DNA from: Anaerovoracaceae bacterium
GTDB lineage: Bacteria > Bacillota > Clostridia > Peptostreptococcales > Anaerovoracaceae
Direction: 5' to 3'
Assembly (NCBI GenBank): GCA_963678385.1
Contig: OY782829.1
Coordinates: 781,397-845,396, forward strand
DNA: 64,000 nucleotides
Shown here: in pieces, positions 1 through 64,000 of the stretch
How positions within the stretch are numbered: position 1 is the first letter of the stretch
How the letters are laid out: every line of letters starts with the position of its first letter
Program-made: the position numbers and the translations under genes
The notes under the pieces: model-generated
The model's database searches: none
What the model saw: only the letters and a program-made list of their open reading frames with translations
Told to the model about the DNA's origin: nothing

Positions 1-25
1 GTTCGGAACCTCGTTTACCCATTTC

Positions 26-940
26 TTGCTTGCCTTCATGCTTTGCGCCATCGGCTGGAATCTGGAATCCGGGGCAGGTGATGCTCTGGTCTACGACTCA
101 CTGGTGGAAATCAAGGAAGAAAGCAACTATATGAAGGTCAACGGCAGGATCGAAACGACCTACCAGATCGCACAGGCAGCCGGTCTGGCTATCGGCGGAC
201 TGATTGCCGGGATAAGCTATCATTATCTGTATTACGGACAGATCGTTATCATTGCCGCTTCCGTCGCTGTCGCGCTGCTTTTTACCGAAACGAAGGTGGG
301 CAGGGAGAAAGGGCATGAAGACGTTAAGCAAGGCTTGATCGACTGCCTGAAAAAACAATATGTCGACAGCTTCAGGATCATAAAAGGAAACAACCGCCTG
401 ATCTATATGATCGTATTTTTGAACGCCCTCGGCGTGTTCACAACGACGACGTTCTTCTATATGCAGATCTACTGCAAGGACAACGGAATGAAGGAAAGCG
501 CCATCGGGATCGTATTTGCGGCATCCTGTGTCCTCGGGGCCGTCGGCGGACTTTCCGCCCACCGGATCGAGGGGATCGTAAAGGAGCGGAAGCTGCTGCT
601 TTTGTCGCCGGTGATCTTTATGATCCTGCTCTGGGGGCTGGTCTGGTTCAAGACAGCGCTGATCACTTTTACTTTGATCGGTATGATCGACAGTCTGACG
701 TATGTCGTCTACTTTGACTATGTCAACCGGATGATCCCAAGCGCGGAAAGGGCGACGCTGCTGTCCTTCACCAGCATGGTCTTCAGTTTTTTCATGGTTC
801 TCGTATTTCCTATTTTCGGCAAGATCGGTGATGTTTGGGGCTTGAACTATTCCTTTGGGTTTGTCGCTTGCATTGCCACGGTGCTGGTCCTGATCAATTT
901 ATGCATCCTGATACCGAAGAAAAGGAACGCTGAAGAATAA
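26..940 (+). CDS. MFS transporter, 5' end probably outside the window
   Basis: Multiple hydrophobic helices; GAGDALVYDS and PSAERATLLS loop motifs; frame is open to the window edge. Confidence 0.75.
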   Translation: MLAFMLCAIGWNLESGAGDALVYDSLVEIKEESNYMKVNGRIETTYQIAQAAGLAIGGLIAGISYHYLYYGQIVIIAASVAVALLFTETKVGREKGHEDVKQGLIDCLKKQYVDSFRIIKGNNRLIYMIVFLNALGVFTTTTFFYMQIYCKDNGMKESAIGIVFAASCVLGAVGGLSAHRIEGIVKERKLLLLSPVIFMILLWGLVWFKTALITFTLIGMIDSLTYVVYFDYVNRMIPSAERATLLSFTSMVFSFFMVLVFPIFGKIGDVWGLNYSFGFVACIATVLVLINLCILIPKKRNAEE

Positions 941-947
941 CGCAGAA

Positions 948-976
948 GGGAGACAGAGTCTGTCTCTCCAATTTTT
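948..976 (+). terminator. Intrinsic terminator after MFS gene
   Basis: gagacag-agt-ctgtctc stem followed by a T run. Confidence 0.55.
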
Positions 977-1128
977 TATAACATAGGAAATATCATTTTA
1001 AGATATAGATGATATTTCCGTGTGTTTCAAAGAAAGTACCTTGATTTGCTGCAAGTAGTGCAGCATGGGCGAATAGAAATCTTTGATTTCGTAATTCGCT
1101 CTTTTTTTATTAATTAGGATTTTGTGGA

Positions 1129-1157
1129 TTGATGTTTTTATTTTTCGGTGGTATAAT
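1129..1157 (+). promoter_or_regulatory. Sigma-A promoter of the tRNA pair
   Basis: TTGATG-17 bp-TATAAT with TGn extension, 12 bp upstream of tRNA-Val. Confidence 0.7.
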
Positions 1158-1169
1158 TTCAGCATGCGT

Positions 1170-1244
1170 GGGTGATTAACTCAGTGGTAGAGTGCTTCCG
1201 TCACAAGGAAGAAGCCGTTGGTTCAAGTCCAATATCGCCCACCA
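1170..1244 (+). tRNA. tRNA-Val(CAC)
   Basis: Cloverleaf: acceptor GGGTGAT/ATCGCCC, D arm ACTC/GAGT, anticodon arm CTTCC-GTCACAA-GGAAG, TTCAAGT loop, encoded CCA; G at position 32 is atypical. Confidence 0.88.
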
Positions 1245-1267
1245 ATTCAATTAATGCACCATGATTC

Positions 1268-1343
1268 GGGGAATTAGCTCAGCTGGGAGAGCGCGTGGTT
1301 CGCAATCACGAGGTCAGGGGTTCGATCCCCCTATTCTCCACCA
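1268..1343 (+). tRNA. tRNA-Ala(CGC)
   Basis: Acceptor GGGGAAT/ATTCTCC with G3-U70, anticodon arm CGTGG-TTCGCAA-TCACG, TTCGATC loop, encoded CCA. Confidence 0.95.
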
Positions 1344-1380
1344 AAAAAGATTAGAGTCCTTTAGGGCTCTAATCTTTTTT
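1343..1380 (+). terminator. Terminator after tRNA-Ala
   Basis: aaaaaagattagag...ctctaatctttttt inverted repeat. Confidence 0.85.
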
Positions 1381-1390
1381 ATGCACTGTT

Positions 1391-1548
1391 GGGGGGATCG
1401 AACCCGCAAGGGCGCGACCGTCGGGAGAAAGCCCGGTGGACTTTCGAGTAGGGAACGGTCCAAGCCGACTGAATGAGGAGGCGTAGGACGGAAGCTGCGA
1501 GATCATGGATGGCTGGAGCAGATGCGAATCCCCCTATTCTCCACCAAA
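1391..1548. repeat. tRNA-associated element ending in a copy of the tRNA-Ala 3' end
   Basis: 1528-1548 atccccctattctccaccaaa is identical to 1325-1345; 1391-1405 resembles the reverse complement of the tRNA T arm. Confidence 0.75.
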
Positions 1549-1556
1549 CGAAAGTA

Positions 1557-1600
1557 AAACAAAAGGACTTGAACTCTCGTGGTTGAGTCTTTTTGTTTGT
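1557..1600 (+). terminator. Second terminator after the duplicated tRNA 3' end
   Basis: aaacaaaaggact...agtctttttgttt imperfect inverted repeat with T tail. Confidence 0.65.
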
Positions 1601-1617
1601 GCAATACTCAACAATCA

Positions 1618-1680
1618 ATGTAAAACGTTCTTGACATTTTTGAGTTCACATATATAATAAATGTAAAGACTTATTTACAT
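1618..1680 (+). promoter_or_regulatory. Sigma-A promoter with two palindromic operator-like boxes
   Basis: TTGACA 1631, TATAAT 1653; boxes atgtaaa-N6-ttgacat (1618-1637) and atgtaaa-N6-tttacat (1661-1680). Confidence 0.7.
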
Positions 1681-1693
1681 TTGGAGGTATATC

Positions 1694-2053
1694 ATGAAAT
1701 CGTTTTTTTCAAAATTGGGCTTTCGTAAAATGGATGAAATGGAGAAGGACATTGCTCTTAAAGCACAAAGAAATGCTTTGATTTATGCTCTATTGGCTTT
1801 AGCAATATGGTCTCTCTACGAATCTTTTAAAGTGTATACACAACACACATCTCTCAACTCAGTACCCAGCTTTTTATTAGTAACCACCAGTTTGGTACTG
1901 ATTTTATCACAACTCGTTTTACAAAAAAGAGCTGTAAAAGGTGATGATGAATATAAAGATACAACTCCACTTTTAAAAATTATCGTTGTAGGTGCAATTG
2001 TCGTTGCGATTATTATTTCGATTGGCGCTTGGCTAATCTTCTCCGGGATATAA
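1694..2053 (+). CDS. Small membrane protein (about 3 TM), partner of XRE regulator
   Basis: GGAGG RBS, hydrophobic helices, MDEME...AQRNA N-terminal motif seen in XRE-linked membrane proteins. Confidence 0.75.
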   Translation: MKSFFSKLGFRKMDEMEKDIALKAQRNALIYALLALAIWSLYESFKVYTQHTSLNSVPSFLLVTTSLVLILSQLVLQKRAVKGDDEYKDTTPLLKIIVVGAIVVAIIISIGAWLIFSGI

Positions 2054-2056
2054 AAA

Positions 2057-2248
2057 ATGAAGAATAATATCAAGCAATTAAGAAAAAACAGGGGTTTACG
2101 ACAAGAAGATATCGCTGTCTTATTAAATGTCTCAAGGCAAACAATAATTGCAATAGAAAACAACAAATACAATCCAACGTTGGAACTAGCTATGAAAATG
2201 GCGAGATTATTGGATACGACCATAGAGGAATTATTTATTTTAGAGTAA
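2057..2248 (+). CDS. XRE/Cro-C1 family HTH regulator
   Basis: LRQEDIA..LNVSRQTIIAIENNKYNPTLELA is a classic XRE HTH. Confidence 0.92.
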   Translation: MKNNIKQLRKNRGLRQEDIAVLLNVSRQTIIAIENNKYNPTLELAMKMARLLDTTIEELFILE

Positions 2249-2284
2249 CTTCTTTGTTTGAGCATAAAGCGCAGCAAATACAGA

Positions 2285-3334
2285 TTATGCTTTTATAGCC
2301 CAACGCAATTTAGCAGAACGCGCGCGCCCATTGGTATTGCGTTCCTCTGCTGATGCCCGAATCGGTTCGTCTGCAACTTCACGGTAAACCCCATCACGAA
2401 ACAAGCGCTGAAAAGATTTTTTGACGAGACGATCTTCTCCTGAATGAAAGGAAAGAATTGCAACACGCCCACCCGAAGCAAGTGCTGTGGGGAGTTTTTC
2501 TAAAAATACAGAGAGCACCTCAAATTCATTGTTGACGTCAATTCGCAGTGCTTGAAAGCAACGCTGACAGGATTTTTTGATTTCTTCGCTGCTGTTACTG
2601 CAGGGAATCGATTTCAGTGTGTTCTTGATAATTTGCTGGAGCTGCGTTGTGGTAGCGATGTCGGTTCCTTTTCTGATGGCGGAAACAATCGCGTGGGCGA
2701 TTGCTTTGGCATTTGGTTCGTCTGCATTTTCTCTCAATATACCTTCCAATTCATCCTGTGAAATGGTTTTCAAACGAACTGCGGCGGATTTTCCTTTCTT
2801 GGGATTGAGCCTCAGATCCAATGGCCCTTCCGTCTTAAATGAGAATCCTCTTTCCGGATTGTCTATTTGCATGGACGAGACACCCAAATCAGCCAGAATG
2901 AAATCCAATGGCCCTGATTCGGCAATAATTTGATTGATACTGGAAAAGTTCATTTGCCGAATTGTTAGAATTTCCGGGCCATAACCTAAGCTTTCTAACC
3001 GTGCCCGTGTGCGTGGCAATTCAATGGAATCCACATCAATTGCATACAAGTGTCCTTTCGAATCTAAACACTTCAGTATCTCTAACGTGTGCCCACCATA
3101 GCCTAGCGTTGCATCTAATCCAGTTTGTCCGGGAGTAATTTGTAAGAATTCTAATATTTCATCAACGCAAATGGAACGATGCATACCGGCTGGGGTACTT
3201 CCCTTTTGAATAACTTTTACCACAGTCTCAGCATATTTTTCTGGCTGCAGTTCCTTATACTTTTCTTTATAAGTTTTAGGATGAGTGCCTTTATATCGAA
3301 TTCGTCGCTGATGTTTTTGCTCTTGATTGTCCAT
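2285..3334 (-). CDS. rsmH: RsmH/MraW-family SAM-dependent methyltransferase (paralogue outside the dcw cluster)
   Basis: DATLGYGGH, ADLGVSSMQID, GPLDLR, FQALRI.VN.E, SFHSGEDRLVK, N.RARSAKLR motifs; start set at ATG 3334 behind GGAGG. Confidence 0.85.
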   Translation of the reverse strand: MDNQEQKHQRRIRYKGTHPKTYKEKYKELQPEKYAETVVKVIQKGSTPAGMHRSICVDEILEFLQITPGQTGLDATLGYGGHTLEILKCLDSKGHLYAIDVDSIELPRTRARLESLGYGPEILTIRQMNFSSINQIIAESGPLDFILADLGVSSMQIDNPERGFSFKTEGPLDLRLNPKKGKSAAVRLKTISQDELEGILRENADEPNAKAIAHAIVSAIRKGTDIATTTQLQQIIKNTLKSIPCSNSSEEIKKSCQRCFQALRIDVNNEFEVLSVFLEKLPTALASGGRVAILSFHSGEDRLVKKSFQRLFRDGVYREVADEPIRASAEERNTNGRARSAKLRWAIKA

Positions 3335-3417
3335 TACGTCCTCCGGCATTTTTAATATCATTTTGCAGTAATATTGCAAATCATATAATATCAAATGCAA
3401 TTCATAAAAGCAAACTT

Positions 3418-3540
3418 GCAAGGGCGCGACCGTAAGGCAAAACAAGCAGGGAGTGGTCCGCGCCTGAATGAGGACGAAGGAATCAACTGATCAGAGTATA
3501 TCGCAAATTGGCGATTAGCGTTGAAACAAGGCGATATACG
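3418..3540. repeat. Degenerate second copy of the tRNA-associated element
   Basis: gcaagggcgcgaccgt is identical at 1406-1421 and 3418-3433; ggtcc and ctgaatgagga blocks are shared; gtatatcgc/gcgatatac inverted repeat at 3496-3539. Confidence 0.55.
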
Positions 3541-3671
3541 GATTACCGCTTCGTGAGTTGGCGGGCATCGTCAAGAAAAAAATGGAAAATCTGGGCGCAA
3601 ATTCTTTTTGCCTTTGTTTCCATATGATATACTAAATTCAGGTTTTCTGAGCAGATACAGGAGGTGGTAAT

Positions 3672-4424
3672 ATTAAGAGAAGCATTGGTCAACTAATTGT
3701 TGCGATAGTGATAGTGATTTTTATTGGATTCATTTTATATTTCTTTAATTCTTTTACCGGGAACCCTGTTTCCGCTTTTATCGCATCCCATAAAATAAGA
3801 GACTATGTTGCCATTACTTACCTATCGAGTGATATAGAATTATCCGAAGTCAAATACAATTTTAAAAACAGTGCATATGGCTGCCATGCCCAATCAAGGA
3901 TAAGCGAAGATACAAAATTTTATATCTCATATAGCCATGGCAGGGTCAGCGATGACTATCAATACGAAGTGGCAAACCACTTTACAACCTACCGGCGTCT
4001 TAGTAAAGATTTTAATGACATGGTAACAGGCGTCGTTGAAAAAGGATATCCCCATGAAACCACATTGATCATCGGTGATTTGATTGGCGATACTCAGCAG
4101 CTTACTCCGGATGTGCCATTAAACCTGAAGAATATGCCGCTGCAGTTGTCTTTGACCGTGAGCGTCTTAAGTGATGCCCAGAATGATGATCAGATGGCGG
4201 CCTTGCTCCTGGAACTCCATCAGCTTATGTTGAACAAGGATATTAATATAGACCAATACACAATTCGGCTGGAGGAACCTATGCCGGATGAGAGTAAACC
4301 GGGCAGCGGTAACAATCTGTATTTGGAAAGCTTTCCTGCAAGGAATATAACAGATGATCAAGAAAGACTTGCATCTGTTATTGAAAAGCATCAATTGGAT
4401 ATAAATAAAAATGAAAAGCAGTAG
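3672..4424 (+). CDS. Membrane-anchored hypothetical protein (YfjL-like N-terminus)
   Basis: N-terminal TM followed by FTGNP; AGGAGGT RBS sits 6 nt before an in-frame ATT (ORF track starts at 3708). Confidence 0.65.
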   Translation: MKRSIGQLIVAIVIVIFIGFILYFFNSFTGNPVSAFIASHKIRDYVAITYLSSDIELSEVKYNFKNSAYGCHAQSRISEDTKFYISYSHGRVSDDYQYEVANHFTTYRRLSKDFNDMVTGVVEKGYPHETTLIIGDLIGDTQQLTPDVPLNLKNMPLQLSLTVSVLSDAQNDDQMAALLLELHQLMLNKDINIDQYTIRLEEPMPDESKPGSGNNLYLESFPARNITDDQERLASVIEKHQLDINKNEKQ

Positions 4425-4446
4425 TATTAATTGAGGTTGGTGGGTT

Positions 4447-5319
4447 ATGGAAATCAATTGGTTCCCTTTGGTACTTATTTATATTGTAACGAATGCTACT
4501 TCAAAAATACTGCAGAAAATTATCGTCAGCAATGAAAAAGTCGACGAGATAGCCTTTAGCATCATATTCCTGTTCGCTCCGGGATTTTTAACATTGCCGT
4601 TAATTGTAATTCAACCGATCAGGCTGCCAACGCAGCCCGCAGCGTGGATCGCATTGTTTGTCTCCTGCATTGGCTATGCATGCTGCATGCTGCTATATTT
4701 TTATAGTATGAAGCGGATTGAAATCAGCCAGGTTGAGACAATTGGAACCACAAGAGCAATATGGATGATGGTCTCGGGGATCCTCTTTTTTAATGAAGCA
4801 ATAACCTTGAGCAAAATGATAGGAATTTGTCTTATTATGGCCGCGATCGTTACGGTATATGCCCGGAAAGAGTCCCTGATCGGTTTGGGGAAAACCCATT
4901 TTGCTGTGTTGCTGTATGCTATTATCATAAGCAATTGTTATGCCTTGGATAAATATGCCTTGGGCTATTTTTCACTCGTATTCTTTCAAGTGCTGATTTT
5001 TACAGTGCCCGCTTGTATTACAGCGATCTTTTTCCCGGCTGCGGTGAAAAATATTATTCCCATGTTTAAAACAAAACGAAATACCATTTTTCTGCTGACA
5101 TGTTTTTTATTCCAGGCGGTTTCGGTATTGGCCCTTTATCGGGCCTATCAAATGGGCGGACAATTATCAATTGTCGGGCCGATCGCACAAACAACCACTT
5201 TGGTTACTATTACTGCAGGAATAGTGATCTTGCATGAATATTGGAATTTGAAGAGAAAAATAGCGGGTATTTTACTGGCTTTACTGGGCGTAATTTTCTT
5301 ACGGTTTTTATCATTTTAA
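4447..5319 (+). CDS. EamA/DMT family transporter
   Basis: About 10 TM in two repeats, GILFFNEAIT..KMIGI and GIVILHE...KIAGILL motifs. Confidence 0.88.
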   Translation: MEINWFPLVLIYIVTNATSKILQKIIVSNEKVDEIAFSIIFLFAPGFLTLPLIVIQPIRLPTQPAAWIALFVSCIGYACCMLLYFYSMKRIEISQVETIGTTRAIWMMVSGILFFNEAITLSKMIGICLIMAAIVTVYARKESLIGLGKTHFAVLLYAIIISNCYALDKYALGYFSLVFFQVLIFTVPACITAIFFPAAVKNIIPMFKTKRNTIFLLTCFLFQAVSVLALYRAYQMGGQLSIVGPIAQTTTLVTITAGIVILHEYWNLKRKIAGILLALLGVIFLRFLSF

Positions 5320-5337
5320 AGATATGGAGGGACAGCT

Positions 5338-5679
5338 TTGAACATACAGATATTCGGAAAGTCAAAATGCTTTGATACAAAGAAAGCGGAGCGGTACTTT
5401 AAAGAACGCGGGATCAAATATCAGCTCATTGATGTTACGCAAAAAGGAATGAGCAGAGGTGAATTTAACAGTGTGAAGCAGGCAATCGGCGGAGTTGACG
5501 ACCTGATCGATCAGAACTGTAAGGATAAACAATTGCTGGGGCTGGTCAGGTATCTGAGAGAGGAAGATAAAGATGAGAAAATTCTCGAAAACCCCAAGCT
5601 GATCAAGACGCCGGTCGTTCGTAACGGGAATAAAGCAACGGTTGGTTATTGCGCGGATGTATGGAAAAGCTGGGAATAG
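5338..5679 (+). CDS. ArsC/Spx family thioredoxin-fold protein
   Basis: KCFDTKKAERYFKE and ENPKLIKTPVV motifs. Confidence 0.85.
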   Translation: MNIQIFGKSKCFDTKKAERYFKERGIKYQLIDVTQKGMSRGEFNSVKQAIGGVDDLIDQNCKDKQLLGLVRYLREEDKDEKILENPKLIKTPVVRNGNKATVGYCADVWKSWE

Positions 5680-5720
5680 GGAGACGAAATCTCCGGATTG
5701 GAATTAAAGGGGTAAAAATT

Positions 5721-6311
5721 ATGAACAGGGTATTATTTAAAAATCGTTTGGAGTTCAGAGAATGGCTCACGGAAAATACGCTTTCCGATGAGGGAATCTG
5801 GCTCATATTTAACAAAAAAGGCAACCCGGAAACACTAACAGCAAATGATGCGCTTGAAGAAGCGTTATGCTTTGGATGGATCGACGGCCAAATACAGAGC
5901 ATTGATGAAAATTCATATCTCAAATACTTCAAACAGCGCAGCAAAACAAGCAATTGGTCGGAAAAGAACAAAAACCTTGTTGAAAAACTTGAAGCACAGG
6001 GGCTTATGACCGAATTCGGAAAGGCAAAGATTGAAATTGCTAAATCAAAAGGATGCTGGAACGTTCCAAAGCGTGAACCGCTTACAGTTGAACAATTGCA
6101 ACAATTTGAGGATATGCTGAAATCCCATGAAACAGCTTATGCGAACTTTATAAAAATGCCGCGTTCGGCCCGCGGGGCATACGCCACTTCATATTTTTTC
6201 GGCGCAAAGACTGAGGAAGGAAAACAAAAAAGACTAAATAAGATTATCGAGCGTTTAAATTTAAATTTGAATCCAATGGAAAGCATGAAAAAGAAAGCGG
6301 ATGCGCGTTAA
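5721..6311 (+). CDS. YdeI/OmpD-associated family protein
   Basis: EFREWL, EEALCFGWIDGQ, R.K.SNWSEKNK motifs; start moved to ATG 5721. Confidence 0.85.
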   Translation: MNRVLFKNRLEFREWLTENTLSDEGIWLIFNKKGNPETLTANDALEEALCFGWIDGQIQSIDENSYLKYFKQRSKTSNWSEKNKNLVEKLEAQGLMTEFGKAKIEIAKSKGCWNVPKREPLTVEQLQQFEDMLKSHETAYANFIKMPRSARGAYATSYFFGAKTEEGKQKRLNKIIERLNLNLNPMESMKKKADAR

Positions 6312-6362
6312 GACCTCGATATGGTATAATCTAATGAAAATAGCCTACAGACGCACTAATGA

Positions 6363-8852
6363 TTGGAGTATTTCATCTTGCCAAATATGATTCTCAATAC
6401 GAAAGCATTATATTTTAATACCAAAATACAGAATAGTCTCAGCATGCTGCCCGATTACCCCTGTACGCTTATCCAGGCACCGATGGGATACGGCAAAACT
6501 ACAGCAGTTAAAAATCTCATGTCCTCCCTTGAAGCGGATGTGATATGGCAAAGCGTCTATGACCAGGGCGACGCTGAATTCTGGGCCGGGTTCTGCCAGG
6601 CCATATCCAGGATCGACGAAGGCTGCGGTAATCGTTTGAAGAAAATCGGCATACCAAAAGAGAGCCTGATGAAACGCGAAGCCATGTCATTGCTTGAACA
6701 ACTGCATCTGCGGAAAAGGACATTTCTCGTAATTGATGATTATCATTTTGTAAAAACTCCAGAGGTCGATGACTTTCTGGAATTATTTGTCCGCAATATC
6801 CCGGATGAGCTGCATTTGATCATTCTCTCGAGGACGTCCGTTTTCAAGAGCAACAGCGAATTGCAGTTGAAGGGGATCGTCAATCAGATCGGCGTCCAGG
6901 CGCTGCAATTCTCACCTTCTGATATTAAAGAGTACTATTCCCTTTGCGGAATCAAAGTCAACGAAGAAGAACTGTCAGAAATATACAGCCGCACCGAGGG
7001 GTGGATCTCCGCCCTGTATTTGCTCGCGCGGGAATATGAACAACACGGAGCTTTTGTTCTGACGAAAAGTATATCGGAGTTGATTTATCATGCGGTATAC
7101 GAACCGCTGGATGAGGATGTAAAAGCCTTCTTAATGGCCGTATGTCATTTTGATCAGTTCGATCTGAAGCAGGGTGAGTACATGTGGCGCCAGAATGCCG
7201 GGCAATTGCTGGAAAGGCTGATGGAGCGAAATGCATTTATCACCTTTGATCCGGAATGCGGAGGCTATACCTTCCACAACATCTTCTCTTCCTGTCTCAG
7301 GGAGCAGTTTCGTTTGCTCGCAGAAAATAGAAAAAGAGAAATTTGGCATAGAATGGGCGAATTATATCTGAAAAACAAGGAATACCTGCTTTCCATGAGG
7401 AGCTTCGGCAAAGCAGAGGACTATGACGGTTTCCTGACCGCCTTGGAACAAGACAAGGGAGACAGCATTTTTTTCGAACAAAAAGAGCTTTTTATCAAAT
7501 ACTACGATAAGTGTCCGCCCGAAGTGAAAAGAGAGCATCCCGTTGCGATTTTAGTCTATGGAATAATCATGCTGGTCAATTTCAGTGAGTTGGCGTTGTT
7601 TGAAGCAGCTTGTGGAGAGTTCCTGTGGTGCCTTGAAAGCAATCCGGAGCTTGATGCGGAGGAAAAGGACCAGTTGATGGGTGAGTACGAACTAATGCTT
7701 GGTGTTGCAGCCTTCAATGATATGTTTGCAATGGGTGAGCATTTTGCGAAAGCGGAATCACTTCTGAATTCCCCGCCGAAATCCCTCAGCAGCAACAACA
7801 GCTGGACCTTTGGTTCGCCTTCCGTCTTATGTTTGTATCACAGGGAAGCAGGCGCTTTAAAAAATACGATACAATATTATCAAAGCACTCCAAACTATAG
7901 TGCCAGTACCGGCGGACATGGAAACGGCGGAAGCAATCTCATGGCGGCGGAATGGCAATATCATATCGGCGCATTTGAAAACTCCGAGATCCTGACCTAT
8001 AAAGCGATCACTGAGGCGAGAGCAAGTGATCAGAATTTGGATATCGTTCTTTGCGCAAATTTCCTGCTGATGAGGCTGGCTCTGCTGAAAGGCGATTTTC
8101 CTCAGGCCCGGTCATTGCTGCTGCAGATGCGCAAGGAAATAAAAGAAAACCAGGTCTATACGCTGATCTATACCATCGAACTGTGTGACTCGTATCTCCA
8201 TGCCTGCCTTGGCCAGGCTGACAACATCTCGGAATGGCTTATTGAGGAAGAATATTTGAAGAATATGTTTCCCCCGAGTATCGCCTTTGCCAATATTGTT
8301 TTGGGAAAAACGCTGCTGGCACAGAGAAAGGCAGCCAAGCTTCTGGGGCTGTCTGGAGAATTCCTTCAGCAGGCTTCTGTTTTTCCCAACCTGCTGGCGT
8401 CGATCTATACGGAAATCTATGCAGCGGCTGCAAACTGCCAGCTGTCCCGGACGAACGCAGGCGTTAAGGCTCTGAAACGATCGATTGATATGGCTGCGCC
8501 CGATGGTCTCATCATGCCGTTTGTGGAGAATGCGGACGGACTTGAGCGTCTGTTTGATCTTGTGGACCGGGAAGAAATGTACGCGGGGTTTATCAAAGAC
8601 GTCAAGAAAACCGCCAGCCAATACCGTGCGGCTATCGATCAGATCAACCGCGAGCATTTTATGCGAAAGCTCCCCAGACTTACGGCACGGGAAAAGGAAG
8701 TCGCATTGCTTGTCATAGACGGTTTGAACAATAAAGAGATCGGCAGCGCTTTATACATATCGCCGAACACCGTAAAACGCGAATTGAAAAGCATTTTTAT
8801 CAAGCTTGGCATCAACTCCCGGGTACTTCTTAAAAAGGATATGTTCCTTTAA
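6363..8852 (+). CDS. MalT-like large LuxR-family transcriptional regulator
   Basis: Walker A APMGYGKTT, LVIDDYH, TEGWISAL, helical middle region, C-terminal LTAREKEV...NKEIG..LYISPNTVK HTH; exact start uncertain (6378 or 6387 possible). Confidence 0.9.
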   Translation: MEYFILPNMILNTKALYFNTKIQNSLSMLPDYPCTLIQAPMGYGKTTAVKNLMSSLEADVIWQSVYDQGDAEFWAGFCQAISRIDEGCGNRLKKIGIPKESLMKREAMSLLEQLHLRKRTFLVIDDYHFVKTPEVDDFLELFVRNIPDELHLIILSRTSVFKSNSELQLKGIVNQIGVQALQFSPSDIKEYYSLCGIKVNEEELSEIYSRTEGWISALYLLAREYEQHGAFVLTKSISELIYHAVYEPLDEDVKAFLMAVCHFDQFDLKQGEYMWRQNAGQLLERLMERNAFITFDPECGGYTFHNIFSSCLREQFRLLAENRKREIWHRMGELYLKNKEYLLSMRSFGKAEDYDGFLTALEQDKGDSIFFEQKELFIKYYDKCPPEVKREHPVAILVYGIIMLVNFSELALFEAACGEFLWCLESNPELDAEEKDQLMGEYELMLGVAAFNDMFAMGEHFAKAESLLNSPPKSLSSNNSWTFGSPSVLCLYHREAGALKNTIQYYQSTPNYSASTGGHGNGGSNLMAAEWQYHIGAFENSEILTYKAITEARASDQNLDIVLCANFLLMRLALLKGDFPQARSLLLQMRKEIKENQVYTLIYTIELCDSYLHACLGQADNISEWLIEEEYLKNMFPPSIAFANIVLGKTLLAQRKAAKLLGLSGEFLQQASVFPNLLASIYTEIYAAAANCQLSRTNAGVKALKRSIDMAAPDGLIMPFVENADGLERLFDLVDREEMYAGFIKDVKKTASQYRAAIDQINREHFMRKLPRLTAREKEVALLVIDGLNNKEIGSALYISPNTVKRELKSIFIKLGINSRVLLKKDMFL

Positions 8853-8864
8853 CTGATAAAATTA

Positions 8865-8908
8865 TGACCCACTGGGTAATAGCCGGTCATTATGATCCGC
8901 CTTACACT
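8865..8908 (+). promoter_or_regulatory. Operator palindrome + promoter for the DUF2442 gene
   Basis: tgaccca-c-tgggtaa, with TACACT -10 starting 24 bp after the palindrome end. Confidence 0.65.
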
Positions 8909-8930
8909 TAAAGTAAGGCGGATTTTTTAT
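8895..8930 (+). terminator. Terminator of the regulator gene
   Basis: atccgccttac...gtaaggcggat followed by T run. Confidence 0.8.
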
Positions 8931-8949
8931 TGTCGGAAGGAGTTTTCAC

Positions 8950-9186
8950 ATGCCTATCATCACAAGCGTCCAGCCCATGAGTAATTTCAAGATCAAAGTA
9001 AAGTTCAACAACGGAACGGTACTGACGCTTGATATGAAGTATAAATTGAAAACGATCCGGTTTCAGCAGCTGCGGGACAAGGGGATTTTTTGCAGTGCGA
9101 TCACGGATGGCTACAGTATACGGTGGAATGAATTCGTTGAAATATCGGTAACAGAAATATTTGAAATGGCCCAAATGAATATGTAA
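8950..9186 (+). CDS. DUF2442-like small protein
   Basis: ITSVQP..NFKIKVKFNNG...DMK...F..L....F......DGYSIRW pattern. Confidence 0.7.
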   Translation: MPIITSVQPMSNFKIKVKFNNGTVLTLDMKYKLKTIRFQQLRDKGIFCSAITDGYSIRWNEFVEISVTEIFEMAQMNM

Positions 9187-9206
9187 TCGCGAAACGTGTC
9201 GAATTT

Positions 9207-9250
9207 TTACCCAGTGGGTAATTGTAACGGCTTATTAACCACCATACAAT
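9207..9250 (+). promoter_or_regulatory. Operator palindrome + promoter for the SLH protein gene
   Basis: ttaccca-g-tgggtaa abutting TTGTAA-17 bp-TACAAT. Confidence 0.72.
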
Positions 9251-9299
9251 TTTGTAAAATAGATTTTATTTGAATTTAATTAAAGGAGCGGAATTATTT

Positions 9300-12200
9300 A
9301 TGAGTAAAGTGAAAAGAAAAATCCTATCGGTACTCCTGGCGCTTGCAATGATTGCAGGCATGTTGCCGGCAGGAATGATAGAGGCCCATGCCTTTACCGG
9401 AACATGGGCGGATCACGCTGCAAGCGGTTTTGCCGTTGGCGACGGGACCTCAGGGAACCCGTACCAGATCTCTTCGGCGGCAGAGTTGGCTCATCTGGCA
9501 ACATTGGTAAACAGCGGTACCGACACATCGGGAAAGTATTATAAGCTGATGGCTGACATAGACGTCAATGATTATGTATGGGAACCGATCGGGTATCGTT
9601 CAAAGTGGCAAGGCGGGGATTATTCATTTAAAGGGAATTTTGAAGGCAACGGCTACTGTATAAAAAGGGTACATTTCGGCGGAGGAGCCGCTTCGCCCAA
9701 TGAGAATTACTCCTATGGGGGATTGTTTGGACAGACAGACGGAGCTGTGATCAAAAATCTGGGAATCGACACCGGTACCTCAGGGAACGGAATGAGTCTG
9801 GAAGGAATGCATGACGCCTTCCTGGGCGCTCTTGTCGGATGTGCAAACAACACAACGATCACAAACTGCTATTCCACAGGCGATAATGCAATTATCATCG
9901 GGCATAACAGTTCATCAAGCTATTCAACTGATGTTTCAAGCCAAAAACCCGCCGTCGGAGGTCTGGTGGGTGTTGCATCAGGCGGCACCAAAATTGACCG
10001 GTGCCATTCGGACGTTAAGGTCGTTATAGCTTATTTTTCGGATGCGGGAGGTTTGGTTGGACGTATCGCGGAATCTACCGTTAAAAACAGCTACTCTGTT
10101 TCTTCGGCGGGGTCTGCCGCCAGTCGGGCAGTCTCTATCAATTACAACATGAAAACCGATAACGCAATACAACCGTATGTCGGAGGTCTGGTAGGTAATT
10201 GCGGCACATTCGGTAAGATTGAGAACTGTTATACCACCCGTAACATTTATTTGATCGGAAGTGGAGCTACTCCGAGTTTCGCGATTCGTATCGGCGGCTT
10301 TGTCGGGTACAATTCCTATGGCACAATCATGAATTGTTTTGCTGCAGCAGAGACGATGAATATACAAAATTCAAATACAGACGCTAAAATCGGCGGTTTT
10401 GCAGGAGAAATCACATACCTGTCAACGATTTACAATTCATATTACAATAGCAGTATTTATACTTCTCCCTTCGGAACGAACACCGGAGCTTATTCGGCGG
10501 CAGTTCAGCTTACCGATGCTCAAATGAAGGGCGAAGCGAAGTCGATAGAGTACTATACTTCCTATACAAACAGCACAACAAACACGATAGGCGGTACCGC
10601 CTCCTCTGTCATCGATGCGCTTAATCTCGGCCGACCTGCGGGAGACGTCTTATATTCGTGGCAGGCCGACAGCTCGTCGGCAAACAACGGATATCCGTTG
10701 TTTTATACCGGATCGACCTCATCGATTTCACTGAAAAATAAGACTGTTGATTATAACGGCTCGGCCGTGGCATACACCTCGGCCGACATCGCATCGCTAA
10801 GCGGATCCAGCGGAACTTTGAGCTATAAATACTATTCTGACGCTGGCTGCAGTACAGAAATTGCTGCCCCGAGCAATGCCGGGACGTATTATGTAAAAGC
10901 GACGGTTGCAGCGGACAGTATTTATAGCAGTGCTGAATCCTCAGCGGCAACACTGACGATATCGACTGTACCGGTAACTGGCATCACCGGAGTACCAACA
11001 AGTGCAACGGCGGGCACGGACCTGACACTTTCCGGAACCGTAAATCCCGGAACTGCTACGAATAAAACCATAACCTGGACTGTAAAGAACGCCGGAGGAA
11101 CCGGCGCAACGATCAGCGGTGATACACTTTCCGCCAGCGCCGCGGGGACTGTTACAGTCACTGCGACCATCACGAACGGAACAGCAGTCGGCACAAACTA
11201 TACGCAGGATTTTGACATTACAGTAAGCATGCCGTTCGTGCCGGTGACGGGTATCACGGGAGTATCGACCGCGATGACGGCCGGCACCCCGCTGACGCTC
11301 TCCGGTACTGTGGGTCCTTCTGGTGCTACGAATAAAACCATAACCTGGACTGTAAAGAACGCCGGAGGAACCGGCGCAACGATCAGCGGTGATACACTTT
11401 CCGCCAGCGCCGCGGGGACTGTTACAGTCACTGCGACCATCACGAACGGAACAGCAGTCGGCACAAACTATACGCAGGATTTTGACATTACAGTAAGCAT
11501 GCCGTTCGTGCCGGTGACGGGTATCACGGGAGTATCGACCGCGATGACGGCCGGCACCCCGCTGACGCTCTCCGGTACTGTGGGTCCTTCTGGTGCTACG
11601 AATAAAACCATAACCTGGACTGTAAAGAACGCCGGAGGAACCGGCGCAACGATCAGCGGTGATACACTTTCCGCCAGCGCCGCGGGGACTGTTACAGTCA
11701 CTGCGACCATCACGAACGGAACAGCAGTCGGCACAAACTATACGCAGGATTTTGACATTACAGTAAGCATGCCGTTCGTGCCGGTGACGGGTATCACGGG
11801 AGTATCGACCGCGATGACGGCCGGCACCCCGCTGACGCTCTCCGGTACTGTGGGTCCTTCTGGTGCTACGAATAAAACCATAACCTGGACTGTAAAGAAC
11901 GCCGGAGGAACCGGCGCAACGATCAGCGGTGATACACTTTCCGCCAGCGCCGCGGGGACTGTTACAGTCACAGCGACCATTACGAACGGAACGGCAGTCG
12001 GCACAAACTATACCGAGGACTTTAACATTACAGTAAGCATGCCGTTCGTGCCGGTGACGGGTATCACGGGAGTATCGACCGCGATGACGGCCGGCACCCC
12101 GCTGACGCTCTCCGGTACTGTGGGTCCTTCTGGTGCTACGAATAAAACCATAACCTGGACTGTAAAGAACGCCGGAGGAACCGGCGCAACGATCAGCGGA

Positions 12201-13916
12201 AGCACGCTTTCCGCTGTCAGTGCGGGCACCGTTACCGTCACTGCGACCATTACAAACGGAACGGCAGTCGGCACAAACTATACCGAGGACTTTACTATAG
12301 CGGTAAGTACGACACCTCCTGCGGATAAAATCCTGATAAGTATTAACACCCCGACCGCCATAACCGGCCTGAACAACGGTACGGCGAAAACCACCTCTGC
12401 GTTGGGCCTGCCCTCTTCGGTGACACTGAACACTGACAACGGATATGTCAGCGCCAGTGTGACTTGGGATGTAGCCTCCTGTGCTTACAATGCAGCCTCG
12501 ACCAGCGCACAGACATTCACTGTCAGCGGTACGGCCACTCTGCCGGCAGGTGTGGTAAACACAAACAGCATTTCCCTAAACACCAGTATTAGTGTGACAG
12601 TCAACATGGCTTCCGGCGGTAGCGGCGGAGGCGGCGGTTCCAATGGTGGCGGCGGTTCCAATGGTGGCGGTGGAGGCGGAGGCGGCACTCCGACAACGAG
12701 CGGCAGCAGCGCTACCAAAGTCATGGTTGACGGAGGCACAGTCACAGCGGCTCAGACATTTTCAGCGACCACGGGGTCAGACGGTATGGTGGCAGCCAGT
12801 GTAACCAAGGATCAGATTGCAGGGATGGTAAAAGCAGCCGGCGAAAAAGCGCAGGGTCTGAATACTCAAACATCACTGGAAATAACGGTTGATTCCGGCA
12901 ATGCCGCGACCGGCGTATCTGTGACCATCAACCAGGGTGCGGCATCTACGTTGACCAATGGTGTATCCGCCTTGACGATCTCATCGCCCATTGTTAAGGT
13001 AACATTTGATGATAAAGCTTTGGATGCAATCAACAAAAATACCGCCGGAGACATCACTGTTACGGCGCGTAAGCCGGCTGACACCGTACTATCCGACGAG
13101 GATAAAGCAATCATAGGTAACAGACCGGTATATGATCTTAAGGTATCCAATGGCGGCACGGCAATTTCGACATTCGGTGGCGGTACTGCAACAGTAAGCG
13201 TTCCATATAAGCACGCCGCAGGCGAAGACGTCAACAAAATAGTCGTTTACTATATTTCAGGCAGCGGTAAGCTTGTTGTGGTTCCGGACTGCTCCTATGA
13301 CGCTTCCAGCGGAACGGTGACTTTTAAGACGACACATTTTTCCTCCTACGCTGTAGCTTATAACAACGTCAGCTTCACAGATGTATCCGGCTGGTATGCG
13401 GATTATGTGAGCTATCTCGCTGCGCGGGGCATCATAAACGGCGCAGGCGACGAGAAATTCAGCCCGGGCAACAACATAACAAGAGCTGAATTTGTAACGA
13501 TACTTGCAAAGCTTTCCGGCAACGATCTAAGCAGTTATACAACTTCCGCTTTCGGCGATGTAGCGGCGAACGCCTGGTATTCCGCTGCAGTACAGTGGGC
13601 ATATGAAAACGGTATCGCGTCCGGCAACAATGGTAATTTCGGTCCCAATGCGAAGATTACCCGCGAGCAGATGGCGGCTATGCTGTATAACTACGCCAAA
13701 TACATGGGGATTGACGTTTCCGGTGTGGGAATGTCCCAACAGAAATTCTCTGACGCCGCAAGCATTTCAAAATGGGCCGCAAGTCCGGTTCAATGGGCTG
13801 TCAGCAGCGGCATCGTTTCCGGCAACAGCAACGGTACCTTTACTCCAAATGCGAATGCCACGCGGGGCCAGACTGCAAAAATGATTGCAGTTCTCATGCA
13901 GGGCACGATAAAATAA
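9300..13916 (+). CDS. Large secreted SLH-anchored surface protein (GLUG-type repeats, MBG-like domain, five Ig-like repeats, three SLH domains)
   Basis: Signal peptide, GDGTSGNPYQI, repeated VGGLVG, Gly-rich linker, SLH motifs FSPGNNITRAEF / FGPNAKITREQM / FTPNANATRGQ. Confidence 0.9.
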   Translation: MSKVKRKILSVLLALAMIAGMLPAGMIEAHAFTGTWADHAASGFAVGDGTSGNPYQISSAAELAHLATLVNSGTDTSGKYYKLMADIDVNDYVWEPIGYRSKWQGGDYSFKGNFEGNGYCIKRVHFGGGAASPNENYSYGGLFGQTDGAVIKNLGIDTGTSGNGMSLEGMHDAFLGALVGCANNTTITNCYSTGDNAIIIGHNSSSSYSTDVSSQKPAVGGLVGVASGGTKIDRCHSDVKVVIAYFSDAGGLVGRIAESTVKNSYSVSSAGSAASRAVSINYNMKTDNAIQPYVGGLVGNCGTFGKIENCYTTRNIYLIGSGATPSFAIRIGGFVGYNSYGTIMNCFAAAETMNIQNSNTDAKIGGFAGEITYLSTIYNSYYNSSIYTSPFGTNTGAYSAAVQLTDAQMKGEAKSIEYYTSYTNSTTNTIGGTASSVIDALNLGRPAGDVLYSWQADSSSANNGYPLFYTGSTSSISLKNKTVDYNGSAVAYTSADIASLSGSSGTLSYKYYSDAGCSTEIAAPSNAGTYYVKATVAADSIYSSAESSAATLTISTVPVTGITGVPTSATAGTDLTLSGTVNPGTATNKTITWTVKNAGGTGATISGDTLSASAAGTVTVTATITNGTAVGTNYTQDFDITVSMPFVPVTGITGVSTAMTAGTPLTLSGTVGPSGATNKTITWTVKNAGGTGATISGDTLSASAAGTVTVTATITNGTAVGTNYTQDFDITVSMPFVPVTGITGVSTAMTAGTPLTLSGTVGPSGATNKTITWTVKNAGGTGATISGDTLSASAAGTVTVTATITNGTAVGTNYTQDFDITVSMPFVPVTGITGVSTAMTAGTPLTLSGTVGPSGATNKTITWTVKNAGGTGATISGDTLSASAAGTVTVTATITNGTAVGTNYTEDFNITVSMPFVPVTGITGVSTAMTAGTPLTLSGTVGPSGATNKTITWTVKNAGGTGATISGSTLSAVSAGTVTVTATITNGTAVGTNYTEDFTIAVSTTPPADKILISINTPTAITGLNNGTAKTTSALGLPSSVTLNTDNGYVSASVTWDVASCAYNAASTSAQTFTVSGTATLPAGVVNTNSISLNTSISVTVNMASGGSGGGGGSNGGGGSNGGGGGGGGTPTTSGSSATKVMVDGGTVTAAQTFSATTGSDGMVAASVTKDQIAGMVKAAGEKAQGLNTQTSLEITVDSGNAATGVSVTINQGAASTLTNGVSALTISSPIVKVTFDDKALDAINKNTAGDITVTARKPADTVLSDEDKAIIGNRPVYDLKVSNGGTAISTFGGGTATVSVPYKHAAGEDVNKIVVYYISGSGKLVVVPDCSYDASSGTVTFKTTHFSSYAVAYNNVSFTDVSGWYADYVSYLAARGIINGAGDEKFSPGNNITRAEFVTILAKLSGNDLSSYTTSAFGDVAANAWYSAAVQWAYENGIASGNNGNFGPNAKITREQMAAMLYNYAKYMGIDVSGVGMSQQKFSDAASISKWAASPVQWAVSSGIVSGNSNGTFTPNANATRGQTAKMIAVLMQGTIK
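10968..12306 (+). repeat. Five tandem 270-bp (90-aa) Ig-like units
   Basis: taacctggac recurs at 11071, 11341, 11611, 11881, 12151; central units are nucleotide-identical over long stretches. Confidence 0.95.
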
Positions 13917-13945
13917 TAAAAATAGGCGATTGGTGTTGGAATACC

Positions 13946-13985
13946 AAAACATATGAGAGGTCATAATGGCCTCTCATATGTTTTT
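13946..13985 (+). terminator. Terminator after SLH gene
   Basis: aaaacatatgagagg / cctctcatatgtttt. Confidence 0.85.
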
Positions 13986-14252
13986 ATACATTTTCATCAG
14001 GATCGGGATATTCAGAAAATCTTAAAGCTTGACTTTCAGCGGGGGTGTTCAGCTTTTAAAACAGAAAGAGCACCGGGTTCGGTGCTCCTGGTTATAATAT
14101 TGTGAGGTCGCAAGTATATACTATGTATCTACATGAGTCAAGTAATCGATAAATCCACGTTCGACTTCCTTCCAATGTTTTGGTATAATTCAGTCATAGC
14201 ATTTCATTCATCATATTACTATTTGAGGACCGACAATAAGAAGGAGTAAGCC

Positions 14253-14813
14253 ATGTATCTCATCTTCACAGCCAGCCCAAACAAGGCAGGCCTCACAGCC
14301 GCCTGCGGAAAGGCTGCTTATAACGGAATCTCCGCCGCGGGTGGTTCGGCGGAACTGATCGATATCAGTGAATTGAACGTCCAGTCATGCAAAATCTGCG
14401 GCGGCGGATGGGGAACGTGCCGCAGCACAGGAGCATGCGTCATTGACGACAGCCTTGCGGATATTCAAGTAAAAATCAGGGACTGCGAGGGCCTGTTCCT
14501 TGTAACGCCTGTTTACTTCTGGCAGCCCTCAGAGCGTATGAAGTATTTCTGCGATCGCTTTCGCCGCTGCGAAGCGTTCCGCGAAGGAGGCAGCTGGGCT
14601 AAGGGCAAGCAGGTCAACCTCATCGCTGCAGCCGGTGGTACCGGCAACGGCACTGTAACTGCTTTGGCGGAGCTAGAAAACTGGTGCAGGCATATACTCG
14701 CGGTACCCCAGGAGCGAATCGGCGTAACGCGCTTCAACCGCGACGCCGCGCTATCGATGATCGAGGACGCCGGCTCCAGGCTGGTCAAGGGCGAATTTTT
14801 CAAGAGCGTTTAG
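14253..14813 (+). CDS. Flavodoxin-like / iron-sulfur flavoprotein (NADPH-dependent FMN reductase family)
   Basis: ASPNKAGLT, C..C...W..C......C.IDD cysteine cluster, TPVYF motif. Confidence 0.85.
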   Translation: MYLIFTASPNKAGLTAACGKAAYNGISAAGGSAELIDISELNVQSCKICGGGWGTCRSTGACVIDDSLADIQVKIRDCEGLFLVTPVYFWQPSERMKYFCDRFRRCEAFREGGSWAKGKQVNLIAAAGGTGNGTVTALAELENWCRHILAVPQERIGVTRFNRDAALSMIEDAGSRLVKGEFFKSV

Positions 14814-14845
14814 AGAACTTCTCCGAAGCGCTTATCGGGCAAATT

Positions 14846-14892
14846 AAAAGAGGCTATACATTCTTATTGCAAGAAGTATAACCTCTTTTTTA
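14846..14892. terminator. Bidirectional terminator between convergent genes
   Basis: aaaagagg.tatac...gtataacctctttt. Confidence 0.7.
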
Positions 14893-14908
14893 TGTGTATC
14901 AAAATGTA

Positions 14909-16435
14909 TTAAATTCGTTTTGACATTTTCTTAAACACATCTTCCAGTGCAAAATAGCATTCGTCAAACAGCTCTTTTACCGGAGCGTATTTCTTTACTG
15001 CTTCCGGATCCGGTGTATGTACGGAATCAATGTTGATGAACTTGTCGATGGCAGTAAAGTCTTTAAATATCCCGGCGCCGACGCCGCCTGTTACCGCTGC
15101 GCCCATGGAGCCTGCTTCTTCCAGCAGGGATGGAACCGAGATCTTCGCGTTGTAGACGTCCGCCATGATCTGTCTCCAGACAGCGCCCTTTGCGCCTCCT
15201 CCGATAACGAGGATTTCCTCGATATCGACCTGTGTCCTGAGGACGTCCAGGCAGATGGACAGGTTCATCGTGACGCCTTCCAACACGCTTCTTAATAGAT
15301 CGCCGCGCGTATTTTCGGGTTTCATACCGATCCAGGCGCCCTTTGCGTCCGGATTCCAACGTGGCGCGCGCTCTCCGAGCAGATAGGGAAGAAAGATGAC
15401 GCCGTTTGACCCGATGGGGCTTTGGGCGATCTGCTCATTCATATAGGTATAGGGTGAAGTTCCGTTCAGCTTGGCGTCATAGCTCTCCATGGTGCATATC
15501 GTGTTTTTGAGCCAGTTGTAGGAGCCTCCGGCATACTGCATCGTGCCGTTCGGCGCGTATAAGCCGGGTACGATATGAGCCCAGGTCACGATCCTCATTT
15601 TCTCGTCAAAAATCGGCTTTTCCGTTGTGGTTGTGATCCACGCGGAAGTACCCATGCAATTGTATGTTTTTCCGGGAGCGATGGAACCGCAGCCGATATT
15701 GGCTGCAACACCGTCGCCTCCACCGAGAACGACGGGTGTGCCGACCGCAAGCCCAGTTGCTTTTGCTGCTGCTTCGGTGACGCCGCCTGCGACAAAGGTG
15801 GAAGGCTTTAATTCCGGAAGTTTATCGGGATCAATGCCTGCGTATTTTAAAATTTCTTCCGACCACTGCAATGTATTGAGGTCAAAACACCCATTGCTGT
15901 TGCCGTCGGAAGGCTCAGTGTAAAAGTTTCCCGTAAGCCGGAATACGATGAAATCTTTCGCGTTCAATGTTTTATATGTATTTTCGTAGATTTCCGGCTC
16001 GTTGTCCTTGACCCACATCAGCTTCTGGATACCATAGGAGGCGGTGTTCCGATGCCCTACGATATGATAAAAATCCCATTGACTGATATGTTCTTCGATT
16101 TGGGCCGCCTGTCTCTGGGCGCGCTGGTCAGCCCAGATCATGGATGGACGAAGGGGATTTCCCTGTTTGTCAACACACAGGCATCCCATCATTTGTCCGC
16201 TGAAGCTGATCGCCTTGATGTCTTTTGCGTCGATCCCGGTGGACTGGATCAGCTGTCTGCTGGTATGGCATACCGCATTCCACCAGTCTTCGGCATTCTG
16301 TTCCACCCAGGTATCATTGAAATAGTGGGCGTCATACGAATATACTTCGCTTCCTATAAGCTGACCTTCGGCGGAAAAAAGCGTTGCTTTATTGCCGGAG
16401 GTTCCCAGATCATGCGCTAATATATAGGTCGGCAT
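14909..16435 (-). CDS. FGGY-family carbohydrate kinase (xylulokinase-like)
   Basis: AHDLGTSGNKA, SFSGQMMG, GGGDG, FLPYLLGERAP, SVLEGV, GGGAK; start at ATG 16435 behind GGAGG. Confidence 0.9.
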   Translation of the reverse strand: MPTYILAHDLGTSGNKATLFSAEGQLIGSEVYSYDAHYFNDTWVEQNAEDWWNAVCHTSRQLIQSTGIDAKDIKAISFSGQMMGCLCVDKQGNPLRPSMIWADQRAQRQAAQIEEHISQWDFYHIVGHRNTASYGIQKLMWVKDNEPEIYENTYKTLNAKDFIVFRLTGNFYTEPSDGNSNGCFDLNTLQWSEEILKYAGIDPDKLPELKPSTFVAGGVTEAAAKATGLAVGTPVVLGGGDGVAANIGCGSIAPGKTYNCMGTSAWITTTTEKPIFDEKMRIVTWAHIVPGLYAPNGTMQYAGGSYNWLKNTICTMESYDAKLNGTSPYTYMNEQIAQSPIGSNGVIFLPYLLGERAPRWNPDAKGAWIGMKPENTRGDLLRSVLEGVTMNLSICLDVLRTQVDIEEILVIGGGAKGAVWRQIMADVYNAKISVPSLLEEAGSMGAAVTGGVGAGIFKDFTAIDKFINIDSVHTPDPEAVKKYAPVKELFDECYFALEDVFKKMSKRI

Positions 16436-16451
16436 GTTATTCCTCCAAATG

Positions 16452-17207
16452 TTATTTATTCTCGGGGAATACTGTGATTTCGAAACTGCTTCTGTCGCCA
16501 CGGTATCTGGCCAGAGAATACTCAATAGGTTTGCCGAAGGTGTTATACCCTATTGACGTGAAATGCTGAATTGGTTTCCCTTTTTTGATATCCAGCAGAT
16601 TTACGTCTTCCGCTTTCGCTTCCACCGCTTCTACGATACGCTCCACCCGAAAAACAGTCGTCGCGGGTGATTCGCCTAAGATCGCATACAAGCGTTCCTG
16701 CTCTAAATCATGATTCATGACAAATGCGCATACGTCATGCGGAAGATAGGTCTTGATCGTTACAATTGGTTCACCATCGGCCAGGCGTTTTCTATGCATG
16801 TAAATTACGGATTCATTTTCTTTGATTTCCAAATGCCTCGCGACAACATCGGATGCGGGCATAACTTTGAGTTCCAATACTTCCGTGCTCGGCTCCATTC
16901 CGGAGCGAATGATCTGGTCGTTAAAACTCTCCAGCTTTTTAATAAAATCCTGGTTTATTTTCGGCAGGGATACAAAGGTTCCCTTGCTTTTTACTCTGTA
17001 CAACCAGCCCTCCTGTACCAGCTCGGTAACAGCCTGGCGGACAGTGGTGCGGCTTATCTGAAAGGCGTCGCTGATTTCATTCTCAGTAGGGATGACGTCT
17101 CCGCTTTTATAATGCCCATTCTTTATTTCAGAAAGGATAAGCTGCTTTAGCTGAAAATACAAGGGGATCGGTACAGTTTTGTCTATCGATGTAAGCTTTG
17201 TAAGCAT
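16452..17207 (-). CDS. GntR-family (HutC/UTRA) regulator
   Basis: PLYFQLK, IPTENEI...FQISRTTVRQA, KGTFV, C-terminal UTRA YRGDR. Confidence 0.92.
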   Translation of the reverse strand: MLTKLTSIDKTVPIPLYFQLKQLILSEIKNGHYKSGDVIPTENEISDAFQISRTTVRQAVTELVQEGWLYRVKSKGTFVSLPKINQDFIKKLESFNDQIIRSGMEPSTEVLELKVMPASDVVARHLEIKENESVIYMHRKRLADGEPIVTIKTYLPHDVCAFVMNHDLEQERLYAILGESPATTVFRVERIVEAVEAKAEDVNLLDIKKGKPIQHFTSIGYNTFGKPIEYSLARYRGDRSSFEITVFPENK

Positions 17208-17371
17208 AAATATTCCTCCTAAATCTTTAAAAATTTATTTACGATATTGTAACATATCAGATTTATACTTACAATAATGTATTGTTAATAAGTATTATTA
17301 TAGGTACATAGCTAGTTATAGAAGAATACGACATAGTGCTCTATGCGTATTCTACTTAAGGTGTACTCTAC

Positions 17372-18403
17372 TTAAAAGGTGATGATCCCTTTTTTCAGTA
17401 CTTCGCGATTCAGCAGCTTTTCGTATGCCTTTACCGAGTCGTCAAACTTGAAATAATCGGAAATGAAATCCTTAATAACAAGTTTCCCGGAACGCACCCA
17501 ATCAAGCACCTGCGCATGGGCTGCGCCTTCTTCCTCTTTGCGGGGCATCTGCTGGTAAATCACTCTCCAGTTATAAGAAGCCTTGCTGAAATCAATGGTG
17601 ACTTCCTCTTTTTCCGGAACTCCGTAACAAAGTACGGTGCCTCTGTCTGCGATAAGACCCATAGCCTGGTTCACAACCAGGGGCAAGCCGACCGCGTCCA
17701 AAACGAAGTCAACGCCGTCGGGATACAGAGAACGTACTTCCTTTTCAAAGTCTTGCGTTTTACTGTTGATCGTTTTAGTTGCTCCGGATTCTTTGGCGAG
17801 CTTCAGTTTTTCATCGAAAATATCGATTGCAATGATGTCTTTCACGCCAAGCAAGCTTAAAAACTTGATGAAGGTGAGACCTACCGGTCCCGCGCCGAAT
17901 ACGACGATTGAATGCTCCGGCTTGATTCCGAAATAACGGATATTGCTCAACACTTCTCTAAAAGTTACAAACATGACCGCGTCGACCGGATCCAGGTCGT
18001 CTGATAGAACGGTCTGGGCAAAAGCGCAGGAAGGCGCTTCTCCTTCTGCATATGCAAGCGGGTCGTGTACAACGGCATATTCGCTCAATGCGCCCCAGCC
18101 GGAGCCAAGATCTCCGTATAATTCTTTATCAGGATCTACGAAAGGCAGCAATACTTTGTCGCCGATCTTCAAGCCCTTAACATCAGCGCCGACTTCAACT
18201 ACTTCGCCGACTCCCTCATGTCCGAGCATGATGGGATATACGGATTCCGGAATACCCTTGAAGGTTCTATGTATGAGCTTTACATCCGTTCCGCACATAC
18301 CGCAGGCGATGGTCTTTACAAGCGCTTGTTTTGCGTTGATCTTTGGAATGGCGATTTCTTTGATTTCCAGGCTGCCGTCTCGATTTACCGCTAATGTTCT
18401 CAT
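17372..18403 (-). CDS. Zn-dependent MDR dehydrogenase lacking the structural Zn loop
   Basis: CGMCGTD, GHEGVG, GAGPVG; no four-Cys cluster. Confidence 0.85.
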   Translation of the reverse strand: MRTLAVNRDGSLEIKEIAIPKINAKQALVKTIACGMCGTDVKLIHRTFKGIPESVYPIMLGHEGVGEVVEVGADVKGLKIGDKVLLPFVDPDKELYGDLGSGWGALSEYAVVHDPLAYAEGEAPSCAFAQTVLSDDLDPVDAVMFVTFREVLSNIRYFGIKPEHSIVVFGAGPVGLTFIKFLSLLGVKDIIAIDIFDEKLKLAKESGATKTINSKTQDFEKEVRSLYPDGVDFVLDAVGLPLVVNQAMGLIADRGTVLCYGVPEKEEVTIDFSKASYNWRVIYQQMPRKEEEGAAHAQVLDWVRSGKLVIKDFISDYFKFDDSVKAYEKLLNREVLKKGIITF

Positions 18404-18459
18404 TTCCTAATTCCTCCCTAAATAAATGTATTTTTTATAATCATTCGATGTCGATATGA

Positions 18460-18479
18460 TGTTATGTAGTGACATAACA
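18460..18479. promoter_or_regulatory. Palindromic operator candidate between divergent genes
   Basis: tgttatgt-agtg-acataaca perfect 8-bp inverted repeat. Confidence 0.6.
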
Positions 18480-18553
18480 AATTATAACAGAACAAAGTTG
18501 AAATTACCAGCGAATTTTTTGATTCTTTGCTTATTTAAAAGGGGCAAGGAATC

Positions 18554-18582
18554 TTGACAGGGGGGAATAGGGAATGTATAAT
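18554..18582 (+). promoter_or_regulatory. Consensus sigma-A promoter of the glycerol dehydrogenase gene
   Basis: TTGACA-17 bp-TATAAT. Confidence 0.8.
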
Positions 18583-18643
18583 GTAGTAACAAAGTAACGA
18601 TACGAACAAAGAAGTTAATTATATATGTAAGGAGGCATATTTT

Positions 18644-19774
18644 ATGGCAAATAATTTAAAGAGTACGACAATGGCATGGGGTTCTCCGGGACGGTACATT
18701 CAGGGACCGGGAGAGCTTATGAATCTTCCCAAGTATACTTCCAAATACGGTGAAAACGTGTTTGTGGTCATTGACCAGTTCTTTTTTAAAGATCTCACTG
18801 AAAAATTATCGAAATTATATGGAGAACGTTCCGGCAAATTCCTGACTGCCATTTTTGATACAGAAGTATCTGAGGAACAGATCGCGGCGAAAACAGCGGT
18901 GGCAAGTAAAATCTCGCCGAATGTCATCGTCGGGATCGGCGGCGGAAAAACCCTGGACACGGCAAAAGCAGTAGCCGATGACTTGAAGGTCCCTGTTATC
19001 ATTATTCCGACGTCGGCTTCCACCGACGCGCCAACCAGCGCGTTGTCGGTCATTTATAAACCGAATGGGGAACACTCTCATGCACGTCATTATATCAAGA
19101 GCCCTGACATCGTACTGATCGACAGCAAAATCATAGCGGACGCTCCCGTCAGATTCCTCGTCTCCGGTATGGGAGACGCATTGGCGACGGTGTTTGAAGC
19201 AAAAGCAAACGCGGCGTCGGACAGCGCGAATTACATAGCGGGCGAATCCGGAGAATTCAGAAGAACAAAAACCGCAATGGTCATTGCTCAGGCCTGCTAT
19301 GATAACCTCATCGCAAACGGTCTGAAGGCTAAGCTTGCGGCGGAAAATCACTGCGTAACTGAAGCCTTGGAAACCATAATCGAAGTGAATACGCTTATGA
19401 GCGGATTGGGATTTGAAAATACCGGCTGCGCGGCTGCACACTCGGTCTGCGAAGGCATTACCGCCGTACCGGATGCAGGTAAAATGCAGCACGGCGAGCA
19501 GGTTGCCTTTGGTACTGTCTGTCAGCTGGTTGCGGAAAATGCGCCGAAGGAAGTTATTGACGAAGTGGTCGGCTTCTGCATGAGCGTTGGACTTCCCATT
19601 ACGCTGGAAGATGTAAAGGTCAATCCTACGAAAGAAAATGTAAGAATTATCGCGGAATCTTCCGTAAAGAATTCCTACTGGGCGGCACAGCCGGCTCCTG
19701 TCACGGTTGAATCCGTGATGGACATCATATTTACCGCAAATGCGCTGGGCCATTACTATTACAAGCAAGGTTAA
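18644..19774 (+). CDS. gldA: Glycerol dehydrogenase family (metal-dependent polyol dehydrogenase)
   Basis: SPGRYIQG, GIGGGKTLDTAK, PTSASTDAP, GMGDALAT, LMSGLGFEN, HGEQVAFG. Confidence 0.85.
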   Translation: MANNLKSTTMAWGSPGRYIQGPGELMNLPKYTSKYGENVFVVIDQFFFKDLTEKLSKLYGERSGKFLTAIFDTEVSEEQIAAKTAVASKISPNVIVGIGGGKTLDTAKAVADDLKVPVIIIPTSASTDAPTSALSVIYKPNGEHSHARHYIKSPDIVLIDSKIIADAPVRFLVSGMGDALATVFEAKANAASDSANYIAGESGEFRRTKTAMVIAQACYDNLIANGLKAKLAAENHCVTEALETIIEVNTLMSGLGFENTGCAAAHSVCEGITAVPDAGKMQHGEQVAFGTVCQLVAENAPKEVIDEVVGFCMSVGLPITLEDVKVNPTKENVRIIAESSVKNSYWAAQPAPVTVESVMDIIFTANALGHYYYKQG

Positions 19775-19812
19775 ATCAGCTTTTTCATTTTTCTCACTCC
19801 ATTAAATGTTTT

Positions 19813-19859
19813 AAAAAAGAACTGCCATATTTCAATCATGAATATGGCAGTTCTTTTTT
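19813..19859. terminator. Bidirectional terminator
   Basis: aaaaaagaactgccatatt...aatatggcagttctttttt. Confidence 0.85.
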
Positions 19860-19882
19860 ATCCTAAACTATTTGTGGAGGAG

Positions 19883-20836
19883 CTATTTGTTGACAACAAA
19901 CGGACAATCTTTTCCGGATAACACGTCGATTAAATTTTTAACGGACAGATCGGCCATATTTTCCACCGCTTCCCCGGTATGGGCTCCGGTATGCGGGGTA
20001 GCCACTACGTTATTCAAAGTGAATAGCGGGGAATCCGTTGGAGGCTCGATTTCAAAGGCGTCCAGCGCCAGGCCGCCGAGCCTGCCGTTTTTTAACGCGT
20101 CATATGCGGCGTCTTCGTCAATAATGCCGCCTCTTGATGTATTTACAAGGAGTGCTGAGGGTTTCATCTTTGCGAGTGCGGAGGCGCCGATCAAGTGTTG
20201 TGTGGATTCTATGAGCGGGAGGTGTAGGCTTATCACGTCTGCCTGCTCCAATACTTCGTCGAAAGTGCTTGCCTTTATCGCGTTGTTCCTGCAATACTCT
20301 TCATTAATATAGGGATCGTAGGCCATAACGGTCATATCAAATCCCTTGGCGCAGCGGGCGACGACCTTGCCGATGGCGCCGAGACCCATGATGCCGATGG
20401 TCTTTCCCTTTAATTCCATGCCGGTGGAGCGGATCCATCCGCCTTTGCAGACACTGGCATGAAGATAAGGTATCCTTCTCGCCAACGACAGGATAAGCCC
20501 GAATGCCAGCTCGCCTACGGCTTCCGCGTTTACCCCCGGCGTATTGGTGACCGGAATGGATAATGCACTGGCAGCGGCGACGTCTACGCGGTCGTAGCCG
20601 GCGCCGTAGCGGGAGATCACCTTTAAATGCTCGCAGGACCTGAGGACTTTTTCGGTTACAAAGTCCAGGCCGGCGATATAGCCGTCGCAGTCCTTCAGCA
20701 GAGGAAGCAATTCCTCCTCGGTCAGCGGTTTTCCCGTCGTATTGAATACTAAATCATTTGAAAAAGCCTTTAATTCCTCCAGAGCCCTTGAGCTTTTTCC
20801 GGGCTGCATGGAAGTGGGCGTCACCAGTATCTTCAT
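19883..20836 (-). CDS. D-isomer-specific 2-hydroxyacid dehydrogenase (PGDH-like, no ACT domain)
   Basis: ISRYGAGYD, NTPGVNA, GLGAIG, LVNTSRGG, ALDAFEIEP, TPHTGA. Confidence 0.9.
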   Translation of the reverse strand: MKILVTPTSMQPGKSSRALEELKAFSNDLVFNTTGKPLTEEELLPLLKDCDGYIAGLDFVTEKVLRSCEHLKVISRYGAGYDRVDVAAASALSIPVTNTPGVNAEAVGELAFGLILSLARRIPYLHASVCKGGWIRSTGMELKGKTIGIMGLGAIGKVVARCAKGFDMTVMAYDPYINEEYCRNNAIKASTFDEVLEQADVISLHLPLIESTQHLIGASALAKMKPSALLVNTSRGGIIDEDAAYDALKNGRLGGLALDAFEIEPPTDSPLFTLNNVVATPHTGAHTGEAVENMADLSVKNLIDVLSGKDCPFVVNK

Positions 20837-20872
20837 ATATGTATGCTCCTTTTTAACATTCTATCCGGCGCT

Positions 20873-21502
20873 TTAGCGTACCAATTCAACAGCCTCGGCT
20901 GTCAAGCGTGCGATTTCCTTGAAATCGCCGGAGTTGATGAGCTTGTCTGAAGCCATCCAGCTGCCGCCGCAGGCAATGATTTTTTTGGAAGCGAGAAAAT
21001 CTAAAATATTGGATTGATTGATTCCACCTGTGGGCATAAACCGGACGGAGGGGAACGGCGCGGCCAGGGCGTTGATCGTGTCCAGGCCCCCGTATTGCTT
21101 CGCCGGGAAAAATTTCATGACAGGCAGATCATACTCAAGCGCCATCATAAGCTCCGTGGGCGTACAGATCCCCGGAAAAATCATCAGCTTATTTTTTAAA
21201 GCGTACTCGGTAACTTTACTGCTGAAACCGGGAGATACGATAAATTTGGCGCCTGCATCAACTGCTCTCTTTGCCTGCTCTTCATTTACTACAGTACCGG
21301 CGCCCACCAGCATATCGGGAAATTCCTTCGCTATGATGCGGATGGATTCCTCGGCAGCCTCGGTCCGAAACGTTATTTCCGCCACGGGCAGGCCGCCTGT
21401 GCAGAGCGCTTCGGCCAGCGGTTTGGCGTCTGCAGCTTTATCCAGTTTTACTACCGGTACGATTTTTTTTAATTCAACCTCTTTTAAAATATCATCAAAC
21501 AT
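20873..21502 (-). CDS. eda: KDPG/KHG aldolase
   Basis: EITFRT, GAGTV, FIVSPG, KFFPA Schiff-base Lys, FMPTGGI. Confidence 0.92.
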   Translation of the reverse strand: MFDDILKEVELKKIVPVVKLDKAADAKPLAEALCTGGLPVAEITFRTEAAEESIRIIAKEFPDMLVGAGTVVNEEQAKRAVDAGAKFIVSPGFSSKVTEYALKNKLMIFPGICTPTELMMALEYDLPVMKFFPAKQYGGLDTINALAAPFPSVRFMPTGGINQSNILDFLASKKIIACGGSWMASDKLINSGDFKEIARLTAEAVELVR

Positions 21503-21541
21503 AAATTAACCTCCTATCGGATCCGTGCGTTCAACTTCGTA

Positions 21542-22495
21542 TTAAAACGCTAAAGCGCGGACACAGTTTTCATAAAAGAAATTATGGATCTGTTCTCCCT
21601 CAATGCCGGAATTTCGCATCAGCGGAATAAACGTTTTTAATATATAGTCCAGACCGACGGCGTGGTTGGTATAAGCACGAAGACGTTCCCTGGTCGTGTC
21701 GAGGGAGCATAGGATCTGGCCCCCGTATCCAACCGCCAGCAGTTCTTTTATGATCTCAATTTCGCGTTCGTCGGTGTGATACTTGAAGCGTCCGATGGTA
21801 TCCAGTTCCGCAAACACGCCTTTGTCGACGATTCTTTTTATCGTGTCGACGTCGTCGCAGGCTCTGTCCAGATGGCAAAAGATCAATTTGCCCGCGGGGA
21901 CTCCTCTTAAAGTGAGAAATTTAAGCAGCGCCAACGGATCGCTGCCCTGTTCGATATGAACCATCATGGGAGCGCCGGTGCTGATCGCCGCATCGATCGC
22001 TGCAAGAAATAAACGCTGATACCGGTCGGTCAGACCCTCTTTATCAAGGGCGGTCTTTATGATACCGGCTTTCAAAGAACAAAACGCGTGGGGCTCGGAT
22101 GTATCGCTGCCGACAAATATTCCCTTTGTGATCTCGTGGATATAAATCTCAGCAAGTCTATTTTTGGAATAAGTATGTATCCAATGTTGCTCCGGATAAA
22201 AGTACAGCTTATGGAAGCCGGTGGAGCAGATAATGTTGACGCCGGTTTCTTCCGACAGCACCCCCAGAGCGGATTCCATGCGGTTGCAGCCCACAGGCTG
22301 AGCGTCGATCACCGACTGGCCGCCTGCGGCCCGGTAATGGAGCAGCTCCACTTTGCTTTTCGAAATGTCGTCAATACAAAGCGCCGGATTGACGTCATAA
22401 GAGACTCCCTTGCTGATCATCAAATGTTCGTGACATTGACAGAAGCCCAGCTTTTGGGAAGGGATAACTCCGGATATTGTCTTGATATTGGACAT
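21542..22495 (-). CDS. Phosphotriesterase-related amidohydrolase (lactonase-like)
   Basis: CHEHL metal motif, AGIIK, VHIE, FCHLDR, SLD; start at ATG 22495. Confidence 0.85.
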   Translation of the reverse strand: MSNIKTISGVIPSQKLGFCQCHEHLMISKGVSYDVNPALCIDDISKSKVELLHYRAAGGQSVIDAQPVGCNRMESALGVLSEETGVNIICSTGFHKLYFYPEQHWIHTYSKNRLAEIYIHEITKGIFVGSDTSEPHAFCSLKAGIIKTALDKEGLTDRYQRLFLAAIDAAISTGAPMMVHIEQGSDPLALLKFLTLRGVPAGKLIFCHLDRACDDVDTIKRIVDKGVFAELDTIGRFKYHTDEREIEIIKELLAVGYGGQILCSLDTTRERLRAYTNHAVGLDYILKTFIPLMRNSGIEGEQIHNFFYENCVRALAF

Positions 22496-22505
22496 GATCG
22501 CCTCC

Positions 22506-23087
22506 TTACCAGTTCGGGTTATCGGTAATGATCGGCTTCCCATCCTTTTCTAAAACAATTTTATGGAAACCCTTCAACTCGATGGTGCCGTAATCATGGC
22601 CGGCATCGGCAGCAAAGGTGAAAAACAGAACAAGGGGTTCGGTTCCTGTGTTGACGGTCCTGTGGGCATAGCGCCTTGGAACATATAATGCGGCACCCTT
22701 AGATAATGGCTCCACAAGCGATTCGCCTTCCGGGTTTTCCATAACCATATATCCTTCGCCGGAGAGGGTATAATACACCTCGGCGGTTTCTAAAACGGTA
22801 TGGAAATGGCCCTTTGTCATATAGTACTCGGATCCGACCTTCCCGGGATATATAATGGTGGTGCCGAATAAAAGGTCTCCGGCTCTTTCCGGACAGCCCA
22901 ACTCGTGAAATTCATATATGACAGGATCTTTGTCGACTAATATTCTCTTGGCTTCCGACCGATCCGCAAATACGTTTTTCATATTCGATAAATACCGCTT
23001 TGTCGTGACGGCAGCTTTCGATAATCCGTTTTCGAGGTCAAAATCCACAAGAAAGCTTTTATCCCAATTAAAGTTATTCATAATCAT
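22506..23087 (-). CDS. Cupin-type glucose-6-phosphate isomerase family protein
   Basis: GTTIIYPGKVG.EYYMTKGHFH, AEVY..LSGEG, YVP...AHRTVNTG. Confidence 0.88.
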   Translation of the reverse strand: MIMNNFNWDKSFLVDFDLENGLSKAAVTTKRYLSNMKNVFADRSEAKRILVDKDPVIYEFHELGCPERAGDLLFGTTIIYPGKVGSEYYMTKGHFHTVLETAEVYYTLSGEGYMVMENPEGESLVEPLSKGAALYVPRRYAHRTVNTGTEPLVLFFTFAADAGHDYGTIELKGFHKIVLEKDGKPIITDNPNW

Positions 23088-23097
23088 CCCTCTTTCC

Positions 23098-24033
23098 TTA
23101 TAATTTGGCGATCCGGCTCAAATTCTCCAATCGGTCACCTTTGATTTCAATATGGAATACTTCTGCGATAACCTGTGTCCAGCCATGGATGAAGTAGATC
23201 CATCCGTCTTCCACATGGAGGTTTTTCGCTGCAGCCTGTGATTCGGCCTGCCGCTTGAACAATAAGTCGCCGCGGTAATTGATCTCCCAAACCAGACTTT
23301 CCCGCGGAAATTCGCAGCCGTCGGTAAGAGGGGAACCCGGGGCGTCTTTGCCGAGGCCCGTAGCATTGACGATCAGAGAGTGAGGCTTTAATGACGCCAG
23401 CGTCCGGTCATTATCTTCAGGAGTTGGATTATGTACAAATTCAAATTTTATCTGAGGATGGATCCCGTCCAGGATCGCTTTTGCAGATTCCAGGCGGGGC
23501 AGGCTCCGATTGGCGATGATAATGCGTTTCGGAACGTTTGCACCGATCTTTTCCTGCGCGAAGTAAACCGACATCGCAAGAGTGCTTCCGCCGGCGCCCA
23601 GCAGCAGAACGTCGCCGCCGTGATCCTTCCAGTAATTTGCCGGCACAAAATTCGCCAGGGCTAAGCCGCTGGAGATGGGGTCCTTCGCATGCGCGCACAA
23701 TTTTCCGTCTTCTTTGGAGATGGAAGAAACTTCTCCCAGTCTTTCGGCATATGGATCAACGTAATCAAAGAGATCACGGCAGGTTTGAAATAAATCGATT
23801 TTATGTGTGGTGACAAGTGCTCCCAAAGAAAGGGGATCGTTTTTTATAAATTCCACAGCTTCACGGTATTCTTCGGCCGGGGAATGGGGCTTAAAATCGA
23901 TCCCTTTTATCACGGAATCTTTCAGCCCAAGAAAATCAGCCCATTTCGGGAAGACTTTCATAATGGAAGACTGGTCCGTTGTAACCCCAATGAAATAAAT
24001 TGTTGGAGCAGTTGCTTTTTCATAGTTGGCCAT
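23098..24033 (-). CDS. Shikimate dehydrogenase-like oxidoreductase of unknown substrate
   Basis: ALVTTHK, LLGAGG, IANRS, VNATGLG; divergent N-terminus FIGVTTDQSSIMKVFP. Confidence 0.72.
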   Translation of the reverse strand: MANYEKATAPTIYFIGVTTDQSSIMKVFPKWADFLGLKDSVIKGIDFKPHSPAEEYREAVEFIKNDPLSLGALVTTHKIDLFQTCRDLFDYVDPYAERLGEVSSISKEDGKLCAHAKDPISSGLALANFVPANYWKDHGGDVLLLGAGGSTLAMSVYFAQEKIGANVPKRIIIANRSLPRLESAKAILDGIHPQIKFEFVHNPTPEDNDRTLASLKPHSLIVNATGLGKDAPGSPLTDGCEFPRESLVWEINYRGDLLFKRQAESQAAAKNLHVEDGWIYFIHGWTQVIAEVFHIEIKGDRLENLSRIAKL

Positions 24034-24133
24034 TGTTGATTTCCTTTCTTAAGTTATTGTTAACAATGCTAGGTTGTAATGTTACAACGTATATAATGAA
24101 TAATTACTGCTCCTTGGAAGGGAGCAGTAAAAA

Positions 24134-25135
24134 CTATGCTTCGATATTCAGCAGGCTCATGGTAGCCGGAAGCTCATGGGCAGTGTTGACCTTATCGCTG
24201 CCGACTACACAGTCAAAACACGAAACCGCGATTTTGCCGTTCCAGACGCACGGCTCGCCGGGCTGATCCAATTCTCCGTTAAAACCGTCGGTATCGGGGC
24301 TTTGCGCAATACGTTTCACATGCCCGTCCCGGTCTACTCTGGCAACTGCGTTTACTACAAAATCAGCCACATAGATGTTACCGAATTCGTCGATGGTCAT
24401 GCCGTCCGTAGAACGCAAGTTTTGAGGATCCCTTGCAAATGACTTATTCTCCCTGATGCTGCCGTCTTCGTTGAAGGTGATCTTAAAGATCTCGCCGTCG
24501 CCGAAGTTTCCGACATACAGATTTCCCTCGTGGTCAAATACGATGCCGTCCATTCCGTATTGGTCATCCGGATTGTGGGTGAGCCATGTTTCAAATATGT
24601 TCTTATCGTCCAGTGTGTTCGTGATATGTATGTTTTCGTCGTCCAGATGAAAACGGTAGACACAGCTGAGTAATTTGCCGGATTCTGTTTTCACTTTCTC
24701 CATCGTGCTTTGTGTGACGTATATGTAGTCGCCTTTTATGCGGATGCCGTTGGGATGCTCCATTCCTTCGGCGATAACGGTAACCTTTTCGATCGTGTCC
24801 CCGTTCATTCTGACACGGAGGATACGGCCCTGGAACTTAAGACGTTCGTCTCCGGACCAGCCTTGATTATCGACTATGTAAAGATCCCAGTCAGGGCCGA
24901 AGGCAAGGCCCATGGCTCTGGCTTCCTTTGTTTTCTCATGTAATGGTACATCGAACCATTTTCTGACGTTGCCGTTGGTATCGATTTTGGCGATGCAGCT
25001 TGGCATGGACATATCTGCAAAGTTAGGACATGCAAGTATTAAATTTCCTTCCCGGTCGACTTCCATCCCATCCGGGGTGCAAATGAATTCCTTGGGCAGC
25101 AGTGCCAATAGTTTTGGTGTTTGCATACGAACCAT
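24134..25135 (-). CDS. SMP-30/gluconolactonase family beta-propeller
   Basis: TPDGM, PNGI, MDGIVFD..GNLYV, DGMTIDEFGNIYVA repeats. Confidence 0.85.
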   Translation of the reverse strand: MVRMQTPKLLALLPKEFICTPDGMEVDREGNLILACPNFADMSMPSCIAKIDTNGNVRKWFDVPLHEKTKEARAMGLAFGPDWDLYIVDNQGWSGDERLKFQGRILRVRMNGDTIEKVTVIAEGMEHPNGIRIKGDYIYVTQSTMEKVKTESGKLLSCVYRFHLDDENIHITNTLDDKNIFETWLTHNPDDQYGMDGIVFDHEGNLYVGNFGDGEIFKITFNEDGSIRENKSFARDPQNLRSTDGMTIDEFGNIYVADFVVNAVARVDRDGHVKRIAQSPDTDGFNGELDQPGEPCVWNGKIAVSCFDCVVGSDKVNTAHELPATMSLLNIEA

Positions 25136-25293
25136 CCTTTTTATTATGTTATGACATTACTATATTACAATACTACGATAAAAAGAATAACATATTATTT
25201 TATACTTGAAAAGCATAAATTTTAAAAAATTATTTACTTTTAAAATAAAACAGGGTTATCATGTAGGAAATATGTAGTATTTTGGAGGGGTAT

Positions 25294-26415
25294 ATGAACG
25301 CAGGCAGCAATAATATGGAGGTCAGGAAGGCCAATAAGAACAGGGCATTTCGTTACATCTGCCAGAAAGAAAGAGTATCGAAGCCTGAAATCGCAGCGGC
25401 GCTTGGCATTAGTGTACCCACCGTACTTCAGCTGGTAAACAAGCTGGAGGAGGACAATCTTGTATTTGAAGTGGGAGAGTGCGATTCAAAGGGCGGAAGA
25501 AAGGCGAAAGCAGTCGGACCAAACTGGGATGCCGCTTACGCCATCGGACTGGATATCACCAAAAACCATATCAGTCTGATCTATACCGACTTATCAAAGC
25601 AGGCGCTGGAGCACGTTCGAATCAACAAAGCCTTTGAAGACACGGAGGATTATTATAAAGAGGTCACCGATACTCTGAAAGACTTTATCCGGGATTATCA
25701 TATTCCGGAAGATAAAATAGTGGGCGTAGGGATATCGATACCGGGAATCGTCGACGGCGCCAACAATCGCATTGAGAGATCCCACGTCTTAAATCTATAC
25801 GACGTTCCCTGCGAACGGTTTGGAAAATATCTTCCTTATCCGACCATTCTGATCAACGACGCAAATGCCGCGGGAAGGACAGAAATAGACAGCGAAAGAA
25901 TCAAAAATAATATTGTCTATCTGTCGCTGAGCAATAGTGTTGGCGGCACCGTGATCATGGGGGATATATTCAGCGGAAACAACTGGCGGTCCGGCGAATT
26001 TGGACATATGGTCGTAGCCGGAGCCGAAGGGACCTGCTACTGCGGGAAAAAGGGGTGCTTTGACGTATGCTGTTCCGCGCTTCGCCTAGCCGACCTGGCT
26101 GACGGAAAGCTTGAAACATTTTTTGAGGGCCTGGAACAGCAGAACCCGGAATACAAGAAAGCATGGGACAAATATTTGTCATATCTTGCGACCATGGTGG
26201 AAAACCTCCACATGGCATTCGACTGCGATATCATTTTAGGGGGTTATGTCGGGAGCTTTATGGGACCATACATAAGGGAATTCCAGGCCAGGATCGCCAA
26301 AGACAATATCTTTGGAAACACAGGAACGTATGTAAAGTCGTGCAGATACCAATTTGAGGCGGCAGCATTGGGAGCCGCGCTTTTCTTTATTGAGAAATTC
26401 ATGAAGGAAATTTAG
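25294..26415 (+). CDS. ROK-family transcriptional repressor
   Basis: N-terminal HTH, GGRKA, IGLDI, INDANA, SGEFGHM, CYCGKKGC. Confidence 0.92.
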   Translation: MNAGSNNMEVRKANKNRAFRYICQKERVSKPEIAAALGISVPTVLQLVNKLEEDNLVFEVGECDSKGGRKAKAVGPNWDAAYAIGLDITKNHISLIYTDLSKQALEHVRINKAFEDTEDYYKEVTDTLKDFIRDYHIPEDKIVGVGISIPGIVDGANNRIERSHVLNLYDVPCERFGKYLPYPTILINDANAAGRTEIDSERIKNNIVYLSLSNSVGGTVIMGDIFSGNNWRSGEFGHMVVAGAEGTCYCGKKGCFDVCCSALRLADLADGKLETFFEGLEQQNPEYKKAWDKYLSYLATMVENLHMAFDCDIILGGYVGSFMGPYIREFQARIAKDNIFGNTGTYVKSCRYQFEAAALGAALFFIEKFMKEI

Positions 26416-26560
26416 TACAGCTGCCATTATCAAAAAACTGAAAATCGCTTTTTTGCCTCCTGCCGGGAATCGGCGGGAGGCTTCTCTTTTTTCGATCCAG
26501 TTCTGACAAATTTTACAATTAAAAAGTATTGACAAACAGAAAAAGAAGGATTAGCATAAT

Positions 26561-26593
26561 AATGACTTTGTTAAAGATATTAATAAAGTCATT
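26561..26593. promoter_or_regulatory. 33-bp palindromic operator candidate (ROK type)
   Basis: aatgactttgttaa-agata-ttaataaagtcatt just downstream of a TTGACA at 26529. Confidence 0.7.
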
Positions 26594-26619
26594 AACGAAG
26601 AAAGGAGGAAATGCGAATC

Positions 26620-27657
26620 ATGAAAGTAGCTGTTATGACTGGAATAGGGAAAATTGACTATATTGAAGCACCAATACCGGTCCCCAAGGATGATGAAGTT
26701 CTTGTCAAGCTGGAGTATGTGGGGATATGCGGCAGCGATCTGCATTATTATGAAAACGGCCGGATCGGCGATTACATAGTAGAACCGCCTTTTGTCCTGG
26801 GACATGAGCCGGGAGGAATCGTTACGGAAGTCGGCAAAAATGTTACCCATTTAAAGGTCGGGGATAAAGTTGCCCTGGAACCGGGAAAGACCTGCGGAAA
26901 GTGCCGCTTTTGCAGAGAAGGAAAGTATAATTTATGCCCGGACGTCATATTCTTTGCGACGCCGCCCGTAGACGGAGTTTTTCAGGAATATGTGGCCCAT
27001 GAAGCGGCTTTGTGCTTTAAACTGCCGGACAACGTGAGTACGCTGGAAGGCGCGCTGATCGAACCTTTGGCGGTAGGCTTTCACGCTGCAGGCCAGGGGG
27101 ATGCCCATGCCGGGCAGAAAGCGGTCGTATTCGGAGCCGGATGCATCGGACTAGTGACAATGATGGCGCTCAAAGCCAGAGGAGTTACAAATGTAGTCGT
27201 TGTAGATATCATGCAGAAGAGACTGGATAAAGCGCTGGAACTGGGCGCCACAGCGGTGATCAACTCAGCGGAGGAAGACGTGCTTGCGCGTTCAAAGGAA
27301 TTGACGGCGGGTGAAGGCTTCGATCTGGCAATTGAAACGGCAGGAACTGAAATAACGGCGGCTCAATGTATCCAGGTGGTGAGAAAGGGCTCCACGATCG
27401 TATTGGTAGGCTATGGAAAATCGGGAATGATGAATTTGCCTATGAGCCTGGCACTTGACAAAGAAGTAACGTTCAAGACCGTGTTCCGGTATCGTCATAT
27501 TTATCCGATGGCGATTGAAGCAGTCGCTTCGGGAAAGGTAAATTTGAAGGGGATCGTGACCCACCAGTTTGATTTTGAGCATGTTCAGGAAGCCATGGAT
27601 AACTGTGTCAAAGATAAATCGAATATCGTAAAAGCCGTAATCAAGTTCACAAAATGA
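26620..27657 (+). CDS. Sorbitol/xylitol-type polyol dehydrogenase (MDR)
   Basis: GICGSDLHYY, GHEPGG, CGKCRFC...YNLC, GALIEPLAVG, VFRY. Confidence 0.88.
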   Translation: MKVAVMTGIGKIDYIEAPIPVPKDDEVLVKLEYVGICGSDLHYYENGRIGDYIVEPPFVLGHEPGGIVTEVGKNVTHLKVGDKVALEPGKTCGKCRFCREGKYNLCPDVIFFATPPVDGVFQEYVAHEAALCFKLPDNVSTLEGALIEPLAVGFHAAGQGDAHAGQKAVVFGAGCIGLVTMMALKARGVTNVVVVDIMQKRLDKALELGATAVINSAEEDVLARSKELTAGEGFDLAIETAGTEITAAQCIQVVRKGSTIVLVGYGKSGMMNLPMSLALDKEVTFKTVFRYRHIYPMAIEAVASGKVNLKGIVTHQFDFEHVQEAMDNCVKDKSNIVKAVIKFTK

Positions 27658-27675
27658 AAGGGGAGACCATAAATC

Positions 27676-28698
27676 ATGAAAGCGATTGTTTACAATGCGC
27701 CAAGAGACTATGAATTAAAAGACATTCCAAAACCAGCGATCGCACCAAATCAGGTGCTGATCAAGGTCGCGGCCTGCGGAGTGTGCAGGACAGATATGCA
27801 CATCCACGAGGGCGACTTTATCTCTGAATTTCCGTTGACGCCGGGACATGAATTTACAGGCGAAATCGTCGAAATCGGTTCGGAGGTATATGGGTTTTCA
27901 CTGGGAGACCGCGTAGTTGGCGACAATACGGTTCTTTGTGGTGAATGCTACTTTTGCAGAAGAAATCAACCGTTATTTTGTGAAAACTTTTATTCTTTGG
28001 GATGCAACGGGCCTGGAGGATTTGCGGAATATGTAAAGGTAAACTTCGATAAAGTCTTTCATATCAGCGACAACTTATCCTATGATCAGGCGATCTTCGC
28101 AGAACCATTAGCGTGCGCGATCCATGGTATGGACGTGATCGCACCGAAATGCGGCGATGATGTACTGATTTTCGGAGCGGGGCCGACGGGCATTTTGCTG
28201 ACTCAGCTGTTAAAGCACGGCGGAGCGGCGAATGTTGTAGTCTGTGCGTCCTCCCAGGAGAAATTGGATCTGATCCAGAAAAACGGATACGCGGAAACCG
28301 TGTTGATGGACCGCAACGATTATTCGAAACATGCTAAAACATTAAAAGAAAAATATCCTCACGGCTTTGATATCGTGATCGATGCCACAGGAGCACCGAA
28401 GGTATTGGAACAATGCTTCGATTTTCCTAAGAAAACCGGAAAGATCATTATCTACGGCGTATGTGCCAGTGACGCGAAGATTTCCGTTAATCCGTATCAA
28501 ATTTTCAGCAATGAATTAAAGGTACTGGGATCCTTCGCACAGACTCATTGTTTTGACCGAGCTGTGAAATACCTCGAAAACGGAGTCATAAAAGTTGACG
28601 ATCTGGTAGCAAAGCATTTTACTTTGGAGGAATTCGGAGAAGCCATGGATACCATGGTGAACGGCAAGGGCCTTTTAAAGCTGATCGTTACTCCGTAA
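27676..28698 (+). CDS. Zn-dependent polyol/alcohol dehydrogenase (arabitol/mannitol-DH-like)
   Basis: CGVCRTD, GHEFTG, CGECYFC...PLFC, GAGPTG, GSFAQ. Confidence 0.85.
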   Translation: MKAIVYNAPRDYELKDIPKPAIAPNQVLIKVAACGVCRTDMHIHEGDFISEFPLTPGHEFTGEIVEIGSEVYGFSLGDRVVGDNTVLCGECYFCRRNQPLFCENFYSLGCNGPGGFAEYVKVNFDKVFHISDNLSYDQAIFAEPLACAIHGMDVIAPKCGDDVLIFGAGPTGILLTQLLKHGGAANVVVCASSQEKLDLIQKNGYAETVLMDRNDYSKHAKTLKEKYPHGFDIVIDATGAPKVLEQCFDFPKKTGKIIIYGVCASDAKISVNPYQIFSNELKVLGSFAQTHCFDRAVKYLENGVIKVDDLVAKHFTLEEFGEAMDTMVNGKGLLKLIVTP

Positions 28699-28797
28699 CT
28701 CTGAGCATTGTCCGACACGGTTCAACACACCAGAGCAGCGTCTAAATTGGCTGTTATACGTATTGTCACCTTAGCGTAAAAAAAATAGAATTTATTA

Positions 28798-28826
28798 TTG
28801 ACATGGGATAGGGCACGCATTATAAT
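28798..28826 (+). promoter_or_regulatory. Consensus sigma-A promoter of the ABC operon
   Basis: TTGACA-17 bp-TATAAT. Confidence 0.8.
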
Positions 28827-28935
28827 ATGACACATGCAAGATAATAATCTCGTAATGTAGGTACATAAGGACCAAGCGGATCGGCAAAGCATATTACGGA
28901 TTATAAATCGGCCCATCAAAAAAGGAGGAATTTTT

Positions 28936-30087
28936 ATGAAATTGAGGAGACTTACATCATTATTGCTCGCGGGAATGTTAGTAATCAGCACTTTGACTGC
29001 TTGCGGCTCGCAGCAAACGGAATCAACCGATACCGGTTCCGACACAGCTGTTGCATCAAATATTGATTACGCGAACTTCGTAATCGATCCAAGTAAGATT
29101 CCACAGGAAAAGCTCGACACAACTTTATACGTAGCTACATCAGTTCGTGGGCTTGAAAATCCTTACATAGTAACAATTACAGAAGGAATGGATGAATTCT
29201 GTAAGTATTTGGACAGCATTGGGCAGAAATATGAAAAGCAAGTATTGGATTCCGGCGGATCCAATGACGTCGAAATCGACAACATGAAACAGTTCGCCGC
29301 AAAAGCAAACGGTAATGCGATCGCTTACGCTGACCCGAATGAAGCGGCAATCGCTCCTTCCCTTGCTGAAGCAATGGCATCCTCGGGCGGATATATCGGA
29401 ACTGCCTGGAACAAGCCAGACGACGCTATGCCGCAGGACTATAATCCAAACTGGGTTATCCACACTTCGGCTGACAACGTAACAAACGGCAAAGCTACCG
29501 CAAAAGCGCTTTTCGATAAGATGGGCGGAAAAGGCAAGATATTTGTTATTGAAGGTATGCTCGGAAATACAGCTTCCATCGATAGAGTAAAAGGCTTAGA
29601 ACAGGCTTTAAAAGAATATCCGGATATCGTAGTAGCACATCAGGATACAGGCAACTGGGCTACGGATCAGGCGCTTACTTTAGTTGAAACTTGGCTGAAT
29701 GATACTCCTGACGTTGGCGGTATCTGGTGTGCAAACGACAATATGGCAACCGGCGCACTTCAGGCTCTTGATAAACAGGGACTGAAAGGTAAAGTCGGCG
29801 TAACCGGCATTGACGCGAACACCGACATCGTTCAGGAAGTCAAAGCTGGCAACGTAGTTGCAACGGTTTCTTCAAACGGTTACTTACAGTCAGGATATAC
29901 ATTGGCGATCTGCTATGCAGCATGGGCCGGATTGATCGATCCAGAACAGCTGCCGGATGATTACAGAGTGTTCTTAACACCTGCTGTAATGGTTACATCT
30001 GATAATGTTGATGATTATATCGCAAAATATGTTGACGCAACTCCGGAAATGGATTTCTCAAAGATTTTTGACTGCAAAATAAAGTAA
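28936..30087 (+). CDS. Sugar ABC transporter substrate-binding lipoprotein (RbsB-like fold)
   Basis: Lipobox LTAC, ENPY, RVKG, CANDNMATGA, VTGID. Confidence 0.9.
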   Translation: MKLRRLTSLLLAGMLVISTLTACGSQQTESTDTGSDTAVASNIDYANFVIDPSKIPQEKLDTTLYVATSVRGLENPYIVTITEGMDEFCKYLDSIGQKYEKQVLDSGGSNDVEIDNMKQFAAKANGNAIAYADPNEAAIAPSLAEAMASSGGYIGTAWNKPDDAMPQDYNPNWVIHTSADNVTNGKATAKALFDKMGGKGKIFVIEGMLGNTASIDRVKGLEQALKEYPDIVVAHQDTGNWATDQALTLVETWLNDTPDVGGIWCANDNMATGALQALDKQGLKGKVGVTGIDANTDIVQEVKAGNVVATVSSNGYLQSGYTLAICYAAWAGLIDPEQLPDDYRVFLTPAVMVTSDNVDDYIAKYVDATPEMDFSKIFDCKIK

Positions 30088-30108
30088 GATTAATAATCTG
30101 ATGATTCA

Positions 30109-30141
30109 AAGGAGGAGATTGACAAAGTCAGTCTCCTCCTT
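30109..30141 (+). terminator. Stem-loop after the SBP gene (attenuator or mRNA stabiliser)
   Basis: aaggaggagattgac-aaa-gtcagtctcctcctt. Confidence 0.6.
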
Positions 30142-30201
30142 ACATCGAAAACATGTTAAAATAGCAGGAAACGGACTTATTAATTGATTGGAGAAGATAG
30201 A

Positions 30202-31221
30202 ATGGGAAAAGAAAAGCTTGCAACGTTGTCCATTACAGAAGAGTTTGCTTCCAAGATTAAATCGGATAATCAAAAAGAGCGGCTTATGAAATGGGCCCCT
30301 GTCTTTGTTTTGGTTGCATTGTTTCTTGTATTTACTGTCATACTCGGAGGATCCTTTGCGAGCGGAAGCAATCTTGTATCGATACTGAATCAATGGGCGA
30401 TTCCGCTGCTGGTTGCGCTTGGGCTGACATTTGTAATCATGCTGGGCAGTATCGATTTGTCGATTGACGGTACAGTGGGGATGGCCGGATCACTGGCTGC
30501 GGTTTTTGTACTGAACAGCCGCAACGGAAACGATATGGGAGTATGGGGACTTATTCTCGCTGTGTTATGCAGTGTTGTGATTGGATTTATTATTGGAACG
30601 ATTCACGTTAAATTAAAAATACCTTCATTCATGGTCAGCTTTGCTTTCATGAATATTTGTGCAGGGATAGGATTACTTTCTTACGGTGGTAAGCCGCCGA
30701 CAATCAAAGACGAATTCATTGCCTCAATTGCAAAGTCAAGTTTTCTTGGAATTCCAATTATAACATGGGTTGCACTTTTGGTTTTTTTAATATGCCTTTA
30801 CATACAGGAGTACACACCTTTTGGCCGTCACATCTATGCGGTGGGTACGGATGAAATGATTCCAAAGGCTGTCGGCATCAACGTAAACAGCGTAAAGATC
30901 AAGGTATTTACTTTGGCGGGCTTCTGCTTCGGAGTAGCCGGCGTTTTAGGAGCGATCCGGTTAGGCCAGGGGCAGGTTTCCATCGGAGACGGTTTGATGT
31001 TCCCCGCCAACGCGGCGGTTGTTATCGGAGGAACTGCTTTGACGGGCGGCAAAGGCGGAGTAGTGAATACCGTAGTTGGTACTTTGATCATGACAGTGCT
31101 GTTTAACGGATTGACGATGATGGGGGTAAATCCTTACATCAAAACCGGAGTCCAGGGCCTGATCATTTTAATAGCGGTGGCGTTGACGGTAAAACACGAA
31201 GCCACGGTTATCAGCAAATAG
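30202..31221 (+). CDS. Sugar ABC permease
   Basis: GSIDLS, TPFGRHIYAVG, AAVVIGGTALTGGKG. Confidence 0.92.
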   Translation: MGKEKLATLSITEEFASKIKSDNQKERLMKWAPVFVLVALFLVFTVILGGSFASGSNLVSILNQWAIPLLVALGLTFVIMLGSIDLSIDGTVGMAGSLAAVFVLNSRNGNDMGVWGLILAVLCSVVIGFIIGTIHVKLKIPSFMVSFAFMNICAGIGLLSYGGKPPTIKDEFIASIAKSSFLGIPIITWVALLVFLICLYIQEYTPFGRHIYAVGTDEMIPKAVGINVNSVKIKVFTLAGFCFGVAGVLGAIRLGQGQVSIGDGLMFPANAAVVIGGTALTGGKGGVVNTVVGTLIMTVLFNGLTMMGVNPYIKTGVQGLIILIAVALTVKHEATVISK

Positions 31222-31237
31222 TGCCGGAGGGATAGAA

Positions 31238-32773
31238 ATGGAAGAGAAAAAATTACTTTTTAGCGCGAAAAACATTACTAAGTCCTTTCATGGCACCCAG
31301 GCACTTAAAGGTGTCGATTTAGATGTCTACGAGGGAGAGGTAATCGGACTGATCGGCGAGAACGGAGCCGGAAAATCCACCTTGCTGAAAATCATTATCG
31401 GCGTTCAGCCGCCTACATCCGGCGAGATGTTCATGTACGGAAAAAAGTTTGAACCGAAGACGCCACTGGAAGCCAATGCGGCGGGAGTCGGAATGGTTTA
31501 TCAGGAACAATCTCTGATTACAAACCTGTCGGTGGGACAAAATATTTTCTTCGGTCATGAAAAGGATTTCGTAAAGCTCGGCTTTGTCAATTGGAGCAAA
31601 ATGTACGCGGAAGCGCAAAAGGTGCTTGAAGCCGTAAACAGCGGGCATATCAATCCGCGAAAAAAGGTCATCGATCTGAATTTTGCCACAAGGCAGATGA
31701 TCGAAATCGCCAAGGTTGTAAATGTTACAAAATCGGCGAATCCAAGCGGAAAATGCCTGATCCTTTTAGATGAGCCTACTTCCGTATTGAGTGAAGCAGA
31801 AGTAAAAGGATTGTTTACAGAAATAAGAAAATTGAAAGCCCAGGGGCATTCCGTCGTATTTGTTTCCCATAGACTGGATGAAGTCCTGGAAATCTCAGAC
31901 CGAGTGTATGTATACAAAGACGGTTCCAATGCCGGAAATATGCCGATCGAAGAAGCATCGGAAACAAAGATGTATGAAATGATGGTCGGCCATGAAACCA
32001 CTTCGGAGTATTATAAGCTCGACAAGCAGATCACTCCCGGTGAAGAAGTAGTACTGGAAGCAAAGGATTTGGGTCTGTGGGGACGGTTCAAGCACTGCGA
32101 TTTCAAGCTTCATAAAGGCGAGATCCTTGGATTTTGCGGCGTTGTCGGCTCAGGAAAAGAAGAGATATGCTCTGTGCTTTGCGGAGATGAAAAACCTACA
32201 TATGGAGAAGTGATCGTTAAAGGAAAACCCGTTCATTATTCAGAACCGTCAAAGGCATTAAAAGACGGAACCCTTTTGATCCCAAAAGAAAGAATGTATG
32301 AGGGCATCGTAAGGTGCTTACCCGTTGAAGACAATATGGCAATGTCCAATACGAGACAATTGAAAAACAAAAGAGGGCTTGTCTCTAAAAGAGCCATATC
32401 GGATCAAGCGCAGAAATATATCAAGCTTTTGAATATCAAGACCAGAGGAAAAGACGAATTGTTGATTCAATTGTCCGGAGGCAATCAGCAGAAAGTCGTA
32501 TTCGCAAGAGCTCTTGCTTCTCAGGCGGATATCCTGATATTGAATCACCCGACCCGCGGAGTTGACGTAGGCGCAAAAGAAGAAATCTACAGCCTGATCC
32601 GCGATATGGTTGCGGAAGGTAAGTCGGTCATCCTGCTTGGAGATACGTTGGACGAATGCATCAGCATGAGTAACCGTGTCTTGGTTATGAAGGACGGTCT
32701 GATAACCGGAGAATTTAATGCGGCTGCTGATTCGAAACCGAGTCAGGTTCAAATCGTTAGTATGATGGTATAG
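31238..32773 (+). CDS. Sugar ABC ATPase (two NBDs)
   Basis: GENGAGKST, LLDEPTS, LSGGNQQKV, PTRGVDVGAK. Confidence 0.95.
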   Translation: MEEKKLLFSAKNITKSFHGTQALKGVDLDVYEGEVIGLIGENGAGKSTLLKIIIGVQPPTSGEMFMYGKKFEPKTPLEANAAGVGMVYQEQSLITNLSVGQNIFFGHEKDFVKLGFVNWSKMYAEAQKVLEAVNSGHINPRKKVIDLNFATRQMIEIAKVVNVTKSANPSGKCLILLDEPTSVLSEAEVKGLFTEIRKLKAQGHSVVFVSHRLDEVLEISDRVYVYKDGSNAGNMPIEEASETKMYEMMVGHETTSEYYKLDKQITPGEEVVLEAKDLGLWGRFKHCDFKLHKGEILGFCGVVGSGKEEICSVLCGDEKPTYGEVIVKGKPVHYSEPSKALKDGTLLIPKERMYEGIVRCLPVEDNMAMSNTRQLKNKRGLVSKRAISDQAQKYIKLLNIKTRGKDELLIQLSGGNQQKVVFARALASQADILILNHPTRGVDVGAKEEIYSLIRDMVAEGKSVILLGDTLDECISMSNRVLVMKDGLITGEFNAAADSKPSQVQIVSMMV

Positions 32774-32785
32774 GCGGGTGAAAAA

Positions 32786-33763
32786 ATGATAAAAATTAAC
32801 AAAGATAATTTTGCTATATATTTCAGTATCTCGATAATTGTAATACTTACCATTGTCTTTTCAACGATGGAAAGCAGTTTTATCGGTTATGCCAATCTAA
32901 GCAACCTGTTGAGCGATACGGCGCCGCTGATGATCATGGCAGCCGGCATGACGCCGATCCTGCTCCTCGGATCCATTGATTTATCCGTCGGTTCCATGTG
33001 TTCTGTTGCAAACGTAATGGCTTTAAGCATTGTGATGCTATTCAAAGGTACGGCGGTACCCTTTGGCGTTATTATGATTGTGGCGTTTGGCACAACGATC
33101 CTATTTTCAGTGGCTGCAGGCATGATGCTGGGTATTATTCATGTCAAATTAAAAATACCTTCCTTCATAGCTTCACTGGCGTTTCTGTCCATTTGGAGCT
33201 CAGTGGCTTTACTGATATCCAATGCTCCGGTTTCCATACCGAAAGTATTATGGCCGACGATCGACTGGTATAAGCTGTCCCTGGGACCCCTTGGATTACC
33301 GTTGATCATAGCCCTTGCTCTCATATTTGCTTATTACATTATGCTGACCAGAACTTCATTCGGCAAGGGGGTCTATGCAATCGGAGGAAATGAAAGAGCA
33401 GCCCGTGTCGCGGGTATTTCAGTCGACAGAATCAAGATCGCAGTATTTGCAATCAATGGATTCTGTGCGGCGTCAGGCGCTATTTTACTGATGGCGAAAG
33501 CGAAAAGCTCGGCTCCAACAGTCGGAGAATCGTTTACCCTGATGGTTATTTCCGCAGTCGTACTCGGCGGAACCTCGTTGGTTGGCGGCAAGGGCAGTAT
33601 TTTAGGCACTATATTGGGCGTATTCACGGTTGCTATCATCAAAAATGGTATGAATATCGTGGGCGTCGATGTATTCTGGCAGAAGATCGTTTTCGGCGCT
33701 ATCATTCTGATCGCCATCGCGATCAATACGGACCGTTCGTCAAGAAGCTTTGTCGTTAAGTAG
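32786..33763 (+). CDS. Sugar ABC permease
   Basis: GSIDLSVG, FGKGVYAIGGNE.AA, SAVVLGGTSLVGGKG. Confidence 0.92.
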   Translation: MIKINKDNFAIYFSISIIVILTIVFSTMESSFIGYANLSNLLSDTAPLMIMAAGMTPILLLGSIDLSVGSMCSVANVMALSIVMLFKGTAVPFGVIMIVAFGTTILFSVAAGMMLGIIHVKLKIPSFIASLAFLSIWSSVALLISNAPVSIPKVLWPTIDWYKLSLGPLGLPLIIALALIFAYYIMLTRTSFGKGVYAIGGNERAARVAGISVDRIKIAVFAINGFCAASGAILLMAKAKSSAPTVGESFTLMVISAVVLGGTSLVGGKGSILGTILGVFTVAIIKNGMNIVGVDVFWQKIVFGAIILIAIAINTDRSSRSFVVK

Positions 33764-33774
33764 AGGAGAAAACC

Positions 33775-34164
33775 ATGATAAAGAATCGGAAGCATTCTCA
33801 TATTGGTCTTGGAACGAAAGACGTAGAAGCCGCGGCAAAATGGTATATGGATGTTCTGGGATTCGAGCTGATCGGCGATTTTAAGGCGCCCGACGGCAAT
33901 CCGATCAAATTTCTGAAGAACAGGGATGTTGTTTATGAGATGTATCAGGACAGCTCCATTTCTCCGGCGGCTTCCGGAAAAATCGATCATTACTCCTTTG
34001 AATCACAGGATATTGAAACGGATTATGATTATTGTGTGAAGCAGGGATATCAGATCACGACCAAAGGCATCGAGGGGATCCCCACACTGTGGGAGCATGG
34101 CGTCAGGTACTTTAAAATCGCCAGTCCGACGGGAGAAGATCTCGAGTTTTGTCAGATATTATAG
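33775..34164 (+). CDS. VOC/glyoxalase family protein
   Basis: HIGL....VEAAAKWYMDVLGF, IDHYSF, GEDLEF. Confidence 0.85.
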   Translation: MIKNRKHSHIGLGTKDVEAAAKWYMDVLGFELIGDFKAPDGNPIKFLKNRDVVYEMYQDSSISPAASGKIDHYSFESQDIETDYDYCVKQGYQITTKGIEGIPTLWEHGVRYFKIASPTGEDLEFCQIL

Positions 34165-34218
34165 ATGAGTTGCATACGGGGGAATAATCCCCCGTATCAT
34201 ATTATGGGAGGAGAGAAT

Positions 34219-35037
34219 ATGGATTACATAACACTTAATAATGACTTGAAAATGCCGAAGCTGGGATTCGGCGTATTCCAGACCCCCGACGGAAAGCAGA
34301 CGGAAGACGCCGTTAAATGGGCGTTGGAAGCAGGGTACAGACATATTGATACTGCAATGATCTACGGAAATGAAAGCAGCGTCGGAAAAGCCATGGAAGA
34401 AAGCGGAGTGCCGAGAAAAGACGTCTTTTTAACCACCAAGTTATGGAATGAAGATATCCGCAGAGGCAACACGATGCAAGCCTTTGAAGACAGTCTGAAT
34501 AAACTGCGGACGGATTATCTGGACCTGTATCTCATTCACTGGCCGGCGGACGGATTTGAAAAGGCGTGGACCGAAATGGAAAAGATCTACGCTTCCGGAA
34601 GGGCAAAAGCCATTGGCGTATCAAATTTCCAGCCCCGCCATCTGGAAGCGCTGGAGAAAATCTCTTCCCTTCGCCCGGCTGTGAATCAAATTGAATCCAA
34701 CCCTTATTTCAACAATCAGGCTGTGATCGATTACAGCAGGGAAAGAGGGATTTCCGTTACCGTATGGAGCCCCCTGGGAGGAACAGGCGGAAACATTCTT
34801 GAGGACGCGGTCCTGTCGGAACTTTCCGCAAAATATAAGAAATCTGCGGCGCAGATCGTGATCCGGTGGCATTTGCAGCGTGACGTCGTTGTGATTCCAA
34901 AATCCCTGCATCAGAATCGGATCATATCAAATTTCGATGTATTTGATTTTGAACTCAGCAAAGCCGATATGGATCGCATCAGCGGCCTGAACCGGAACAT
35001 AAGATCCGGAGCAGATCCTGATACCTTTGACTTTTAG
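34219..35037 (+). CDS. Aldo/keto reductase (2,5-DKG reductase-like)
   Basis: GYRHIDTA.IY.NE, FLTTKLWN, LYLIHWP, IGVSNF, NQIE, VIPKS. Confidence 0.92.
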   Translation: MDYITLNNDLKMPKLGFGVFQTPDGKQTEDAVKWALEAGYRHIDTAMIYGNESSVGKAMEESGVPRKDVFLTTKLWNEDIRRGNTMQAFEDSLNKLRTDYLDLYLIHWPADGFEKAWTEMEKIYASGRAKAIGVSNFQPRHLEALEKISSLRPAVNQIESNPYFNNQAVIDYSRERGISVTVWSPLGGTGGNILEDAVLSELSAKYKKSAAQIVIRWHLQRDVVVIPKSLHQNRIISNFDVFDFELSKADMDRISGLNRNIRSGADPDTFDF

Positions 35038-35052
35038 AGGCTGGGGTCGGAT

Positions 35053-35916
35053 ATGAAATACGGGATATATTATGCATATTGGGAGCAGGAGTGGGATTCC
35101 GAAGGATTTACAAAATATGTGAACAAGGTTGCAAACCTTGGATTTGACGTGCTGGAAATCAACGGAACGCCGCTTCCGGAGTATACAAAAAGCGATATCA
35201 GGGAACTGAAAGCCTGTGCCGACTCGGCGGGCATCGAGATCACAACCGGATACGGTCCGATTTATGAACACGATATGGGATCAAAAGACCCCGGGACCCG
35301 CAAATCGGCCCTCGAGTGGTATAAGAGGCTGTTTGACGTAATGGAACAGCTGGACAGCCGTTTGCTCGGAGGAGCCATTTATTCCCACTGGCCCATCGAT
35401 TACAGCAAAGGCGTCAATAAAGAGGAAGACTGGAAAAGAAGCGTGGAAGGAATGCGGATCCTGGGTCCCGTGGCAAAAGAGCACGGCATTACTTTGGGAA
35501 TGGAGATCCTGAATCGCTTTGAAAACCACATTCTCAACACGGCGGAAGAAGGCGTCCGTTTTGTGAAGGAAGCCGGGCAGGATAATGTGAAAGTCATGCT
35601 GGATACGTTCCATATGAATATCGAAGAAGACAGCATGAGGGACGCCATCCTGACCGCCGGCCCGTATCTGGGACATTTCCATGTGGGCGAATGCAATAGG
35701 AAGCTGCCCGGAAACGGACGCATTCCATGGAAAGAAATCATGGGAGCGCTCCGGGAAGTAAATTATCAGGGCTGCGTAACCATGGAGCCCTTTGTAAGAA
35801 TGGGCGGCCGCGTTGGTGAGGACATTAAAGTCTGGCGCGATCTCTCCGGCAATGCAACGGAAGCCGAGCTGGATGAAGCCGCCGGAAAATCGCTGAGATA
35901 TCTGAAAAACTTATAA
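35053..35916 (+). CDS. dpe: D-allulose (psicose)/D-tagatose 3-epimerase family
   Basis: MKYGIYYAYWEQEW N-terminus; metal/catalytic motifs EILNRFE, LDTFH, HFHVGECNR, MEPF, IKVWRD. Confidence 0.88.
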   Translation: MKYGIYYAYWEQEWDSEGFTKYVNKVANLGFDVLEINGTPLPEYTKSDIRELKACADSAGIEITTGYGPIYEHDMGSKDPGTRKSALEWYKRLFDVMEQLDSRLLGGAIYSHWPIDYSKGVNKEEDWKRSVEGMRILGPVAKEHGITLGMEILNRFENHILNTAEEGVRFVKEAGQDNVKVMLDTFHMNIEEDSMRDAILTAGPYLGHFHVGECNRKLPGNGRIPWKEIMGALREVNYQGCVTMEPFVRMGGRVGEDIKVWRDLSGNATEAELDEAAGKSLRYLKNL

Positions 35917-35930
35917 CTTTATAACCCTGA

Positions 35931-35959
35931 AAAATGAGAGGCTTTGCCTCTCATTTTTT
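35931..35959 (+). terminator. Terminator of the ABC-epimerase operon
   Basis: aaaatgagagg-cttt-gcctctcatttttt. Confidence 0.85.
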
Positions 35960-36144
35960 ATTTTCGTTCCGATATAGCAATAATCTCATTATTTTCCTGA
36001 ATATGCATTTCTTTTTCCACATCGCTTTGGTAATTAAATGTACTATTGCATCGTTTTTTTTTCAAATCCTCCATGTTAAGATTATGTATAATCAAACCAA
36101 ACCACAACCTAATGCGAAAGAATTTAGTTATAAGGTGACATAAA

Positions 36145-37860
36145 ATGATTGGAATCGGTGTAGTGCCCGGAATGGCAATGGCCGGAGCGTATCTTGTCGA
36201 TGAGGACGCTATCGAGACAGAGAAAAGAATCGTCGACGACCCGGAGAAAGAGTACCAGAGGTTTCTATCCGCCAAAGAAGTCTGTGCCGGTCAGCTTGAG
36301 GAAATCATGAAGGCAATGCCCGCAAGGCTGGGAAAAGACAATCGGGATATCTTTGACTACCAGATTTTAATGCTGGAAGATGCCAGTTTCCTGGGATTAA
36401 TAAAGGACGCCATCGAAAATGAACACGTCAACAGTGAATATGCGGTAAATACCGCTGCCCAAAAATACATAGAGCTTTTTGAAAATATGGATAACGATTA
36501 TTTAAAACAGCGGACCATCGATTTGGTGGATATTGCCAGAAGGCTCACCTTCATCCTGATGGGAAAAGAGCAAAAAACGCTTTCGAACATCCATGAGAAT
36601 TCCATAGTGGCGGCGGTGGACCTGACTCCGTCTCAGACTGTGGGGATCAACAGGGACCGAGTGAAGGGGATCCTCCTTGAACGGGGAGGAAGCTCATCCC
36701 ACAGCGTGATCATAGCGAGATCCATGGGTATCCCCTGCATCGTAGGGATCACAGGGCTACTCCAACAGATCGTCCACGGCGAAACCGTGATCATCAACGG
36801 CGATACGGGGGAGGTCACGACGAAGCCCACCGGGGAGCAGATTGCACAGTACGAAGCCTATCAAGCCAAGGCCATGCTCGAAAAGCAGCAGCTGGACCGC
36901 TATAAAAAATGCAGAAGCATTACGCTGGACGGAATCGAAATGAAGATATACGCCAACATCACTTCCGAGAATGAAGTGGAGTCTTTGAAAGATAACGGCG
37001 GAGAGGGAGTAGGGCTTTTCCGGACGGAATTCCTGTATATGACCGGCGACGATCTGCCGTCGGAGGAACTGCAATACAAAGTGTATTCCAATATCGCCGA
37101 CAGGCTTGAGGGACGCCCGCTTATCATCCGGACGCTGGATGCCGGAGGAGATAAAAATATATCCAGCCTGGGAATCCAAAAAGAAGAGAATCCCTTCCTC
37201 GGATATCGGGCGATCCGGTATTGCCTTGATCATCCGGACATATTTAAAACCCAGATTTCTGCCATATTACGGGCGGGGTCATTGGGGAATGTCTCATTCA
37301 TGCTGCCGATGATCGCTGACATTGGCGAGGTTCGAAGGACAAAGACCATGGTGGAGGAGGTAAGGGAAGAACTTACAGGAAAAGGGATCCTCCCTGCCGA
37401 AAGCATCCGCATGGGGATGATGGTGGAAACGCCCGCCGCCGCATTCATGGCCGAGCGGTTTGCGAAGGAAGTAGATTTTTTCAGCATCGGCACAAACGAT
37501 CTGACTCAGTATCTGTTTGCAGCCGACCGAATGAACCAAAAGGTCGCGAACCTGAATTCCTATTTCCATCCGGCGCTTTTAAGCACAATCAAACATGTCT
37601 GCGAATGCGCTAAAAAGAGCGGCATTGAAGTGGATATCTGTGGGCAGGCCGGTGAAATACCCGCCTTGATCCCCATCTGGGTGGCAATGGGCGTTGACAA
37701 CCTGAGCGTAAGCATCCCATCGATTCCAAAGGTCAGGAAAGTAATCTGCGAAACCAGGAAATCGGATGCAAAGGAAGTCATGGAAAAGGCCCTGCTTCTG
37801 GATACGGCACAGGATGTTGAACGGTTTTTGGAACAGCAATTTAACAATGAAGGGGTATGA
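36145..37860 (+). CDS. ptsI: PTS enzyme I, copy 1
   Basis: GGSSSHSVI phospho-His, GVGLFRTEFL, RTLDAGGDK, NPFLGYRAIR, FFSIGTNDLTQY. Confidence 0.92.
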   Translation: MIGIGVVPGMAMAGAYLVDEDAIETEKRIVDDPEKEYQRFLSAKEVCAGQLEEIMKAMPARLGKDNRDIFDYQILMLEDASFLGLIKDAIENEHVNSEYAVNTAAQKYIELFENMDNDYLKQRTIDLVDIARRLTFILMGKEQKTLSNIHENSIVAAVDLTPSQTVGINRDRVKGILLERGGSSSHSVIIARSMGIPCIVGITGLLQQIVHGETVIINGDTGEVTTKPTGEQIAQYEAYQAKAMLEKQQLDRYKKCRSITLDGIEMKIYANITSENEVESLKDNGGEGVGLFRTEFLYMTGDDLPSEELQYKVYSNIADRLEGRPLIIRTLDAGGDKNISSLGIQKEENPFLGYRAIRYCLDHPDIFKTQISAILRAGSLGNVSFMLPMIADIGEVRRTKTMVEEVREELTGKGILPAESIRMGMMVETPAAAFMAERFAKEVDFFSIGTNDLTQYLFAADRMNQKVANLNSYFHPALLSTIKHVCECAKKSGIEVDICGQAGEIPALIPIWVAMGVDNLSVSIPSIPKVRKVICETRKSDAKEVMEKALLLDTAQDVERFLEQQFNNEGV

Positions 37861-37862
37861 CT

Positions 37863-38129
37863 ATGATAACAAAAGAACTTAAGGTATTGAACGAGCTGGG
37901 AATCCACGCGCGTGTCGCAAGCAGGATCGTGCGCTGTGCGAGCGGTTTTGAGAGTTCGGTTCAGGTAAAAAAGGACGGCGGATCATTCGATCTTAAGACG
38001 GTTCTGGGCGTTATGACACTGAACGCCAAATGCGGAGAATCTTTATCGATCGACATCGAAGGTCCTGATGAGACGGAAGCGGCCAAAACACTCGAAGAGC
38101 TGTTTGCAATCAAATTCGGAGAAAACTGA
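37863..38129 (+). CDS. HPr-family phosphocarrier, copy 1 (His15 present, Thr at position 46)
   Basis: GIHARVAS; DLKTVLGVMTL. Confidence 0.88.
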   Translation: MITKELKVLNELGIHARVASRIVRCASGFESSVQVKKDGGSFDLKTVLGVMTLNAKCGESLSIDIEGPDETEAAKTLEELFAIKFGEN

Positions 38130-38143
38130 GAGAGGAGACAGAA

Positions 38144-38461
38144 GTGGATATTTTTGAGATGGCTATGGGGTTGATAGCCGGAGCAGGAGACTCAAGGAGT
38201 TATTCAATGGAAGCGATCGCGCACGCCAGGACCGGCGATTTCACGGAAGCGCGGGCATGCATCGAAAAGGCGAAAGAAGCGATGGTCAAAACGCATGATG
38301 TGCAGACGGAACTGATCCGGAGCGAAATGCAGGGCGCAAAAACAGAGATCACACTGCTGATGGTTCACGCGCAGGATCATCTGACCGCCGCGATGCTCAT
38401 GCGGGATATGGCGGAAGAATTTATCATGTTATATGAAAAAATGAAAAAAGGAGATAAATGA
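38144..38461 (+). CDS. PTS Lac/cellobiose family EIIA
   Basis: AGDSRS, AHDVQT-like helix, LLMVHAQDHL. Confidence 0.92.
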   Translation: MDIFEMAMGLIAGAGDSRSYSMEAIAHARTGDFTEARACIEKAKEAMVKTHDVQTELIRSEMQGAKTEITLLMVHAQDHLTAAMLMRDMAEEFIMLYEKMKKGDK

Positions 38462-38462
38462 G

Positions 38463-38771
38463 ATGCTTACAATCACGTTGTTATGCAACCTGGGGATGTC
38501 CACGGGAATGTTGATAGACAAAATAAAAGAAGCAGCGGAGGCCAAGGGCATTGAGGTCGACGTGGATGCGGCGCCTTTTGATAAAGCAGTCGACAGGCTC
38601 GATCGGACGGATATCCTGCTGCTGGGTCCCCAGGTAAGGTATCATATGCCGAGATTCCAAAAAGATTACGGCGGGAAAATTCCTGTGATCGACACGATCG
38701 ATTTTACCGACTACGCGCTGGTAAACGGACAGAAGATCCTGAATGAAGCCCTTGCCAAGTTACCAAAGTAA
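38463..38771 (+). CDS. PTS Lac/cellobiose family EIIB
   Basis: LLCNLGMSTGML, ILLLGPQVRY. Confidence 0.92.
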   Translation: MLTITLLCNLGMSTGMLIDKIKEAAEAKGIEVDVDAAPFDKAVDRLDRTDILLLGPQVRYHMPRFQKDYGGKIPVIDTIDFTDYALVNGQKILNEALAKLPK

Positions 38772-38823
38772 TTATCCATAAGTTTTATTAGGAAAGTAAT
38801 AAAAAAAAGGAGGTTATATAAAG

Positions 38824-40119
38824 ATGACTAGTAAAAAGAACTTTATGGAAGAAAAGTTTCTACCCGTAGCTTCCAAAATGGGAGCGCAAAGACATCTTAT
38901 CGCACTGCGTGACGGTATCGTAATGGTTATGCCGCTGCTGATCCTCGGCGCGTTCTCCATGATCGTCGCAGAATTTCCGGTTAAGGGATATCTGAATTTC
39001 ATGGCAAACACTTTCGGTGAAAACTGGAACTCGTTCGAAGGTATCATCATGAACGCTACATACGGCATTGTCGCCATCGTCGCATGCTTCGGCGTATCGA
39101 GCTCATTGGTTGGGAGCTACAAAATCGACGGTACGCCGGCCGGAATTATTTCGCTTGCCGCATTTTTCAGCATTAATATCATCGGTTCCTATGAGAGCGG
39201 CGATGCAACGGTTTCCGCATGGGCAGCTTCTACTTTTGACGCTCACCTGCTGTTCACCGCTCTGATCGTTGCGCTGATATCCGGTGAAATTTACAGGATG
39301 CTTGTCCAAAAGAATTTCACCATCAAGCTCCCGAAATCCGTGCCTCCGACTGTTTCCAGGCAGTTCGTGGCTCTGCTGCCGGGTGCGGTGATCATCCTGT
39401 TCTTCGTGATCATACGCGGGATTTTCTCAATGACGCCATGGGGCAGCTTCCCGGAATTTATAACAGTCGCAATATCCACACCGCTCCGGGGGTTCGGGAC
39501 ATCTTACGTTGGAACTCTGATGGCAGTCTTTGCGGAACATTTCCTGTGGTCCCTCGGGATCCACGGCTCTGCGGTAATCATTTTCCCGTTGTTCGAGCCG
39601 ATGTGGATCGTAAATCTTCAGGAAAATCTCAGCAATGGCGCCCACAATATCGTAACGCAGCCATTCTATGAGAACGGCGTTTGGATGGGCGGCTCCGGAG
39701 CGACACTTCCGGTCGTTGTTTACATGCTGGTTTTCGCAAAGTCCAAATTATTGAAGCAAATCGGCCGTATCGGCATCGGCCCCGGCCTGTTCAACATCAA
39801 TGAGCCGATCACATTCGGACTGCCGATCGTGCTGAATCCATTCCTGATGATCCCGTTTATCGCGGCTCCTGTCGTTGTTATGACGATCCAGTATGTCGGA
39901 ACCGCCATGGGAATATTCCCTCCGTGCAACCTTATGGTGCCATGGACAACGCCGTTCTTTATCAGCGGATTCTTAATGACAAAGAGCTTGATGGGCGTCG
40001 TCGCACAAATGATTTCTTTTGCCGCGGCATTCCTGATCTGGCTCCCATTCATCAGAGTATGGGATAAGAAGAACTTTGAAATGGAAAAGGCTGCTGAAAT
40101 CGGAGAGACAACGGCCTAA
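38824..40119 (+). CDS. PTS Lac/cellobiose family EIIC
   Basis: ALRDG, LWSLGIHG, GGSGATL, FNINEPITFGLPIVLNP. Confidence 0.93.
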   Translation: MTSKKNFMEEKFLPVASKMGAQRHLIALRDGIVMVMPLLILGAFSMIVAEFPVKGYLNFMANTFGENWNSFEGIIMNATYGIVAIVACFGVSSSLVGSYKIDGTPAGIISLAAFFSINIIGSYESGDATVSAWAASTFDAHLLFTALIVALISGEIYRMLVQKNFTIKLPKSVPPTVSRQFVALLPGAVIILFFVIIRGIFSMTPWGSFPEFITVAISTPLRGFGTSYVGTLMAVFAEHFLWSLGIHGSAVIIFPLFEPMWIVNLQENLSNGAHNIVTQPFYENGVWMGGSGATLPVVVYMLVFAKSKLLKQIGRIGIGPGLFNINEPITFGLPIVLNPFLMIPFIAAPVVVMTIQYVGTAMGIFPPCNLMVPWTTPFFISGFLMTKSLMGVVAQMISFAAAFLIWLPFIRVWDKKNFEMEKAAEIGETTA

Positions 40120-40234
40120 AAAGGTTAGATTTAACGGAATCCTAAAAAATGGTTTTACTGAATGCGCCTCCCTGCCTGACGGGCAGGGAGGAGAAAAATA
40201 GTTTAATTGAGAAGAATAAAACAGGGTGATTAAA

Positions 40235-40768
40235 ATGAGTTTTCTTGGCATGGAAATTGGGGAAGCCGCAGCTCCGGGCTACAGGCTGAAACGCTTTTCG
40301 GCTTTTATTATCGATGCGGTGATTGTACTTTGTCTCCTGATGGTGATTTATACCATAACAGGCAGGCCGGATTTTCCCGCCGTAAAAGCTGCCATGGACG
40401 CCTCCCAGACCGGGGTGGCAGGCCAGGACAGCCAGACTATGGGAGATGTGATGCTCAAATTGTTCAATGCGGCGTATCTGCAGTCTCTGCTGATCTGGTT
40501 CCTTTATGAAGTCGTGACGCAGACGTTTTTTTCCGGCGCAACCATTGGCAAACGGATCATGAAACTGAAGATCGTTTCCTGGGATCCCAACCGAAGAAGT
40601 GTTAAGCATCATTTCATGATGGCCGTAAGGAGCGCGGTAAAATTTCTCTCCTTGTATCTGTTCCAGGGGTTTCCCTTTATCATAGCGTCGCTCTCGATAT
40701 TTGCCAATAAAGAATCCAGATCCGGATTTGATCTGATTGCAAGAACAAGTGTTAACTTGGAGAAATAG
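40235..40768 (+). CDS. RDD family membrane protein
   Basis: KRFSAFIID, GATIGKRIMKLKIV, D at C-terminal RSGFD. Confidence 0.8.
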   Translation: MSFLGMEIGEAAAPGYRLKRFSAFIIDAVIVLCLLMVIYTITGRPDFPAVKAAMDASQTGVAGQDSQTMGDVMLKLFNAAYLQSLLIWFLYEVVTQTFFSGATIGKRIMKLKIVSWDPNRRSVKHHFMMAVRSAVKFLSLYLFQGFPFIIASLSIFANKESRSGFDLIARTSVNLEK

Positions 40769-40808
40769 CTCGCGCGAAAAGGGCGCCGGCTTTTAACAGG
40801 AGGCAACA

Positions 40809-41033
40809 ATGCGGTTATTTATCAATTCACCGATGGCAAGCGATATGATCATCGATCTGCTTACCGGCTACAAAGAAAATAATGTGGAATTCAAATTTAT
40901 CCAAAAGACAGGCATCAAAATGGAATTTGAGGCAAGCAACATAGACGCGGCCTCTGCATGCAGCCTGGCAAGGGAGCTCATAAAAAGCACCGATGCAGGA
41001 AAGGTTCTCTATTTCTCAGTAGAGGCTGTCTAA
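40809..41033 (+). CDS. Hypothetical 74-aa protein
   Basis: AGGAGG RBS, in-operon position; no family recognised. Confidence 0.7.
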   Translation: MRLFINSPMASDMIIDLLTGYKENNVEFKFIQKTGIKMEFEASNIDAASACSLARELIKSTDAGKVLYFSVEAV

Positions 41034-41072
41034 ACCGGATATTTTATGCTATATTAATTTATTGAAGGTACT

Positions 41073-42632
41073 GTGTATTGGGATCAACGGAAAGCGGATA
41101 TGAATCATTTTGAAACCAGATTAAAAAAAATACTGGAATTGCTGTTACAGGGCGACAGTTATCTGACGCTGGATTTTTTATCTCATCATGTCGGTATATC
41201 GAAGCGTTCTATACAGAATTACATGCATAAACTGGAGGATTGGCTCTCTGATATGGGCTTTTCCGATATCGAGCTTCACAAAAAACAGGGCCACGGGATC
41301 AAACTGCTGATTTCGGACGGAAGCCGAAAAAAACTTGAAGACATCCTGAACGCCGAAAAGTTCAGTCTTTTTGACGAAGGCGTCCTGAGAAGACTGGAGA
41401 TGTTGAAGGCTCTGATTTTTTCCAATGACGAGCTCACGATCCAGTTTTTCGCGGATCAGTTCTATATCAGCCGGACCGTGATCCTGAAGGATCTTGAGTG
41501 GGTCAGCCAATGGCTTTCCAAATTCGATCTTCAGCTTTTTAAAACACAGCGCCGCGGTATCGGCATCAGTGGCAACGAAGTATCCCGGAGAAATGCAATC
41601 GCAGGGTTTTTTGACATATACAAAACAAAAGAACAGCTCCTGATGAAGGATTTTGATTCGTCAAGCAGGATAACGGATGAAAAACTATTACGGGTAAAGA
41701 ACATCTATCCCAAGATTGACAGCAAACCGGTCTGTGCGATCATTGAAGACGCGGAAAAGAAATTTGATTTCTTCCTGACGGATGAGTTTTTTTTGGCTCT
41801 GGTCACCCATCTGATCATCTGCATCGCAAGACTCAGCTCGGGGAAAAATGTCGACGAATGTTTTCTTCCTCCTGAAGCGGAATACGGCGGACTGGAAAGA
41901 AGCACCGCCGAATACATAGCCTCAAGGATAGAGGGCGAATACAACCTGGCTTTTCCTGAATCAGAACGCATCTATATCTGCATGCACCTGATGAGCTACA
42001 ACACCTTCAGCTATGTCGAGAAGGGAAGCCCCGACGATGTACTGAAAAACATACCGAAAAAAATAGAACTGTTGGCGATCTGCCTGATCGACTATGTTGA
42101 TGCGCAGCTCGGAACATCCTTTGCGTCAGATAAGCTGCTTTTCTTCGGAATTCTTTTTCATCTGAACAATTCCCTGCAAAGACTCGAGGAGAGCATCCCC
42201 ATCAATACAATACAGAGAAATGAGTTCTCGAAAAAAAATATGGAAATTTTCAACGCAGTCTCCAAGTCCAGCAATTTGTATGAGGGCATTTGCGGCGTCA
42301 AGCCCAGCGAAGAAGAACTGATCATACTGACGATGCATTTTACTCTATCGCAAAAGAGAAACATCCGGAAGAAAAAAGCTCTGCTGGTTTGTAATAACGG
42401 GATATCGGCGGGATTATCGCTCTGCAGGTATCTTTCCGAACTGTCTCTGGATCTGGAAATCGTCGATGTATGCTCCGTTTTCCAATATGCCTACAAGCCG
42501 GATAACGAGTATGATTTCATCATATCTACGGTTCCCCTGAAGGACGTCCATAAACCGACGGCCGACCTCTCTCATGTAACAAAAAATAATTACGGCAAAT
42601 TTCTGGAGGATTATATTTTTTCACTTGCTTAG
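41073..42632 (+). CDS. PRD-containing transcriptional regulator (LicR/MtlR-like: HTH, PRD, EIIB-like)
   Basis: Two HTH regions, ALVTHL and YICMHL PRD His motifs, C-terminal LVCNNGISAG; no EIIA domain. Confidence 0.85.
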   Translation: MYWDQRKADMNHFETRLKKILELLLQGDSYLTLDFLSHHVGISKRSIQNYMHKLEDWLSDMGFSDIELHKKQGHGIKLLISDGSRKKLEDILNAEKFSLFDEGVLRRLEMLKALIFSNDELTIQFFADQFYISRTVILKDLEWVSQWLSKFDLQLFKTQRRGIGISGNEVSRRNAIAGFFDIYKTKEQLLMKDFDSSSRITDEKLLRVKNIYPKIDSKPVCAIIEDAEKKFDFFLTDEFFLALVTHLIICIARLSSGKNVDECFLPPEAEYGGLERSTAEYIASRIEGEYNLAFPESERIYICMHLMSYNTFSYVEKGSPDDVLKNIPKKIELLAICLIDYVDAQLGTSFASDKLLFFGILFHLNNSLQRLEESIPINTIQRNEFSKKNMEIFNAVSKSSNLYEGICGVKPSEEELIILTMHFTLSQKRNIRKKKALLVCNNGISAGLSLCRYLSELSLDLEIVDVCSVFQYAYKPDNEYDFIISTVPLKDVHKPTADLSHVTKNNYGKFLEDYIFSLA

Positions 42633-42655
42633 TGCAATTAAGGAGTCATCAAAGT

Positions 42656-43315
42656 ATGTTGAAAGCGGTAGTATTTGATATGGACGGCGTGATCATAGAC
42701 AGCGAGCCGATCCATTATGAGCTGTCGATGCTGTATTACGGCGAACTGGGACTGCAAATCACGGACGAGGAGTATTACACCTTTGTCGGTGTGGGCGACA
42801 TAGAAATCTTTACGAGGCTGAAAGAAAAATATGGCCTGAAGCAGGAGATCAACGAGCTGGTGGAAACATATCAGCAACGATATATCAAACATTTGAAAAC
42901 CTTAAAAGATGAAAAGCCGATCCGCGGCGTTGATACCCTGATCCGGGATATTCACCGGGGAGGATATCGTCTTGCCCTGGGATCGTCCGCTACCAGGAGA
43001 AATATCGAGGCTGTTCTGGAATTTTTCAACCTGCGGGATTACTTCGAAACGATAGTCAGCGGCTGTGAGGTCGAACGGTCGAAGCCGTCTCCGGATATTT
43101 ATATAGAGGCGGCGAAAAGGCTGGGAGTGGAGACTTCGGAGTGTGTTGTCATTGAAGACTCCTCCAACGGGATCCGGGCTGCCAAGCTGGCCGGGATGAA
43201 ATGCATTGCTTACAGGAACCTGAACTCGGGCGAGCAGGATCTTTCACTGGCAGACCGGGTAATCGACAGCTTTGAGGGCTTGGATCCGGAAGAATTGTTG
43301 GCCCCGCATGCCTGA
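42656..43315 (+). CDS. HAD-family phosphatase (beta-PGM-like)
   Basis: FDMDGVIIDSE, LGSS, KPSPD, IEDS.NGI. Confidence 0.92.
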   Translation: MLKAVVFDMDGVIIDSEPIHYELSMLYYGELGLQITDEEYYTFVGVGDIEIFTRLKEKYGLKQEINELVETYQQRYIKHLKTLKDEKPIRGVDTLIRDIHRGGYRLALGSSATRRNIEAVLEFFNLRDYFETIVSGCEVERSKPSPDIYIEAAKRLGVETSECVVIEDSSNGIRAAKLAGMKCIAYRNLNSGEQDLSLADRVIDSFEGLDPEELLAPHA

Positions 43316-43398
43316 GGAATCATAGAAACCAGGAACAGGAAGTTAAAGTCCGTCATACTATGTTATAAAGTAAAACAAGTAGGGGGCTATGACAAACG

Positions 43399-43509
43399 AT
43401 GATCAACATAGCTGACTGGTTAATGGGATTACTGTACATAGCTTTCATAGCAGGAGTGATCGGATACGCCTATTATGAAATCAGAAACAGAATAAAGGGA
43501 AAATATTGA
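43399..43509 (+). CDS. Candidate 36-aa single-pass membrane protein, below the ORF-track cutoff
   Basis: MINIADWLMGLLYIAFIAGVIGYAYYEIRNRIKGKY; AGGGGG upstream; terminator follows. Confidence 0.5.
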   Translation: MINIADWLMGLLYIAFIAGVIGYAYYEIRNRIKGKY

Positions 43510-43541
43510 ATATGGAGGCCTGCGGACCTCCATATTTTTTA
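43510..43541 (+). terminator. Terminator after the small ORF
   Basis: atatggagg...cctccatattttt. Confidence 0.75.
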
Positions 43542-43663
43542 ATTTAACAGGAAAAGTGGCGCAGCCATTTTTTTATGGCAATTATTTACGGAATTATCTG
43601 GTTTGATGCGGCGGATTGGGGCTATAATACTAAGTAAATAATTCGTATCGCAAGGAGGCTGCC

Positions 43664-46615
43664 ATGAACAATTATAAAGAATTCGAACCGAGATTTACAA
43701 GTTTTCATGACCTGATGAAGTTCCGCGTAAGGGAGATACTCCTGGTATCGACTCCATATGACTCCTTCGTTCTGGAGGAGGACGGCAGTCTTTCCGACAA
43801 GATATTCAGCGAATACCTGGATCTGAACTTGCAGTTCGTTCCCAGGATCGCCCATGCGTCGTCTGCTGAAGAAGCTTTTGAGGCCATGAAAACCCGGACC
43901 TATGATCTGGTCATCACCATGCCGCGTATCAGCGACATGGATACGCTGGAATTCAGCAGGAAGGTGAAGGAGCTCTATCCCGAAAAGCCCATCGTCATGC
44001 TGACTTACGAAGCGATGGATGACGATACGCTCGGGGAAATCAGAGAATCCAAATCTATCGACAGGATCTTCGTCTGGTCGGGCAACAGCCAGATACTCCT
44101 TGCGATCATAAAATACGTCGAAGACCGCGGAAACGTCGAAGAGGACTGCAAGCAGGGCGTACAAGTGATATTGGTCGTGGACGATTCACCCGATTACTAT
44201 TCGCAGTTCCTTCCGCTGATCTATACGGAAATCATGAAGCAGACAAGGTACCTGATCTCCCATGCGGTGAACGATCTCCATCGGTTGCTGAGAATGAGGG
44301 CTAGGCCGAAGATCCTGCTGGCCATTTCCTATGAAGAGGCGCTGGAAATCGCCGGAAAATATAAAAACAACCTGCTCGGGATCATATCCGACATCCGCTT
44401 TCTGAAAGAAGGCGCCGTCAGCGCCGAAGCCGGTCTGGATCTTGCGGTAAAGGTCAGGGAGATGATTCCCGATCTTCCGATCCTCTTGCAGTCGGAAGAA
44501 ACAGAAAATGAAAAAAAAGCGGAAAAACTCCAGTTGAGGTATCTCGACAAGAATTCGACGATCCTCCTGAAGGAGCTCCGCTGCTATATCATGGACAATT
44601 ACAGCTTCGGTGAATTTGTGTTCAAAACTCCCCAGGGTGAGACCATTTCCATGGCCTCCGACATATCGGATTTTGAGAGAGCTATTAAGATTTTACCCGA
44701 TGAAAGTCTCGCTTATCATGCCGCCAGATATGACTTTTCCCGATGGTTCCGAGCCAGAACCGAATTTGAGGTGGCGGAGGAGATGAGAAACAGAGAGGTG
44801 GGGGCTTCCGAAAATATCGCGGAATTCCGCGAGTATCTGATCGACTGCATGGATCGATACTTCAGAAGATACCAGCGGGGACTCATCGTCGATTTCGGTT
44901 CCTCAAAGCTGAATTTTGAGAACTCCTTTACCAGACTCGGCAGCGGTTCACTGGGCGGAAAAGCGAGAAGCGTCGCATTTTTCCGGTCTCTGATAGCCAA
45001 TTCGGGACTCCAGACGAAATATGAAGGAGTGCGGTTTAAAATACCGATCTCCTTTGCGATCTGCAGCGGAGTTTTTGAAGATTTCATGCATACCAACGAC
45101 CTTCAGGAAATGGCGATCCGTTCCGACGACGAGCAGGAAATCGCCCGGAAGTTCCTGGAAGCGGAGCTGCCCGAAGCGATAACCGCAGATCTCAGAATGC
45201 TGGTCAACGAGATCGATTATCCGCTGGCCGTCCGTTCTTCCAGTATACTGGAGGATTCACAGGTGCTGCCCTTTGCGGGGATCTATAAAACGTATATCAT
45301 CCCCAATTGTCACCCGGATCCGGAGATGCGCCTGAAGCAGCTTGTCGACGCTGTAAAGCTCATCTATGCTTCATCCTTTTTCCAGTCTCCGAAGGGATAT
45401 GCCAAAAACGCAAATATCCGCATCGAAGAGGGCGCCATGTCTGTGCTGATCCAGCAGCTCATCGGAGAAAGGCACGGTGATATCTTCTATCCGGCGGTAT
45501 CAGGCGTCGCGCAGACATACAATTACTATCCCTACTCGCATATGAAGCCGGAGCAGGGAATTGTCAGCCTTGCCCTCGGATTTGGAAAAGCCATCGTGGA
45601 CGGCGGACGGGTTTACAGCTTTTCGCCGGCATACCCGAAGATGAACCCACCGTACTCATCACCCAGGGAGTTTATGGAGTTTACGCAGTCGACCTTTTTT
45701 ACCCTTGATTTAAGCGATCCGGCGAAGCAGCTTACCATCGACGATGTATGCACCTATCGGAAAATCGATCTGGAACGCGCTGAGCAGGACGGCACTTTGG
45801 AGCTGGTGGGAAGCACCTATTCTGCAGAAAATGATGTGATCATGGATACGCTTTCAGTCAGCGGCCCAAGACTCGTTACTTTTGCCTCGATTCTGAAATA
45901 TAACTCCTTCCCAATGGTTGAAATCATTAAAGACTTGTTTGAACTGGGTAAAAATGCATTCGGTACGGACGTCGAAATGGAATTTGCAGTCAACATCCCA
46001 GTTGACAGGAAATCCGTGCCGGAGTTTTATTTCCTCCAGGTCCGGCCGATGGTCGTCGGACGGGAAGCCCGCGAGGTCATGATCGACGAATACAAGGAAA
46101 AGGACTTGATCTGTACCAGTCGCCACATCATCGGAAATGGCTCCTATAAGGGCATCTCCGATATTATTTTCGTGGATCCCGATCTTTTTGAACTGAACAA
46201 GACAATTGACATCGCGACTGAAATCGGCACGCTGAACAAGATCCTCGCAGATGAAAAACGAAAATGTATTTTGATGGGATTCGGCAGGATCGGGACGTCC
46301 GATCAGTGGCTCGGGATTCCGCTGCTCTGGTGGCAAATGTCCCAGGCCAAGGTGGTCATTGAATCTGATTTGGGCACTCTGGTTGTGGAACCGTCTCTTG
46401 GAAGCCACTTCCATCATAATCTCACCTCGCTGAAAATGGGTTATTTCCATGTGGGAAACAGGCCTGGGGGCGAAGATCGTATCAATTGGGAGACACTGAA
46501 ACAGGGGCGGATCGTCGCGCAGACCGAACATGCGAAGCTTGTCCGCTTCAAAAAACCGCTCATTATCAAAATCGACGGCCAAAGCGGCAGGGGAGTCATC
46601 CTGAAGGATGATTGA
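43664..46615 (+). CDS. Receiver-domain + PEP synthase/PPDK-type nucleotide-binding domain protein
   Basis: Receiver-like segments (ILLVS...DLVIT; ILVVDD...IISD...LQS...K), GSLGGKA, LAVRSSSILED...FAGIY, FQVRP, C-terminal GSHF; no pyruvate-binding barrel. Confidence 0.8.
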   Translation: MNNYKEFEPRFTSFHDLMKFRVREILLVSTPYDSFVLEEDGSLSDKIFSEYLDLNLQFVPRIAHASSAEEAFEAMKTRTYDLVITMPRISDMDTLEFSRKVKELYPEKPIVMLTYEAMDDDTLGEIRESKSIDRIFVWSGNSQILLAIIKYVEDRGNVEEDCKQGVQVILVVDDSPDYYSQFLPLIYTEIMKQTRYLISHAVNDLHRLLRMRARPKILLAISYEEALEIAGKYKNNLLGIISDIRFLKEGAVSAEAGLDLAVKVREMIPDLPILLQSEETENEKKAEKLQLRYLDKNSTILLKELRCYIMDNYSFGEFVFKTPQGETISMASDISDFERAIKILPDESLAYHAARYDFSRWFRARTEFEVAEEMRNREVGASENIAEFREYLIDCMDRYFRRYQRGLIVDFGSSKLNFENSFTRLGSGSLGGKARSVAFFRSLIANSGLQTKYEGVRFKIPISFAICSGVFEDFMHTNDLQEMAIRSDDEQEIARKFLEAELPEAITADLRMLVNEIDYPLAVRSSSILEDSQVLPFAGIYKTYIIPNCHPDPEMRLKQLVDAVKLIYASSFFQSPKGYAKNANIRIEEGAMSVLIQQLIGERHGDIFYPAVSGVAQTYNYYPYSHMKPEQGIVSLALGFGKAIVDGGRVYSFSPAYPKMNPPYSSPREFMEFTQSTFFTLDLSDPAKQLTIDDVCTYRKIDLERAEQDGTLELVGSTYSAENDVIMDTLSVSGPRLVTFASILKYNSFPMVEIIKDLFELGKNAFGTDVEMEFAVNIPVDRKSVPEFYFLQVRPMVVGREAREVMIDEYKEKDLICTSRHIIGNGSYKGISDIIFVDPDLFELNKTIDIATEIGTLNKILADEKRKCILMGFGRIGTSDQWLGIPLLWWQMSQAKVVIESDLGTLVVEPSLGSHFHHNLTSLKMGYFHVGNRPGGEDRINWETLKQGRIVAQTEHAKLVRFKKPLIIKIDGQSGRGVILKDD

Positions 46616-46656
46616 GACCACGGTATTTCGAGAAAATATGCCTGGCAGTCGTAAAA

Positions 46657-46693
46657 AAAGAACTGTCTCACTTTATTGTTGAGACAGTTCTTT
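46657..46693. terminator. Bidirectional terminator
   Basis: aaagaactgtctca / tgagacagttcttt. Confidence 0.85.
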
Positions 46694-46697
46694 ATGT

Positions 46698-47804
46698 TTA
46701 TTCGAAGGGGAATCTATGCTTTAGCCCCAGTGCGTTGCGCACCTCGATGAATTCCTTCTGGACGGCTTCTCCAACGGGAACGCCCTTGTCCTTTCTTTCC
46801 AGCCAGGTGAGATATTCCTTCTCGCCAGCCGTGTAGATCCTGTTTTCTCCCGGAGCCAACGTGGATGCCCGCAGCTCTCTGAGGATATCTCCGGTGGTTT
46901 TCTTGAAACTCTCAGCTCCCAGAAAGGCCTCCGTGTCGATGGCAATAAAGAAGTGTCCTAGATGGTAAGGCACTTTTTCTCCGTGTTCACCCAGGCCCGT
47001 GAGCATTTTCATGTAGCTGCCCGCCTGCAGTGCCGCAGACAGGATCTCAACCACAGCGGCATAACCGTACCCCTTGTATCCGCCAAGCTCTTCGCCGATG
47101 CCGCCCAAAGGCGCCAGCGCCGCTTTTTCCTTTACGAGGTCGTCGAGAATCTGCACGCTGTCGGTCATGGCCTTTCCGTCATGTCCGATGACCATACCTG
47201 CCGGCGTATCCTTGCCTACCCGCGCATAATATTCGATCTTGCCACGCTGGGTGATGCTTGTTGCGCAATCCAGCATGAAGGGGAATTCCTCATCGGTGGG
47301 GATTCCGAAGGTCAGCGGATTGGTGCCCATCATGTTTTCCACTCCAAAGGTGGGCGCGATGGAAGGACGCGCGTTGGTTCCCGTGATCCCGATCATGTTT
47401 TCCTTTACCGCCATGGATGCATAATAGCCGGCAATGCCGTAATGGGTAGAATTTCTGGCGGCCACCATGCCCATGCCGTATTTCTTGGCCTTTTCGATGG
47501 CCATGGTCATGGCCTTGTGGCCGACGATCATTCCCATGCCGTCGTGGCCGTCCACAACAGCCGTTGTCGGCGTTTCTTTCAGGATTTCAAATTCGGTAAC
47601 AGGTTTCTGGATACCTGCGTTGATACGGTCGATATAGATCGGCTTGAAGCGGTTGCAGCCGTGGCTTTCGATTCCGCGTCTGTCGCTTTCCATCAGAACG
47701 TCGGCGCAGATCGCGGCCTCGCCTGCCGGTACGCCGATTTTCTCAAACGCCGCCGTCATAAAATCTCCGATCAGTTCCCATGATACATAAGGTCTGTTCT
47801 CCAT
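46698..47804 (-). CDS. Ldh_2 (type 2 malate/L-lactate dehydrogenase) family oxidoreductase
   Basis: GIESHG, RNSTHYG, GTNPL, LDCATS, GGYKGYG, GHFFIAID. Confidence 0.9.
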   Translation of the reverse strand: MENRPYVSWELIGDFMTAAFEKIGVPAGEAAICADVLMESDRRGIESHGCNRFKPIYIDRINAGIQKPVTEFEILKETPTTAVVDGHDGMGMIVGHKAMTMAIEKAKKYGMGMVAARNSTHYGIAGYYASMAVKENMIGITGTNARPSIAPTFGVENMMGTNPLTFGIPTDEEFPFMLDCATSITQRGKIEYYARVGKDTPAGMVIGHDGKAMTDSVQILDDLVKEKAALAPLGGIGEELGGYKGYGYAAVVEILSAALQAGSYMKMLTGLGEHGEKVPYHLGHFFIAIDTEAFLGAESFKKTTGDILRELRASTLAPGENRIYTAGEKEYLTWLERKDKGVPVGEAVQKEFIEVRNALGLKHRFPFE

Positions 47805-47843
47805 AATGCCTCCTTAGATTTTTATCGCTTAATGTCATGCTGG

Positions 47844-48172
47844 GACGCCGCTTGCATGTTATAGTAAATCCACTATTCTAGGTGATTGCATAAATGCAAT
47901 CTACTGCAGCTTCGCTGAGAGGTAGGATTCATTGAAACATGCTTCGACGCAGCTTGTATGTTATAATAAATCCACTATTCTAGGTGATTGCATAAATGCA
48001 ATCTACTGCAGCTTCGCTGAGAGGTAGGATTCATTGAAACATGCTTCGACGCCGCTTGCATGTTATAATAAATCCACTATTCTAGGTGATTGCATAAATG
48101 CAATCTACTGCAGCTTCGCTGAGAGGTAGGATTCATTGAAACATGCTTCGACGCCGCTTGCATGTTATAATA
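47844..48172. repeat. Tandem array of 3.2 near-identical 102-bp structured units
   Basis: gacgc recurs at 47844, 47946, 48048, 48150; aaatccactattctagg at 47866, 47968, 48070. Confidence 0.95.
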
Positions 48173-48299
48173 CCTATTATTGTCCACTGCTTCCATTATA
48201 CTGGCAGATAATGGGGAAAGTAAATATTTTTTCGAACCTGACATACAGTTGTCAGGTTCGGGGTGTTATAAATCAATCAAAAACAAAAGGAGGGAAATT

Positions 48300-48758
48300 A
48301 TGGGATATCAGTTTGAATTGACCGATGAAAGGGAACAGCCGGTGCTTTCCGTGCGGATAAGGACTGCGGTGGGGAATCTGCCGCAGGAGTTCGGAAGGAT
48401 CTACGGAGCGATCCTGCAGTATCTTGGGGAAATCGGTGAAACAACGGAGGGACCGGCCTTCGGGGCGTACTACAATATGGATATGGAAGACCTTGATGTG
48501 GAAATCGGCTTTATCATGCCAAAGGCGATCCAGGGGAATGGCGATGTTCAGGCGGGCAGCATTCCGGCAGGCAAACAGGCGTCCTGCATGTACAAAGGGG
48601 CTTACGACGACATGGCGCCGGTTTATAACGCCATGATGGAATGGATTGCGGAAAAGGGTCTGGAACCTACCGGCGTCAGCTATGAGTTTTACTACAACTC
48701 CCCTGCGGAAGTTCCGGTAAGTGAGCTGCTGACGAAAATTGTATTTCCGTTGAAGTAA
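48300..48758 (+). CDS. GyrI-like small-molecule-binding domain protein
   Basis: GPAFGAYYNMDMEDLDVEIGF, YKGAYD, YEFYYNSP; start at ATG 48300 behind AGGAGG. Confidence 0.85.
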   Translation: MGYQFELTDEREQPVLSVRIRTAVGNLPQEFGRIYGAILQYLGEIGETTEGPAFGAYYNMDMEDLDVEIGFIMPKAIQGNGDVQAGSIPAGKQASCMYKGAYDDMAPVYNAMMEWIAEKGLEPTGVSYEFYYNSPAEVPVSELLTKIVFPLK

Positions 48759-48793
48759 ATTATAGAACCATCATCTGTGAAAGGAAAAATGCC

Positions 48794-49723
48794 ATGGATG
48801 TTTTGGAATGGCTGCTGGAACCGGACGATCCTTCGGTGCGTTACAGAACTCTTGTTGAGCTGTTGGACAAGGGCGGAAGGTCGGAAGCAGAGGAAGCGAG
48901 AAAAACAATCGCCGATTCTGAGCCGGTAAAAAAACTGATGGAGACGATGCATCCCGACGGTTACTGGCTGCAGAAGGATTATAAGGGCAGAAACTTAGGC
49001 ATGGATGTTGAGTACGGCAGCTTTGCTACAACTCATTTTTGCCTGGCTTACTGTGCGGAGCTGGGTTTGGATCGCAGCTACTCCTTTGTAGACAAGGCGG
49101 CTAAGCGGTATCTCGGACTGCAGAAAGAGGACGGGGACTGGTGGGAGCATCTCTCCTGTCTGTACGGATACAACCTCAGAACTTTCATTCTGCTTGGCTA
49201 TCGGGATGATAAGCGGGTCGGGAAAGCCATTGATTTGATGCTGCAGACAACCAGACCGGACGGCGGATATCTGTGCGGCCTGCATGAAAAAAGAAAAGGG
49301 AAACCGGAGAAAAGCTGCGTCCGGGGGGCAGCTAAAGCTCTCCTCGCTTTTGCCGAGCTGCCGGAATATTGGAACCATGAGAGGTGCCTGCAGTTGGTCG
49401 ATTACTTTATGAACCGGAACGGGATTTTCCGAAACGGTGATCACCAAAGCTTCGTCAACAAAGATATGATTTCGGATTCCTTCCCCATTATCTGGAGAAC
49501 GAATGTCTGGGAGATCCTTTACGGGCTTTCGAAAATGGGTTACGGAAAAGATGAACGGCTTGCCGATGCCTGGAAGGTGATGGAGAGCAGAAAAGACGCC
49601 GACGGCAGATATGTCCTTGACTGGACGCCGGCACAGAGCCCTTGGAAGGCCGGAATGCGGGGAGAGCCGAGCAAATGGATCACCCTGTACTGTATGCTGG
49701 CTGAAAAATATCGCGATAATTAA
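48794..49723 (+). CDS. Hypothetical alpha-alpha barrel (prenyltransferase/squalene-cyclase-like repeats)
   Basis: WLLEPDDPSVRYRTL, Q..DG.W-type repeats (HPDGYW, QKEDGDW, RPDGGY). Confidence 0.6.
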   Translation: MDVLEWLLEPDDPSVRYRTLVELLDKGGRSEAEEARKTIADSEPVKKLMETMHPDGYWLQKDYKGRNLGMDVEYGSFATTHFCLAYCAELGLDRSYSFVDKAAKRYLGLQKEDGDWWEHLSCLYGYNLRTFILLGYRDDKRVGKAIDLMLQTTRPDGGYLCGLHEKRKGKPEKSCVRGAAKALLAFAELPEYWNHERCLQLVDYFMNRNGIFRNGDHQSFVNKDMISDSFPIIWRTNVWEILYGLSKMGYGKDERLADAWKVMESRKDADGRYVLDWTPAQSPWKAGMRGEPSKWITLYCMLAEKYRDN

Positions 49724-49782
49724 GGGCTATACAGAAAGCGCCTGCCTGGGTATTCATTATCCCTGGCAGGCGCGCTTTACTT

Positions 49783-51147
49783 CTATTTCATTAATTTTCG
49801 GATCATCTTGAAATTCTTTTCCGTATACGGGTGATATCGCATCGGCAGGTCGATCCAGGTCGACTTCCGGACGATGCTCCGGTAATGGGTGAAGGTATCG
49901 AAGCTGAGCTTGCCGTGATAGCTGCCCATACCGGAATAGCCGACGCCTCCGAAGCCCATGCGCGGGTTGGCCAGGTGAATGATGGTATCGTTGATGCAGC
50001 CGCCGCCGAAGGAGCAGGAATCCAGGATACGCTTCTCGACTGCCCGGCTTTCCGTAAAGAGATAGAATGCCAGTGGCCTCGGGCGGGATCGGATGAATTT
50101 GATGCACTCGGAGAGATCGGTATAAGTAATCAGCGGCAGAATCGGTCCGAAAATCTCTTCCTGCATAATCGGAGAGTCCGGGGTAATGCCCGTCAGCACG
50201 GTGGGCTCGATAAACCGTCTCGACTCATCGATCCCTCCGCCGATCACGGCCTTCTCGCCCTTCAGCAAACGCGACACGCGCTGGAAATGCTTATCACTGA
50301 TGATAACCGGCATTTCGGACATGTCTCCGCGGGGGAAGAATTCCGTGAGTGCCTTTTTATATTCCTCCAAAAACCGGTCCTTGACGGTTTCATGGATCAG
50401 CAGATAATCGGGCTCCACGCAGGTCTGACCTGCGTTCAGCACCTTACCGAAGGCGATCCTCTTCGCGGCCAGCTTCAGGTTTGCCGTTTCGTCAACGATG
50501 ACGGGGCTTTTTCCGCCGAGTTCCAGAGTGACAGGAGTCAGGTGCTTCGCCGCCGCTTCCATGACAACCTTTCCGACCTCAACGCTGCCGGTGAAGAAGA
50601 TATAGTCGAAGGCCTCCTCCAGGAGCGCGTTGTTCTGCTCCCTGCCGCCCTCTATTACAGTAAGGTATTCGGGCGGAAAGGTATCGCCGATGATTTTGGC
50701 GATGGCGGCGCTTGTGGCAGGGGCGTAGGCCGAGGGCTTTATGACGGCGCAGTTTCCGCCGGAGATCGCGCCGACGACCGGCTCAAGACAGAGCTGGAGC
50801 GGATAGTTCCAGGGCGACATGATCAGAGCCACGCCGAAAGGCTCCGGTACGACGAAGCTCTTTGCATGGAACTGTGTAATGGGCGTGCGAACATTTTTTG
50901 TTCGGATCCAGCGGGGCAGGTGCTTCAGATGAAAGCGGATCTCGTCCAATACCATTCCGGTCTCGGTCATATATGACTCGAAAGGGGATTTGTTCAGATC
51001 GGACTTCATCGCTTTTGCAATGAGATCTTCATTGCTCTGCAGGGATTTTTGGAGCTTACGGAGAGCTTCCGTCCGGAAAGCCAGCGGCCGCGTCGCTCCG
51101 CTTTGAAAATACTCGCGCTGACGCGCGATCAAGGAGTCAAAATTCAT
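49783..51147 (-). CDS. Aldehyde dehydrogenase, class-3/fatty ALDH-like
   Basis: PWNYP, IFFTGS, TLELGGKSP, NAGQTCV.PD, EEIFGP. Confidence 0.92.
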   Translation of the reverse strand: MNFDSLIARQREYFQSGATRPLAFRTEALRKLQKSLQSNEDLIAKAMKSDLNKSPFESYMTETGMVLDEIRFHLKHLPRWIRTKNVRTPITQFHAKSFVVPEPFGVALIMSPWNYPLQLCLEPVVGAISGGNCAVIKPSAYAPATSAAIAKIIGDTFPPEYLTVIEGGREQNNALLEEAFDYIFFTGSVEVGKVVMEAAAKHLTPVTLELGGKSPVIVDETANLKLAAKRIAFGKVLNAGQTCVEPDYLLIHETVKDRFLEEYKKALTEFFPRGDMSEMPVIISDKHFQRVSRLLKGEKAVIGGGIDESRRFIEPTVLTGITPDSPIMQEEIFGPILPLITYTDLSECIKFIRSRPRPLAFYLFTESRAVEKRILDSCSFGGGCINDTIIHLANPRMGFGGVGYSGMGSYHGKLSFDTFTHYRSIVRKSTWIDLPMRYHPYTEKNFKMIRKLMK

Positions 51148-51188
51148 GATATTCCTCCGTTAAGGTTGTTCCTGTCGGCAGCTGATTT

Positions 51189-51980
51189 CTAAGTCAGCAT
51201 GCCCTGAAGAACCGCCATATAGTCGTTGAGATAGCAGGCGTATTCGGGGCTTCCGATCGTTTCCACGTAGCCCTTTTCCACGGCTTCCACAAATTCTACG
51301 TCCTTGAGCAGCACCGCCATGGCGCCCTCGACGCTGAGGAAACGGAAATGGACGAAGGGGCTTCGGCGGGTATATACGCCGTGTCCTGATTTTGATTTTC
51401 CCGCCTTGATGCGGAGGTAGCAGGCGATAAACGCGCTATCATCGCCGTTCTCGACGGTGAACTGATAGATCCGGTCCGGCTGCCGCTGGCAGAACTCCTG
51501 CATGCTTGGGTCTCCCAGCTTGTTGTACTGGGAGAGGGCGCGGGTGATCATGTATAAACTCATTTTAACCTTGAGGCTCTTTCCTGTAAAGTCCTTTGGC
51601 CGCTTGGAGGGCGACATGATCGTCAATCCCATCAGCAGCGCGAGCACTTTTGTGAGGAGGCCGAAGTTTTTCAGCCCCTTGACAGAGGGCATGGCCAAAC
51701 CGCCCTTCAACAGGGCGTTCATTTTTTGGACAGAAGGGAAGGTCAAAGAGATATCCGGATTTGCCACCGGCCCCTGAAAGACGGTAACCGTACCGTGATC
51801 GAAAACGAGGTGGCAGGCAAGGAGTTCGCCGTCGTTCTTCGCGCCAAACTGAACGACGCCGGCGACGTCTTTGAACTTTTCTTTTATTTTCGGATCGTCA
51901 TCCAGAAGAACCTGCATGACGGGAAAGGCCGCGTTGAAAAACAGCTTTGCGGTCATGATATCCTGAGGCGTTGCAGACAT
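51189..51980 (-). CDS. Hypothetical protein with two putative SCP2/sterol-carrier-like domains
   Basis: Two repeats of QF...(A)C.L....G......G....P.....F....M..LL.G/K pattern; fold assignment by eye. Confidence 0.55.
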   Translation of the reverse strand: MSATPQDIMTAKLFFNAAFPVMQVLLDDDPKIKEKFKDVAGVVQFGAKNDGELLACHLVFDHGTVTVFQGPVANPDISLTFPSVQKMNALLKGGLAMPSVKGLKNFGLLTKVLALLMGLTIMSPSKRPKDFTGKSLKVKMSLYMITRALSQYNKLGDPSMQEFCQRQPDRIYQFTVENGDDSAFIACYLRIKAGKSKSGHGVYTRRSPFVHFRFLSVEGAMAVLLKDVEFVEAVEKGYVETIGSPEYACYLNDYMAVLQGMLT

Positions 51981-51995
51981 TATAATCCCCCTCCT

Positions 51996-53009
51996 TTACT
52001 CGTCATCCCAGTTTTCATCTTCTTCAAATTCCAGCCCGACCATGCCGCGGACCTGGTCGATGATGCCGTTGGCGTCAAGCCCGTAGTGGGCGTACAGGTC
52101 TTCCGCGTAGCCGATGGTTGAAAACTCGTCATAGATCCCATGCTTTTTAAAGACGCAGCCCTTACCGCTTTCGGCGATGACACAGCCGACGGCGTCTCCA
52201 AGACCGCCGATAACGTTATGCTCCTCAATGGTGAGAATACGGCGGGTATCGGTCACTGCTTTCAGGATCGCTTCCCGGTCGATGGGCTTGATGGTATGCA
52301 TATTGATGACGCGGACGGAAAGACCGTCCTGTTCCGACAGCGTTTTCGCCGCCTGAACGGCCTGCAGCACCGCAATGCCGCAACAGATGATGGTAAAGTC
52401 GGTGCCTTCCCGCATGGTGATGGCCTTGCCTATTTCAAAATCATAATGATCGTTCTCGTAGCATGGCGGTTCGAAGCCCCGGCCGATACGGATATAGACC
52501 GGACCCGGCGTTTCAACACAGGCCTGAACTGCCTTGGAGGTCTCGATTCCGTCGGCGGGACAAATCACTGTCATGTTGGCGATGGAACGCATGACGGCGA
52601 AGTCTTCCGTACAGTGGTGCGTCGTTCCGGCGTGGCCGAAGGAAATCCCGGCATGCGTCGCAATGATCTTCACCGGCAGGTTCTGATATGCAATGTCGGT
52701 TCGGACCTGTTCGCCGCCTCTCAGGCAGGAGAAAACTGCCATGGTGGAAGCAAAGGGGATCAGCCCGGCCTTTGCAAGCCCGGCTGCAATTCCGAACATG
52801 TTCTGCTCAGCGATGCCTACGTTGAAAAACCGGTCGGGAAACGCATTTGCAAAGTGCACGATGGCAGTGGTCTTCGCTAGGTCTGCGGTGACTCCGACGA
52901 TCTTATCGTTCTGTTTGCCCAGCTCCGCAAGGGTCCGGCCGTAGATCTCCTTGGCGGACATGGTGGCGGCGTCGTAGGCGTTCCAGTTGGTTCCGGTTAC
53001 TACTGTCAT
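51996..53009 (-). CDS. Transketolase-like, C-terminal (pyrimidine-binding + C) subunit
   Basis: ADLAKT, NVGIAEQNM, GTTHHCTED, GPVYIR, TIKPID, EEHNVIGGLG. Confidence 0.92.
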   Translation of the reverse strand: MTVVTGTNWNAYDAATMSAKEIYGRTLAELGKQNDKIVGVTADLAKTTAIVHFANAFPDRFFNVGIAEQNMFGIAAGLAKAGLIPFASTMAVFSCLRGGEQVRTDIAYQNLPVKIIATHAGISFGHAGTTHHCTEDFAVMRSIANMTVICPADGIETSKAVQACVETPGPVYIRIGRGFEPPCYENDHYDFEIGKAITMREGTDFTIICCGIAVLQAVQAAKTLSEQDGLSVRVINMHTIKPIDREAILKAVTDTRRILTIEEHNVIGGLGDAVGCVIAESGKGCVFKKHGIYDEFSTIGYAEDLYAHYGLDANGIIDQVRGMVGLEFEEDENWDDE

Positions 53010-53022
53010 AGTTCACACCCCC

Positions 53023-53853
53023 TTAACCTTTCATGATGGAAGCCTTGGCCTTCTCGCATACAGCCGAGTCGCCGGAGGCATAGTGGTATACAACGTTGTT
53101 TTCCATAAAATCGATGCCCTTGCCCTTTACCGTATTGGCGAGGATCAGAACGGGTTTCTCTTCCGCCGACCAAGCCTTGTCAAAGGCGAAGGCCAGTTGG
53201 TCGAAATCGTGACCGTTGATCTCGATTACTTCAAAGCCAAAGGCGCGCCATTTTTCAGCAAAAGGTTCCAGCTTCATGATATCTTCGGTAAATCCGTCGA
53301 TCATCAGTCCGTTGCGGTCGACGACGGTAATCACGTTGGTGAGCTTAAAGTTGGAAAGGGCCATGGCGGCTTCCCAAACGCTGCCTTCGCAGCATTCGCC
53401 GTCCCCCATTAGGCAGACTGTTTTGTAGGTCTTGCCGAGATAGCGGGAGCCGAGCCCAAGTCCCACAGCCATAGAAAGCCCGTGGCCGAGCGAACCGGTC
53501 GAGGCGTCACAGCCGATCACCTTGTTGCAGTCCGGATGCATGGCGAAGGGACTGCCGAAATGGTTAAAGGATTTCAGCTGCTCTTCCGGGAAAAAGCCTC
53601 TCTTGGCAAGGGCCGGTATGTAACCTGCGGCGCAGTGGCCTTTTGAAAGGATGAAACGATCCCGGTCGTCCCATTTCGGGTTTTCGGGATCCACGTTGAG
53701 ATACTTGAAATAAAGGATCGTGAGGATGTCGGCAATACTCAGGGAACCGCCGATGTGGGCGCCGCCGGACCATGCCATGACGTCTACGATGGTCAACCGC
53801 AGTTCGCGCGCCATTTCAAGCAGCATATTCTTTTCATTTTGGGTGAGTGGCAT
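53023..53853 (-). CDS. Transketolase-like, N-terminal TPP-binding subunit
   Basis: HIGGSLS, RDRFILSKGH, STGSLGHG, GDGE...EGSVWEA...VDRN, TVKGKG. Confidence 0.92.
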   Translation of the reverse strand: MPLTQNEKNMLLEMARELRLTIVDVMAWSGGAHIGGSLSIADILTILYFKYLNVDPENPKWDDRDRFILSKGHCAAGYIPALAKRGFFPEEQLKSFNHFGSPFAMHPDCNKVIGCDASTGSLGHGLSMAVGLGLGSRYLGKTYKTVCLMGDGECCEGSVWEAAMALSNFKLTNVITVVDRNGLMIDGFTEDIMKLEPFAEKWRAFGFEVIEINGHDFDQLAFAFDKAWSAEEKPVLILANTVKGKGIDFMENNVVYHYASGDSAVCEKAKASIMKG

Positions 53854-54086
53854 TATGTACTCCTCCTTATATACGAATTATCAATGTCGGGCGGGTTGAA
53901 AAGCGACGAATTGAGCCGCTTTTACTCTACTATAAATATAGAATTGCGCTATCTTTTAGTCTAGTAAAAAACGGAACTCATGCCGTTCAAATCGGCAGGG
54001 AATATGACAGGCAGCTGTCATGTTTCTGTGATATAATGACGATGTTACATGATATACTATTTCCAATAGGGGAAGGGGAGTTTTGG

Positions 54087-54701
54087 ATGTTCATAAATAC
54101 AAAAGATTATTTATTGAATTTCATGAAGGGGCAGAATCTTCCGGCGGAAGGGGTTCAATTGCCGGAAGCGGTTATCGATCCGGACCTTATTCAGGTAGTT
54201 ATGATCAGCGAGGCGCCGCCTCATGACTCGAACGACTATTTTTACAGCAGGGCCGAGAACGCCGACAGTATGAAAACGACATTGCCGCTGTTTCAGAACG
54301 CCGGGGTTAGTGTAAAAGGAATCGACGATATCCTGCAATTAGGAATCTATATAACAACTGCAGTAAAAACCCCAAAGTCCGGATATGACGTTGATCCGGA
54401 AAAGCTTAGGGAGCATCTGCCGGTATTGGAGCATGAAATAGAGATGCTCCCGAATGTCAAAGTCATAATGCTGATGGGAGACGTTGCGAAGAAAGCATTT
54501 AACATGATAGCGAAAAACAGGACTAGGAAAAATGCGATTCCGTCCGGCTCCACCTACAAAATCCGTAATGACGAGTTTTATTACGGAAAGGTTCGCGTTT
54601 TTCCGTCTTACATTATGACCGGCGGAAATATTTTGATCGAAAAATCAAAATGTGCGATGATCTCGGATGATATCAGACGTATGATGGAGTATCTAAAATA
54701 A
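54087..54701 (+). CDS. Uracil-DNA glycosylase superfamily protein
   Basis: MISEAPP motif, YITTAVK, IMLMGDVA; start at ATG 54087 behind GGGGAG. Confidence 0.7.
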   Translation: MFINTKDYLLNFMKGQNLPAEGVQLPEAVIDPDLIQVVMISEAPPHDSNDYFYSRAENADSMKTTLPLFQNAGVSVKGIDDILQLGIYITTAVKTPKSGYDVDPEKLREHLPVLEHEIEMLPNVKVIMLMGDVAKKAFNMIAKNRTRKNAIPSGSTYKIRNDEFYYGKVRVFPSYIMTGGNILIEKSKCAMISDDIRRMMEYLK

Positions 54702-54720
54702 AGGAAGGGGGCGGCACCAG

Positions 54721-55113
54721 ATGGAGATCAGGAAATACACTGAGTTTGACACGGCGAAGCTGTTTGATATGATGATGGAGGAGGGCGCGGATTGGGAGTG
54801 CTATTGGGGAGAAGCCGGGGCGGAAAGGTATAAAGCGTCGTTGGCAAGTTCTTCGACCTATGTGGCATATGAGGGCGGTTCCTTGTGCGGTTATTTGCGA
54901 TTTAAGGAGGACAATGGTTTCGGCATCTTCGTATACGACCTTCTGGTCACGAAATCCTGCCGCGGACGCGGGATCGGCAAGAAGCTGATCGAGCAGGTTA
55001 GTTCCGATTATCCGGATGAGGATACCTATGTAATGAGCGGCGCAGACGGGTATTATGAAAAACTTGGATACAGCCGGGAAGGCTCGATCTTTAAGGTGAT
55101 ACCCCGTGGGTAA
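54721..55113 (+). CDS. GNAT acetyltransferase
   Basis: LLV...CRGRGIGKKLI, YYEKLGY. Confidence 0.88.
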   Translation: MEIRKYTEFDTAKLFDMMMEEGADWECYWGEAGAERYKASLASSSTYVAYEGGSLCGYLRFKEDNGFGIFVYDLLVTKSCRGRGIGKKLIEQVSSDYPDEDTYVMSGADGYYEKLGYSREGSIFKVIPRG

Positions 55114-55198
55114 CCGGTTCCTGATAGATTCATGGAAACCGGTTCTTTGAAAATCTTACGCTTCTGGTATGATGAATTACCAGAAGGGGTGATTAAAT

Positions 55199-56368
55199 AT
55201 GAACAGTCTCAGCAAGAGTCGGAATCAAATCTTATTTTTTACAGCATTGCTGCTCTCCGCGTTCGGATATGAATTTGTTTATTTTATCATGACGCTGCAT
55301 ATCTATGATTTAAGCAAAAGTGCGCTGAATATCGGCGTTTTCACATCGCTGACCTATATCCCGAAGCTGTTTTCTTCATGGATAGGCGGTTTGTCCGACA
55401 AGGTGGGCAAGGCCAGGTGCTTCGCCTTTTCGGCATTGATGACCGCTCTGCTGCTGCTGCTCATGTCATCTGCTTCCGACATAAGATGGATATATATCAT
55501 CTGGTTTGTCGTATCGATATTCTTTACGGTGATCATCAATACGAGGGGCTCACTGATGGCCGAGATCGTCACGAAGGAGAATTATACTTCCGGAAACGCT
55601 CTGGCGCTGTCTCTGCTGAATACGGCAAAGCTGCTGGGCCCCTTCTTTGGCGGACTGATCGTTATGCTCCTGGATATCAAGCCGTTGCTTATCTTTACGT
55701 TTTTCGTGTACGTCGTTACGGCCGCCGGCTCTTTTTTTATCGGCGCGGAGGCGGATTCTGACAGAAACGCGCAGACAAGCTTTCTGGAAAACGCCAAAAG
55801 CGGTATGCGGTTTATTTCAAAGAGCAGCGAGCTGCGCAAACTCACCTTGATCGCCTTCTTCTGGCGCCTTTTTTTAGGGATGCAGCTCTCTCTTTTCGTT
55901 ATTTATATAAAATCCGAACTGCATGCTACCGATGCTCAATACGGCTTTTTTATAACACTTATGGGGATCGGATGCTTTGCCGGAAGCGTGCTGGGGCCGT
56001 TCGCAGCCAGGCATATAAAGCAGTCCCGGTTGGTCCCGGCCGGACTCAGCCTTCATTACGCATCCTTTGCTGCGTTGGGTATGTGTAAAAATTACTATTT
56101 ATCTCTGGCAATCATCGCCGCGAGCTATATGGTCTTTTACATAACCCTGGTCACGATGCATTCGGTCAGGGATCAAGTAACGGCAGTAGGTATACGAGGC
56201 AGCGTTTACGGAACGGTCACAACGCTGCTTACGCCGCCCGCCATACTGTCTATGCTCGCGGGGAGTTATCTGACAGATCAATTTAGCGTATCGGCTGTGT
56301 TGTTCGCTTCCGGTCTGTGTGCTATGGTCAGCCTGTTTCTTATTCTATTTTTCAGCAGAGGGAAGTGA
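55199..56368 (+). CDS. MFS transporter
   Basis: About 12 TM, GGLSDKVGK loop, AKLLGPFFGG. Confidence 0.88.
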   Translation: MNSLSKSRNQILFFTALLLSAFGYEFVYFIMTLHIYDLSKSALNIGVFTSLTYIPKLFSSWIGGLSDKVGKARCFAFSALMTALLLLLMSSASDIRWIYIIWFVVSIFFTVIINTRGSLMAEIVTKENYTSGNALALSLLNTAKLLGPFFGGLIVMLLDIKPLLIFTFFVYVVTAAGSFFIGAEADSDRNAQTSFLENAKSGMRFISKSSELRKLTLIAFFWRLFLGMQLSLFVIYIKSELHATDAQYGFFITLMGIGCFAGSVLGPFAARHIKQSRLVPAGLSLHYASFAALGMCKNYYLSLAIIAASYMVFYITLVTMHSVRDQVTAVGIRGSVYGTVTTLLTPPAILSMLAGSYLTDQFSVSAVLFASGLCAMVSLFLILFFSRGK

Positions 56369-56395
56369 TTTCACGGTTTTCGGACAGAATAAGCC

Positions 56396-56441
56396 GGAAA
56401 ACGTTATAACGACAGATGCGTTGTAACGTTTTCCGTTTTTT
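56396..56441 (+). terminator. Terminator after MFS gene
   Basis: ggaaaacgttataacg / cgttgtaacgttttcc plus T run. Confidence 0.75.
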
Positions 56442-56579
56442 ATTGTATTCAATGATAAATCTCAGTTCCGGATTGGAAATTTCCCTTCATTGGTTCCAGA
56501 TATTAGCGGGACAATATCAGAAAAAAATATAAAAAGACCCTTGCATAATTCCCGAAGGTAAATTATAATGAGCATAACT

Positions 56580-56600
56580 TAACATATTAACATGTTAATA
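56580..56600. promoter_or_regulatory. Operator candidate at the murQ-operon promoter
   Basis: taacatattaacat(gttaa); exact 14-bp reverse complement at 63955-63968. Confidence 0.55.
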
Positions 56601-56648
56601 TAATATTTCGCATAGAATAAAAGCGAGAGACGAATAGGAGGTGAAGAT

Positions 56649-57587
56649 TTGGAAATCGTTAATTACAGTCAGCGTCATGAAGCGGAAGTCGTCGATTTAT
56701 GGAACAAAACCCTGACTGCAGACCCGATTACAGTATATAAATTTCGAAAACAGGCTCTGTTTGACGACAATTTTGACACGGATCTATGTTATGTCGCATT
56801 GGAAAAAGAGTACGTAACCGGATTTCTGCTTGCGACCAAAAGGAAGTTCCCGTATCTCGAAAGAGGTTTGGAACCGACCCGGGGCTGGATCAACGTGATG
56901 TTCGTTGATGAGGCGCATCAAAAGCGAGGAACCGGCGAGGCCTTGGTAAAAAAGGCCGAGGAAAAGCTGAAGTCCATGGGCGCCGAATCCATTACGCTGG
57001 CAGCCTACAGCCCGAATTATTTCTTCCCCGGAATCGACGCGGAAAATTATTCGGCGGCTAAGGAGTTCTTTGAAAAAATGGGCTATCAGGCGGGAAAGGA
57101 AAGCTACTCAATGTGTAAAGACCTGCATGGTTACCGAATCGGCAGGGATACGCTGGATAAAAAAGCCAAGGCCGAGGAAGCCGGATACCGCTTCATCAAT
57201 TTTGAATACAAATACGCTTTGGAACTGCTGGAGTTTTTAAAGGAAGAATTCGGCGGAGGCTGGAAACGAAATGCACTGATTTCGATGCAGAACAATACAG
57301 CAGAAGACTGCATCCTGCTGGTATTGGACCGCGAAGAGAAAATGGCAGGTTTCTGTATGAGGATGATCGACGGCAATCCCATGCGCTTCGGGCCCATCGG
57401 CGTCAAAGCGGATACGAGAAATTATGGGATCGGAGGCATCCTGTTCGACATCATGCAGCTTGAGATGGAAAAAAGGGGAATTTATCACCTCTACTTTGTC
57501 TCCACGGACGAGCCGGGCAGAAGATTTTACGAGAGACATGGCGTAACGGTCTTCAGGACGTTTACAGATTATCAGAAAGCAATTTAG
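56649..57587 (+). CDS. Tandem-GNAT acetyltransferase
   Basis: Two acetyl-CoA motifs: HQKRGTGEAL and TRNYGIGGIL; FGPIGV. Confidence 0.85.
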   Translation: MEIVNYSQRHEAEVVDLWNKTLTADPITVYKFRKQALFDDNFDTDLCYVALEKEYVTGFLLATKRKFPYLERGLEPTRGWINVMFVDEAHQKRGTGEALVKKAEEKLKSMGAESITLAAYSPNYFFPGIDAENYSAAKEFFEKMGYQAGKESYSMCKDLHGYRIGRDTLDKKAKAEEAGYRFINFEYKYALELLEFLKEEFGGGWKRNALISMQNNTAEDCILLVLDREEKMAGFCMRMIDGNPMRFGPIGVKADTRNYGIGGILFDIMQLEMEKRGIYHLYFVSTDEPGRRFYERHGVTVFRTFTDYQKAI

Positions 57588-57595
57588 GAGAAAAT

Positions 57596-58276
57596 ATGAG
57601 TGAGATAAAACGAGTTGTAAGCATTGGAGCGCATTCGCTGGACGCCGAGATCCTGGGCGGGCCGCTCATGCTGAAATATGCGGAGGCGGGAGCACATTGC
57701 ACCTATATCCACGTGACACAGGGCCGGCTGGAGGATCCCAATGCCACGGAAGAAGAAAAAGAGGTATATTTGAAGGAGCTGCTGAACCAGAACCGCCGGG
57801 CAGCGGAAAAGCTGAACGGAGATACGATCTGGCTCGGGTATGTTTCAAGCAATATGCCGTCCCTGGAGGATTTTGCAGCCAGGCTGGAGAAGTATTTCAC
57901 CGATGAGAAGGTGGATCTTGTCATAACCCATTGGCGCGGCTCCATGCATCCCAGGCATGTCAACACCCACGACGCTGTGGTCACGGCAGTGAAGAGACTT
58001 CGGGAGAAAGGGAGCTCCATAAGACTGGTCTACGGCGAAAATTTCGAGGACCTTGTGGGCTTCGTTCCCCAGGCGTATTTCAAGCTGGAACAGCAGGAGG
58101 TCGATCTGTGGTATTCAGCCCTCAGCGAGTACTCCGTATTCCAGGGAGAAATCAACGACTTCCCTTACCTTCCATATTATTCGACCATGGGAAAGGTGCG
58201 GCAGATCGAATCCAACAGCAGCGGCTACACCGTCGCGTATATGTACGCAAGTTTGATTGAAAATGTTTTGTGGTGA
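57596..58276 (+). CDS. PIG-L/LmbE family de-N-acetylase
   Basis: GAHSLDAE, VITHW, HPRH. Confidence 0.82.
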   Translation: MSEIKRVVSIGAHSLDAEILGGPLMLKYAEAGAHCTYIHVTQGRLEDPNATEEEKEVYLKELLNQNRRAAEKLNGDTIWLGYVSSNMPSLEDFAARLEKYFTDEKVDLVITHWRGSMHPRHVNTHDAVVTAVKRLREKGSSIRLVYGENFEDLVGFVPQAYFKLEQQEVDLWYSALSEYSVFQGEINDFPYLPYYSTMGKVRQIESNSSGYTVAYMYASLIENVLW

Positions 58277-58281
58277 AAGAA

Positions 58282-59178
58282 ATGGATAAGATAAAAATCG
58301 ATCATCTGAATACGGAAAGGCGTAATCCCAGAACCCTTGACATGGACGCCATGTCGCCCATGGAGCTGATCCATGTCATGAACGAGGAGGATCAAAAGGT
58401 CGTCGAAACCGTGAGGGAAGCCCTGCCGCAGATCGGATCGAGCATCCGTCTGGTCATAGAGGCTTTAAGCCGGAATGGCAGGCTCATCTATATGGGCGCC
58501 GGAACCAGCGGAAGACTGGGGATCCTGGACGCCGTGGAATGTGCTCCGACCTTTTCAGCCGAAGATCAAGTGATCGGTATCATGGCGGGAGGCGAAAAGG
58601 CCTTCGTGAAAGCGGTGGAAGGAGCCGAGGATTCCGAGGAACTGGCGGCGGAAGACCTGGATAAGGTCTATATCGGCGAAAACGACGTCGTTGTCGCGAT
58701 AGCAGCCTCAGGACGGACCCCCTACGCCATAGGCGCTCTGAAATATGCCAGAATCAAAGGGGCGAAATGCGTAAGCATTTCATGCAATAAGGATGCTGTT
58801 CTGTCCGCGTATGCCGACGTCGCCATAGAGGTTGACGCGGGGCCTGAAGTGCTGACCGGTTCGACGAGACTAAAAGCGGGCACCTGCCAGAAAATCATTC
58901 TGAACATGATCTCCACCGCCTCCATGGTGGGAATCGGTAAAGTATACGGAAATCTGATGGTCGATATGAAAGCCACCAACGGCAAACTTTTCGAGCGGGC
59001 GAAAGGAATCGTGACGGAAAGCACCGGCTGCGATTCCGAAACCGCGGTAAAAATACTGGAGCAGACGGATTACAACAGTAAAACAGCCATCGTAATGATA
59101 CTCGCCGGGATCACGAAAGAAGAAGCCGAAGCAAGGTTAGAGGAACATCGCGGCTTCGTAAGAGAATGTATCCGGTGA
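58282..59178 (+). CDS. murQ: N-acetylmuramic acid 6-phosphate etherase
   Basis: TERRNP, GAGTSGRLGILDAVEC, GAEDSEE, GPEVLTGSTRLKAGT, KVYGNLMVD. Confidence 0.95.
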   Translation: MDKIKIDHLNTERRNPRTLDMDAMSPMELIHVMNEEDQKVVETVREALPQIGSSIRLVIEALSRNGRLIYMGAGTSGRLGILDAVECAPTFSAEDQVIGIMAGGEKAFVKAVEGAEDSEELAAEDLDKVYIGENDVVVAIAASGRTPYAIGALKYARIKGAKCVSISCNKDAVLSAYADVAIEVDAGPEVLTGSTRLKAGTCQKIILNMISTASMVGIGKVYGNLMVDMKATNGKLFERAKGIVTESTGCDSETAVKILEQTDYNSKTAIVMILAGITKEEAEARLEEHRGFVRECIR

Positions 59179-59203
59179 TCAAAAAGGAGAAAGGAGGGAG
59201 CAA

Positions 59204-59692
59204 ATGGGAAAGACATATGTGAGAGTGGACGACAGATTGATCCACGGACAGACGATCGTGGCTTGGTGTCCGACGCTTTCCATCAAGGAGATCATCGCCA
59301 TCGACGATGATAGTGCAAAGAATCCAACGCTGAAGTCGATCATGAAAATGGGCGTTCCTTCAACTTATACCACACATATCGTAACCACGGAGGAAGCGAG
59401 AGAACTTCTGTCGCAGGAAAGCGGCGTAAACCGTCTTGTCATAGTAAGGCTGCCTGAGAAACTGCCGGAAATCGAGGAAGGCGTCTCGAAGGCGGAATCC
59501 GTTACGCTGGGCAACATCGCGAAACGGGAAGATACGGTTCACAAGGTGAGCGGCGCCACCGGCATTTTCTATCTGAGCGACCGTGACGTAGCCATCATGG
59601 ACAATATAGCGTCCAAGGGTACGGAAGTTTGTTTTCAGCAGCTGCCGAACACATCTAAGACGACCTGGGAAGCATTTAAAAAATCTTTATAA
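59204..59692 (+). CDS. PTS mannose/sorbose family EIIB
   Basis: RVDDRLIHGQ. Confidence 0.92.
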   Translation: MGKTYVRVDDRLIHGQTIVAWCPTLSIKEIIAIDDDSAKNPTLKSIMKMGVPSTYTTHIVTTEEARELLSQESGVNRLVIVRLPEKLPEIEEGVSKAESVTLGNIAKREDTVHKVSGATGIFYLSDRDVAIMDNIASKGTEVCFQQLPNTSKTTWEAFKKSL

Positions 59693-59717
59693 GGGAAAGT
59701 AATAAAAGGAGGAAAAC

Positions 59718-60509
59718 ATGGAGATTTATCAAATTATTCTGATTGCCCTGTTTGTATACCTGGGCGCCATCGGTTCCGTCGTCGGAAACACAATCGGCTG
59801 GTATACGCTGGGAAGACCTCTTGTCGCCGCTCTCGTAGTCGGAGTGATCCTGGGGGACGTCCAGACCGCTATGATCGTCGGTATTCCGCTCCAAATCATG
59901 TATATGGGTAACGTTACGCCTGGCGGAGCAGTTGCCTGGGATTTATCTTACGCTACATACATCGGCGTAACGGGAGCAATTGTATTCGGAAACGGCCTTG
60001 ATACGGCCGGAGTGATCGGTTTGGCAGTCGTGTTTGCCGGAATCGGCGGACTGGTCGGCCAGATAATGTGGAACGTGTCCTATGCGCTGAACCTTCCTTT
60101 GAACCGCGTGGCACAAAGATACGCTGCAGAAGGCGCGACAAAGAAAATGTTTATCCCTAACGTGGTACTCGGACAAACGATCGGATTTTTATGCCGGTTC
60201 GTACCTGCAATCATTGTTTTAACTTCCATGACCGCAGCCTCCGCACAGGCGGATTTCGCAGCGATCATCCCGGGCTGGGTAACCACTGTTTTGGGCGTTT
60301 TCGGCGGCATGATGGCTTCCCTCGGTATGGGAATCATCCTATCGTTCCTGCTTAAGAAAAAGTATCACATCGTAATCTTCCTGGCCGGATTTATCCTTGT
60401 AACATACTTTAACCTTACGACCATGGCTGTCGCAATCGTCGCGATCATAACGGCGATCTTGTATTACGTAGCAAACGCAAGCCTGGAATCCAAGAAAGGA
60501 GTGGCGTAA
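59718..60509 (+). CDS. PTS mannose/sorbose family EIIC
   Basis: RPLVAALVVGVILGD, GNVTPGGA. Confidence 0.9.
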   Translation: MEIYQIILIALFVYLGAIGSVVGNTIGWYTLGRPLVAALVVGVILGDVQTAMIVGIPLQIMYMGNVTPGGAVAWDLSYATYIGVTGAIVFGNGLDTAGVIGLAVVFAGIGGLVGQIMWNVSYALNLPLNRVAQRYAAEGATKKMFIPNVVLGQTIGFLCRFVPAIIVLTSMTAASAQADFAAIIPGWVTTVLGVFGGMMASLGMGIILSFLLKKKYHIVIFLAGFILVTYFNLTTMAVAIVAIITAILYYVANASLESKKGVA

Positions 60510-60511
60510 CA

Positions 60512-61378
60512 ATGGCTAAAAAAATCAGTTTCAAAACACTGAAAAAAGCATGGGTCAATTGGTTCTTCTGGCACGGCTGTTCGCAGCAGGCGGAAAGCAT
60601 GCTCGGTATGTCCTTCGCCCAGTCTATGGCTCCTGTCATCGATGAATTATATGACACAAAGGAAGAAAAGGCGGAAGCCCTGAAAAGACATTTGACATTA
60701 TTCAATACGGAGCAGCAGGTCGGTTCCATTTGTAACGGTATCGTCTGCGGTCTGGAAGAAGCCAACTCCAACAAGGAATGTACCCCTGAACTGATCAGCA
60801 GCGTCAAGGTCGCCCTCATCGGACCGACCTCAGCAATCGGTGACTCCTTATGGGTCGCAACAATCATTCCGATCCTGTTGACCATCTGTCTGTCCATATC
60901 CCAGGCTTCTCCGTCAACATCCTGGCTGGGACCTGTGATCTATATGGTCGTTTACCCAATCGGCACCGCAATCTTAAGCTGGAATCTGTTCAAACTCGGC
61001 TACAAGTCCGGACTGGACGGGATGCACACCTTCATGTCCACAGGGAAGCTCGACTCGCTGACCGAGACCATGACTGTTCTGGGCCTGACTGTAGTCGGAG
61101 CGCTGACGGCGTCCTTCGTTACCGTTTCCGTACCGTTTAAAATCGTAAGGGACGTATTCGATGCAACAACGGGCGAGGTACTGAAAGATCAGGTGATTTT
61201 CGAAGCGGACAAAATGCTGAACGCGATTTTCCCGAAACTGCTTCCATTGCTCCTGACTTTGGGTGTATATTACTTGTATTCAAAGAAAAAGTGGTCCCCT
61301 CTCAAGCTGATGGGGCTGATCCTTGTCATCGCAGGTATCTTCACATTCGTCGGATACGCAACAGGTTTCTATGTATAA
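60512..61378 (+). CDS. PTS mannose/sorbose family EIID
   Basis: LFNTE, KVALIGPTSAIGDS, LGLTVVGAL. Confidence 0.92.
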   Translation: MAKKISFKTLKKAWVNWFFWHGCSQQAESMLGMSFAQSMAPVIDELYDTKEEKAEALKRHLTLFNTEQQVGSICNGIVCGLEEANSNKECTPELISSVKVALIGPTSAIGDSLWVATIIPILLTICLSISQASPSTSWLGPVIYMVVYPIGTAILSWNLFKLGYKSGLDGMHTFMSTGKLDSLTETMTVLGLTVVGALTASFVTVSVPFKIVRDVFDATTGEVLKDQVIFEADKMLNAIFPKLLPLLLTLGVYYLYSKKKWSPLKLMGLILVIAGIFTFVGYATGFYV

Positions 61379-61479
61379 AAAACCAATAAACTGACAGCTA
61401 TTAATAAAGCAGAGACCTTAATGCGGGATCGTGTTAAGGTCTCTGTTGAAAAAAACACTGGCCTGATATGGAGGGAACA

Positions 61480-61887
61480 ATGAAAAGAATTATCGTGATC
61501 GGACACGGCGGATATGCCGAGGGCATCCGGCAGAACCTGGAAATGATCGCGGGACCGCGCGATAACATGTACTTTCTGGATTTGACGAAGGATATCGACC
61601 TGGCCGCGCTGGAGCAAAAAGTCAAAGGTTTGCTGGACAGATTTCCTGAGGACGAAGTATTGTTTGCCTGCGATCTGCTGGGTGCGTCTCCCTTTCAGGT
61701 GGCAGCCATGCGGTGTGCGGAGAACCCCGGAAGGTATTTCGCCGTCGCCGGATTGAACACCATGGCGCTTTTGGAGACCAGCATGAATGCGGAAAGTGAA
61801 ATGACCATCGAAGAGCTTGCAGATTTTGCCGTTGAAACGACAAAAGCGGCAGTAGCCAGATTTCCGGAGAAAGAAAATGGAATATAA
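61480..61887 (+). CDS. PTS mannose/fructose family EIIA
   Basis: IVIGHGGYAEG, CDLLGASPF, AGLN. Confidence 0.9.
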   Translation: MKRIIVIGHGGYAEGIRQNLEMIAGPRDNMYFLDLTKDIDLAALEQKVKGLLDRFPEDEVLFACDLLGASPFQVAAMRCAENPGRYFAVAGLNTMALLETSMNAESEMTIEELADFAVETTKAAVARFPEKENGI

Positions 61888-63616
61888 AGGAATTATCGGT
61901 TCCGGCGGAATCGTGATCGGCAAGGCGCTGATCTATAAAAAAGAAGAAATGACCATCGAACGCGGCGCCATCGGAGAAGACGCTTTAAAAGCGGAACTGG
62001 AAAAGGTGGACGAAGCTCTGCGGACGTCGGGGGATCAGATCCGAGGGATCCTGAAAAAAGCTTCGCAAGAATTCGGAGCGGACGAAGCTTCCATTTTCAG
62101 CGCCCATCTGATGATCCTGGAGGATCCGGAGCTGATTGGCGGAATCAAGGCAAAGATCGCAGACGATATGATCTCTGCCCCGTATGCCGCCAGCCAGGTG
62201 ATCGACAGCTATGTTGAGATCTTTTCCTCAATGGAGGACGAATATCTCCGAGAACGCGCCGCCGACGTCAGGGACGTAGGAAACCGGCTGATCCGAAATC
62301 TGCTGGGAATCAAGGACCGGGATATCGGAAGACTGGATGAGGACGTGATCATAGCGGCCCACGATCTTACGCCTTCCGATACGGCTCTCATGGATAAAAA
62401 GCATGTGAAGGGCTTTATGACAAACATCGGGGGAAGGACTTCCCATACCGCCATCATGGCCAGAAGTCTCGAGATCCCTGCGATTTTAGGACTGCATGAC
62501 ATCACGGAAAAGGTCCGTGATGGAGAAACCGTCATCATCGACGCAATGGCCGGCAAGGTGATCGTATCGCCGGAGGTCGCAGTACTTGAACAATATCGAA
62601 AGAAAATCGATCAATATGATCATTACAAAAATGAATTGAAATCAATCGCAAAGCTGCCATCTGTAACACTCGACGGCCGTCATATCGAAATCGCGGCAAA
62701 CATCGGAGGACCGTCGGAGGTGGATTCCGTTCTGGAATACGGAGGCGACGGCGTTGGATTATATAGAACCGAGTTCCTGTATATGGATCGGGACAGCGTA
62801 CCCAGTGAAGAGGAACAGTACGAAGCCTATCGGACCGTCGCAGAAAAACTGGGCGGAAAGCCTGTGATCATCAGGACCCTTGATATCGGCGGTGATAAAA
62901 AACTGCCCTATCTGCCGCTGCAGGATGAAATGAATCCGTTCCTCGGCTTCCGGGCCATAAGGCTGTGCTTTGAAATGCGCGATCTGTTCAGGACTCAGCT
63001 CAGGGCCATCCTGAGAGCAAGCGCCGGAAATAATATTCTTATAATGTATCCGATGATCTCCGGCGTGGAAGAAGTGATCCAGGCCAACGGGATCCTGGAG
63101 GAGGCGAAAAACGAACTGAGGGCTTCCGGGACTCCCTTTGACGAAAACATCAAGCGCGGAGTCATGATCGAGATCCCATCCGCCGCGTTAACGGCGGACC
63201 TGATCGTCAGTGAGGTCGATTTCTTCAGCATCGGAACCAACGATCTCTGTCAGTATACGCTGGCGGTAGACCGGATGAATGAAAAGGTGAGCTATCTCTA
63301 TCAGCCGTTCCATCCTGGCGTACTGAGGCTGATCAAAAATGTCATCGACGTATCCCACAAGGCCGGGAAATTCACCGGAATGTGCGGCGAGATGGCCGGA
63401 GAACCCGGCGCGGCGCTGCTGCTTGCAGGGTTGGGTATCGATGAGCTGAGCATGAGCGCGTCTTCCATGCTTTTAGTAAAAAAGATCATCAGGGGAGTTG
63501 CTCAAAAAGACGCAGAGAGAATTGCCGACCATGTCATGACCCTTGGGTCCGCGGAAGAAATTCGGGCTTATTGCGAAGGGGCATTGAAAGAATTGAAATT
63601 AATACAGGAGGACTGA
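61877..63616 (+). CDS. ptsI: PTS enzyme I, copy 2
   Basis: GGRTSHTAIMAR, GVGLYRTEFL, RTLDIGGDK, FFSIGTNDL, GMCGEMAG. Confidence 0.95.
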   Translation: MEYKGIIGSGGIVIGKALIYKKEEMTIERGAIGEDALKAELEKVDEALRTSGDQIRGILKKASQEFGADEASIFSAHLMILEDPELIGGIKAKIADDMISAPYAASQVIDSYVEIFSSMEDEYLRERAADVRDVGNRLIRNLLGIKDRDIGRLDEDVIIAAHDLTPSDTALMDKKHVKGFMTNIGGRTSHTAIMARSLEIPAILGLHDITEKVRDGETVIIDAMAGKVIVSPEVAVLEQYRKKIDQYDHYKNELKSIAKLPSVTLDGRHIEIAANIGGPSEVDSVLEYGGDGVGLYRTEFLYMDRDSVPSEEEQYEAYRTVAEKLGGKPVIIRTLDIGGDKKLPYLPLQDEMNPFLGFRAIRLCFEMRDLFRTQLRAILRASAGNNILIMYPMISGVEEVIQANGILEEAKNELRASGTPFDENIKRGVMIEIPSAALTADLIVSEVDFFSIGTNDLCQYTLAVDRMNEKVSYLYQPFHPGVLRLIKNVIDVSHKAGKFTGMCGEMAGEPGAALLLAGLGIDELSMSASSMLLVKKIIRGVAQKDAERIADHVMTLGSAEEIRAYCEGALKELKLIQED

Positions 63617-63617
63617 C

Positions 63618-63884
63618 ATGTATTCAGAAACAATTGTTGTTGAAAATAAAACAGGACTGCACGCGCGACCCGCGGCTGCCTTTGTGCAGGCCGCGATGAA
63701 ATTCAAATCCAATATTACAATTGAGAAGGACTCAAAGCAGGCCAACGCCAAGTCCATGCTTTCGCTGCTTTCTATCGGAGCGTCCATGGGCAGTACGGTG
63801 AAGATCACGGCGGAGGGCGAAGACGAAAATGCGGCCGTAAAAGCCTTGACTGATCTGATTCGCTCGAAATTCGGAGAGGAATAG
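63618..63884 (+). CDS. ptsH: HPr, copy 2 (His15 and Ser46 present)
   Basis: GLHARPA, NAKSML. Confidence 0.92.
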   Translation: MYSETIVVENKTGLHARPAAAFVQAAMKFKSNITIEKDSKQANAKSMLSLLSIGASMGSTVKITAEGEDENAAVKALTDLIRSKFGEE

Positions 63885-63979
63885 CTGCGAACATGGCATT
63901 CCGAAAGGATATAAACATTTACCGCATTCTATGGTAAAATACATTCAAGTAGGTATGTTAATATGTTAGGAGTAGATAC

Positions 63980-64000
63980 ATGGAACATAAAGTTGCAAAA
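63980..64000 (+). CDS. Start of the next gene, truncated by the window edge
   Basis: AGGAG RBS then ATG GAA CAT AAA GTT GCA AAA. Confidence 0.5.

Follow-up and report, generated by a model that had tools for sequence, protein, structure and literature searches.

A MalT-like regulator gene with two palindrome/-10 modules, the -10 of one lying within its terminator, as candidate switch for a DUF2442 gene and a giant SLH surface protein gene in an Anaerovoracaceae bacterium

Many anaerobic Firmicutes have giant SLH-anchored proteins, but what turns on their expression is, to our knowledge, mostly unexplained. One such gene lies in the stretch of DNA analyzed here (64,000 nucleotides of Anaerovoracaceae bacterium, GenBank assembly GCA_963678385.1, contig OY782829.1, positions 781,397 to 845,396; hereafter the window), where it is preceded by a small DUF2442 gene and by the gene of a large regulator (Table 1). 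Does this regulator control the two genes that follow it, and if so, by what means? We observed how the locus is built, that relatives conserve this layout, and that protein and DNA co-vary; from this we infer binding, start sites, gating by a ligand, and whether the regulator activates or represses. On these grounds we consider it quite probable that the regulator is a dedicated, cluster-situated STAND/LuxR activator with a class-II-like promoter insulated by a terminator.

Table 1. Positions of the features of the regulator/DUF2442/SLH unit in the window.
Feature	Position	Strand	Remarks
Probable regulator promoter	6322-6330	+	Extended -10 TGgTATAAT; consensus resemblance only
STAND/LAL-type regulator (AAA+ NTPase, putative TPR_MalT-like sensor, C-terminal LuxR/GerE HTH)	6363-8852	+	Pfam; longest ORF, 829 aa
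Operator 1, palindrome TGACCCACTGGGTAA	8865-8879	+	Centre 8872, ~-43 from the predicted P1 start; sequence read
Intrinsic terminator of the regulator	8894-8930 (hairpin 8894-8924)	+	12-bp stem, 7-nt loop, T-run; terminator scan
P1 -10	8903-8908		TACACT
DUF2442-fold protein, 78 aa, no signal peptide	8950-9186	+	RBS GGAAGGAG at 8935-8942
Operator 2, palindrome TTACCCAGTGGGTAA	9207-9221	+	Centre 9214; sequence read
P2 -35 slot	9222-9227		TTGTAA
P2 -10	9245-9250	+	TACAAT; promoter scan
Giant secreted surface protein, ~1538 aa	9300-13916	+	From ATG 9300; ORF open from 9270; RBS and ATG read
Terminator closing the unit	13946-13984	+	18-bp stem; terminator scan

In Pfam searches the regulator matched GerE (PF00196; 4e-12, 46 bits against a cut-off of 23.5, residues 773-821), AAA_22 (4.7e-07), and TPR_MalT (2.8e-10, residues 460-731), the last with 40.4 bits, under the Pfam cut-off of 45. 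Its best match in NCBIfam was the MalT equivalog (NF003420; 3.3e-49), best along residues 18-375, with a score of 167.7 bits that does not reach the cut-off of 537. The Walker A motif GxGKTT (G42, G44, K45, T46) and D125 of Walker B are invariant among 19 homologues, and this conservation is the observed part of a putative gating by ATP and a ligand. The true start of the protein is probably TTG 6378 or ATG 6387, downstream of GGAG at 6365-6368. No ACCC-N3-GGGT core was found upstream of the regulator gene in the window, and autoregulation was set aside on this ground.

The architecture (NTPase, putative helical/TPR sensor, and C-terminal LuxR/GerE HTH in ~830-900 aa, with intact Walker A and B) resembles that of MalT of Escherichia coli, and action at promoters without a good -35 would be a further common trait. 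MalT is activated by maltotriose and ATP, and its binding sites, the MalT boxes, are asymmetric and stand in repeated arrays. In contrast, the operator in the window is a single short palindrome at ~-43, of the NarL/LuxR type; the label "MalT-like" of the first-pass annotation thus holds for the protein architecture, but not for the operator. The predicted targets differ as well, being DUF2442 and an SLH surface protein instead of sugar catabolism, and Pfam found no maltose genes in the cassette.

Both palindromes to which the first-pass annotation had pointed are present, and the -10 boxes of P1 and P2 start, as it had claimed, exactly 24 nt past the last base of the 15-bp palindrome, which is equivalent to 26 nt after its 11-bp core and places each -10 31 nt from the operator centre. 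With up to one mismatch, the window has three occurrences of ACCCASTGGGT where 0.53 would be expected, and none of 100 shuffles reached three. The exact sequence ACCCANTGGGT has four copies in the 3.70-Mb genome, two of which are operators 1 and 2, 342 bp apart. A genome-wide scan for the palindrome with a spaced -10, suggested earlier, gave 18 exact ACCC-N3-GGGT cores; TAnnnT at +25 to +27 directed into a gene was found at operators 1 and 2 only, and the sole additional core/-10 match among the 18 is operator 1 reversed, into the 3' end of the regulator gene. The core at window position 55101 (ACCCCGTGGGT) has no correctly spaced -10. From these matches the regulon in the source genome is predicted to consist of P1 and P2 alone. 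A wider regulon of 56 one-mismatch cores with a -10 at +25 to +27 was considered and rejected: these appear random, many are intragenic, and none carries CCAC-NN-TACAAT, the family consensus. P1 itself deviates from this consensus in its -10 and in the upstream CCGC, and may therefore be weak.

A scan of genome contigs confirmed at least 526 relatives. We compared the window with 80 loci from named Bacillota and analyzed 39 modules, assigning the orientation of sites by the -10 and the T-run. Regulators sharing 25-84% identity, from Anaerovoracaceae to Desulfosporosinus, Syntrophomonas, and Negativicutes, have a common layout, in which the regulator stop codon is followed by the palindrome (~10-40 bp past the stop), a -10 in a terminator hairpin, a gene for a ~76-aa DUF2442-fold protein, and usually a gene for a giant SLH-anchored protein. 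Culturable carriers of the cassette include Sinanaerobacter chloroacetimidivorans BAD-6, Anaerovorax odorimutans DSM 5092, and Anaerotignum propionicum. Co-occurrence in homologous loci, another proposed check, was borne out: TAnnnT stands 25-27 nt after the core, mostly at exactly 26, in 54 of the 57 exact palindromes of the window and the 80 loci (related loci share ancestry, and this and the following counts are of non-independent events), and the spacing is constant despite differing sequence between core and -10. The -10 reads TACAAT in 28/39 modules, and the arms of the palindrome vary symmetrically around an inner ACCC/GGGT that is invariant in all 39. A DUF2442-like homologue lies immediately downstream of the regulator in 48/70 loci; the gene after it usually encodes more than 900 aa, and SLH domains were found in all seven giant genes sampled and, at the same position, in further loci. 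The orthologue at 84% identity, the closest among the matches listed, has two sites as well.

The first promoter had been described as embedded in the terminator of the regulator, and this embedding proved to be a trait of the family. In the window the terminator hairpin folds with -19.2 kcal/mol (z = -6.7), is followed by the T-run tail TTTTTTAT, and holds the P1 -10 within its 5' arm and loop; among the 39 modules, double changes of the compensatory kind occur at 13 of the 19 predicted pairs of its stem. P1 is predicted to start near 8915-8917, in the 3' arm, so that its transcripts would lack the hairpin. The P2 region, with a predicted start at about 9256-9258, has no hairpin (-0.8 kcal/mol, z = +0.6). 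The orthologous locus of Sinanaerobacter (L057), whose second site lies at +373 from the regulator stop, retains ATCCACCATACAAT..GTATGGTGGAT at the position of the P2 hairpin, of which the 3' arm has decayed in the window; with this hairpin lost, P1 transcripts could continue into the giant gene. Secondary sites without a hairpin in related loci retain the -10. Among known RNA elements searched for in 8700-9400 only PyrR matched, and it was ruled out by its score of 24.8 bits against a threshold of 54.

Which protein would bind these sites? The varying residue of the recognition helix aligns with Val189 of NarL, which contacts bases, and NarL activates yeaR from -43.5 (PMC10853779). Regulators with the helix NTVK-T have tC-ACCC flanks (16/16), those with NTVK-M/F have cT-ACCC (10/10), and those with NTVK-K have gT-ACCC (4/5), while the window and an Anaerotignum relative, with NTVK-R/H, have t(T/G)-ACCC..GGGTAA; regulators with AE(V/I)TVRK have TATC-N6-GATA in place of the ACCC palindrome. 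The sites could nevertheless be genuine operators of another LuxR-type factor, whose gene lies elsewhere; the regulator next to them would then have a different target. The source genome encodes further GerE-domain proteins, and in a genome of the same genus (G009) the core and -10 module is found ahead of Nif11-type peptide genes, beside a 129-aa stand-alone GerE protein; cross-talk may occur in genomes with several LuxR-type proteins. However, the adjacency of regulator and site is kept across Bacillota classes, helix and half-site co-vary, and the other GerE proteins of the source genome are merely 39-50% identical to the regulator over the HTH, all of which makes a foreign binder very unlikely.

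It is also conceivable that the regulator is a repressor, with the palindrome over the -35 blocking RNA polymerase until a ligand frees the protein. Some LuxR/GerE-type proteins do repress, the operator overlaps the -35 slot, and the P2 -35 is of moderate quality. On the other hand, MalT and LAL proteins are activators, and family members generally have a poor -35 slot, with a mean of 3.2/6 matches to TTGACA against ~2.6 for shuffled spacers, so that the promoters should be weak without an activator. In addition, a spacing kept with base-pair precision, and at the activating position of NarL (-43.5; PMC10853779), is typical of activation, and we consider repression unlikely. The class II-like spacing claimed earlier is conserved in relatives together with a poor -35 slot, which points to activation. 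Hairpins in RNA or DNA, serving as stabilizers of the 3' end of the regulator mRNA or as half of a two-hairpin terminator, would agree with the stem-like symmetry of the co-varying arms and with the place of operator 1 in the 3' UTR of the regulator just ahead of the terminator. We give hardly any weight to this explanation, because the palindromes fold weakly (-4.6 and -5.9 kcal/mol, z ~-1), a stem does not need the invariant ACCC/GGGT, the distance to the -10 is constant, copies of the element are also found at secondary sites with no regulator gene before them, and its flanking bases change together with an HTH residue that contacts bases. As for the match between the two sites being a presently functionless leftover of local duplication, there are bases in common outside the palindrome (TTAT, CC-CC, TACA-T), and site 2 resembles a decayed hairpin module. 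Duplication accounts for origin but not for conservation: the orthologue retains both sites, and site 2 has kept its palindrome and -10 intact while the dispensable 3' arm decayed, which leaves a functionless remnant highly improbable.

If the regulator is a dedicated activator, as we prefer to read the locus, it would be expressed from its own promoter, with its transcript ending at the terminator hairpin, at about 8925-8930. Once activated, presumably like MalT by ATP and a ligand sensed by the TPR domain, its HTH dimer would bind (t)ACCC-N3-GGGT(a), centred ~43 bp upstream of the two starts. There the bound dimer would substitute for the missing -35 and recruit the housekeeping RNA polymerase in a class-II-like manner, from the position that NarL occupies at yeaR. 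Transcription from P1 would start within the 3' arm and so evade the terminator, whereas read-through from the regulator would be blocked, so that the target should be off unless the activator acts. P1 would then yield the cytoplasmic DUF2442-fold protein, and P2, together with read-through from P1, the giant SLH-anchored, adhesin-like surface protein.

Cluster-situated activators of the LuxR family are well known as a kind, but this cassette is apparently undescribed. Our search of the literature on DUF2442, STAND/LuxR/LAL/MalT regulators, SLH, and terminator/promoter overlap found no account of it; in one paper both an SLH protein and a LuxR regulator come up, but in unrelated contexts (PMC9275234). 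The LAL family shares the large ATP-binding N-terminus, the LuxR HTH, and a gene located beside apparently dedicated targets (here two sites in 3.7 Mb). LAL regulators belong to actinomycete biosynthetic clusters, whereas the unit in the window has a Bacillota host and a cell-surface payload, and neither a -10 in a terminator nor a conserved DUF2442 partner was found for LAL systems in the literature search. With NarL/LuxR/TraR-type dimers the window shares a predicted HTH-dimer palindrome centred 31 nt before the -10, at ~-43, and with NarL the recognition helix TVK-x-x-x-K, which contains the equivalents of Lys188, Val189, and Lys192. The input differs, being a STAND NTPase with a putative TPR domain and not a receiver or acyl-homoserine-lactone-binding domain. 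The lux box, located near -42.5, is 20 bp long, against 15-17 bp for sites of the window type.

The DUF2442 gene and the giant SLH gene named in the first-pass annotation were both confirmed by Pfam. The 78-aa protein passed the DUF2442 threshold (PF10387; 31.9 bits against a cut-off of 23.9), and its AlphaFold model (pLDDT 92.9) has the same fold as the N-terminal domain of NE0471 (2AUW; Foldseek TM 0.80) and resembles 3K8R (TM 0.68). Single and profile sequence searches of the PDB gave nothing significant for this protein, these two structures being found by the fold search alone; neither structure carries a functional annotation, and NCBIfam has no name for the protein. It differs from the known examples in being stand-alone and encoded by the first gene of a predicted activator-dependent operon beside a STAND/LuxR regulator. 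The literature mentions of DUF2442 that we found concern toxin-antitoxin-like or phage-defence contexts. Because DUF2442 travels with the regulator and not with a particular payload, the protein most likely works together with the regulator or feeds back on it, an assignment that we make with low confidence.

More tentatively, we propose that the unit may belong to a so far undescribed family of plug-in cassettes across Bacillota (Clostridia, Desulfitobacteriia, Syntrophomonadia, and Negativicutes), each with an activator whose operator dialect is set by the Val189-equivalent residue, a terminator-built -10 that fully insulates the target, a DUF2442 feedback partner, and one giant SLH adhesin. 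If this is true, a genome that has several cassettes would use them side by side, each switching a different surface protein in response to its own ligand. Gram-positive bacteria would then have their equivalent of the pairing of regulator and locus in Bacteroides PULs or of the sigmaI/RsgI pairs of Acetivibrio thermocellus. The analysis itself gives a testable rule (a dedicated, presumably ATP-dependent regulator with a single 15-bp operator at -43 and a -10 within a terminator), from which regulator-target pairs can be predicted for hundreds of genomes, as can the amino acid that sets operator specificity. DUF2442, which is widespread and uncharacterized, gains a defined genetic context, and a terminator-embedded promoter would be a compact route to a tight off state. 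The co-varying pairs of helix and operator could provide orthogonal inducible parts for anaerobes in which genetic work is difficult.

In the giant protein, Pfam found Glug, Big_2-type repeats, and three C-terminal SLH domains (3.3e-42, 142.6 bits), and its N-terminus, MSKVKRKILSVLLALAMIAGMLPAGMIEAHA, was recognized by eye as a signal peptide. A tandem repeat of 270 bp, present in 4.6 copies that are 97% identical, extends from 11054 to 12283 within the gene.

The palindromes and the 24-nt distance from each to its -10, which the first-pass annotation had read from the sequence, were confirmed at the positions listed in the table, and its assignment of the two neighboring genes is backed by Pfam domains. 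Judging from the sequence, the regulator probably starts at TTG 6378 or ATG 6387, and the giant gene at ATG 9300.

Features of the regulator, DUF2442 and SLH surface protein locus (positions in the window)
Feature	Position	Strand	Basis
Regulator's own extended -10, TGgTATAAT	6322-6330	+	sequence read
Regulator gene	6363-8852	+	Pfam: AAA_22, TPR_MalT (below cut-off), GerE/LuxR HTH
Palindrome site 1, TGACCCACTGGGTAA	8865-8879	+	15-mer read in sequence
Terminator hairpin after regulator	8894-8924	+	terminator scan; 12-bp stem, T-run
-10 of P1, TACACT	8903-8908	+	starts 24 nt past palindrome of site 1
Small-protein gene	8950-9186	+	Pfam: DUF2442
Palindrome site 2, TTACCCAGTGGGTAA	9207-9221	+	15-mer read in sequence
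-10 of P2, TACAAT	9245-9250	+	starts 24 nt past palindrome of site 2
Giant gene	9270-13916	+	Pfam: Glug, Big_2, three SLH domains
Strong terminator past giant gene	13946-13984	+	terminator scan

The best named relative of the regulator is MalT, with a score far under the equivalog cut-off, and the operator in the window is no MalT box. Walker A (G42, G44, K45, and T46) and Walker B (D125) residues are invariant among 19 homologues; by analogy with its family, the regulator is presumably ATP dependent and ligand gated. At least 526 relatives were confirmed by a scan of genome contigs. The genus and family of this genome contain full-length homologues (25-42% identity), and others were found in Anaerotignum, Mobilitalea, Petroclostridium, Pelotomaculum, Desulfosporosinus, Syntrophomonas, Papillibacter, Sporomusa, and other Negativicutes. 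Outside the window, this genome encodes a second such STAND-like paralogue, with an 874-aa frame and 25% identity across residues 18-354 (G000:C1:1406016-1407053, L002).

Among the 57 exact ACCC-N3-GGGT cores in the window and 80 named loci, 54 have TAnnnT 25-27 nt past the core, on one side and mostly at exactly 26 nt. In an alignment of 39 modules, ACCC and GGGT never vary, changes at the palindrome's three outer positions are symmetric, and in 13 of 19 predicted pairs both bases have changed with pairing preserved. TACAAT serves as the -10 in 28 modules, and the best TTGACA match at 16-18-bp spacing averages 3.2/6. This weak -35, the conserved spacing and a palindrome centre at about -43 support the class II-like geometry proposed earlier; taking the -10 as -12 to -7, the centre is comparable to the -43.5 position from which a NarL dimer activates yeaR (PMC10853779). 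A tCCAC-NN element 5' of the -10 (about -19 to -13; alignment A3 columns 36-42; window 8896-8902 and 9238-9244) is conserved well past pairing needs and falls outside the usual register of a TGn extended -10; an additional contact for the regulator or sigma could explain it, as could an mRNA 5'-end constraint.

ACCCASTGGGT with up to one mismatch has 3 matches in the 64-kb window against 0.53 expected. In the complete 3.70-Mb genome, ACCCANTGGGT occurs exactly in four places, two of which are sites 1 and 2, and these two are the only ones of 18 exact cores with a gene-directed TAnnnT at +25 to +27. One-mismatch cores with this spacing appear random genome-wide, and the predicted regulon is therefore local. 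Neither the genome-wide core scan nor reading of the region revealed an ACCC-N3-GGGT palindrome upstream of the regulator gene.

As annotated, TACACT of P1 is embedded in the regulator's terminator (-19.2 kcal/mol, z = -6.7), where it occupies the 5' arm and loop. The start predicted from consensus, ~7 nt past the -10, falls in the 3' arm, so that P1 transcripts would be without the hairpin. Site 2 lacks such a structure (-0.8 kcal/mol), and the terminator scan found no terminator between the DUF2442 and giant genes. Sinanaerobacter chloroacetimidivorans BAD-6, with a regulator of 84% identity, likewise carries two sites and retains an intact hairpin at the second, which suggests that P2, its start likewise predicted from consensus, is a decayed copy of a full module. 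Palindrome and -10 persist without the hairpin at site 2 and at three sites in related loci (L067_11330, L071_3439, and L086_10150); these are secondary sites not behind a regulator, or sites where read-through is tolerated. TAnnnT is thus conserved in its own right, beyond mere stem sequence.

For this Anaerovoracaceae genome, the relatives compared include BAD-6 and Anaerovorax odorimutans DSM 5092. The arrangement recurs in homologous loci: the regulator stop is followed by the palindrome, ~14 variable, often A-rich bases, a G+C-rich hairpin with a T-run and (t)CCAC-NN-TACAAT as its 5' arm, an RBS, and a gene of ~76 aa. Searching with an HMM of the small proteins placed this gene downstream of the regulator at 48 of the 70 usable loci, in most cases <150 bp away. 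Owing to kinship among the loci, all such counts overstate independence. The next gene usually begins 2-50 nt on and often exceeds 900 aa. All seven giant genes sampled carry SLH domains at the C-terminal end, with differing N-terminal parts (BspA-type LRR, Flg_new, He_PIG, and aBig_2), and same-genus loci likewise have SLH-ending giant genes with varied N-termini. Within the window's giant gene, a 270-bp (90-aa, Big_2-like) unit is repeated 4.6 times in tandem (11054-12283); the 97% identity of the copies, without indels, indicates recent expansion and a stalk that is likely to vary in length.

The small protein lacks a signal peptide. Its AlphaFold model, built with 22 homologues (pLDDT 92.9), matched in Foldseek the NE0471 N-terminal domain (2AUW, TM 0.80) and 3K8R, both uncharacterized. 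The small protein accompanies the regulator even where payloads differ, and for this reason we tentatively suggest that it may act as a partner of the regulator or modulate it by feedback.

All regulators with ACCC-N3-GGGT sites share the recognition helix NTVK-x-x-L-K, in which residue x changes together with the half-site flank: T with tC-ACCC (16/16 loci), M or F with cT-ACCC (10/10), K with gT-ACCC (4/5), and R or H with t(T/G)-ACCC...GGGTAA (window and the 64% relative from Anaerotignum). The BAD-6 orthologue likewise has R but AGCC as its first core. In more distant paralogues, helix AE(V/I)TVRK goes with TATC-N6-GATA instead, and further helices pair with AGTAGCC-N4-GGCTACT or TTTTTGGC-N4-GCCAAAAA. 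By hand count, palindrome centre and -10 are 31-32 nt apart in most alternative operator classes, except about 24.5 nt in the TTTTTGGC class. NarL contacts bases through Lys188, Val189, and Lys192 (PMC10853779), and residue x aligns with Val189. Such co-variation is what one would expect if the regulator bound the palindrome next to its gene.

We propose constitutive production of the regulator, with its transcript terminated at the hairpin. Upon a signal, an HTH dimer would bind at -43 of both P1 and P2, recruiting RNA polymerase to these promoters without a -35; P1 transcripts, beginning within the terminator 3' arm, would escape termination, and the output would be the DUF2442 protein together with the giant SLH-anchored protein. 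Repression by the regulator, palindromes acting as an RNA hairpin, use of the sites by a foreign regulator, and a pair of sites left as a duplication relic all fit less well than activation, each being a poorer match to the co-variation and spacing data.

As a type of system, cluster-situated LuxR-family activators acting at class-II-like sites are already known; the conserved tripartite cassette, insulated promoter and operator code are new variants. In the full-text literature, incomplete for subscription journals, we found no account of the regulator/DUF2442/SLH cassette, of DUF2442 as a partner for LuxR-type regulators, or of a terminator-embedded -10 in this regulator family.

Six Negativicutes loci (L081, L089, L092, L083, L125, and L094, including Sporomusa) have TATAC-TTTC-GTATA or similar in the first ~40 nt past the regulator stop, the helix (A/E)E(V/I/A/T)TVKK, and, after the palindrome, a hairpin whose 5' arm holds TATGAT or TATCAT; by sequence, the design is unchanged and the operator different. 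In a same-genus locus (L027, G002:C1:3225000-3244999), a ACCCCAAGGGG module with TACAAT at +26 (oriented position 7318) precedes a short SLH ORF and the regulator, and TCGAT-TG-ATCGA lies ahead of the hairpin downstream of the regulator, after 10630; this is possibly a rearranged or autoregulated variant. In another same-genus genome, G009 (L137, G009:C1:1290000-1302000, 4700-9800; L138, 996-1985), a core with TATAAT at +26 precedes four members of an array of about six tandem genes, each encoding ~120-130 aa, and three of these sites are spaced 856 bp apart. Five of the genes carry a Nif11 leader domain, like RiPP precursors, and a 129-aa stand-alone GerE/LuxR protein adjoins another such gene; the ACCC-N3-GGGT dialect is therefore not confined to STAND regulators or SLH payloads.

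Follow-up and report, generated by a model that had tools for sequence, protein, structure and literature searches.

The window, a 64,000-nucleotide stretch of Anaerovoracaceae DNA, carries at 14909-25135 the ten genes that a sequence-only reading had grouped as a GntR-linked catabolic cluster, and ORF, Pfam and NCBIfam searches located all of them. At the left end, a 508 aa FGGY sugar kinase gene (14909-16435, minus strand; Pfam FGGY_N/FGGY_C) is co-transcribed with the gene of a GntR/HutC-type regulator that combines an HTH with a UTRA effector domain (16452-17207, minus strand; Pfam GntR and UTRA). The kinase scored 393.9 bits with NCBIfam XylB (cut-off 380) and 316.8 bits with gntK_FGGY, its nearest solved structures being XylB 2itm (3.5e-64) and then LsrK (3e-58). 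A GGAGGA ribosome-binding site in front of an ATG places its start at 16435, so that a 538 aa ORF was rejected as over-extended. Two accessory oxidoreductase genes follow in divergent orientation, one for a zinc-type MDR dehydrogenase (17372-18403, minus strand; Pfam ADH_N/ADH_zinc_N) that reached no NCBIfam equivalog, the other for a GldA-subfamily Fe-ADH, i.e. an alcohol/glycerol dehydrogenase (18644-19774, plus strand; NCBIfam PRK09423, 421.5 bits versus a cut-off of 336). A bidirectional terminator at 19813-19859, with a 12 bp stem flanked by runs of A and of T on opposite sides, separates gldA from the convergent core operon.

This operon, on the minus strand, opens with the gene of an SGL/SMP-30-type beta-propeller (24134-25135; PF08450, 64.6 bits, cut-off 26.3), an accessory protein and possible lactonase whose PDB matches were NHL-type propellers only; a hairpin at 24104-24130 comes after it. 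Five closely packed core genes complete the unit. The product of 23098-24033 is a divergent oxidoreductase of the AroE/shikimate-dehydrogenase fold, with no Pfam match and only weak NCBIfam aroE matches. The best Foldseek matches of its AF2 model (pLDDT 89.4) were shikimate dehydrogenases and 5-ketofructose reductase (TM about 0.7, 15-22% identity). Its relatives in different phyla show 60-87% identity; K78 and D118, the retained catalytic Lys/Asp, are invariant, and an NRS (NADP-type) motif is present. The next gene (22506-23087; PF06560) had been read as a generic cupin isomerase. A cupin isomerase it is, but of a narrower kind: the protein (hereafter cPGI) is closely related to the cupin phosphoglucose isomerases of archaea, matches T. 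litoralis PGI (1j3p) with E 4.5e-57 and retains all archaeal PGI signature motifs (TKGHFH, E, YAHRTVN and ADAGHDYG). The PTE-family amidohydrolase (21542-22495, true ATG start at 22495; PF02126, 161 bits), a proposed phospho-sugar lactonase, is nearest in structure to Lmo2620-type 3pnz, E. coli PHP and Mycoplasma 3msr; assignment to the NCBIfam phospho-furanose lactonase equivalog was rejected at 131.6 bits versus a cut-off of 630. Eda, a KDPG/KHG aldolase (20873-21502; PF01081, 234 bits), exceeds the NCBIfam cut-offs of PRK05718 (261 versus 241 bits) and TIGR01182 (250.8 versus 156 bits), and was the one match in a search of the whole source genome. The last gene encodes a PGDH-like D-2-hydroxyacid dehydrogenase (2-HADH; 19883-20836; Pfam 2-Hacid_dh(_C)). 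Its best structure is the short PGDH 1wwk (1.4e-62), with glyoxylate reductases next; the catalytic Arg/Glu/His positions align, whereas the Arg-Ser motif of PGDH is replaced.

A neighbouring block at 25282-35916 runs divergently from the core operon, on the plus strand. Its first part (25282-28698) encodes a ROK-family regulator (Pfam ROK and HTH) and two MDR polyol-type dehydrogenases (ADH_N/ADH_zinc_N), whose best NCBIfam matches (L-idonate 5-DH, IolM and Tdh) were all under cut-off; this part is syntenic with the core in four related loci (L012, L013, L016 and L039). The second part (28936-35916; Pfam, NCBIfam) encodes a CUT2 ABC importer (SBP, permease, ATPase, permease), a VOC protein (ORF at 33775-34164), a DkgA-like AKR (NCBIfam DkgA, 282 bits, below cut-off) and a D-psicose 3-epimerase equivalog with an XI-type TIM barrel (NF051856, 434 bits versus a cut-off of 300).

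A predicted operator, the palindrome T[TA]ATGT-N4-ACAT[TA]A, occurs three times in the window, each time in a promoter region. One copy, TTATGTAGTGACATAA (18462-18477), lies between the divergent MDR and GldA promoters, within the promoter region of the MDR gene at 17372-18403, and is the core of the window's only perfect 20 bp palindrome (TGTTAT...ATAACA); the gldA promoter is a perfect TTGACA-17-TATAAT (18554-18582). Another, TTATGTTATGACATTA (25144-25159), overlaps the -10/spacer of the promoter serving the core operon, in divergent arrangement with the ROK gene. The third, TTATGTACCTACATTA (28853-28868), belongs to the ABC operon, whose promoter is also a perfect TTGACA-17-TATAAT (28798-28826), and lies 27 nt downstream of its -10. 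Because an operator stands at the start of their operon, the importer genes and those behind them (28936-35916) belong to the same regulon; the transporter that had been reported missing was thus lost to a border drawn too early. Across related loci, 33 sites were counted versus 0.6 in shuffles, preceding AroE-like, GntR, MDR, SBP, GldA and 2-HADH genes. They lie 20-50 bp upstream of the AroE-like gene in 10 other loci, ahead of SBP genes in L012, L013, L016 and L025, and ahead of GldA genes in three loci, which, together with the shared site at 18462-18477, places GldA in the regulon. Operators occur in 18 of the 35 loci with a GntR gene, versus 6 of the 47 without one. The proposed link to GntR is thus supported, and the GntR/HutC protein is probably the repressor of the whole regulon, acting through the predicted palindrome.

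To follow the cluster across genomes, we took the AroE-like gene as seed and collected 82 related loci, spread over Bacillota, Atribacterota and Spirochaetota; ORF clustering assigned the seed gene in 79 of them. The core was defined as the AroE-like dehydrogenase, cPGI, the PTE-type lactonase, Eda and the PGDH-like 2-HADH, plus FGGY kinase and GntR. cPGI was present in 68 loci, 2-HADH in 65, PTE in 59, Eda, FGGY kinase and MDR in 49 each, and GntR in 35, and the five core genes retain order and adjacency across phyla. Accessory genes were rarer (beta-propeller 17/82, GldA 7/82) or variable: other loci carry Pgl-type or propeller proteins, or use Gfo or SDR among their oxidoreductases. A sample of 399 Clostridia genomes contained 12 with the AroE-like gene; each of these had cPGI, versus two weak cPGI matches in the remaining 387, and the two genes are mostly neighbours and sometimes fused. 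This grouping exceeds chance by far. The catabolic genes are therefore co-conserved, as had been claimed, though not as a ten-gene unit: there is one core operon, and the remaining oxidoreductases are accessories that differ among lineages. Even the core varies. PTE was not found in five Atribacterota or Treponema genomes and is dispensable, and in Atribacterota 2-HADH lies near Eda at a locus apart from that of the AroE-like gene and cPGI. The gene set is thus a real, regulator-controlled and widely conserved sugar-catabolic cluster, found also in common human gut bacteria.

The absence of a dehydratase, noted earlier for the cluster, extends further. No dehydratase family recurs across the 82 loci, and the source genome has no Edd, Zwf, Gnd, UxuA or UxaA-type gene; its two IlvD-family genes, considered as Edd, both score as IlvD. 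True Edd was found in none of five other cluster-bearing genomes, four of which have Zwf. The cluster thus seems to arrive at Entner-Doudoroff-type aldol cleavage without the usual dehydratase. Full-text literature searches found no published account of such a pathway, in line with the earlier failure to match the set to a known one.

Our preferred, still tentative reading is a kinase-isomerase-oxidation-Eda route on a C3-deoxy sugar, under one regulon. The ABC system would import a neutral sugar-like compound, which variable NAD(P) oxidoreductases (here MDR, AKR and GldA) and the epimerase-like TIM barrel would trim to a ketose. The FGGY kinase would phosphorylate its terminal hydroxyl, cPGI would convert the ketose-6-phosphate to an aldose-6-phosphate, and the AroE-like enzyme, as a proposed sugar-phosphate 1-dehydrogenase, would oxidize C1 with NADP+ to give a phospho-lactone. 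The PTE-type lactonase would open this to a 6-phospho-aldonate, the 2-HADH would oxidize its C2 to yield a 2-keto acid, and Eda would cleave the latter to pyruvate and glyceraldehyde-3-phosphate. We infer the step order, the phosphorylated intermediates and the use of NADP. The sequence-only reading, which is partly supported as a whole, had proposed an oxidative lactone-aldonate route with isomerisation and aldol cleavage. That logic stands, but its intermediates are probably phosphorylated, since all five core enzymes have their nearest relatives among enzymes of phospho-sugars (cPGI, the phospho-sugar lactonases 3pnz/3msr, short PGDHs and KDPG aldolase); the kinase found in most loci supports this revision. 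Its suggestion that GldA disposes of a C3 product is unsupported, as an Eda reaction that yields pyruvate and glyceraldehyde-3-phosphate would leave no free C3 product; GldA more likely works earlier in the route, on the substrate before its phosphorylation.

C1 oxidation by the AroE-like enzyme is supported by its fold, its retained Lys/Asp and its NRS motif, and the step itself by two variant loci: in L131, which has 2-HADH, cPGI, FGGY, GntR and Eda and neither an AroE-like gene nor PTE, a tungsten-type aldehyde:ferredoxin oxidoreductase fills the AroE-like slot upstream of cPGI, and L100, a related Atribacterota cluster, has an ALDH. Eda occurs in two subtypes that share only about 30% identity, and such divergent aldolases serving different loci point to standard KDPG as the substrate. 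Without a dehydratase, the simplest way to reach KDPG at the 2-HADH step is a sugar that already lacks its C3 hydroxyl. Speculative candidates are 3-deoxyfructose and 3-deoxyglucosone (3-deoxy-hexuloses/hexosuloses), or another pre-deoxygenated sugar. The sequences give no direct pointer to a 3-deoxy sugar. A dicarbonyl-sugar context is suggested by the DkgA-like AKR, VOC and GldA in the regulon and by a TIM-barrel/VOC fusion in L058 and L060, and ordinary glucose-6-phosphate is argued against by the retention of cPGI and the AroE-like gene in genomes that have Zwf. On the other side, cPGI shares 50-55% identity with true glucose-6-phosphate isomerases, so ordinary hexose phosphates fit equally well; the D-psicose 3-epimerase equivalog has no role on a sugar without a C3 hydroxyl; and 3-deoxyglucosone is not an obviously plausible food for hot-spring or termite-gut bacteria. 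Glycyl-radical enzymes within some clusters (L034, L047 and L140) could be hidden dehydratases.

If the substrate were instead an ordinary or epimeric hexose-6-phosphate, Eda could split a C3-hydroxylated 2-keto-6-phospho-aldonate into hydroxypyruvate and glyceraldehyde-3-phosphate, with 2-HADH reducing hydroxypyruvate to glycerate. Such a scheme needs no dehydratase, explains the tight pairing of 2-HADH and Eda even at a locus apart from the AroE-like gene and cPGI, and is compatible with the PGI-like motifs of cPGI, the psicose-epimerase/rare-ketose context and the likeness of 2-HADH to both PGDH and glyoxylate reductases. We nevertheless consider it unlikely: KDPG aldolases are not known to accept hydroxypyruvate as donor, the clusters have no glycerate kinase, and a new specificity should be specialised, whereas the Eda subtypes are interchangeable and the window's Eda scores as standard. 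A GH105-like gene inside the operon in six loci points, for those lineages, away from neutral deoxy sugars and towards unsaturated uronates, and raises the similarly unlikely reading of a third, non-orthologous KduI/KduD (or DhuI/DhuD) route, in which a polysaccharide lyase would supply the deoxy carbon, the AroE-like enzyme would reduce a diketone to KDG, and kinase and Eda would act via KDPG. This would account for the absent dehydratase; KduI is also a cupin, and members of the AroE family normally bind substrates with a carboxylate. The GH105/GH88-like gene directly precedes the AroE-like gene and cPGI in these six loci, which have CUT1 ABC importers; in L027 it is preceded by an operator, and some relatives have PfkB kinases. 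Yet the source genome's cluster has no GH105-like gene, most loci have monosaccharide CUT2 importers and polyol dehydrogenases, and a KduI/IolB-family gene is also present in four of five genomes with the GH105-like variant. Moreover, PTE and 2-HADH, conserved nearly like cPGI, would have no role, and the replacements of the AroE-like enzyme in L131 and L100 fit oxidation rather than keto-reduction.

Dehydration might also be hidden within the core, in an Edd-independent Entner-Doudoroff route from fructose-6-phosphate: the cupin could catalyse elimination of the C3 hydroxyl at the 1,2-enediolate stage to form 3-deoxyglucosone-6-phosphate, or the phospho-lactone could be dehydrated at the metal centre of PTE ahead of its hydrolysis, which would yield KDPG directly. 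The MurQ etherase is a precedent for isomerase-type C3 elimination from sugar-6-phosphates, the AOR and ALDH variants would suit a free 2-oxoaldehyde, and Eda is retained inside the operon of a genome that lacks Edd, Zwf and Gnd. We regard this as improbable, given that no catalytic motif of true isomerases is missing from cPGI, the universally retained 2-HADH would have no role, and Zwf is also present in four of five cluster genomes; PTE is missing from whole genomes with the other genes, and because the AOR and ALDH variants make no lactone, lactone-based dehydration cannot be general. Equally improbable, in our estimate, is a mosaic in which Izumoring-type rare-sugar/polyol enzymes and an unrelated Eda serve separate substrates under one regulator. 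The accessory genes do vary by locus (MDR, Gfo, SDR, AKR, GldA, TIM barrels, glycyl-radical and GH105-like), the psicose epimerase is far more common than the core (42 versus 12 of 399 genomes), and cPGI is also found alone beside a DeoC-like aldolase in human-gut contigs. Against this, the five core genes hold their order and adjacency across phyla in a close-packed operon, co-occurrence of the AroE-like gene and cPGI is perfect, with fusions among the loci, and the units are joined by the common operator.

ORF listing and HMM scans confirmed that all ten genes ascribed to the cluster by the sequence-only reading are present. The minus strand encodes an FGGY kinase (14909-16435, the true ATG lying downstream of a GGAGGA site), a GntR/HutC regulator with a UTRA domain (16452-17207), an MDR dehydrogenase (17372-18403), a D-2-hydroxyacid dehydrogenase (2-HADH; 19883-20836), Eda (20873-21502), a PTE-family amidohydrolase (21542-22495, its true start read from the sequence), a cupin protein (22506-23087), an AroE-like protein that matches no Pfam family (23098-24033) and an SGL/SMP-30-type beta-propeller (24134-25135). 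The gene for a GldA-subfamily iron dehydrogenase (18644-19774, plus strand) converges with the core operon, and a bidirectional terminator lies where the two meet. A long imperfect inverted repeat at 17310-17345 (GAATACGACATAG...CTATGCGTATTC), immediately downstream of the MDR gene, is probably the terminator of that gene and separates it from the gntR-kinase unit. In addition, a hairpin with a 10-bp stem at 24104-24130 (minus strand), between the beta-propeller and AroE-like genes, may act as a partial terminator or processing site within the core operon.

The borders first drawn around the cluster turned out to be too narrow: a divergent neighbour block (25282-35916) carries the same operator and includes a transporter. 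This block encodes a ROK regulator, two MDRs, a CUT2 ABC importer, a VOC protein, a DkgA-like aldo-keto reductase and a TIM barrel. We determined that the 16-bp palindrome T[TA]ATGT-N4-ACAT[TA]A occurs three times in the 64-kb window as compared with 0.49 copies expected, the third copy being the only independent match because the pattern was built from the first two sites. The first copy sits between the promoters of MDR and GldA, which diverge (18462-18477), the second covers the -10/spacer region of the core-operon promoter (25144-25159), and the third is 27 nt downstream of the -10 hexamer in the consensus promoter of the ABC operon (28853-28868). A first search for half-sites was not significant. 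In 1.43 Mb of related loci, the pattern occurred 33 times as compared with 0.6 in block shuffles, almost always in intergenic regions, and directly before genes for AroE-like proteins (10), GntR (8), MDRs (6), SBPs (4), GldA (3) and 2-HADH (3); a single site precedes a GH105-like gene. The palindrome was found in 18/35 loci with a GntR gene versus 6/47 loci without, three of the latter six being short contigs. The regulator belongs to the GntR-HutC family (PF00392 plus PF07702) and its putative palindromic operator is conserved; we infer from this co-occurrence that the palindrome is bound by GntR. Read as the GntR operator, it would unite the core operon, the accessory dehydrogenases and the transporter in one regulon. 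Perfect sigma-70 consensus promoters (TTGACA-17-TATAAT) are located at 18554-18582, before gldA, and at 28798-28826, before the ABC operon, both near a copy of the palindrome.

The cupin protein is not the generic "cupin isomerase" it had been taken for. It matched archaeal cupin phosphoglucose isomerases with E 4.5e-57, kept all of their signature motifs and scored 101.9 bits on PF06560 (cut-off 20.7). The motifs TxGHxH...E and HRxxN with AGHDYG align residue for residue to 1j3p and 4lta, and interconversion of glucose-6-phosphate and fructose-6-phosphate is predicted for this cupin PGI (cPGI), which belongs to a clade distinct from the characterised archaeal enzymes. The AroE-linked bacterial proteins share 50-55% identity and identical metal-binding and substrate motifs with the cupin PGIs of Thermococcales, but form a separate sister clade (support 98/88), and their genes are placed in a catabolic operon rather than in central glycolysis; the carriers usually possess ordinary sugar metabolism too. 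The Thermococcales are sister to all AroE-linked bacterial cPGIs and not nested among them, which gives no support to a derivation of the archaeal enzymes from this pathway; with such long outgroup branches, the tree does not show in which direction a transfer between archaea and bacteria went. Among the bacteria, the Atribacterota branch deepest, and Treponema falls within Bacillota. The gene contexts of weaker GPI-family cupins (L103 and L104) were uninformative.

The AroE-like protein has the two-domain SDH fold of AroE/YdiB with its Lys-Asp pair, and lies outside this family at the sequence level (no Pfam match; best NCBIfam score 44 bits as compared with a cut-off of 413). In Foldseek searches with its AlphaFold model (pLDDT 89), nearly all of the top 50 matches were SDH-family proteins (TM 0.6-0.72; 15-22% identity for the best), led by shikimate/quinate dehydrogenases and the Gluconobacter 5-ketofructose reductase. 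The catalytic pair, K78 and D118, is invariant in 45 sequences, and so are the NRS motif, which is of the NADP type in AroE, and several extra basic residues. Its gene had sugar-catabolic neighbours in 82/82 loci, rather than a shikimate-pathway context. Among the other core proteins, Eda scored as a standard KDPG aldolase (PF01081, 234 bits; PRK05718, 261 bits, cut-off 241; TIGR01182, 250.8 bits, cut-off 156). The 2-HADH most resembles short phosphoglycerate dehydrogenases, with glyoxylate reductases next; its catalytic positions align with the PGDH active site, and one phosphate-binding Arg-Ser motif is replaced. The nearest relatives of the kinase are xylulokinase, LsrK and FGGY gluconokinase. 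For the PTE-family protein, the nearest relatives are two phospho-sugar lactonases, 3pnz and 3msr (E about 1e-29 to 1e-30), along with E. coli PHP; it fell below the phospho-furanose lactonase equivalog NF045706 (131.6 bits; cut-off 630) and matched only the broad Pfam PTE family (161 bits).

To follow the distribution of the cluster, species-representative genomes were scanned with the AroE-like protein, which yielded more than 549 loci. The best 80 of these were 60-87% identical and came from Lachnospiraceae (C. scindens, Blautia, Dorea, Faecalicatena and Muricomes), Oscillospiraceae, Christensenellaceae, Paenibacillus, Peribacillus, Sporosarcina, termite-gut Treponema and Atribacterota; marker genes of the cluster are encoded in more than 596 metagenome stretches. 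When the ORFs of 82 loci were clustered de novo, the AroE-like family was recovered in 79, cPGI in 68, 2-HADH in 65 and PTE in 59, followed by Eda, FGGY and MDR (49 each), ABC permease (36), GntR (35), and beta-propeller, SDR and Gfo/Idh/MocA proteins (17 each). In both C. scindens and Anoxybacterium hadale, the core genes follow the same order. Of 399 evenly sampled genomes of the class, 12, from 12 genera, carried the AroE-like gene; all 12 had a strong cPGI match, usually adjacent and once fused, and just two of the remaining genomes had weak cPGI-family matches. A fused AroE-like/cPGI protein (P0117) was also among the collected proteins. Occurrence is patchy, identity is high and the gene tree does not follow taxonomy, which suggests that a catabolic island has spread horizontally.

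Variant loci bear on the roles of the core enzymes. In the metagenome locus L131, a tungsten-type aldehyde:ferredoxin oxidoreductase (AOR) fills the slot upstream of cPGI-FGGY-GntR, with 2-HADH (62% identical) and Eda alongside; neither the AroE-like gene nor PTE is present. Likewise, a second locus of an Atribacterota genome encodes an aldehyde dehydrogenase (ALDH) together with GntR, a small cupin, FGGY and a TIM barrel; genes for Eda and a 2-HADH are found nearby. These replacements argue that the AroE-like enzyme together with the lactonase would perform an aldehyde-to-acid (C1) oxidation. The PTE is dispensable: no PTE-family gene was found in five Atribacterota/Treponema genomes that retain both AroE-like and cPGI genes, four of which have Eda. 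Pgl/NagB-type proteins or propellers were found at other loci, and the 2-HADH/Eda pair also occurred at a locus apart from that of AroE-like and cPGI. Eda itself comes in two subtypes, mutually only about 30% identical, and the use of two such divergent enzymes fits an ordinary KDPG-type substrate.

Eda appears here without the dehydratase that would normally feed it. No recurrent dehydratase family and no Edd gene were found across the 82 loci. The window's own genome, searched over the single 3.70-Mb contig that holds the window, has only one Eda, the copy in this operon, and no Zwf (PF02781), Gnd, UxuA or UxaA-type gene. Its two IlvD-family genes scored 270-291 bits on Edd (TIGR01196), far below the cut-off of 708, and 794 and 666 bits on TIGR00110, i.e. 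as IlvD; a dehydratase encoded elsewhere in this genome was rejected on these grounds. Edd above cut-off was also absent from all five other carriers (B. producta, P. senegalensis, a Christensenella, Muricomes and F. contorta), so 6-phosphogluconate and Edd cannot be the operon's route to Eda. Nor does the operon make up for a lack of the oxidative pentose-phosphate branch, because four of these five genomes have Zwf; plain substitution of Zwf and Pgl by the AroE-like and PTE proteins was rejected as the general reason on the same count, and also because the own genome lacks the Gnd and Edd needed to use 6-phosphogluconate. One of the IlvD-family genes (L094:4394-8186, at about 3.679-3.683 Mb of the same contig) lies beside genes for a UlaG-like hydrolase, which is of the ascorbate-6-phosphate-lactonase type, and a 3-hydroxyacyl-CoA-dehydrogenase-like protein, next to xanthine-dehydrogenase-type genes, and may belong to a separate sugar-acid route.

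The predicted activities can be arranged so that each core enzyme is needed once. The FGGY kinase would phosphorylate the substrate, cPGI would turn the ketose-6-phosphate into an aldose-6-phosphate, the AroE-like enzyme would oxidise C1 with NADP+, and the lactonase would act next; the 2-HADH would then oxidise the 6-phospho-aldonate at C2, in the way that PdxB, SerA and KguD treat related phospho-acids, before cleavage by Eda. The C1 of a 2-ketose would thereby become a carboxylate and the 2-keto group be restored. This order yields KDPG from a 3-deoxy-hexulose-6-phosphate and does not suit an ordinary hexose, which favours a substrate already without its C3 hydroxyl. 3-Deoxyglucosone and 3-deoxyfructose, which are the main dicarbonyl products when sugars are heated, age or undergo Maillard chemistry, are attractive, if speculative, candidates, since the DkgA-like reductase, VOC protein and GldA of the regulon come from families that handle 2-oxoaldehydes in E. 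coli. We therefore propose, tentatively and as a possibility well short of even, that the regulon is a dedicated salvage route for C3-deoxygenated sugars, mainly these two, via 3-deoxy-hexose-6-phosphate and 3-deoxy-6-phosphogluconate to KDPG. Against a 3-deoxy substrate speak the conserved PGI motifs, a psicose-epimerase gene that would have no role, the GH105-like genes in six loci and glycyl-radical enzymes within four.

In its order of chemistry, the proposed route resembles the classical Entner-Doudoroff pathway when the upper oxidative branch is included (Pgi, Zwf, Pgl, Edd and Eda): both have a hexose-phosphate isomerase, an NADP-type C1 dehydrogenase, a phospho-lactonase and a KDPG-type aldolase. 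The folds, however, are unrelated, with a cupin PGI for Pgi, an AroE-like protein for Zwf and a PTE amidohydrolase for Pgl, and a PGDH-like 2-HADH stands in place of Edd, which is absent from the cluster, the 82 loci, the own genome and the five other carriers. The best structural relatives of the window PTE, the phospho-sugar lactonases Lmo2620/Bh0225 and Mycoplasma MS53_0025 (3pnz and 3msr), likewise sit in kinase-containing sugar clusters. The characterised members act on pentono-1,4-lactone-5-phosphates, and to our knowledge the pathway surrounding them has never been defined. Accessory families (DkgA-like AKR, 2-HADH, IdnD/IolM-like MDRs, IolO-like TIM barrel, FGGY kinase and CUT2 importer) are shared with the ketogluconate/idonate routes (DkgA, 2-ketoaldonate reductase/KguD, IdnD and gluconokinase) and the Thermotoga inositol route (IolG, IolM, IolN and IolO). 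Yet all window proteins fall below the equivalog cut-offs of those families, and those routes end in 6-phosphogluconate or KDG and require Edd, UxaA or Gnd, which are absent here.

Could the same genes serve a different route? Eda might split a 2-keto-6-phospho-aldonate into hydroxypyruvate and GAP while the 2-HADH doubles as hydroxypyruvate reductase, which we regard as unlikely. It is similarly doubtful that the operon provides a third KduI/KduD-type pair for unsaturated uronates. Like the KduI/KduD and DhuI/DhuD routes (to KdgK and KdgA(Eda)), it combines isomerase, reductase, kinase and Eda without a dehydratase, and the GH105/GH88-like hydrolase gene in the operon of six related loci favours such a link. 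In contrast, the cluster has no KduI, KduD, DhuI or DhuD homologue; its cupin is PF06560 and not PF04962, and the window cluster lacks an SDR. The conserved PTE and 2-HADH would be left idle, the AroE-like slot accepts aldehyde-oxidising enzymes (AOR or ALDH), and 4/5 genomes with the GH105-like variant have KduI-family genes elsewhere. A hidden dehydration by the cupin or the PTE would supply the missing step, but the isomerase motifs are conserved and variants without PTE and without a lactone exist, making this quite improbable. The same low probability applies to a mosaic of unrelated rare-sugar enzymes, against which synteny, gene fusions and the common operator speak. A reading based on sulfoquinovose, as the sulfonate analogue, was set aside because it does not fit the conservation of kinases and would not dispense with a dehydratase.

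Full-text literature searches, on topics that included phospho-lactonases, cupin PGI, 3-deoxy sugars and Entner-Doudoroff variants, returned no description of this gene set; one candidate match (PMC12994016, L-threonate 3-dehydrogenase) was unrelated. The cluster appears to be among the more widespread sugar-catabolic operons without an assigned substrate, with carriers that include common human-gut Lachnospiraceae (Clostridium scindens, Blautia and Dorea), termite-gut Treponema, Paenibacillus and subsurface Atribacterota. No Pfam family covers its central dehydrogenase, and the dehydratase by which all known Entner-Doudoroff variants are defined is missing ahead of Eda. Solving the pathway would give a new branch of central carbohydrate metabolism, would explain the retention of archaeal-type cupin PGIs in bacteria, and might show the gut-bacterial fate of a class of dietary or damaged sugars; operator and regulator offer a direct handle for inducer screens by reporter or EMSA. 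If the salvage of C3-deoxygenated sugars were true, this would be the first catabolic route for 3-deoxyglucosone/3-deoxyfructose, define a new AroE-like family of sugar-phosphate 1-dehydrogenases, and provide a physiological setting for 'D-psicose 3-epimerases', so far known only as industrial biocatalysts.

The TIM-barrel gene at 35053-35916 scored 434.1 bits on the D-psicose (ketose) 3-epimerase equivalog NF051856 (cut-off 300), an enzyme group treated solely as biocatalysts in the literature we found. A homologue lies about 3 kb outside the cluster in P. senegalensis, and in the class sample the epimerase was present in 6/12 genomes with the AroE-like gene versus 36/387 without, counts in which kin are not independent. 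Because it is far more frequent than the core and in many cases lies apart from it, the ketose 3-epimerase is an optional feeder of the pathway rather than a core member. At two related loci (L058:4918-6192 and L060:4909-6213), a xylose-isomerase-like TIM barrel is fused to a VOC/glyoxalase domain in a 424-aa protein. The window has separate genes for the VOC protein (33775-34164) and the epimerase-like protein within one operon, and the two proteins probably act together.

Two further arrangements were observed. The cluster at L140:7126-18545 has GntR, 2-HADH, cPGI and Eda on one side; facing them are genes for an N-acylglucosamine-2-epimerase-family protein, for a glycyl-radical enzyme of 780 aa and its activase, and for two MDRs and an FGGY kinase. 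The AroE-like gene and PTE are absent. Glycyl-radical enzyme pairs are also found within L034, L047 and L048, and those of all four loci could be radical dehydratases. In a frequent variant on human-gut metagenome contigs (L113-L129; e.g. L129:7387-9582), which lacks the AroE-like gene, PTE, 2-HADH and Eda, GntR faces a two-gene unit for a DeoC/LacD-family aldolase and a cPGI (65% identical). DeoC-like genes are also present in five AroE-like loci.

Follow-up and report, generated by a model that had tools for sequence, protein, structure and literature searches.

A predicted D-psicose 3-epimerase gene within a conserved two-operator carbohydrate island of an Anaerovoracaceae bacterium

The gene block and its transcription

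The window, i.e. the whole 64,000-nt stretch of DNA analysed here, carries ten predicted ORFs on the plus strand between positions 25294 and 35916. All ten were found in an ORF check, which confirms that the cluster is real, and their products were assigned to families by Pfam and NCBIfam profile searches. The ROK-polyol dehydrogenase-ABC-epimerase cluster described in an earlier note on this DNA thus exists.

The first gene (25294..26415) encodes a ROK-family transcriptional regulator with an N-terminal winged HTH and a ROK domain (Pfam ROK, 2e-31; HTH_24). Its earliest in-frame start is a TTG at 25282, and the ATG at 25294 is preceded by GGAGG. ADH1 (26611..27657) is an MDR dehydrogenase of the sorbitol/xylitol dehydrogenase type. 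Its best PDB matches are 5vm2 (7e-100), which we take to be E. coli YdjJ, the ketose reductase 1e3j (7e-94) and human SDH 1pl6 (2e-87); 3m6i (4e-59) and 7y9p (4e-55) follow, and xylitol and L-arabinitol dehydrogenases are among the matches. The protein falls below every equivalog cut-off in the NCBIfam search, and its closest characterised relatives, polyol 2-dehydrogenases/ketose reductases, place it in the sorbitol/xylitol dehydrogenase branch of the MDRs. ADH2 (27676..28698) is a Zn-dependent MDR dehydrogenase (Pfam ADH_N, ADH_zinc_N) whose top PDB match is 4ej6 (8e-60). Of the two polyol dehydrogenases proposed earlier, ADH1 can be kept as sorbitol-type while ADH2 is assignable to the MDRs only.

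The next four genes encode a CUT2 ABC importer: a lipoprotein substrate-binding protein (SBP, 28936..30087; PF13407, 8e-40; lipobox LTAC), permease A (30184-31221), a double ABC ATPase (31238-32773, ABC_tran twice) and permease B (32786-33763). The assignment follows from the combination, within a single operon, of a PF13407 protein bearing a lipoprotein signal, a pair of BPD_transp_2 permeases and a fused double ATPase. The permease/ATPase set is RbsC/RbsA-like, yet stays under the equivalog cut-offs. Likewise, the SBP reaches none of the NCBIfam equivalog cut-offs of the named binders RbsB, AlsB, XylF, YtfQ and MglB, the top scores being those for AlsB (84 bits, cut-off 335) and RbsB (76 bits, cut-off 337). 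In a structural model (pLDDT 86) its top match is 2rjo, ahead of binders of ribose, xylose, allose and polyols, and its C-terminal half resembles the Mycobacterium smegmatis CUT2 binders 4rs3, 4rsm and 5hko (1e-29). Neither the sequence nor the model allows the ligand to be deduced.

The block closes with a VOC (glyoxalase-fold) protein (33775..34164; PF00903, 8e-12), an AKR5-type NADPH carbonyl/aldose reductase of the DkgA/YvgN kind (34165..35037; PF00248, 3e-53) and a D-psicose (D-allulose)/ketose 3-epimerase (DPE, 35053..35916). A sigma-70 promoter with 12/12 hexamer matches and a 17-nt spacer (28798..28826, plus strand), invariant across four related genomes, precedes the SBP gene. Intergenic gaps are 96 bp after the SBP gene and 0-16 bp from permease A onwards, and strong terminators occur only 3′ of the ROK gene (26455-26481) and 3′ of the epimerase gene (35928..35960, plus strand; a stem of 15 pairs and then a run of T). 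Because of the short gaps, the promoter and the terminator positions, we infer a single transcript from SBP to DPE, in agreement with the earlier proposal that the epimerase is co-transcribed with the ABC importer, the VOC protein and the AKR.

The divergent operon, two operators and the 21-kb island

The region 5′ of the ROK gene contains ten further genes assigned by family searches. On the minus strand lie an FGGY kinase (14909-16525), a GntR/UTRA regulator (16452-17207), MDR3 (17372-18403), a 2-hydroxyacid dehydrogenase (HADH, 19883-20836), Eda (20873-21502), a PTE-family phospho-lactonase (21542-22543), a cupin PGI (22506-23087), a 311-aa protein with weak resemblance to shikimate DH (23098-24033) and a beta-propeller SGL protein (24134-25135). 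A GldA-like Fe-ADH (FeADH, 18644-19774) is encoded on the plus strand. The kinase scores 394 bits against the XylB model (cut-off 380) and has E. coli XylB as its top PDB match (4e-64).

Two putative operators were detected. Operator A, with the consensus TATGTAGnnACATA, is represented by AATGTAGGTACATA at 28854..28867, in the importer operon leader, and by two sites in the divergent MDR3/FeADH promoter region (18463-18476 and 18580-18593, within 18463..18593), the second of them immediately adjacent to the FeADH promoter's -10. The pattern ATGTAGNNACA has 4 matches in the window against 0.23 expected, a number reached in none of 100 shuffles. A scan of dereplicated loci totalling 358 kb yielded 16 operator A matches (0.68 expected), of which 15 lie upstream of homologues of island genes at a distance of no more than 500 bp; upstream of SBP orthologues the motif is found in 7 of 27 lineages (0.02 expected). 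In the present genome it lies ahead of MDR3, FeADH and the importer operon; in other lineages it stands upstream of the orthologues of these and of those of SGL, HADH and the GntR gene. The SGL/ROK intergenic region has just one degenerate operator-A-like site. The genes under operator A are probably controlled by the GntR/UTRA regulator of the island.

Operator B (26560..26594) is a 35-bp near-perfect palindrome, its two 15-bp arms separated by 5 bp, and immediately follows the -10 element of the promoter of ADH1 (26529-26557). It occurs once in the window and is conserved in relatives. Searching 2.28 Mb with a relaxed motif gave 8 matches, every one at a promoter of ADH1, ROK or VOC-DPE, in three lineages; the operator lies in front of ADH1 in the present genome, of VOC-DPE in Blautia and of ROK-ADH1-...-DPE operons in Lachnospiraceae. 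In both of these groups, ADH1 and DPE occur together with a ROK orthologue (45-56% identity). An HTH plus ROK domain and a putative palindromic, AT-rich operator at a target promoter are the features of ROK-family repressors of the XylR/NagC/Mlc type, and the regulator is a probable repressor acting at operator B.

Related contigs and genomes of the same genus keep this gene order, with proteins about 82-96% identical, so the arrangement is not a chance juxtaposition. Two same-genus genomes, G002 and G007, have the whole island (14909-35916) in collinear form, and a Blautia MAG (G435, 50-84% identity) has nearly all of it. Importer orthologues (60-74% identity) form 30 lineages, of which the 17 represented by 9 kb or more of sequence were counted. 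These carry MDR3 (13), SGL (11), HADH (7), cupin PGI (7) and FeADH (6), followed by FGGY kinase, PTE, DPE, ADH2 (54-75% identity) and AKR with 5 each; in one lineage (L098) the island orthologues form a single operon. ADH1 orthologues (75-81%) adjoin DPE in about ten Lachnospiraceae loci. Taken together, the importer, the divergent operon and the epimerase cluster are best described as one conserved ~21-kb, two-regulator island, kinase included, with a predicted role in sugar/polyol breakdown.

The epimerase and its surroundings

Against the D-psicose 3-epimerase equivalog NF051856 the epimerase scores 434 bits (cut-off 300), and its closest PDB entries are 3vni (9e-109) and 2hk0 (8e-99). In a HMMER alignment with 3vnk/3vni, residues E150, E156, D183, H186, H209, R215 and E244 (C. 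cellulolyticum numbering) are all identical, and Y6, W14, G65, A107, W112 and F246 are likewise kept. Presumably, E150, D183, H209 and E244 provide the metal ligands and the catalytic pair, E156, H186 and R215 bind O1-O3, and the others line a hydrophobic pocket. H209 and E244 are named in PMC7758420. The C3 ketose epimerase of the earlier note is thereby upheld: the enzyme is predicted to be a genuine free-ketose (D-psicose/D-allulose) 3-epimerase. The epimerases of four importer loci (L014, L100, L141, L150) all lie above the equivalog cut-off.

The epimerase matches IolO (127 bits) and a YcjR-type 3-keto-glucoside 4-epimerase (6wn6, 2e-24) more weakly. These matches bear on a reading centred on dicarbonyls, in which the AKR, the VOC protein and the shikimate-DH-like protein would reduce or detoxify a diketo-sugar (e.g. 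5-keto-D-fructose or a glucosone-type compound) arising from the many dehydrogenases of the island. The epimerase would then correct the resulting ketose, for instance in an L-sorbose/5-ketofructose/D-fructose network, or act on a non-hexulose keto compound as IolO/YcjR-type relatives do. Known 5-ketofructose reductases are either AKRs, with 2,5-DKG reductases and the glyoxal reductase of B. subtilis as their closest relatives, or shikimate-DH-like proteins (PMC7954740). The AKR of the cluster is indeed nearest to YvgN (2e-83) and DkgA (2,5-DKG reductase, 2e-67; 282 bits against the DkgA model, cut-off 425), and the VOC protein has the glyoxalase fold, its atlas matches being VOC clusters only. 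However, the epimerase favours the psicose epimerase model over IolO by 434 to 127 bits. The shikimate-DH-like protein of C. pasteurianum showed no activity on 5-ketofructose, and this compound was left undegraded by all 15 representative human-gut species that were assayed (PMC7954740). Furthermore, VOC and AKR are dispensable in relatives: VOC is missing from G002, and AKR in Blautia, where a VOC orthologue (70%) lies immediately 5′ of DPE. We consider dicarbonyl handling quite improbable.

Epimerase gene contexts were compared over 37 lineages. The commonest neighbours are MDR/SDR dehydrogenases (MDR in 19 lineages, any dehydrogenase in 22), FGGY kinases (16), CUT2 importers (15) and ketose-phosphate aldolases (ketose-bisphosphate aldolase or GatZ in 5); ROK regulators are found in 9. 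Such dehydrogenase, CUT2, kinase and aldolase neighbours fit a ketose/polyol role.

The kinases also bear on the original idea of a self-contained, phosphorylation-free Izumoring system of ten genes, which would import rare hexoses or hexitols and interconvert allitol, D-allulose, tagatose, sorbose and fructose. A D-psicose 3-epimerase, a sorbitol-type dehydrogenase, an AKR and an importer do share one terminator-bounded strand block. Against this, importer orthologues travel with genes of the neighbouring operon and not with ROK, ADH1 or DPE; MDR3 and FeADH share operator A with the importer operon; the island, FGGY kinase included, keeps its gene order in different genera, and such kinases adjoin the epimerase in the 16 lineages above; and without a kinase the products would be barred from metabolism. 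This reading seems very doubtful. The claim of a route without phosphorylation finds no support, as orthology and operator A tie the importer to the FGGY kinase, cupin PGI, phospho-lactonase and Eda, and the supposedly intact context is half of a larger island. A hexose substrate, rather than a pentose or another compound, is not established.

A candidate route and its relatives

Our preferred interpretation, with a probability of roughly 0.55, is that the cluster forms the importer-plus-feeder half of a ~21-kb carbohydrate catabolic island built of two co-regulated modules. Operator A would govern the first, made up of the CUT2 importer together with MDR3, the GldA-like dehydrogenase, the FGGY kinase and the SGL-to-HADH operon; operator B would govern the second, in which ROK and ADH1 (with ADH2) are joined by the ketose 3-epimerase (with VOC). 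Since the two operators split the island, the ROK/ADH1/epimerase module is best seen as an insert in an importer/kinase island, and VOC, AKR and epimerase would be transcribed with the importer because they are placed 3′ of its genes in the present genome.

In this scheme, the lipoprotein SBP would capture an unphosphorylated polyol or ketose, which the ABC system brings in. NAD(P)-dependent MDRs would then oxidise the polyol(s) to 2-ketose(s), while the AKR may interconvert aldose/keto forms and polyols. The epimerase would invert C3 of the free ketose, e.g. D-psicose to D-fructose or D-ribulose to D-xylulose, and the XylB-like FGGY kinase would phosphorylate the product, feeding it into central metabolism or into the phospho-sugar reactions encoded by the divergent operon. 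The PTE lactonase, cupin PGI, Eda, beta-propeller, shikimate-DH-like and VOC proteins have no place in so simple a scheme. Judging by their absence from G002 (VOC) or Blautia (AKR and FeADH), two or three of the island genes are dispensable. No fructokinase was assigned in the island, and a XylB-like kinase suits pentuloses better than hexuloses.

A substrate-specific form of this interpretation is a pentitol/pentulose funnel. Its starting compounds would be xylitol, ribitol or arabitol, or else the corresponding pentoses by way of the AKR. After uptake, ADH1, ADH2 and MDR3 would give D-/L-pentuloses, the epimerase would interconvert ribulose and xylulose, and the kinase would yield xylulose 5-phosphate. 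The kinase passes the XylB equivalog, though barely, and ADH1 matches xylitol and L-arabinitol dehydrogenases (4e-55 and 4e-59). The C-terminal half of the SBP resembles the M. smegmatis binders, which we take to have been solved with polyols, and the combination of an AKR, two MDRs and a xylulokinase parallels the established fungal oxidoreductive pentose route. In contrast, every hexulose-contacting residue of the C. cellulolyticum epimerase is kept, cupin PGI, PTE and Eda are superfluous for pentitols, and tagatose-type aldolase/GatZ and rhamnulokinase-like genes at other epimerase loci point to hexuloses. We regard the pentitol form as rather unlikely.

Characterised DPEases belong to the same NF051856 family (C. 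cellulolyticum 3VNI, A. tumefaciens 2HK0 and Dorea sp. CAG:317; 1e-99 to 1e-109), the Dorea locus showing 66% identity to the present epimerase, and they share all its metal, catalytic and substrate-pocket residues. They are known as biocatalysts only. The Ruminiclostridium-type context contains a CUT1 ABC system, a two-component system, an FAD oxidoreductase and an SDR, whereas the present gene is the last of a CUT2 importer operon in a 21-kb two-regulon island. The M. smegmatis CUT2 systems (4RSM, 4RS3, 5HKO; presumably threitol/erythritol/xylitol binders) combine a CUT2 SBP with the same dehydrogenase/kinase/isomerase logic for unphosphorylated polyols, but lack a ketose 3-epimerase of this family; their binders show partial, low similarity to the SBP (27% in structural alignment). 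In the ycjQRS and ydj clusters of E. coli, orphan or recently solved redox-epimerisation sugar clusters, MDRs are likewise accompanied by an epimerase of the xylose isomerase fold, as well as by an AKR, a kinase and an importer of the ABC or MFS type. These clusters differ in their substrates (glycosides, higher-order sugar acids) and are related by distant orthology only. Similarly, Thermotoga maritima IolM/IolN/IolO combines MDR dehydrogenases with a TIM-barrel epimerase. ADH1 and ADH2 match IolM (213 and 186 bits, cut-off 450) and the epimerase matches IolO (127 bits, cut-off 300), all far too weakly for equivalogs, and an IolN-type hydrolase is missing here; a Thermotoga-type inositol branch was rejected. 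The AlsE route for D-allulose in gut bacteria (PMC12216980) and the route proposed here would both lead from the psicose to the fructose configuration. AlsE, an allulose-6-phosphate 3-epimerase of the ribulose-phosphate epimerase fold, acts after phosphorylation, whereas the present enzyme is predicted to act on the free ketose before the kinase. The survey in PMC12216980 covers AlsE homologues only.

The natural role of these epimerases is, as the earlier note held, poorly established: a literature search found no paper on it or on the present gene context. That the SBP ligand would disclose this role is a weaker expectation, as only 5 of the 17 importer lineages (at least 9 kb each, some loci incomplete) show the epimerase. 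It is absent from the compared DNA of the other 12, and the imported compound therefore need not be the epimerase substrate. The SBP ligand would reveal the substrate of the larger island, not necessarily that of the epimerase itself. The island nevertheless offers a concrete route to learning the natural job of epimerases that are used in industry.

Genes of the ROK-to-epimerase block

All ten plus-strand open reading frames listed in the earlier note between 25294 and 35916 were found, and their families were assigned with Pfam and NCBIfam. The block opens with a ROK protein carrying an N-terminal winged HTH (25294-26415), followed by two medium-chain Zn-dehydrogenases, ADH1 (26611-27657) and ADH2 (27676-28698). 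A CUT2-type ABC importer comes next and comprises an SBP with the lipoprotein signal LTAC (28936-30087), two permeases (PermA, 30184-31221, and PermB, 32786-33763) and a double ATPase (31238-32773). A VOC protein of 129 residues (33775-34164), an AKR (34165-35037) and a xylose-isomerase-fold protein, hereafter the epimerase (35053-35916), complete the block.

The epimerase scores 434 bits on the NCBI D-psicose 3-epimerase equivalog model (cut-off 300) and its E-values against the C. cellulolyticum and A. tumefaciens enzymes are ~1e-109 and ~1e-99, respectively. All metal ligands and all catalytic and substrate-pocket residues of the C. cellulolyticum enzyme are identical in the alignment, and the protein is a member of this well-known enzyme family. 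Of 40 relatives, just three hold an epimerase above the cut-off, all of them other genomes of the genus. Two more xylose-isomerase-fold paralogues are encoded in the same genome (G000:C1:1021647-1022315 and 138174-138857), both far under the cut-off at 125 and 40 bits. A quick tree tentatively places the window's epimerase within a Lachnospiraceae-dominated clade. Relatives of the SBP are found in Anoxybacterium hadale (88%) and in Faecalicatena, Blautia and other Lachnospiraceae (63-75%).

Both dehydrogenases had been described as polyol dehydrogenases. This holds for ADH1, which belongs to the sorbitol/xylitol dehydrogenase branch (1e3j, a ketose reductase, 7e-94; human SDH, 2e-87; L-arabinitol and xylitol dehydrogenases, about 1e-55 to 1e-59), and is not sustained for ADH2, for which a PDB search returned no informative characterised relative. 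The nearest relatives of the AKR are B. subtilis YvgN and 2,5-diketogluconate reductases. For the VOC protein, family and fold searches gave the fold and no assignment beyond it. The SBP ligand could not be inferred from a PDB sequence search, an AlphaFold model (pLDDT 86) or Foldseek, in which 2rjo came first and generic binders of ribose, xylose, allose and polyols followed, at 19-34% identity. The importer itself is a CUT2 system of the ordinary kind, with no assigned specificity.

Conserved neighbourhoods and the extent of the island

Loci surrounding relatives of the epimerase (80, from genomes) and of the SBP (80, from metagenomes) were fetched, and every window protein between 14909 and 37860 was mapped onto them. 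A class-wide sample of 398 other genomes contained no SBP orthologue at 1e-80 and so gave no information on its context; the SBP loci came from the metagenome scan. The SBP orthologues (60-74% identity) form 30 lineages at 90% identity, 17 of them with 9 kb of sequence or more. Some of these loci are incomplete and the counts that follow are lower bounds.

In the 17 lineages, the SBP orthologues are mostly adjoined by orthologues of the divergently transcribed genes next to the window's block. MDR3 (17372-18403) occurs in 13/17 and the beta-propeller SGL (24134-25135) in 11/17, followed by the 2-hydroxyacid dehydrogenase (HADH) and the cupin PGI (7/17 each), the GldA-like Fe-ADH (6/17), and the FGGY kinase and the PTE lactonase (5/17 each). 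The epimerase, ADH2 and the AKR are each present in 5/17, the VOC protein in 3/17, ADH1 in 2/17 and ROK in 1/17. By family, the window's neighbours of the block comprise the FGGY kinase, which narrowly passes the XylB model (394 bits vs 380), and a GntR/UTRA regulator. MDR3 is an MDR, the Fe-ADH a member of the glycerol-dehydrogenase family, HADH a PGDH/glyoxylate-reductase-like dehydrogenase, the PTE a phospho-furanose-lactonase-like protein and SGL a beta-propeller; the cupin PGI, Eda and a 311-aa protein with weak likeness to shikimate-DH complete the set.

One fetched locus (L098) is a single operon of SGL, 311-aa protein, cupin PGI, PTE, HADH, SBP, permease, ATPase, permease and MDR3. The full 21-kb order is collinear in two genomes of the same genus, G007 and G002, the latter without a VOC gene between PermB and the AKR (L175). 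A Blautia MAG (G435; L180 and L014) repeats the island order at 50-84% identity: HADH-Eda-PTE-cupin PGI-311aa-SGL lie on one strand, and next come, in turn, ROK-ADH1-ADH2-SBP-PermA-ATPase-PermB-MDR3, kinase-GntR and VOC-epimerase. The Blautia island contains neither the AKR nor the GldA-like Fe-ADH. Since the VOC gene is absent in G002 and the other two in Blautia, the VOC, AKR and GldA-like genes are accessory. The operons at 14909-25135 and the block at 25294-35916 are one unit, and joining them alters the reading of both clusters. The same island is present in abundant human-gut Firmicutes.

Epimerase contexts at large were surveyed within 8 kb in 37 lineages (85% identity clusters with at least 5 kb of flank). 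An MDR dehydrogenase is found near the epimerase in 19/37 lineages, any dehydrogenase in 22/37, an FGGY kinase in 16/37, a CUT2 ATPase in 15/37, ROK in 9/37, an AKR in 6/37 and a class II ketose-bisphosphate aldolase or GatZ in 5/37. Individual loci carry kinases of the rhamnulokinase-like and XylB-like types as well as tagatose-type aldolase subunits. The recurring logic of these loci is import, dehydrogenase, epimerase and kinase, sometimes with an aldolase, and it is not the phosphorylation-free interconversion that the earlier note had proposed. Every epimerase from the importer loci scores above the equivalog cut-off; one of them belongs to a 63%-GC human-gut species (41 contigs), and its protein cluster has 822 members.

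In Dorea/Lachnospiraceae loci (L024-L036), the ADH1-epimerase pair adjoins a pyruvate-formate-lyase-like glycyl-radical enzyme in some cases and, in others, rhamnulokinase-like and XylB-like kinases with a class II ketose-bisphosphate aldolase. Unlike the window's island, the C. cellulolyticum-type contexts (Ruminiclostridium-type, L064-L088) comprise a CUT1-like ABC system and a sensor kinase together with a regulator of the AraC type; a PF12831 FAD oxidoreductase lies immediately 5′ of the epimerase, and an SDR lies downstream. This context hints at a different natural substrate, possibly an oxidised glycoside.

Transcription units and two predicted operators

A strong terminator lies 3′ of ROK (26455-26481), and ADH1-ADH2 have their own promoter (TTGACA-17-TAGCAT, 26529-26557). 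The SBP promoter is a perfect 12/12 match (28798-28826), the intergenic gaps from PermA through the epimerase measure 0-16 bp, and the operon closes with a 15-pair terminator after the epimerase (35928-35960). From these positions and gaps, the predicted co-transcription of the epimerase with the importer, VOC and AKR genes, already claimed in the earlier note, is well founded. Just 3′ of the SBP stop, a GC-rich 10-bp stem-loop without a T run lies inside the operon (30109-30141); such an element is typical of differential expression of SBP over permease or of mRNA stabilisation.

Operator A has the consensus TATGTAGnnACATA. Its pattern ATGTAGNNACA matches four times in the window, compared with 0.23 expected (0/100 shuffles reach four), and all four sites are intergenic. 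One lies in the importer-operon leader (28855), and two in the divergent MDR3/Fe-ADH promoters (18464 and 18581), where the 18581 site abuts the -10. The fourth (14124-14134) precedes by ~120 bp a gene for an NADPH-dependent FMN-reductase-like protein (14253-14813); this gene lies just beyond the left edge of the island and may likewise belong to the regulon. Dereplicated SBP loci totalling 358 kb contain 16 matches to ATGTAGNNACAT (0.68 expected), and 15/16 sites lie at most 500 bp upstream of SBP, MDR3, Fe-ADH, SGL, HADH or GntR-gene homologues. The loci with matches span 40% to 63% GC. The shared operator implies that the neighbouring genes and the importer operon are regulated together. 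An earlier candidate, ATGTAGGWA, lacked significance, and ATGTAGNNACA took its place.

Canonical operator A is absent from the SGL/ROK intergenic region in this genus and present before the SGL orthologues of two fetched loci (L160, L167). In the SGL-operon leader (25147-25161), TATGTTATGACATTA does not vary among three genomes and resembles a degenerate operator A (TATGT-N4-ACAT).

The importer-operon leader of ~100 nt could form a long imperfect hairpin (28835-28910; arms TAATCTCGTAATGTA ... TATTACGGATTA). In four related genomes the arms surround a stretch of variable length and sequence, and in Blautia an analogous long-range pairing surrounds the same ATGTAGGTAC core. This hairpin could stabilise the mRNA or act as a regulatory RNA that overlaps operator A. 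We make no RNA claim, since no compensatory changes were seen in four close sequences; an Rfam search of 14000-37000 returned no known RNA.

Operator B is a 35-bp palindrome directly downstream of the ADH1 promoter -10 (26560-26594), which occurs once in the window and is conserved in relatives. A relaxed pattern yields eight sites in the 2.28 Mb fetched, 8/8 at the promoters of one module: the ADH1 promoters of the genus and of Blautia, the Blautia VOC-epimerase promoter, and ROK-ADH1-SDR-ABC′-epimerase operons of two Lachnospiraceae, where the importer is a different one. This distribution implies that elsewhere ADH1 and the epimerase are regulated as a pair. In this genome, the epimerase, VOC and AKR genes have moved behind the importer. 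From co-occurrence and operator style, we infer that GntR would act at operator A and ROK at operator B.

A candidate route for rare ketoses and polyols

In the proposed scheme, the lipoprotein SBP and its ABC system would take up an unphosphorylated polyol or ketose, and the MDR dehydrogenases would deliver a 2-ketose. The epimerase would invert this ketose at C3, the FGGY kinase would phosphorylate the epimerised product, and the phosphorylated product would pass to the enzymes of the divergent operon or to central metabolism. This scheme leaves PTE, cupin PGI, Eda, the beta-propeller and VOC without a role. Elsewhere, the genome, a single contig of 3.7 Mb, encodes nine PfkB kinases, ten FGGY kinases and two IlvD/Edd-family proteins, which could provide in trans any steps that the island lacks.

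Several substrates are candidates. Allitol or D-allulose would lead to fructose. Pentitols would lead to ribulose or xylulose, a candidate that fits the XylB-like kinase and the xylitol/arabinitol dehydrogenase relatives of ADH1. Tagatose or sorbose are further candidates, and 5-ketofructose might be another; 5-ketofructose reductases of AKR and shikimate-DH-like types are known (PMC7954740).

The island may be a natural AlsE-independent route of gut Firmicutes for D-allulose and/or its polyol allitol, or for another rare ketose, by ABC import, free-sugar C3 epimerisation and phosphorylation. We give this reading roughly one chance in four. Its hosts would include the source genus, Blautia and the very common 63%-GC human-gut species. 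D-allulose is made industrially with ketose 3-epimerases and eaten in gram amounts, a share of which is thought to reach the colon.

A literature search on psicose/ketose 3-epimerases (natural role, operon, gut) returned no study of physiological role or gene context, and a review is silent on this role (PMC11803239). Only AlsE is considered in PMC12216980, and the AlsE route is the sole gut D-allulose pathway found in the literature searched. The same literature yielded no description of the island, of its two operators or of a free-ketose epimerase coupled to an importer/kinase regulon.

If the AlsE-independent reading is true, the industrial D-psicose 3-epimerases would gain a physiological role, and AlsE-only surveys would undercount the capacity of the microbiome to use D-allulose, a sweetener. 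What was a gene list is now a testable system with a defined importer, two conserved operators and two candidate regulators, a linked kinase, and a dehydrogenase-epimerase pair co-regulated in three lineages. Through this island, the natural role of ketose 3-epimerases becomes experimentally approachable.
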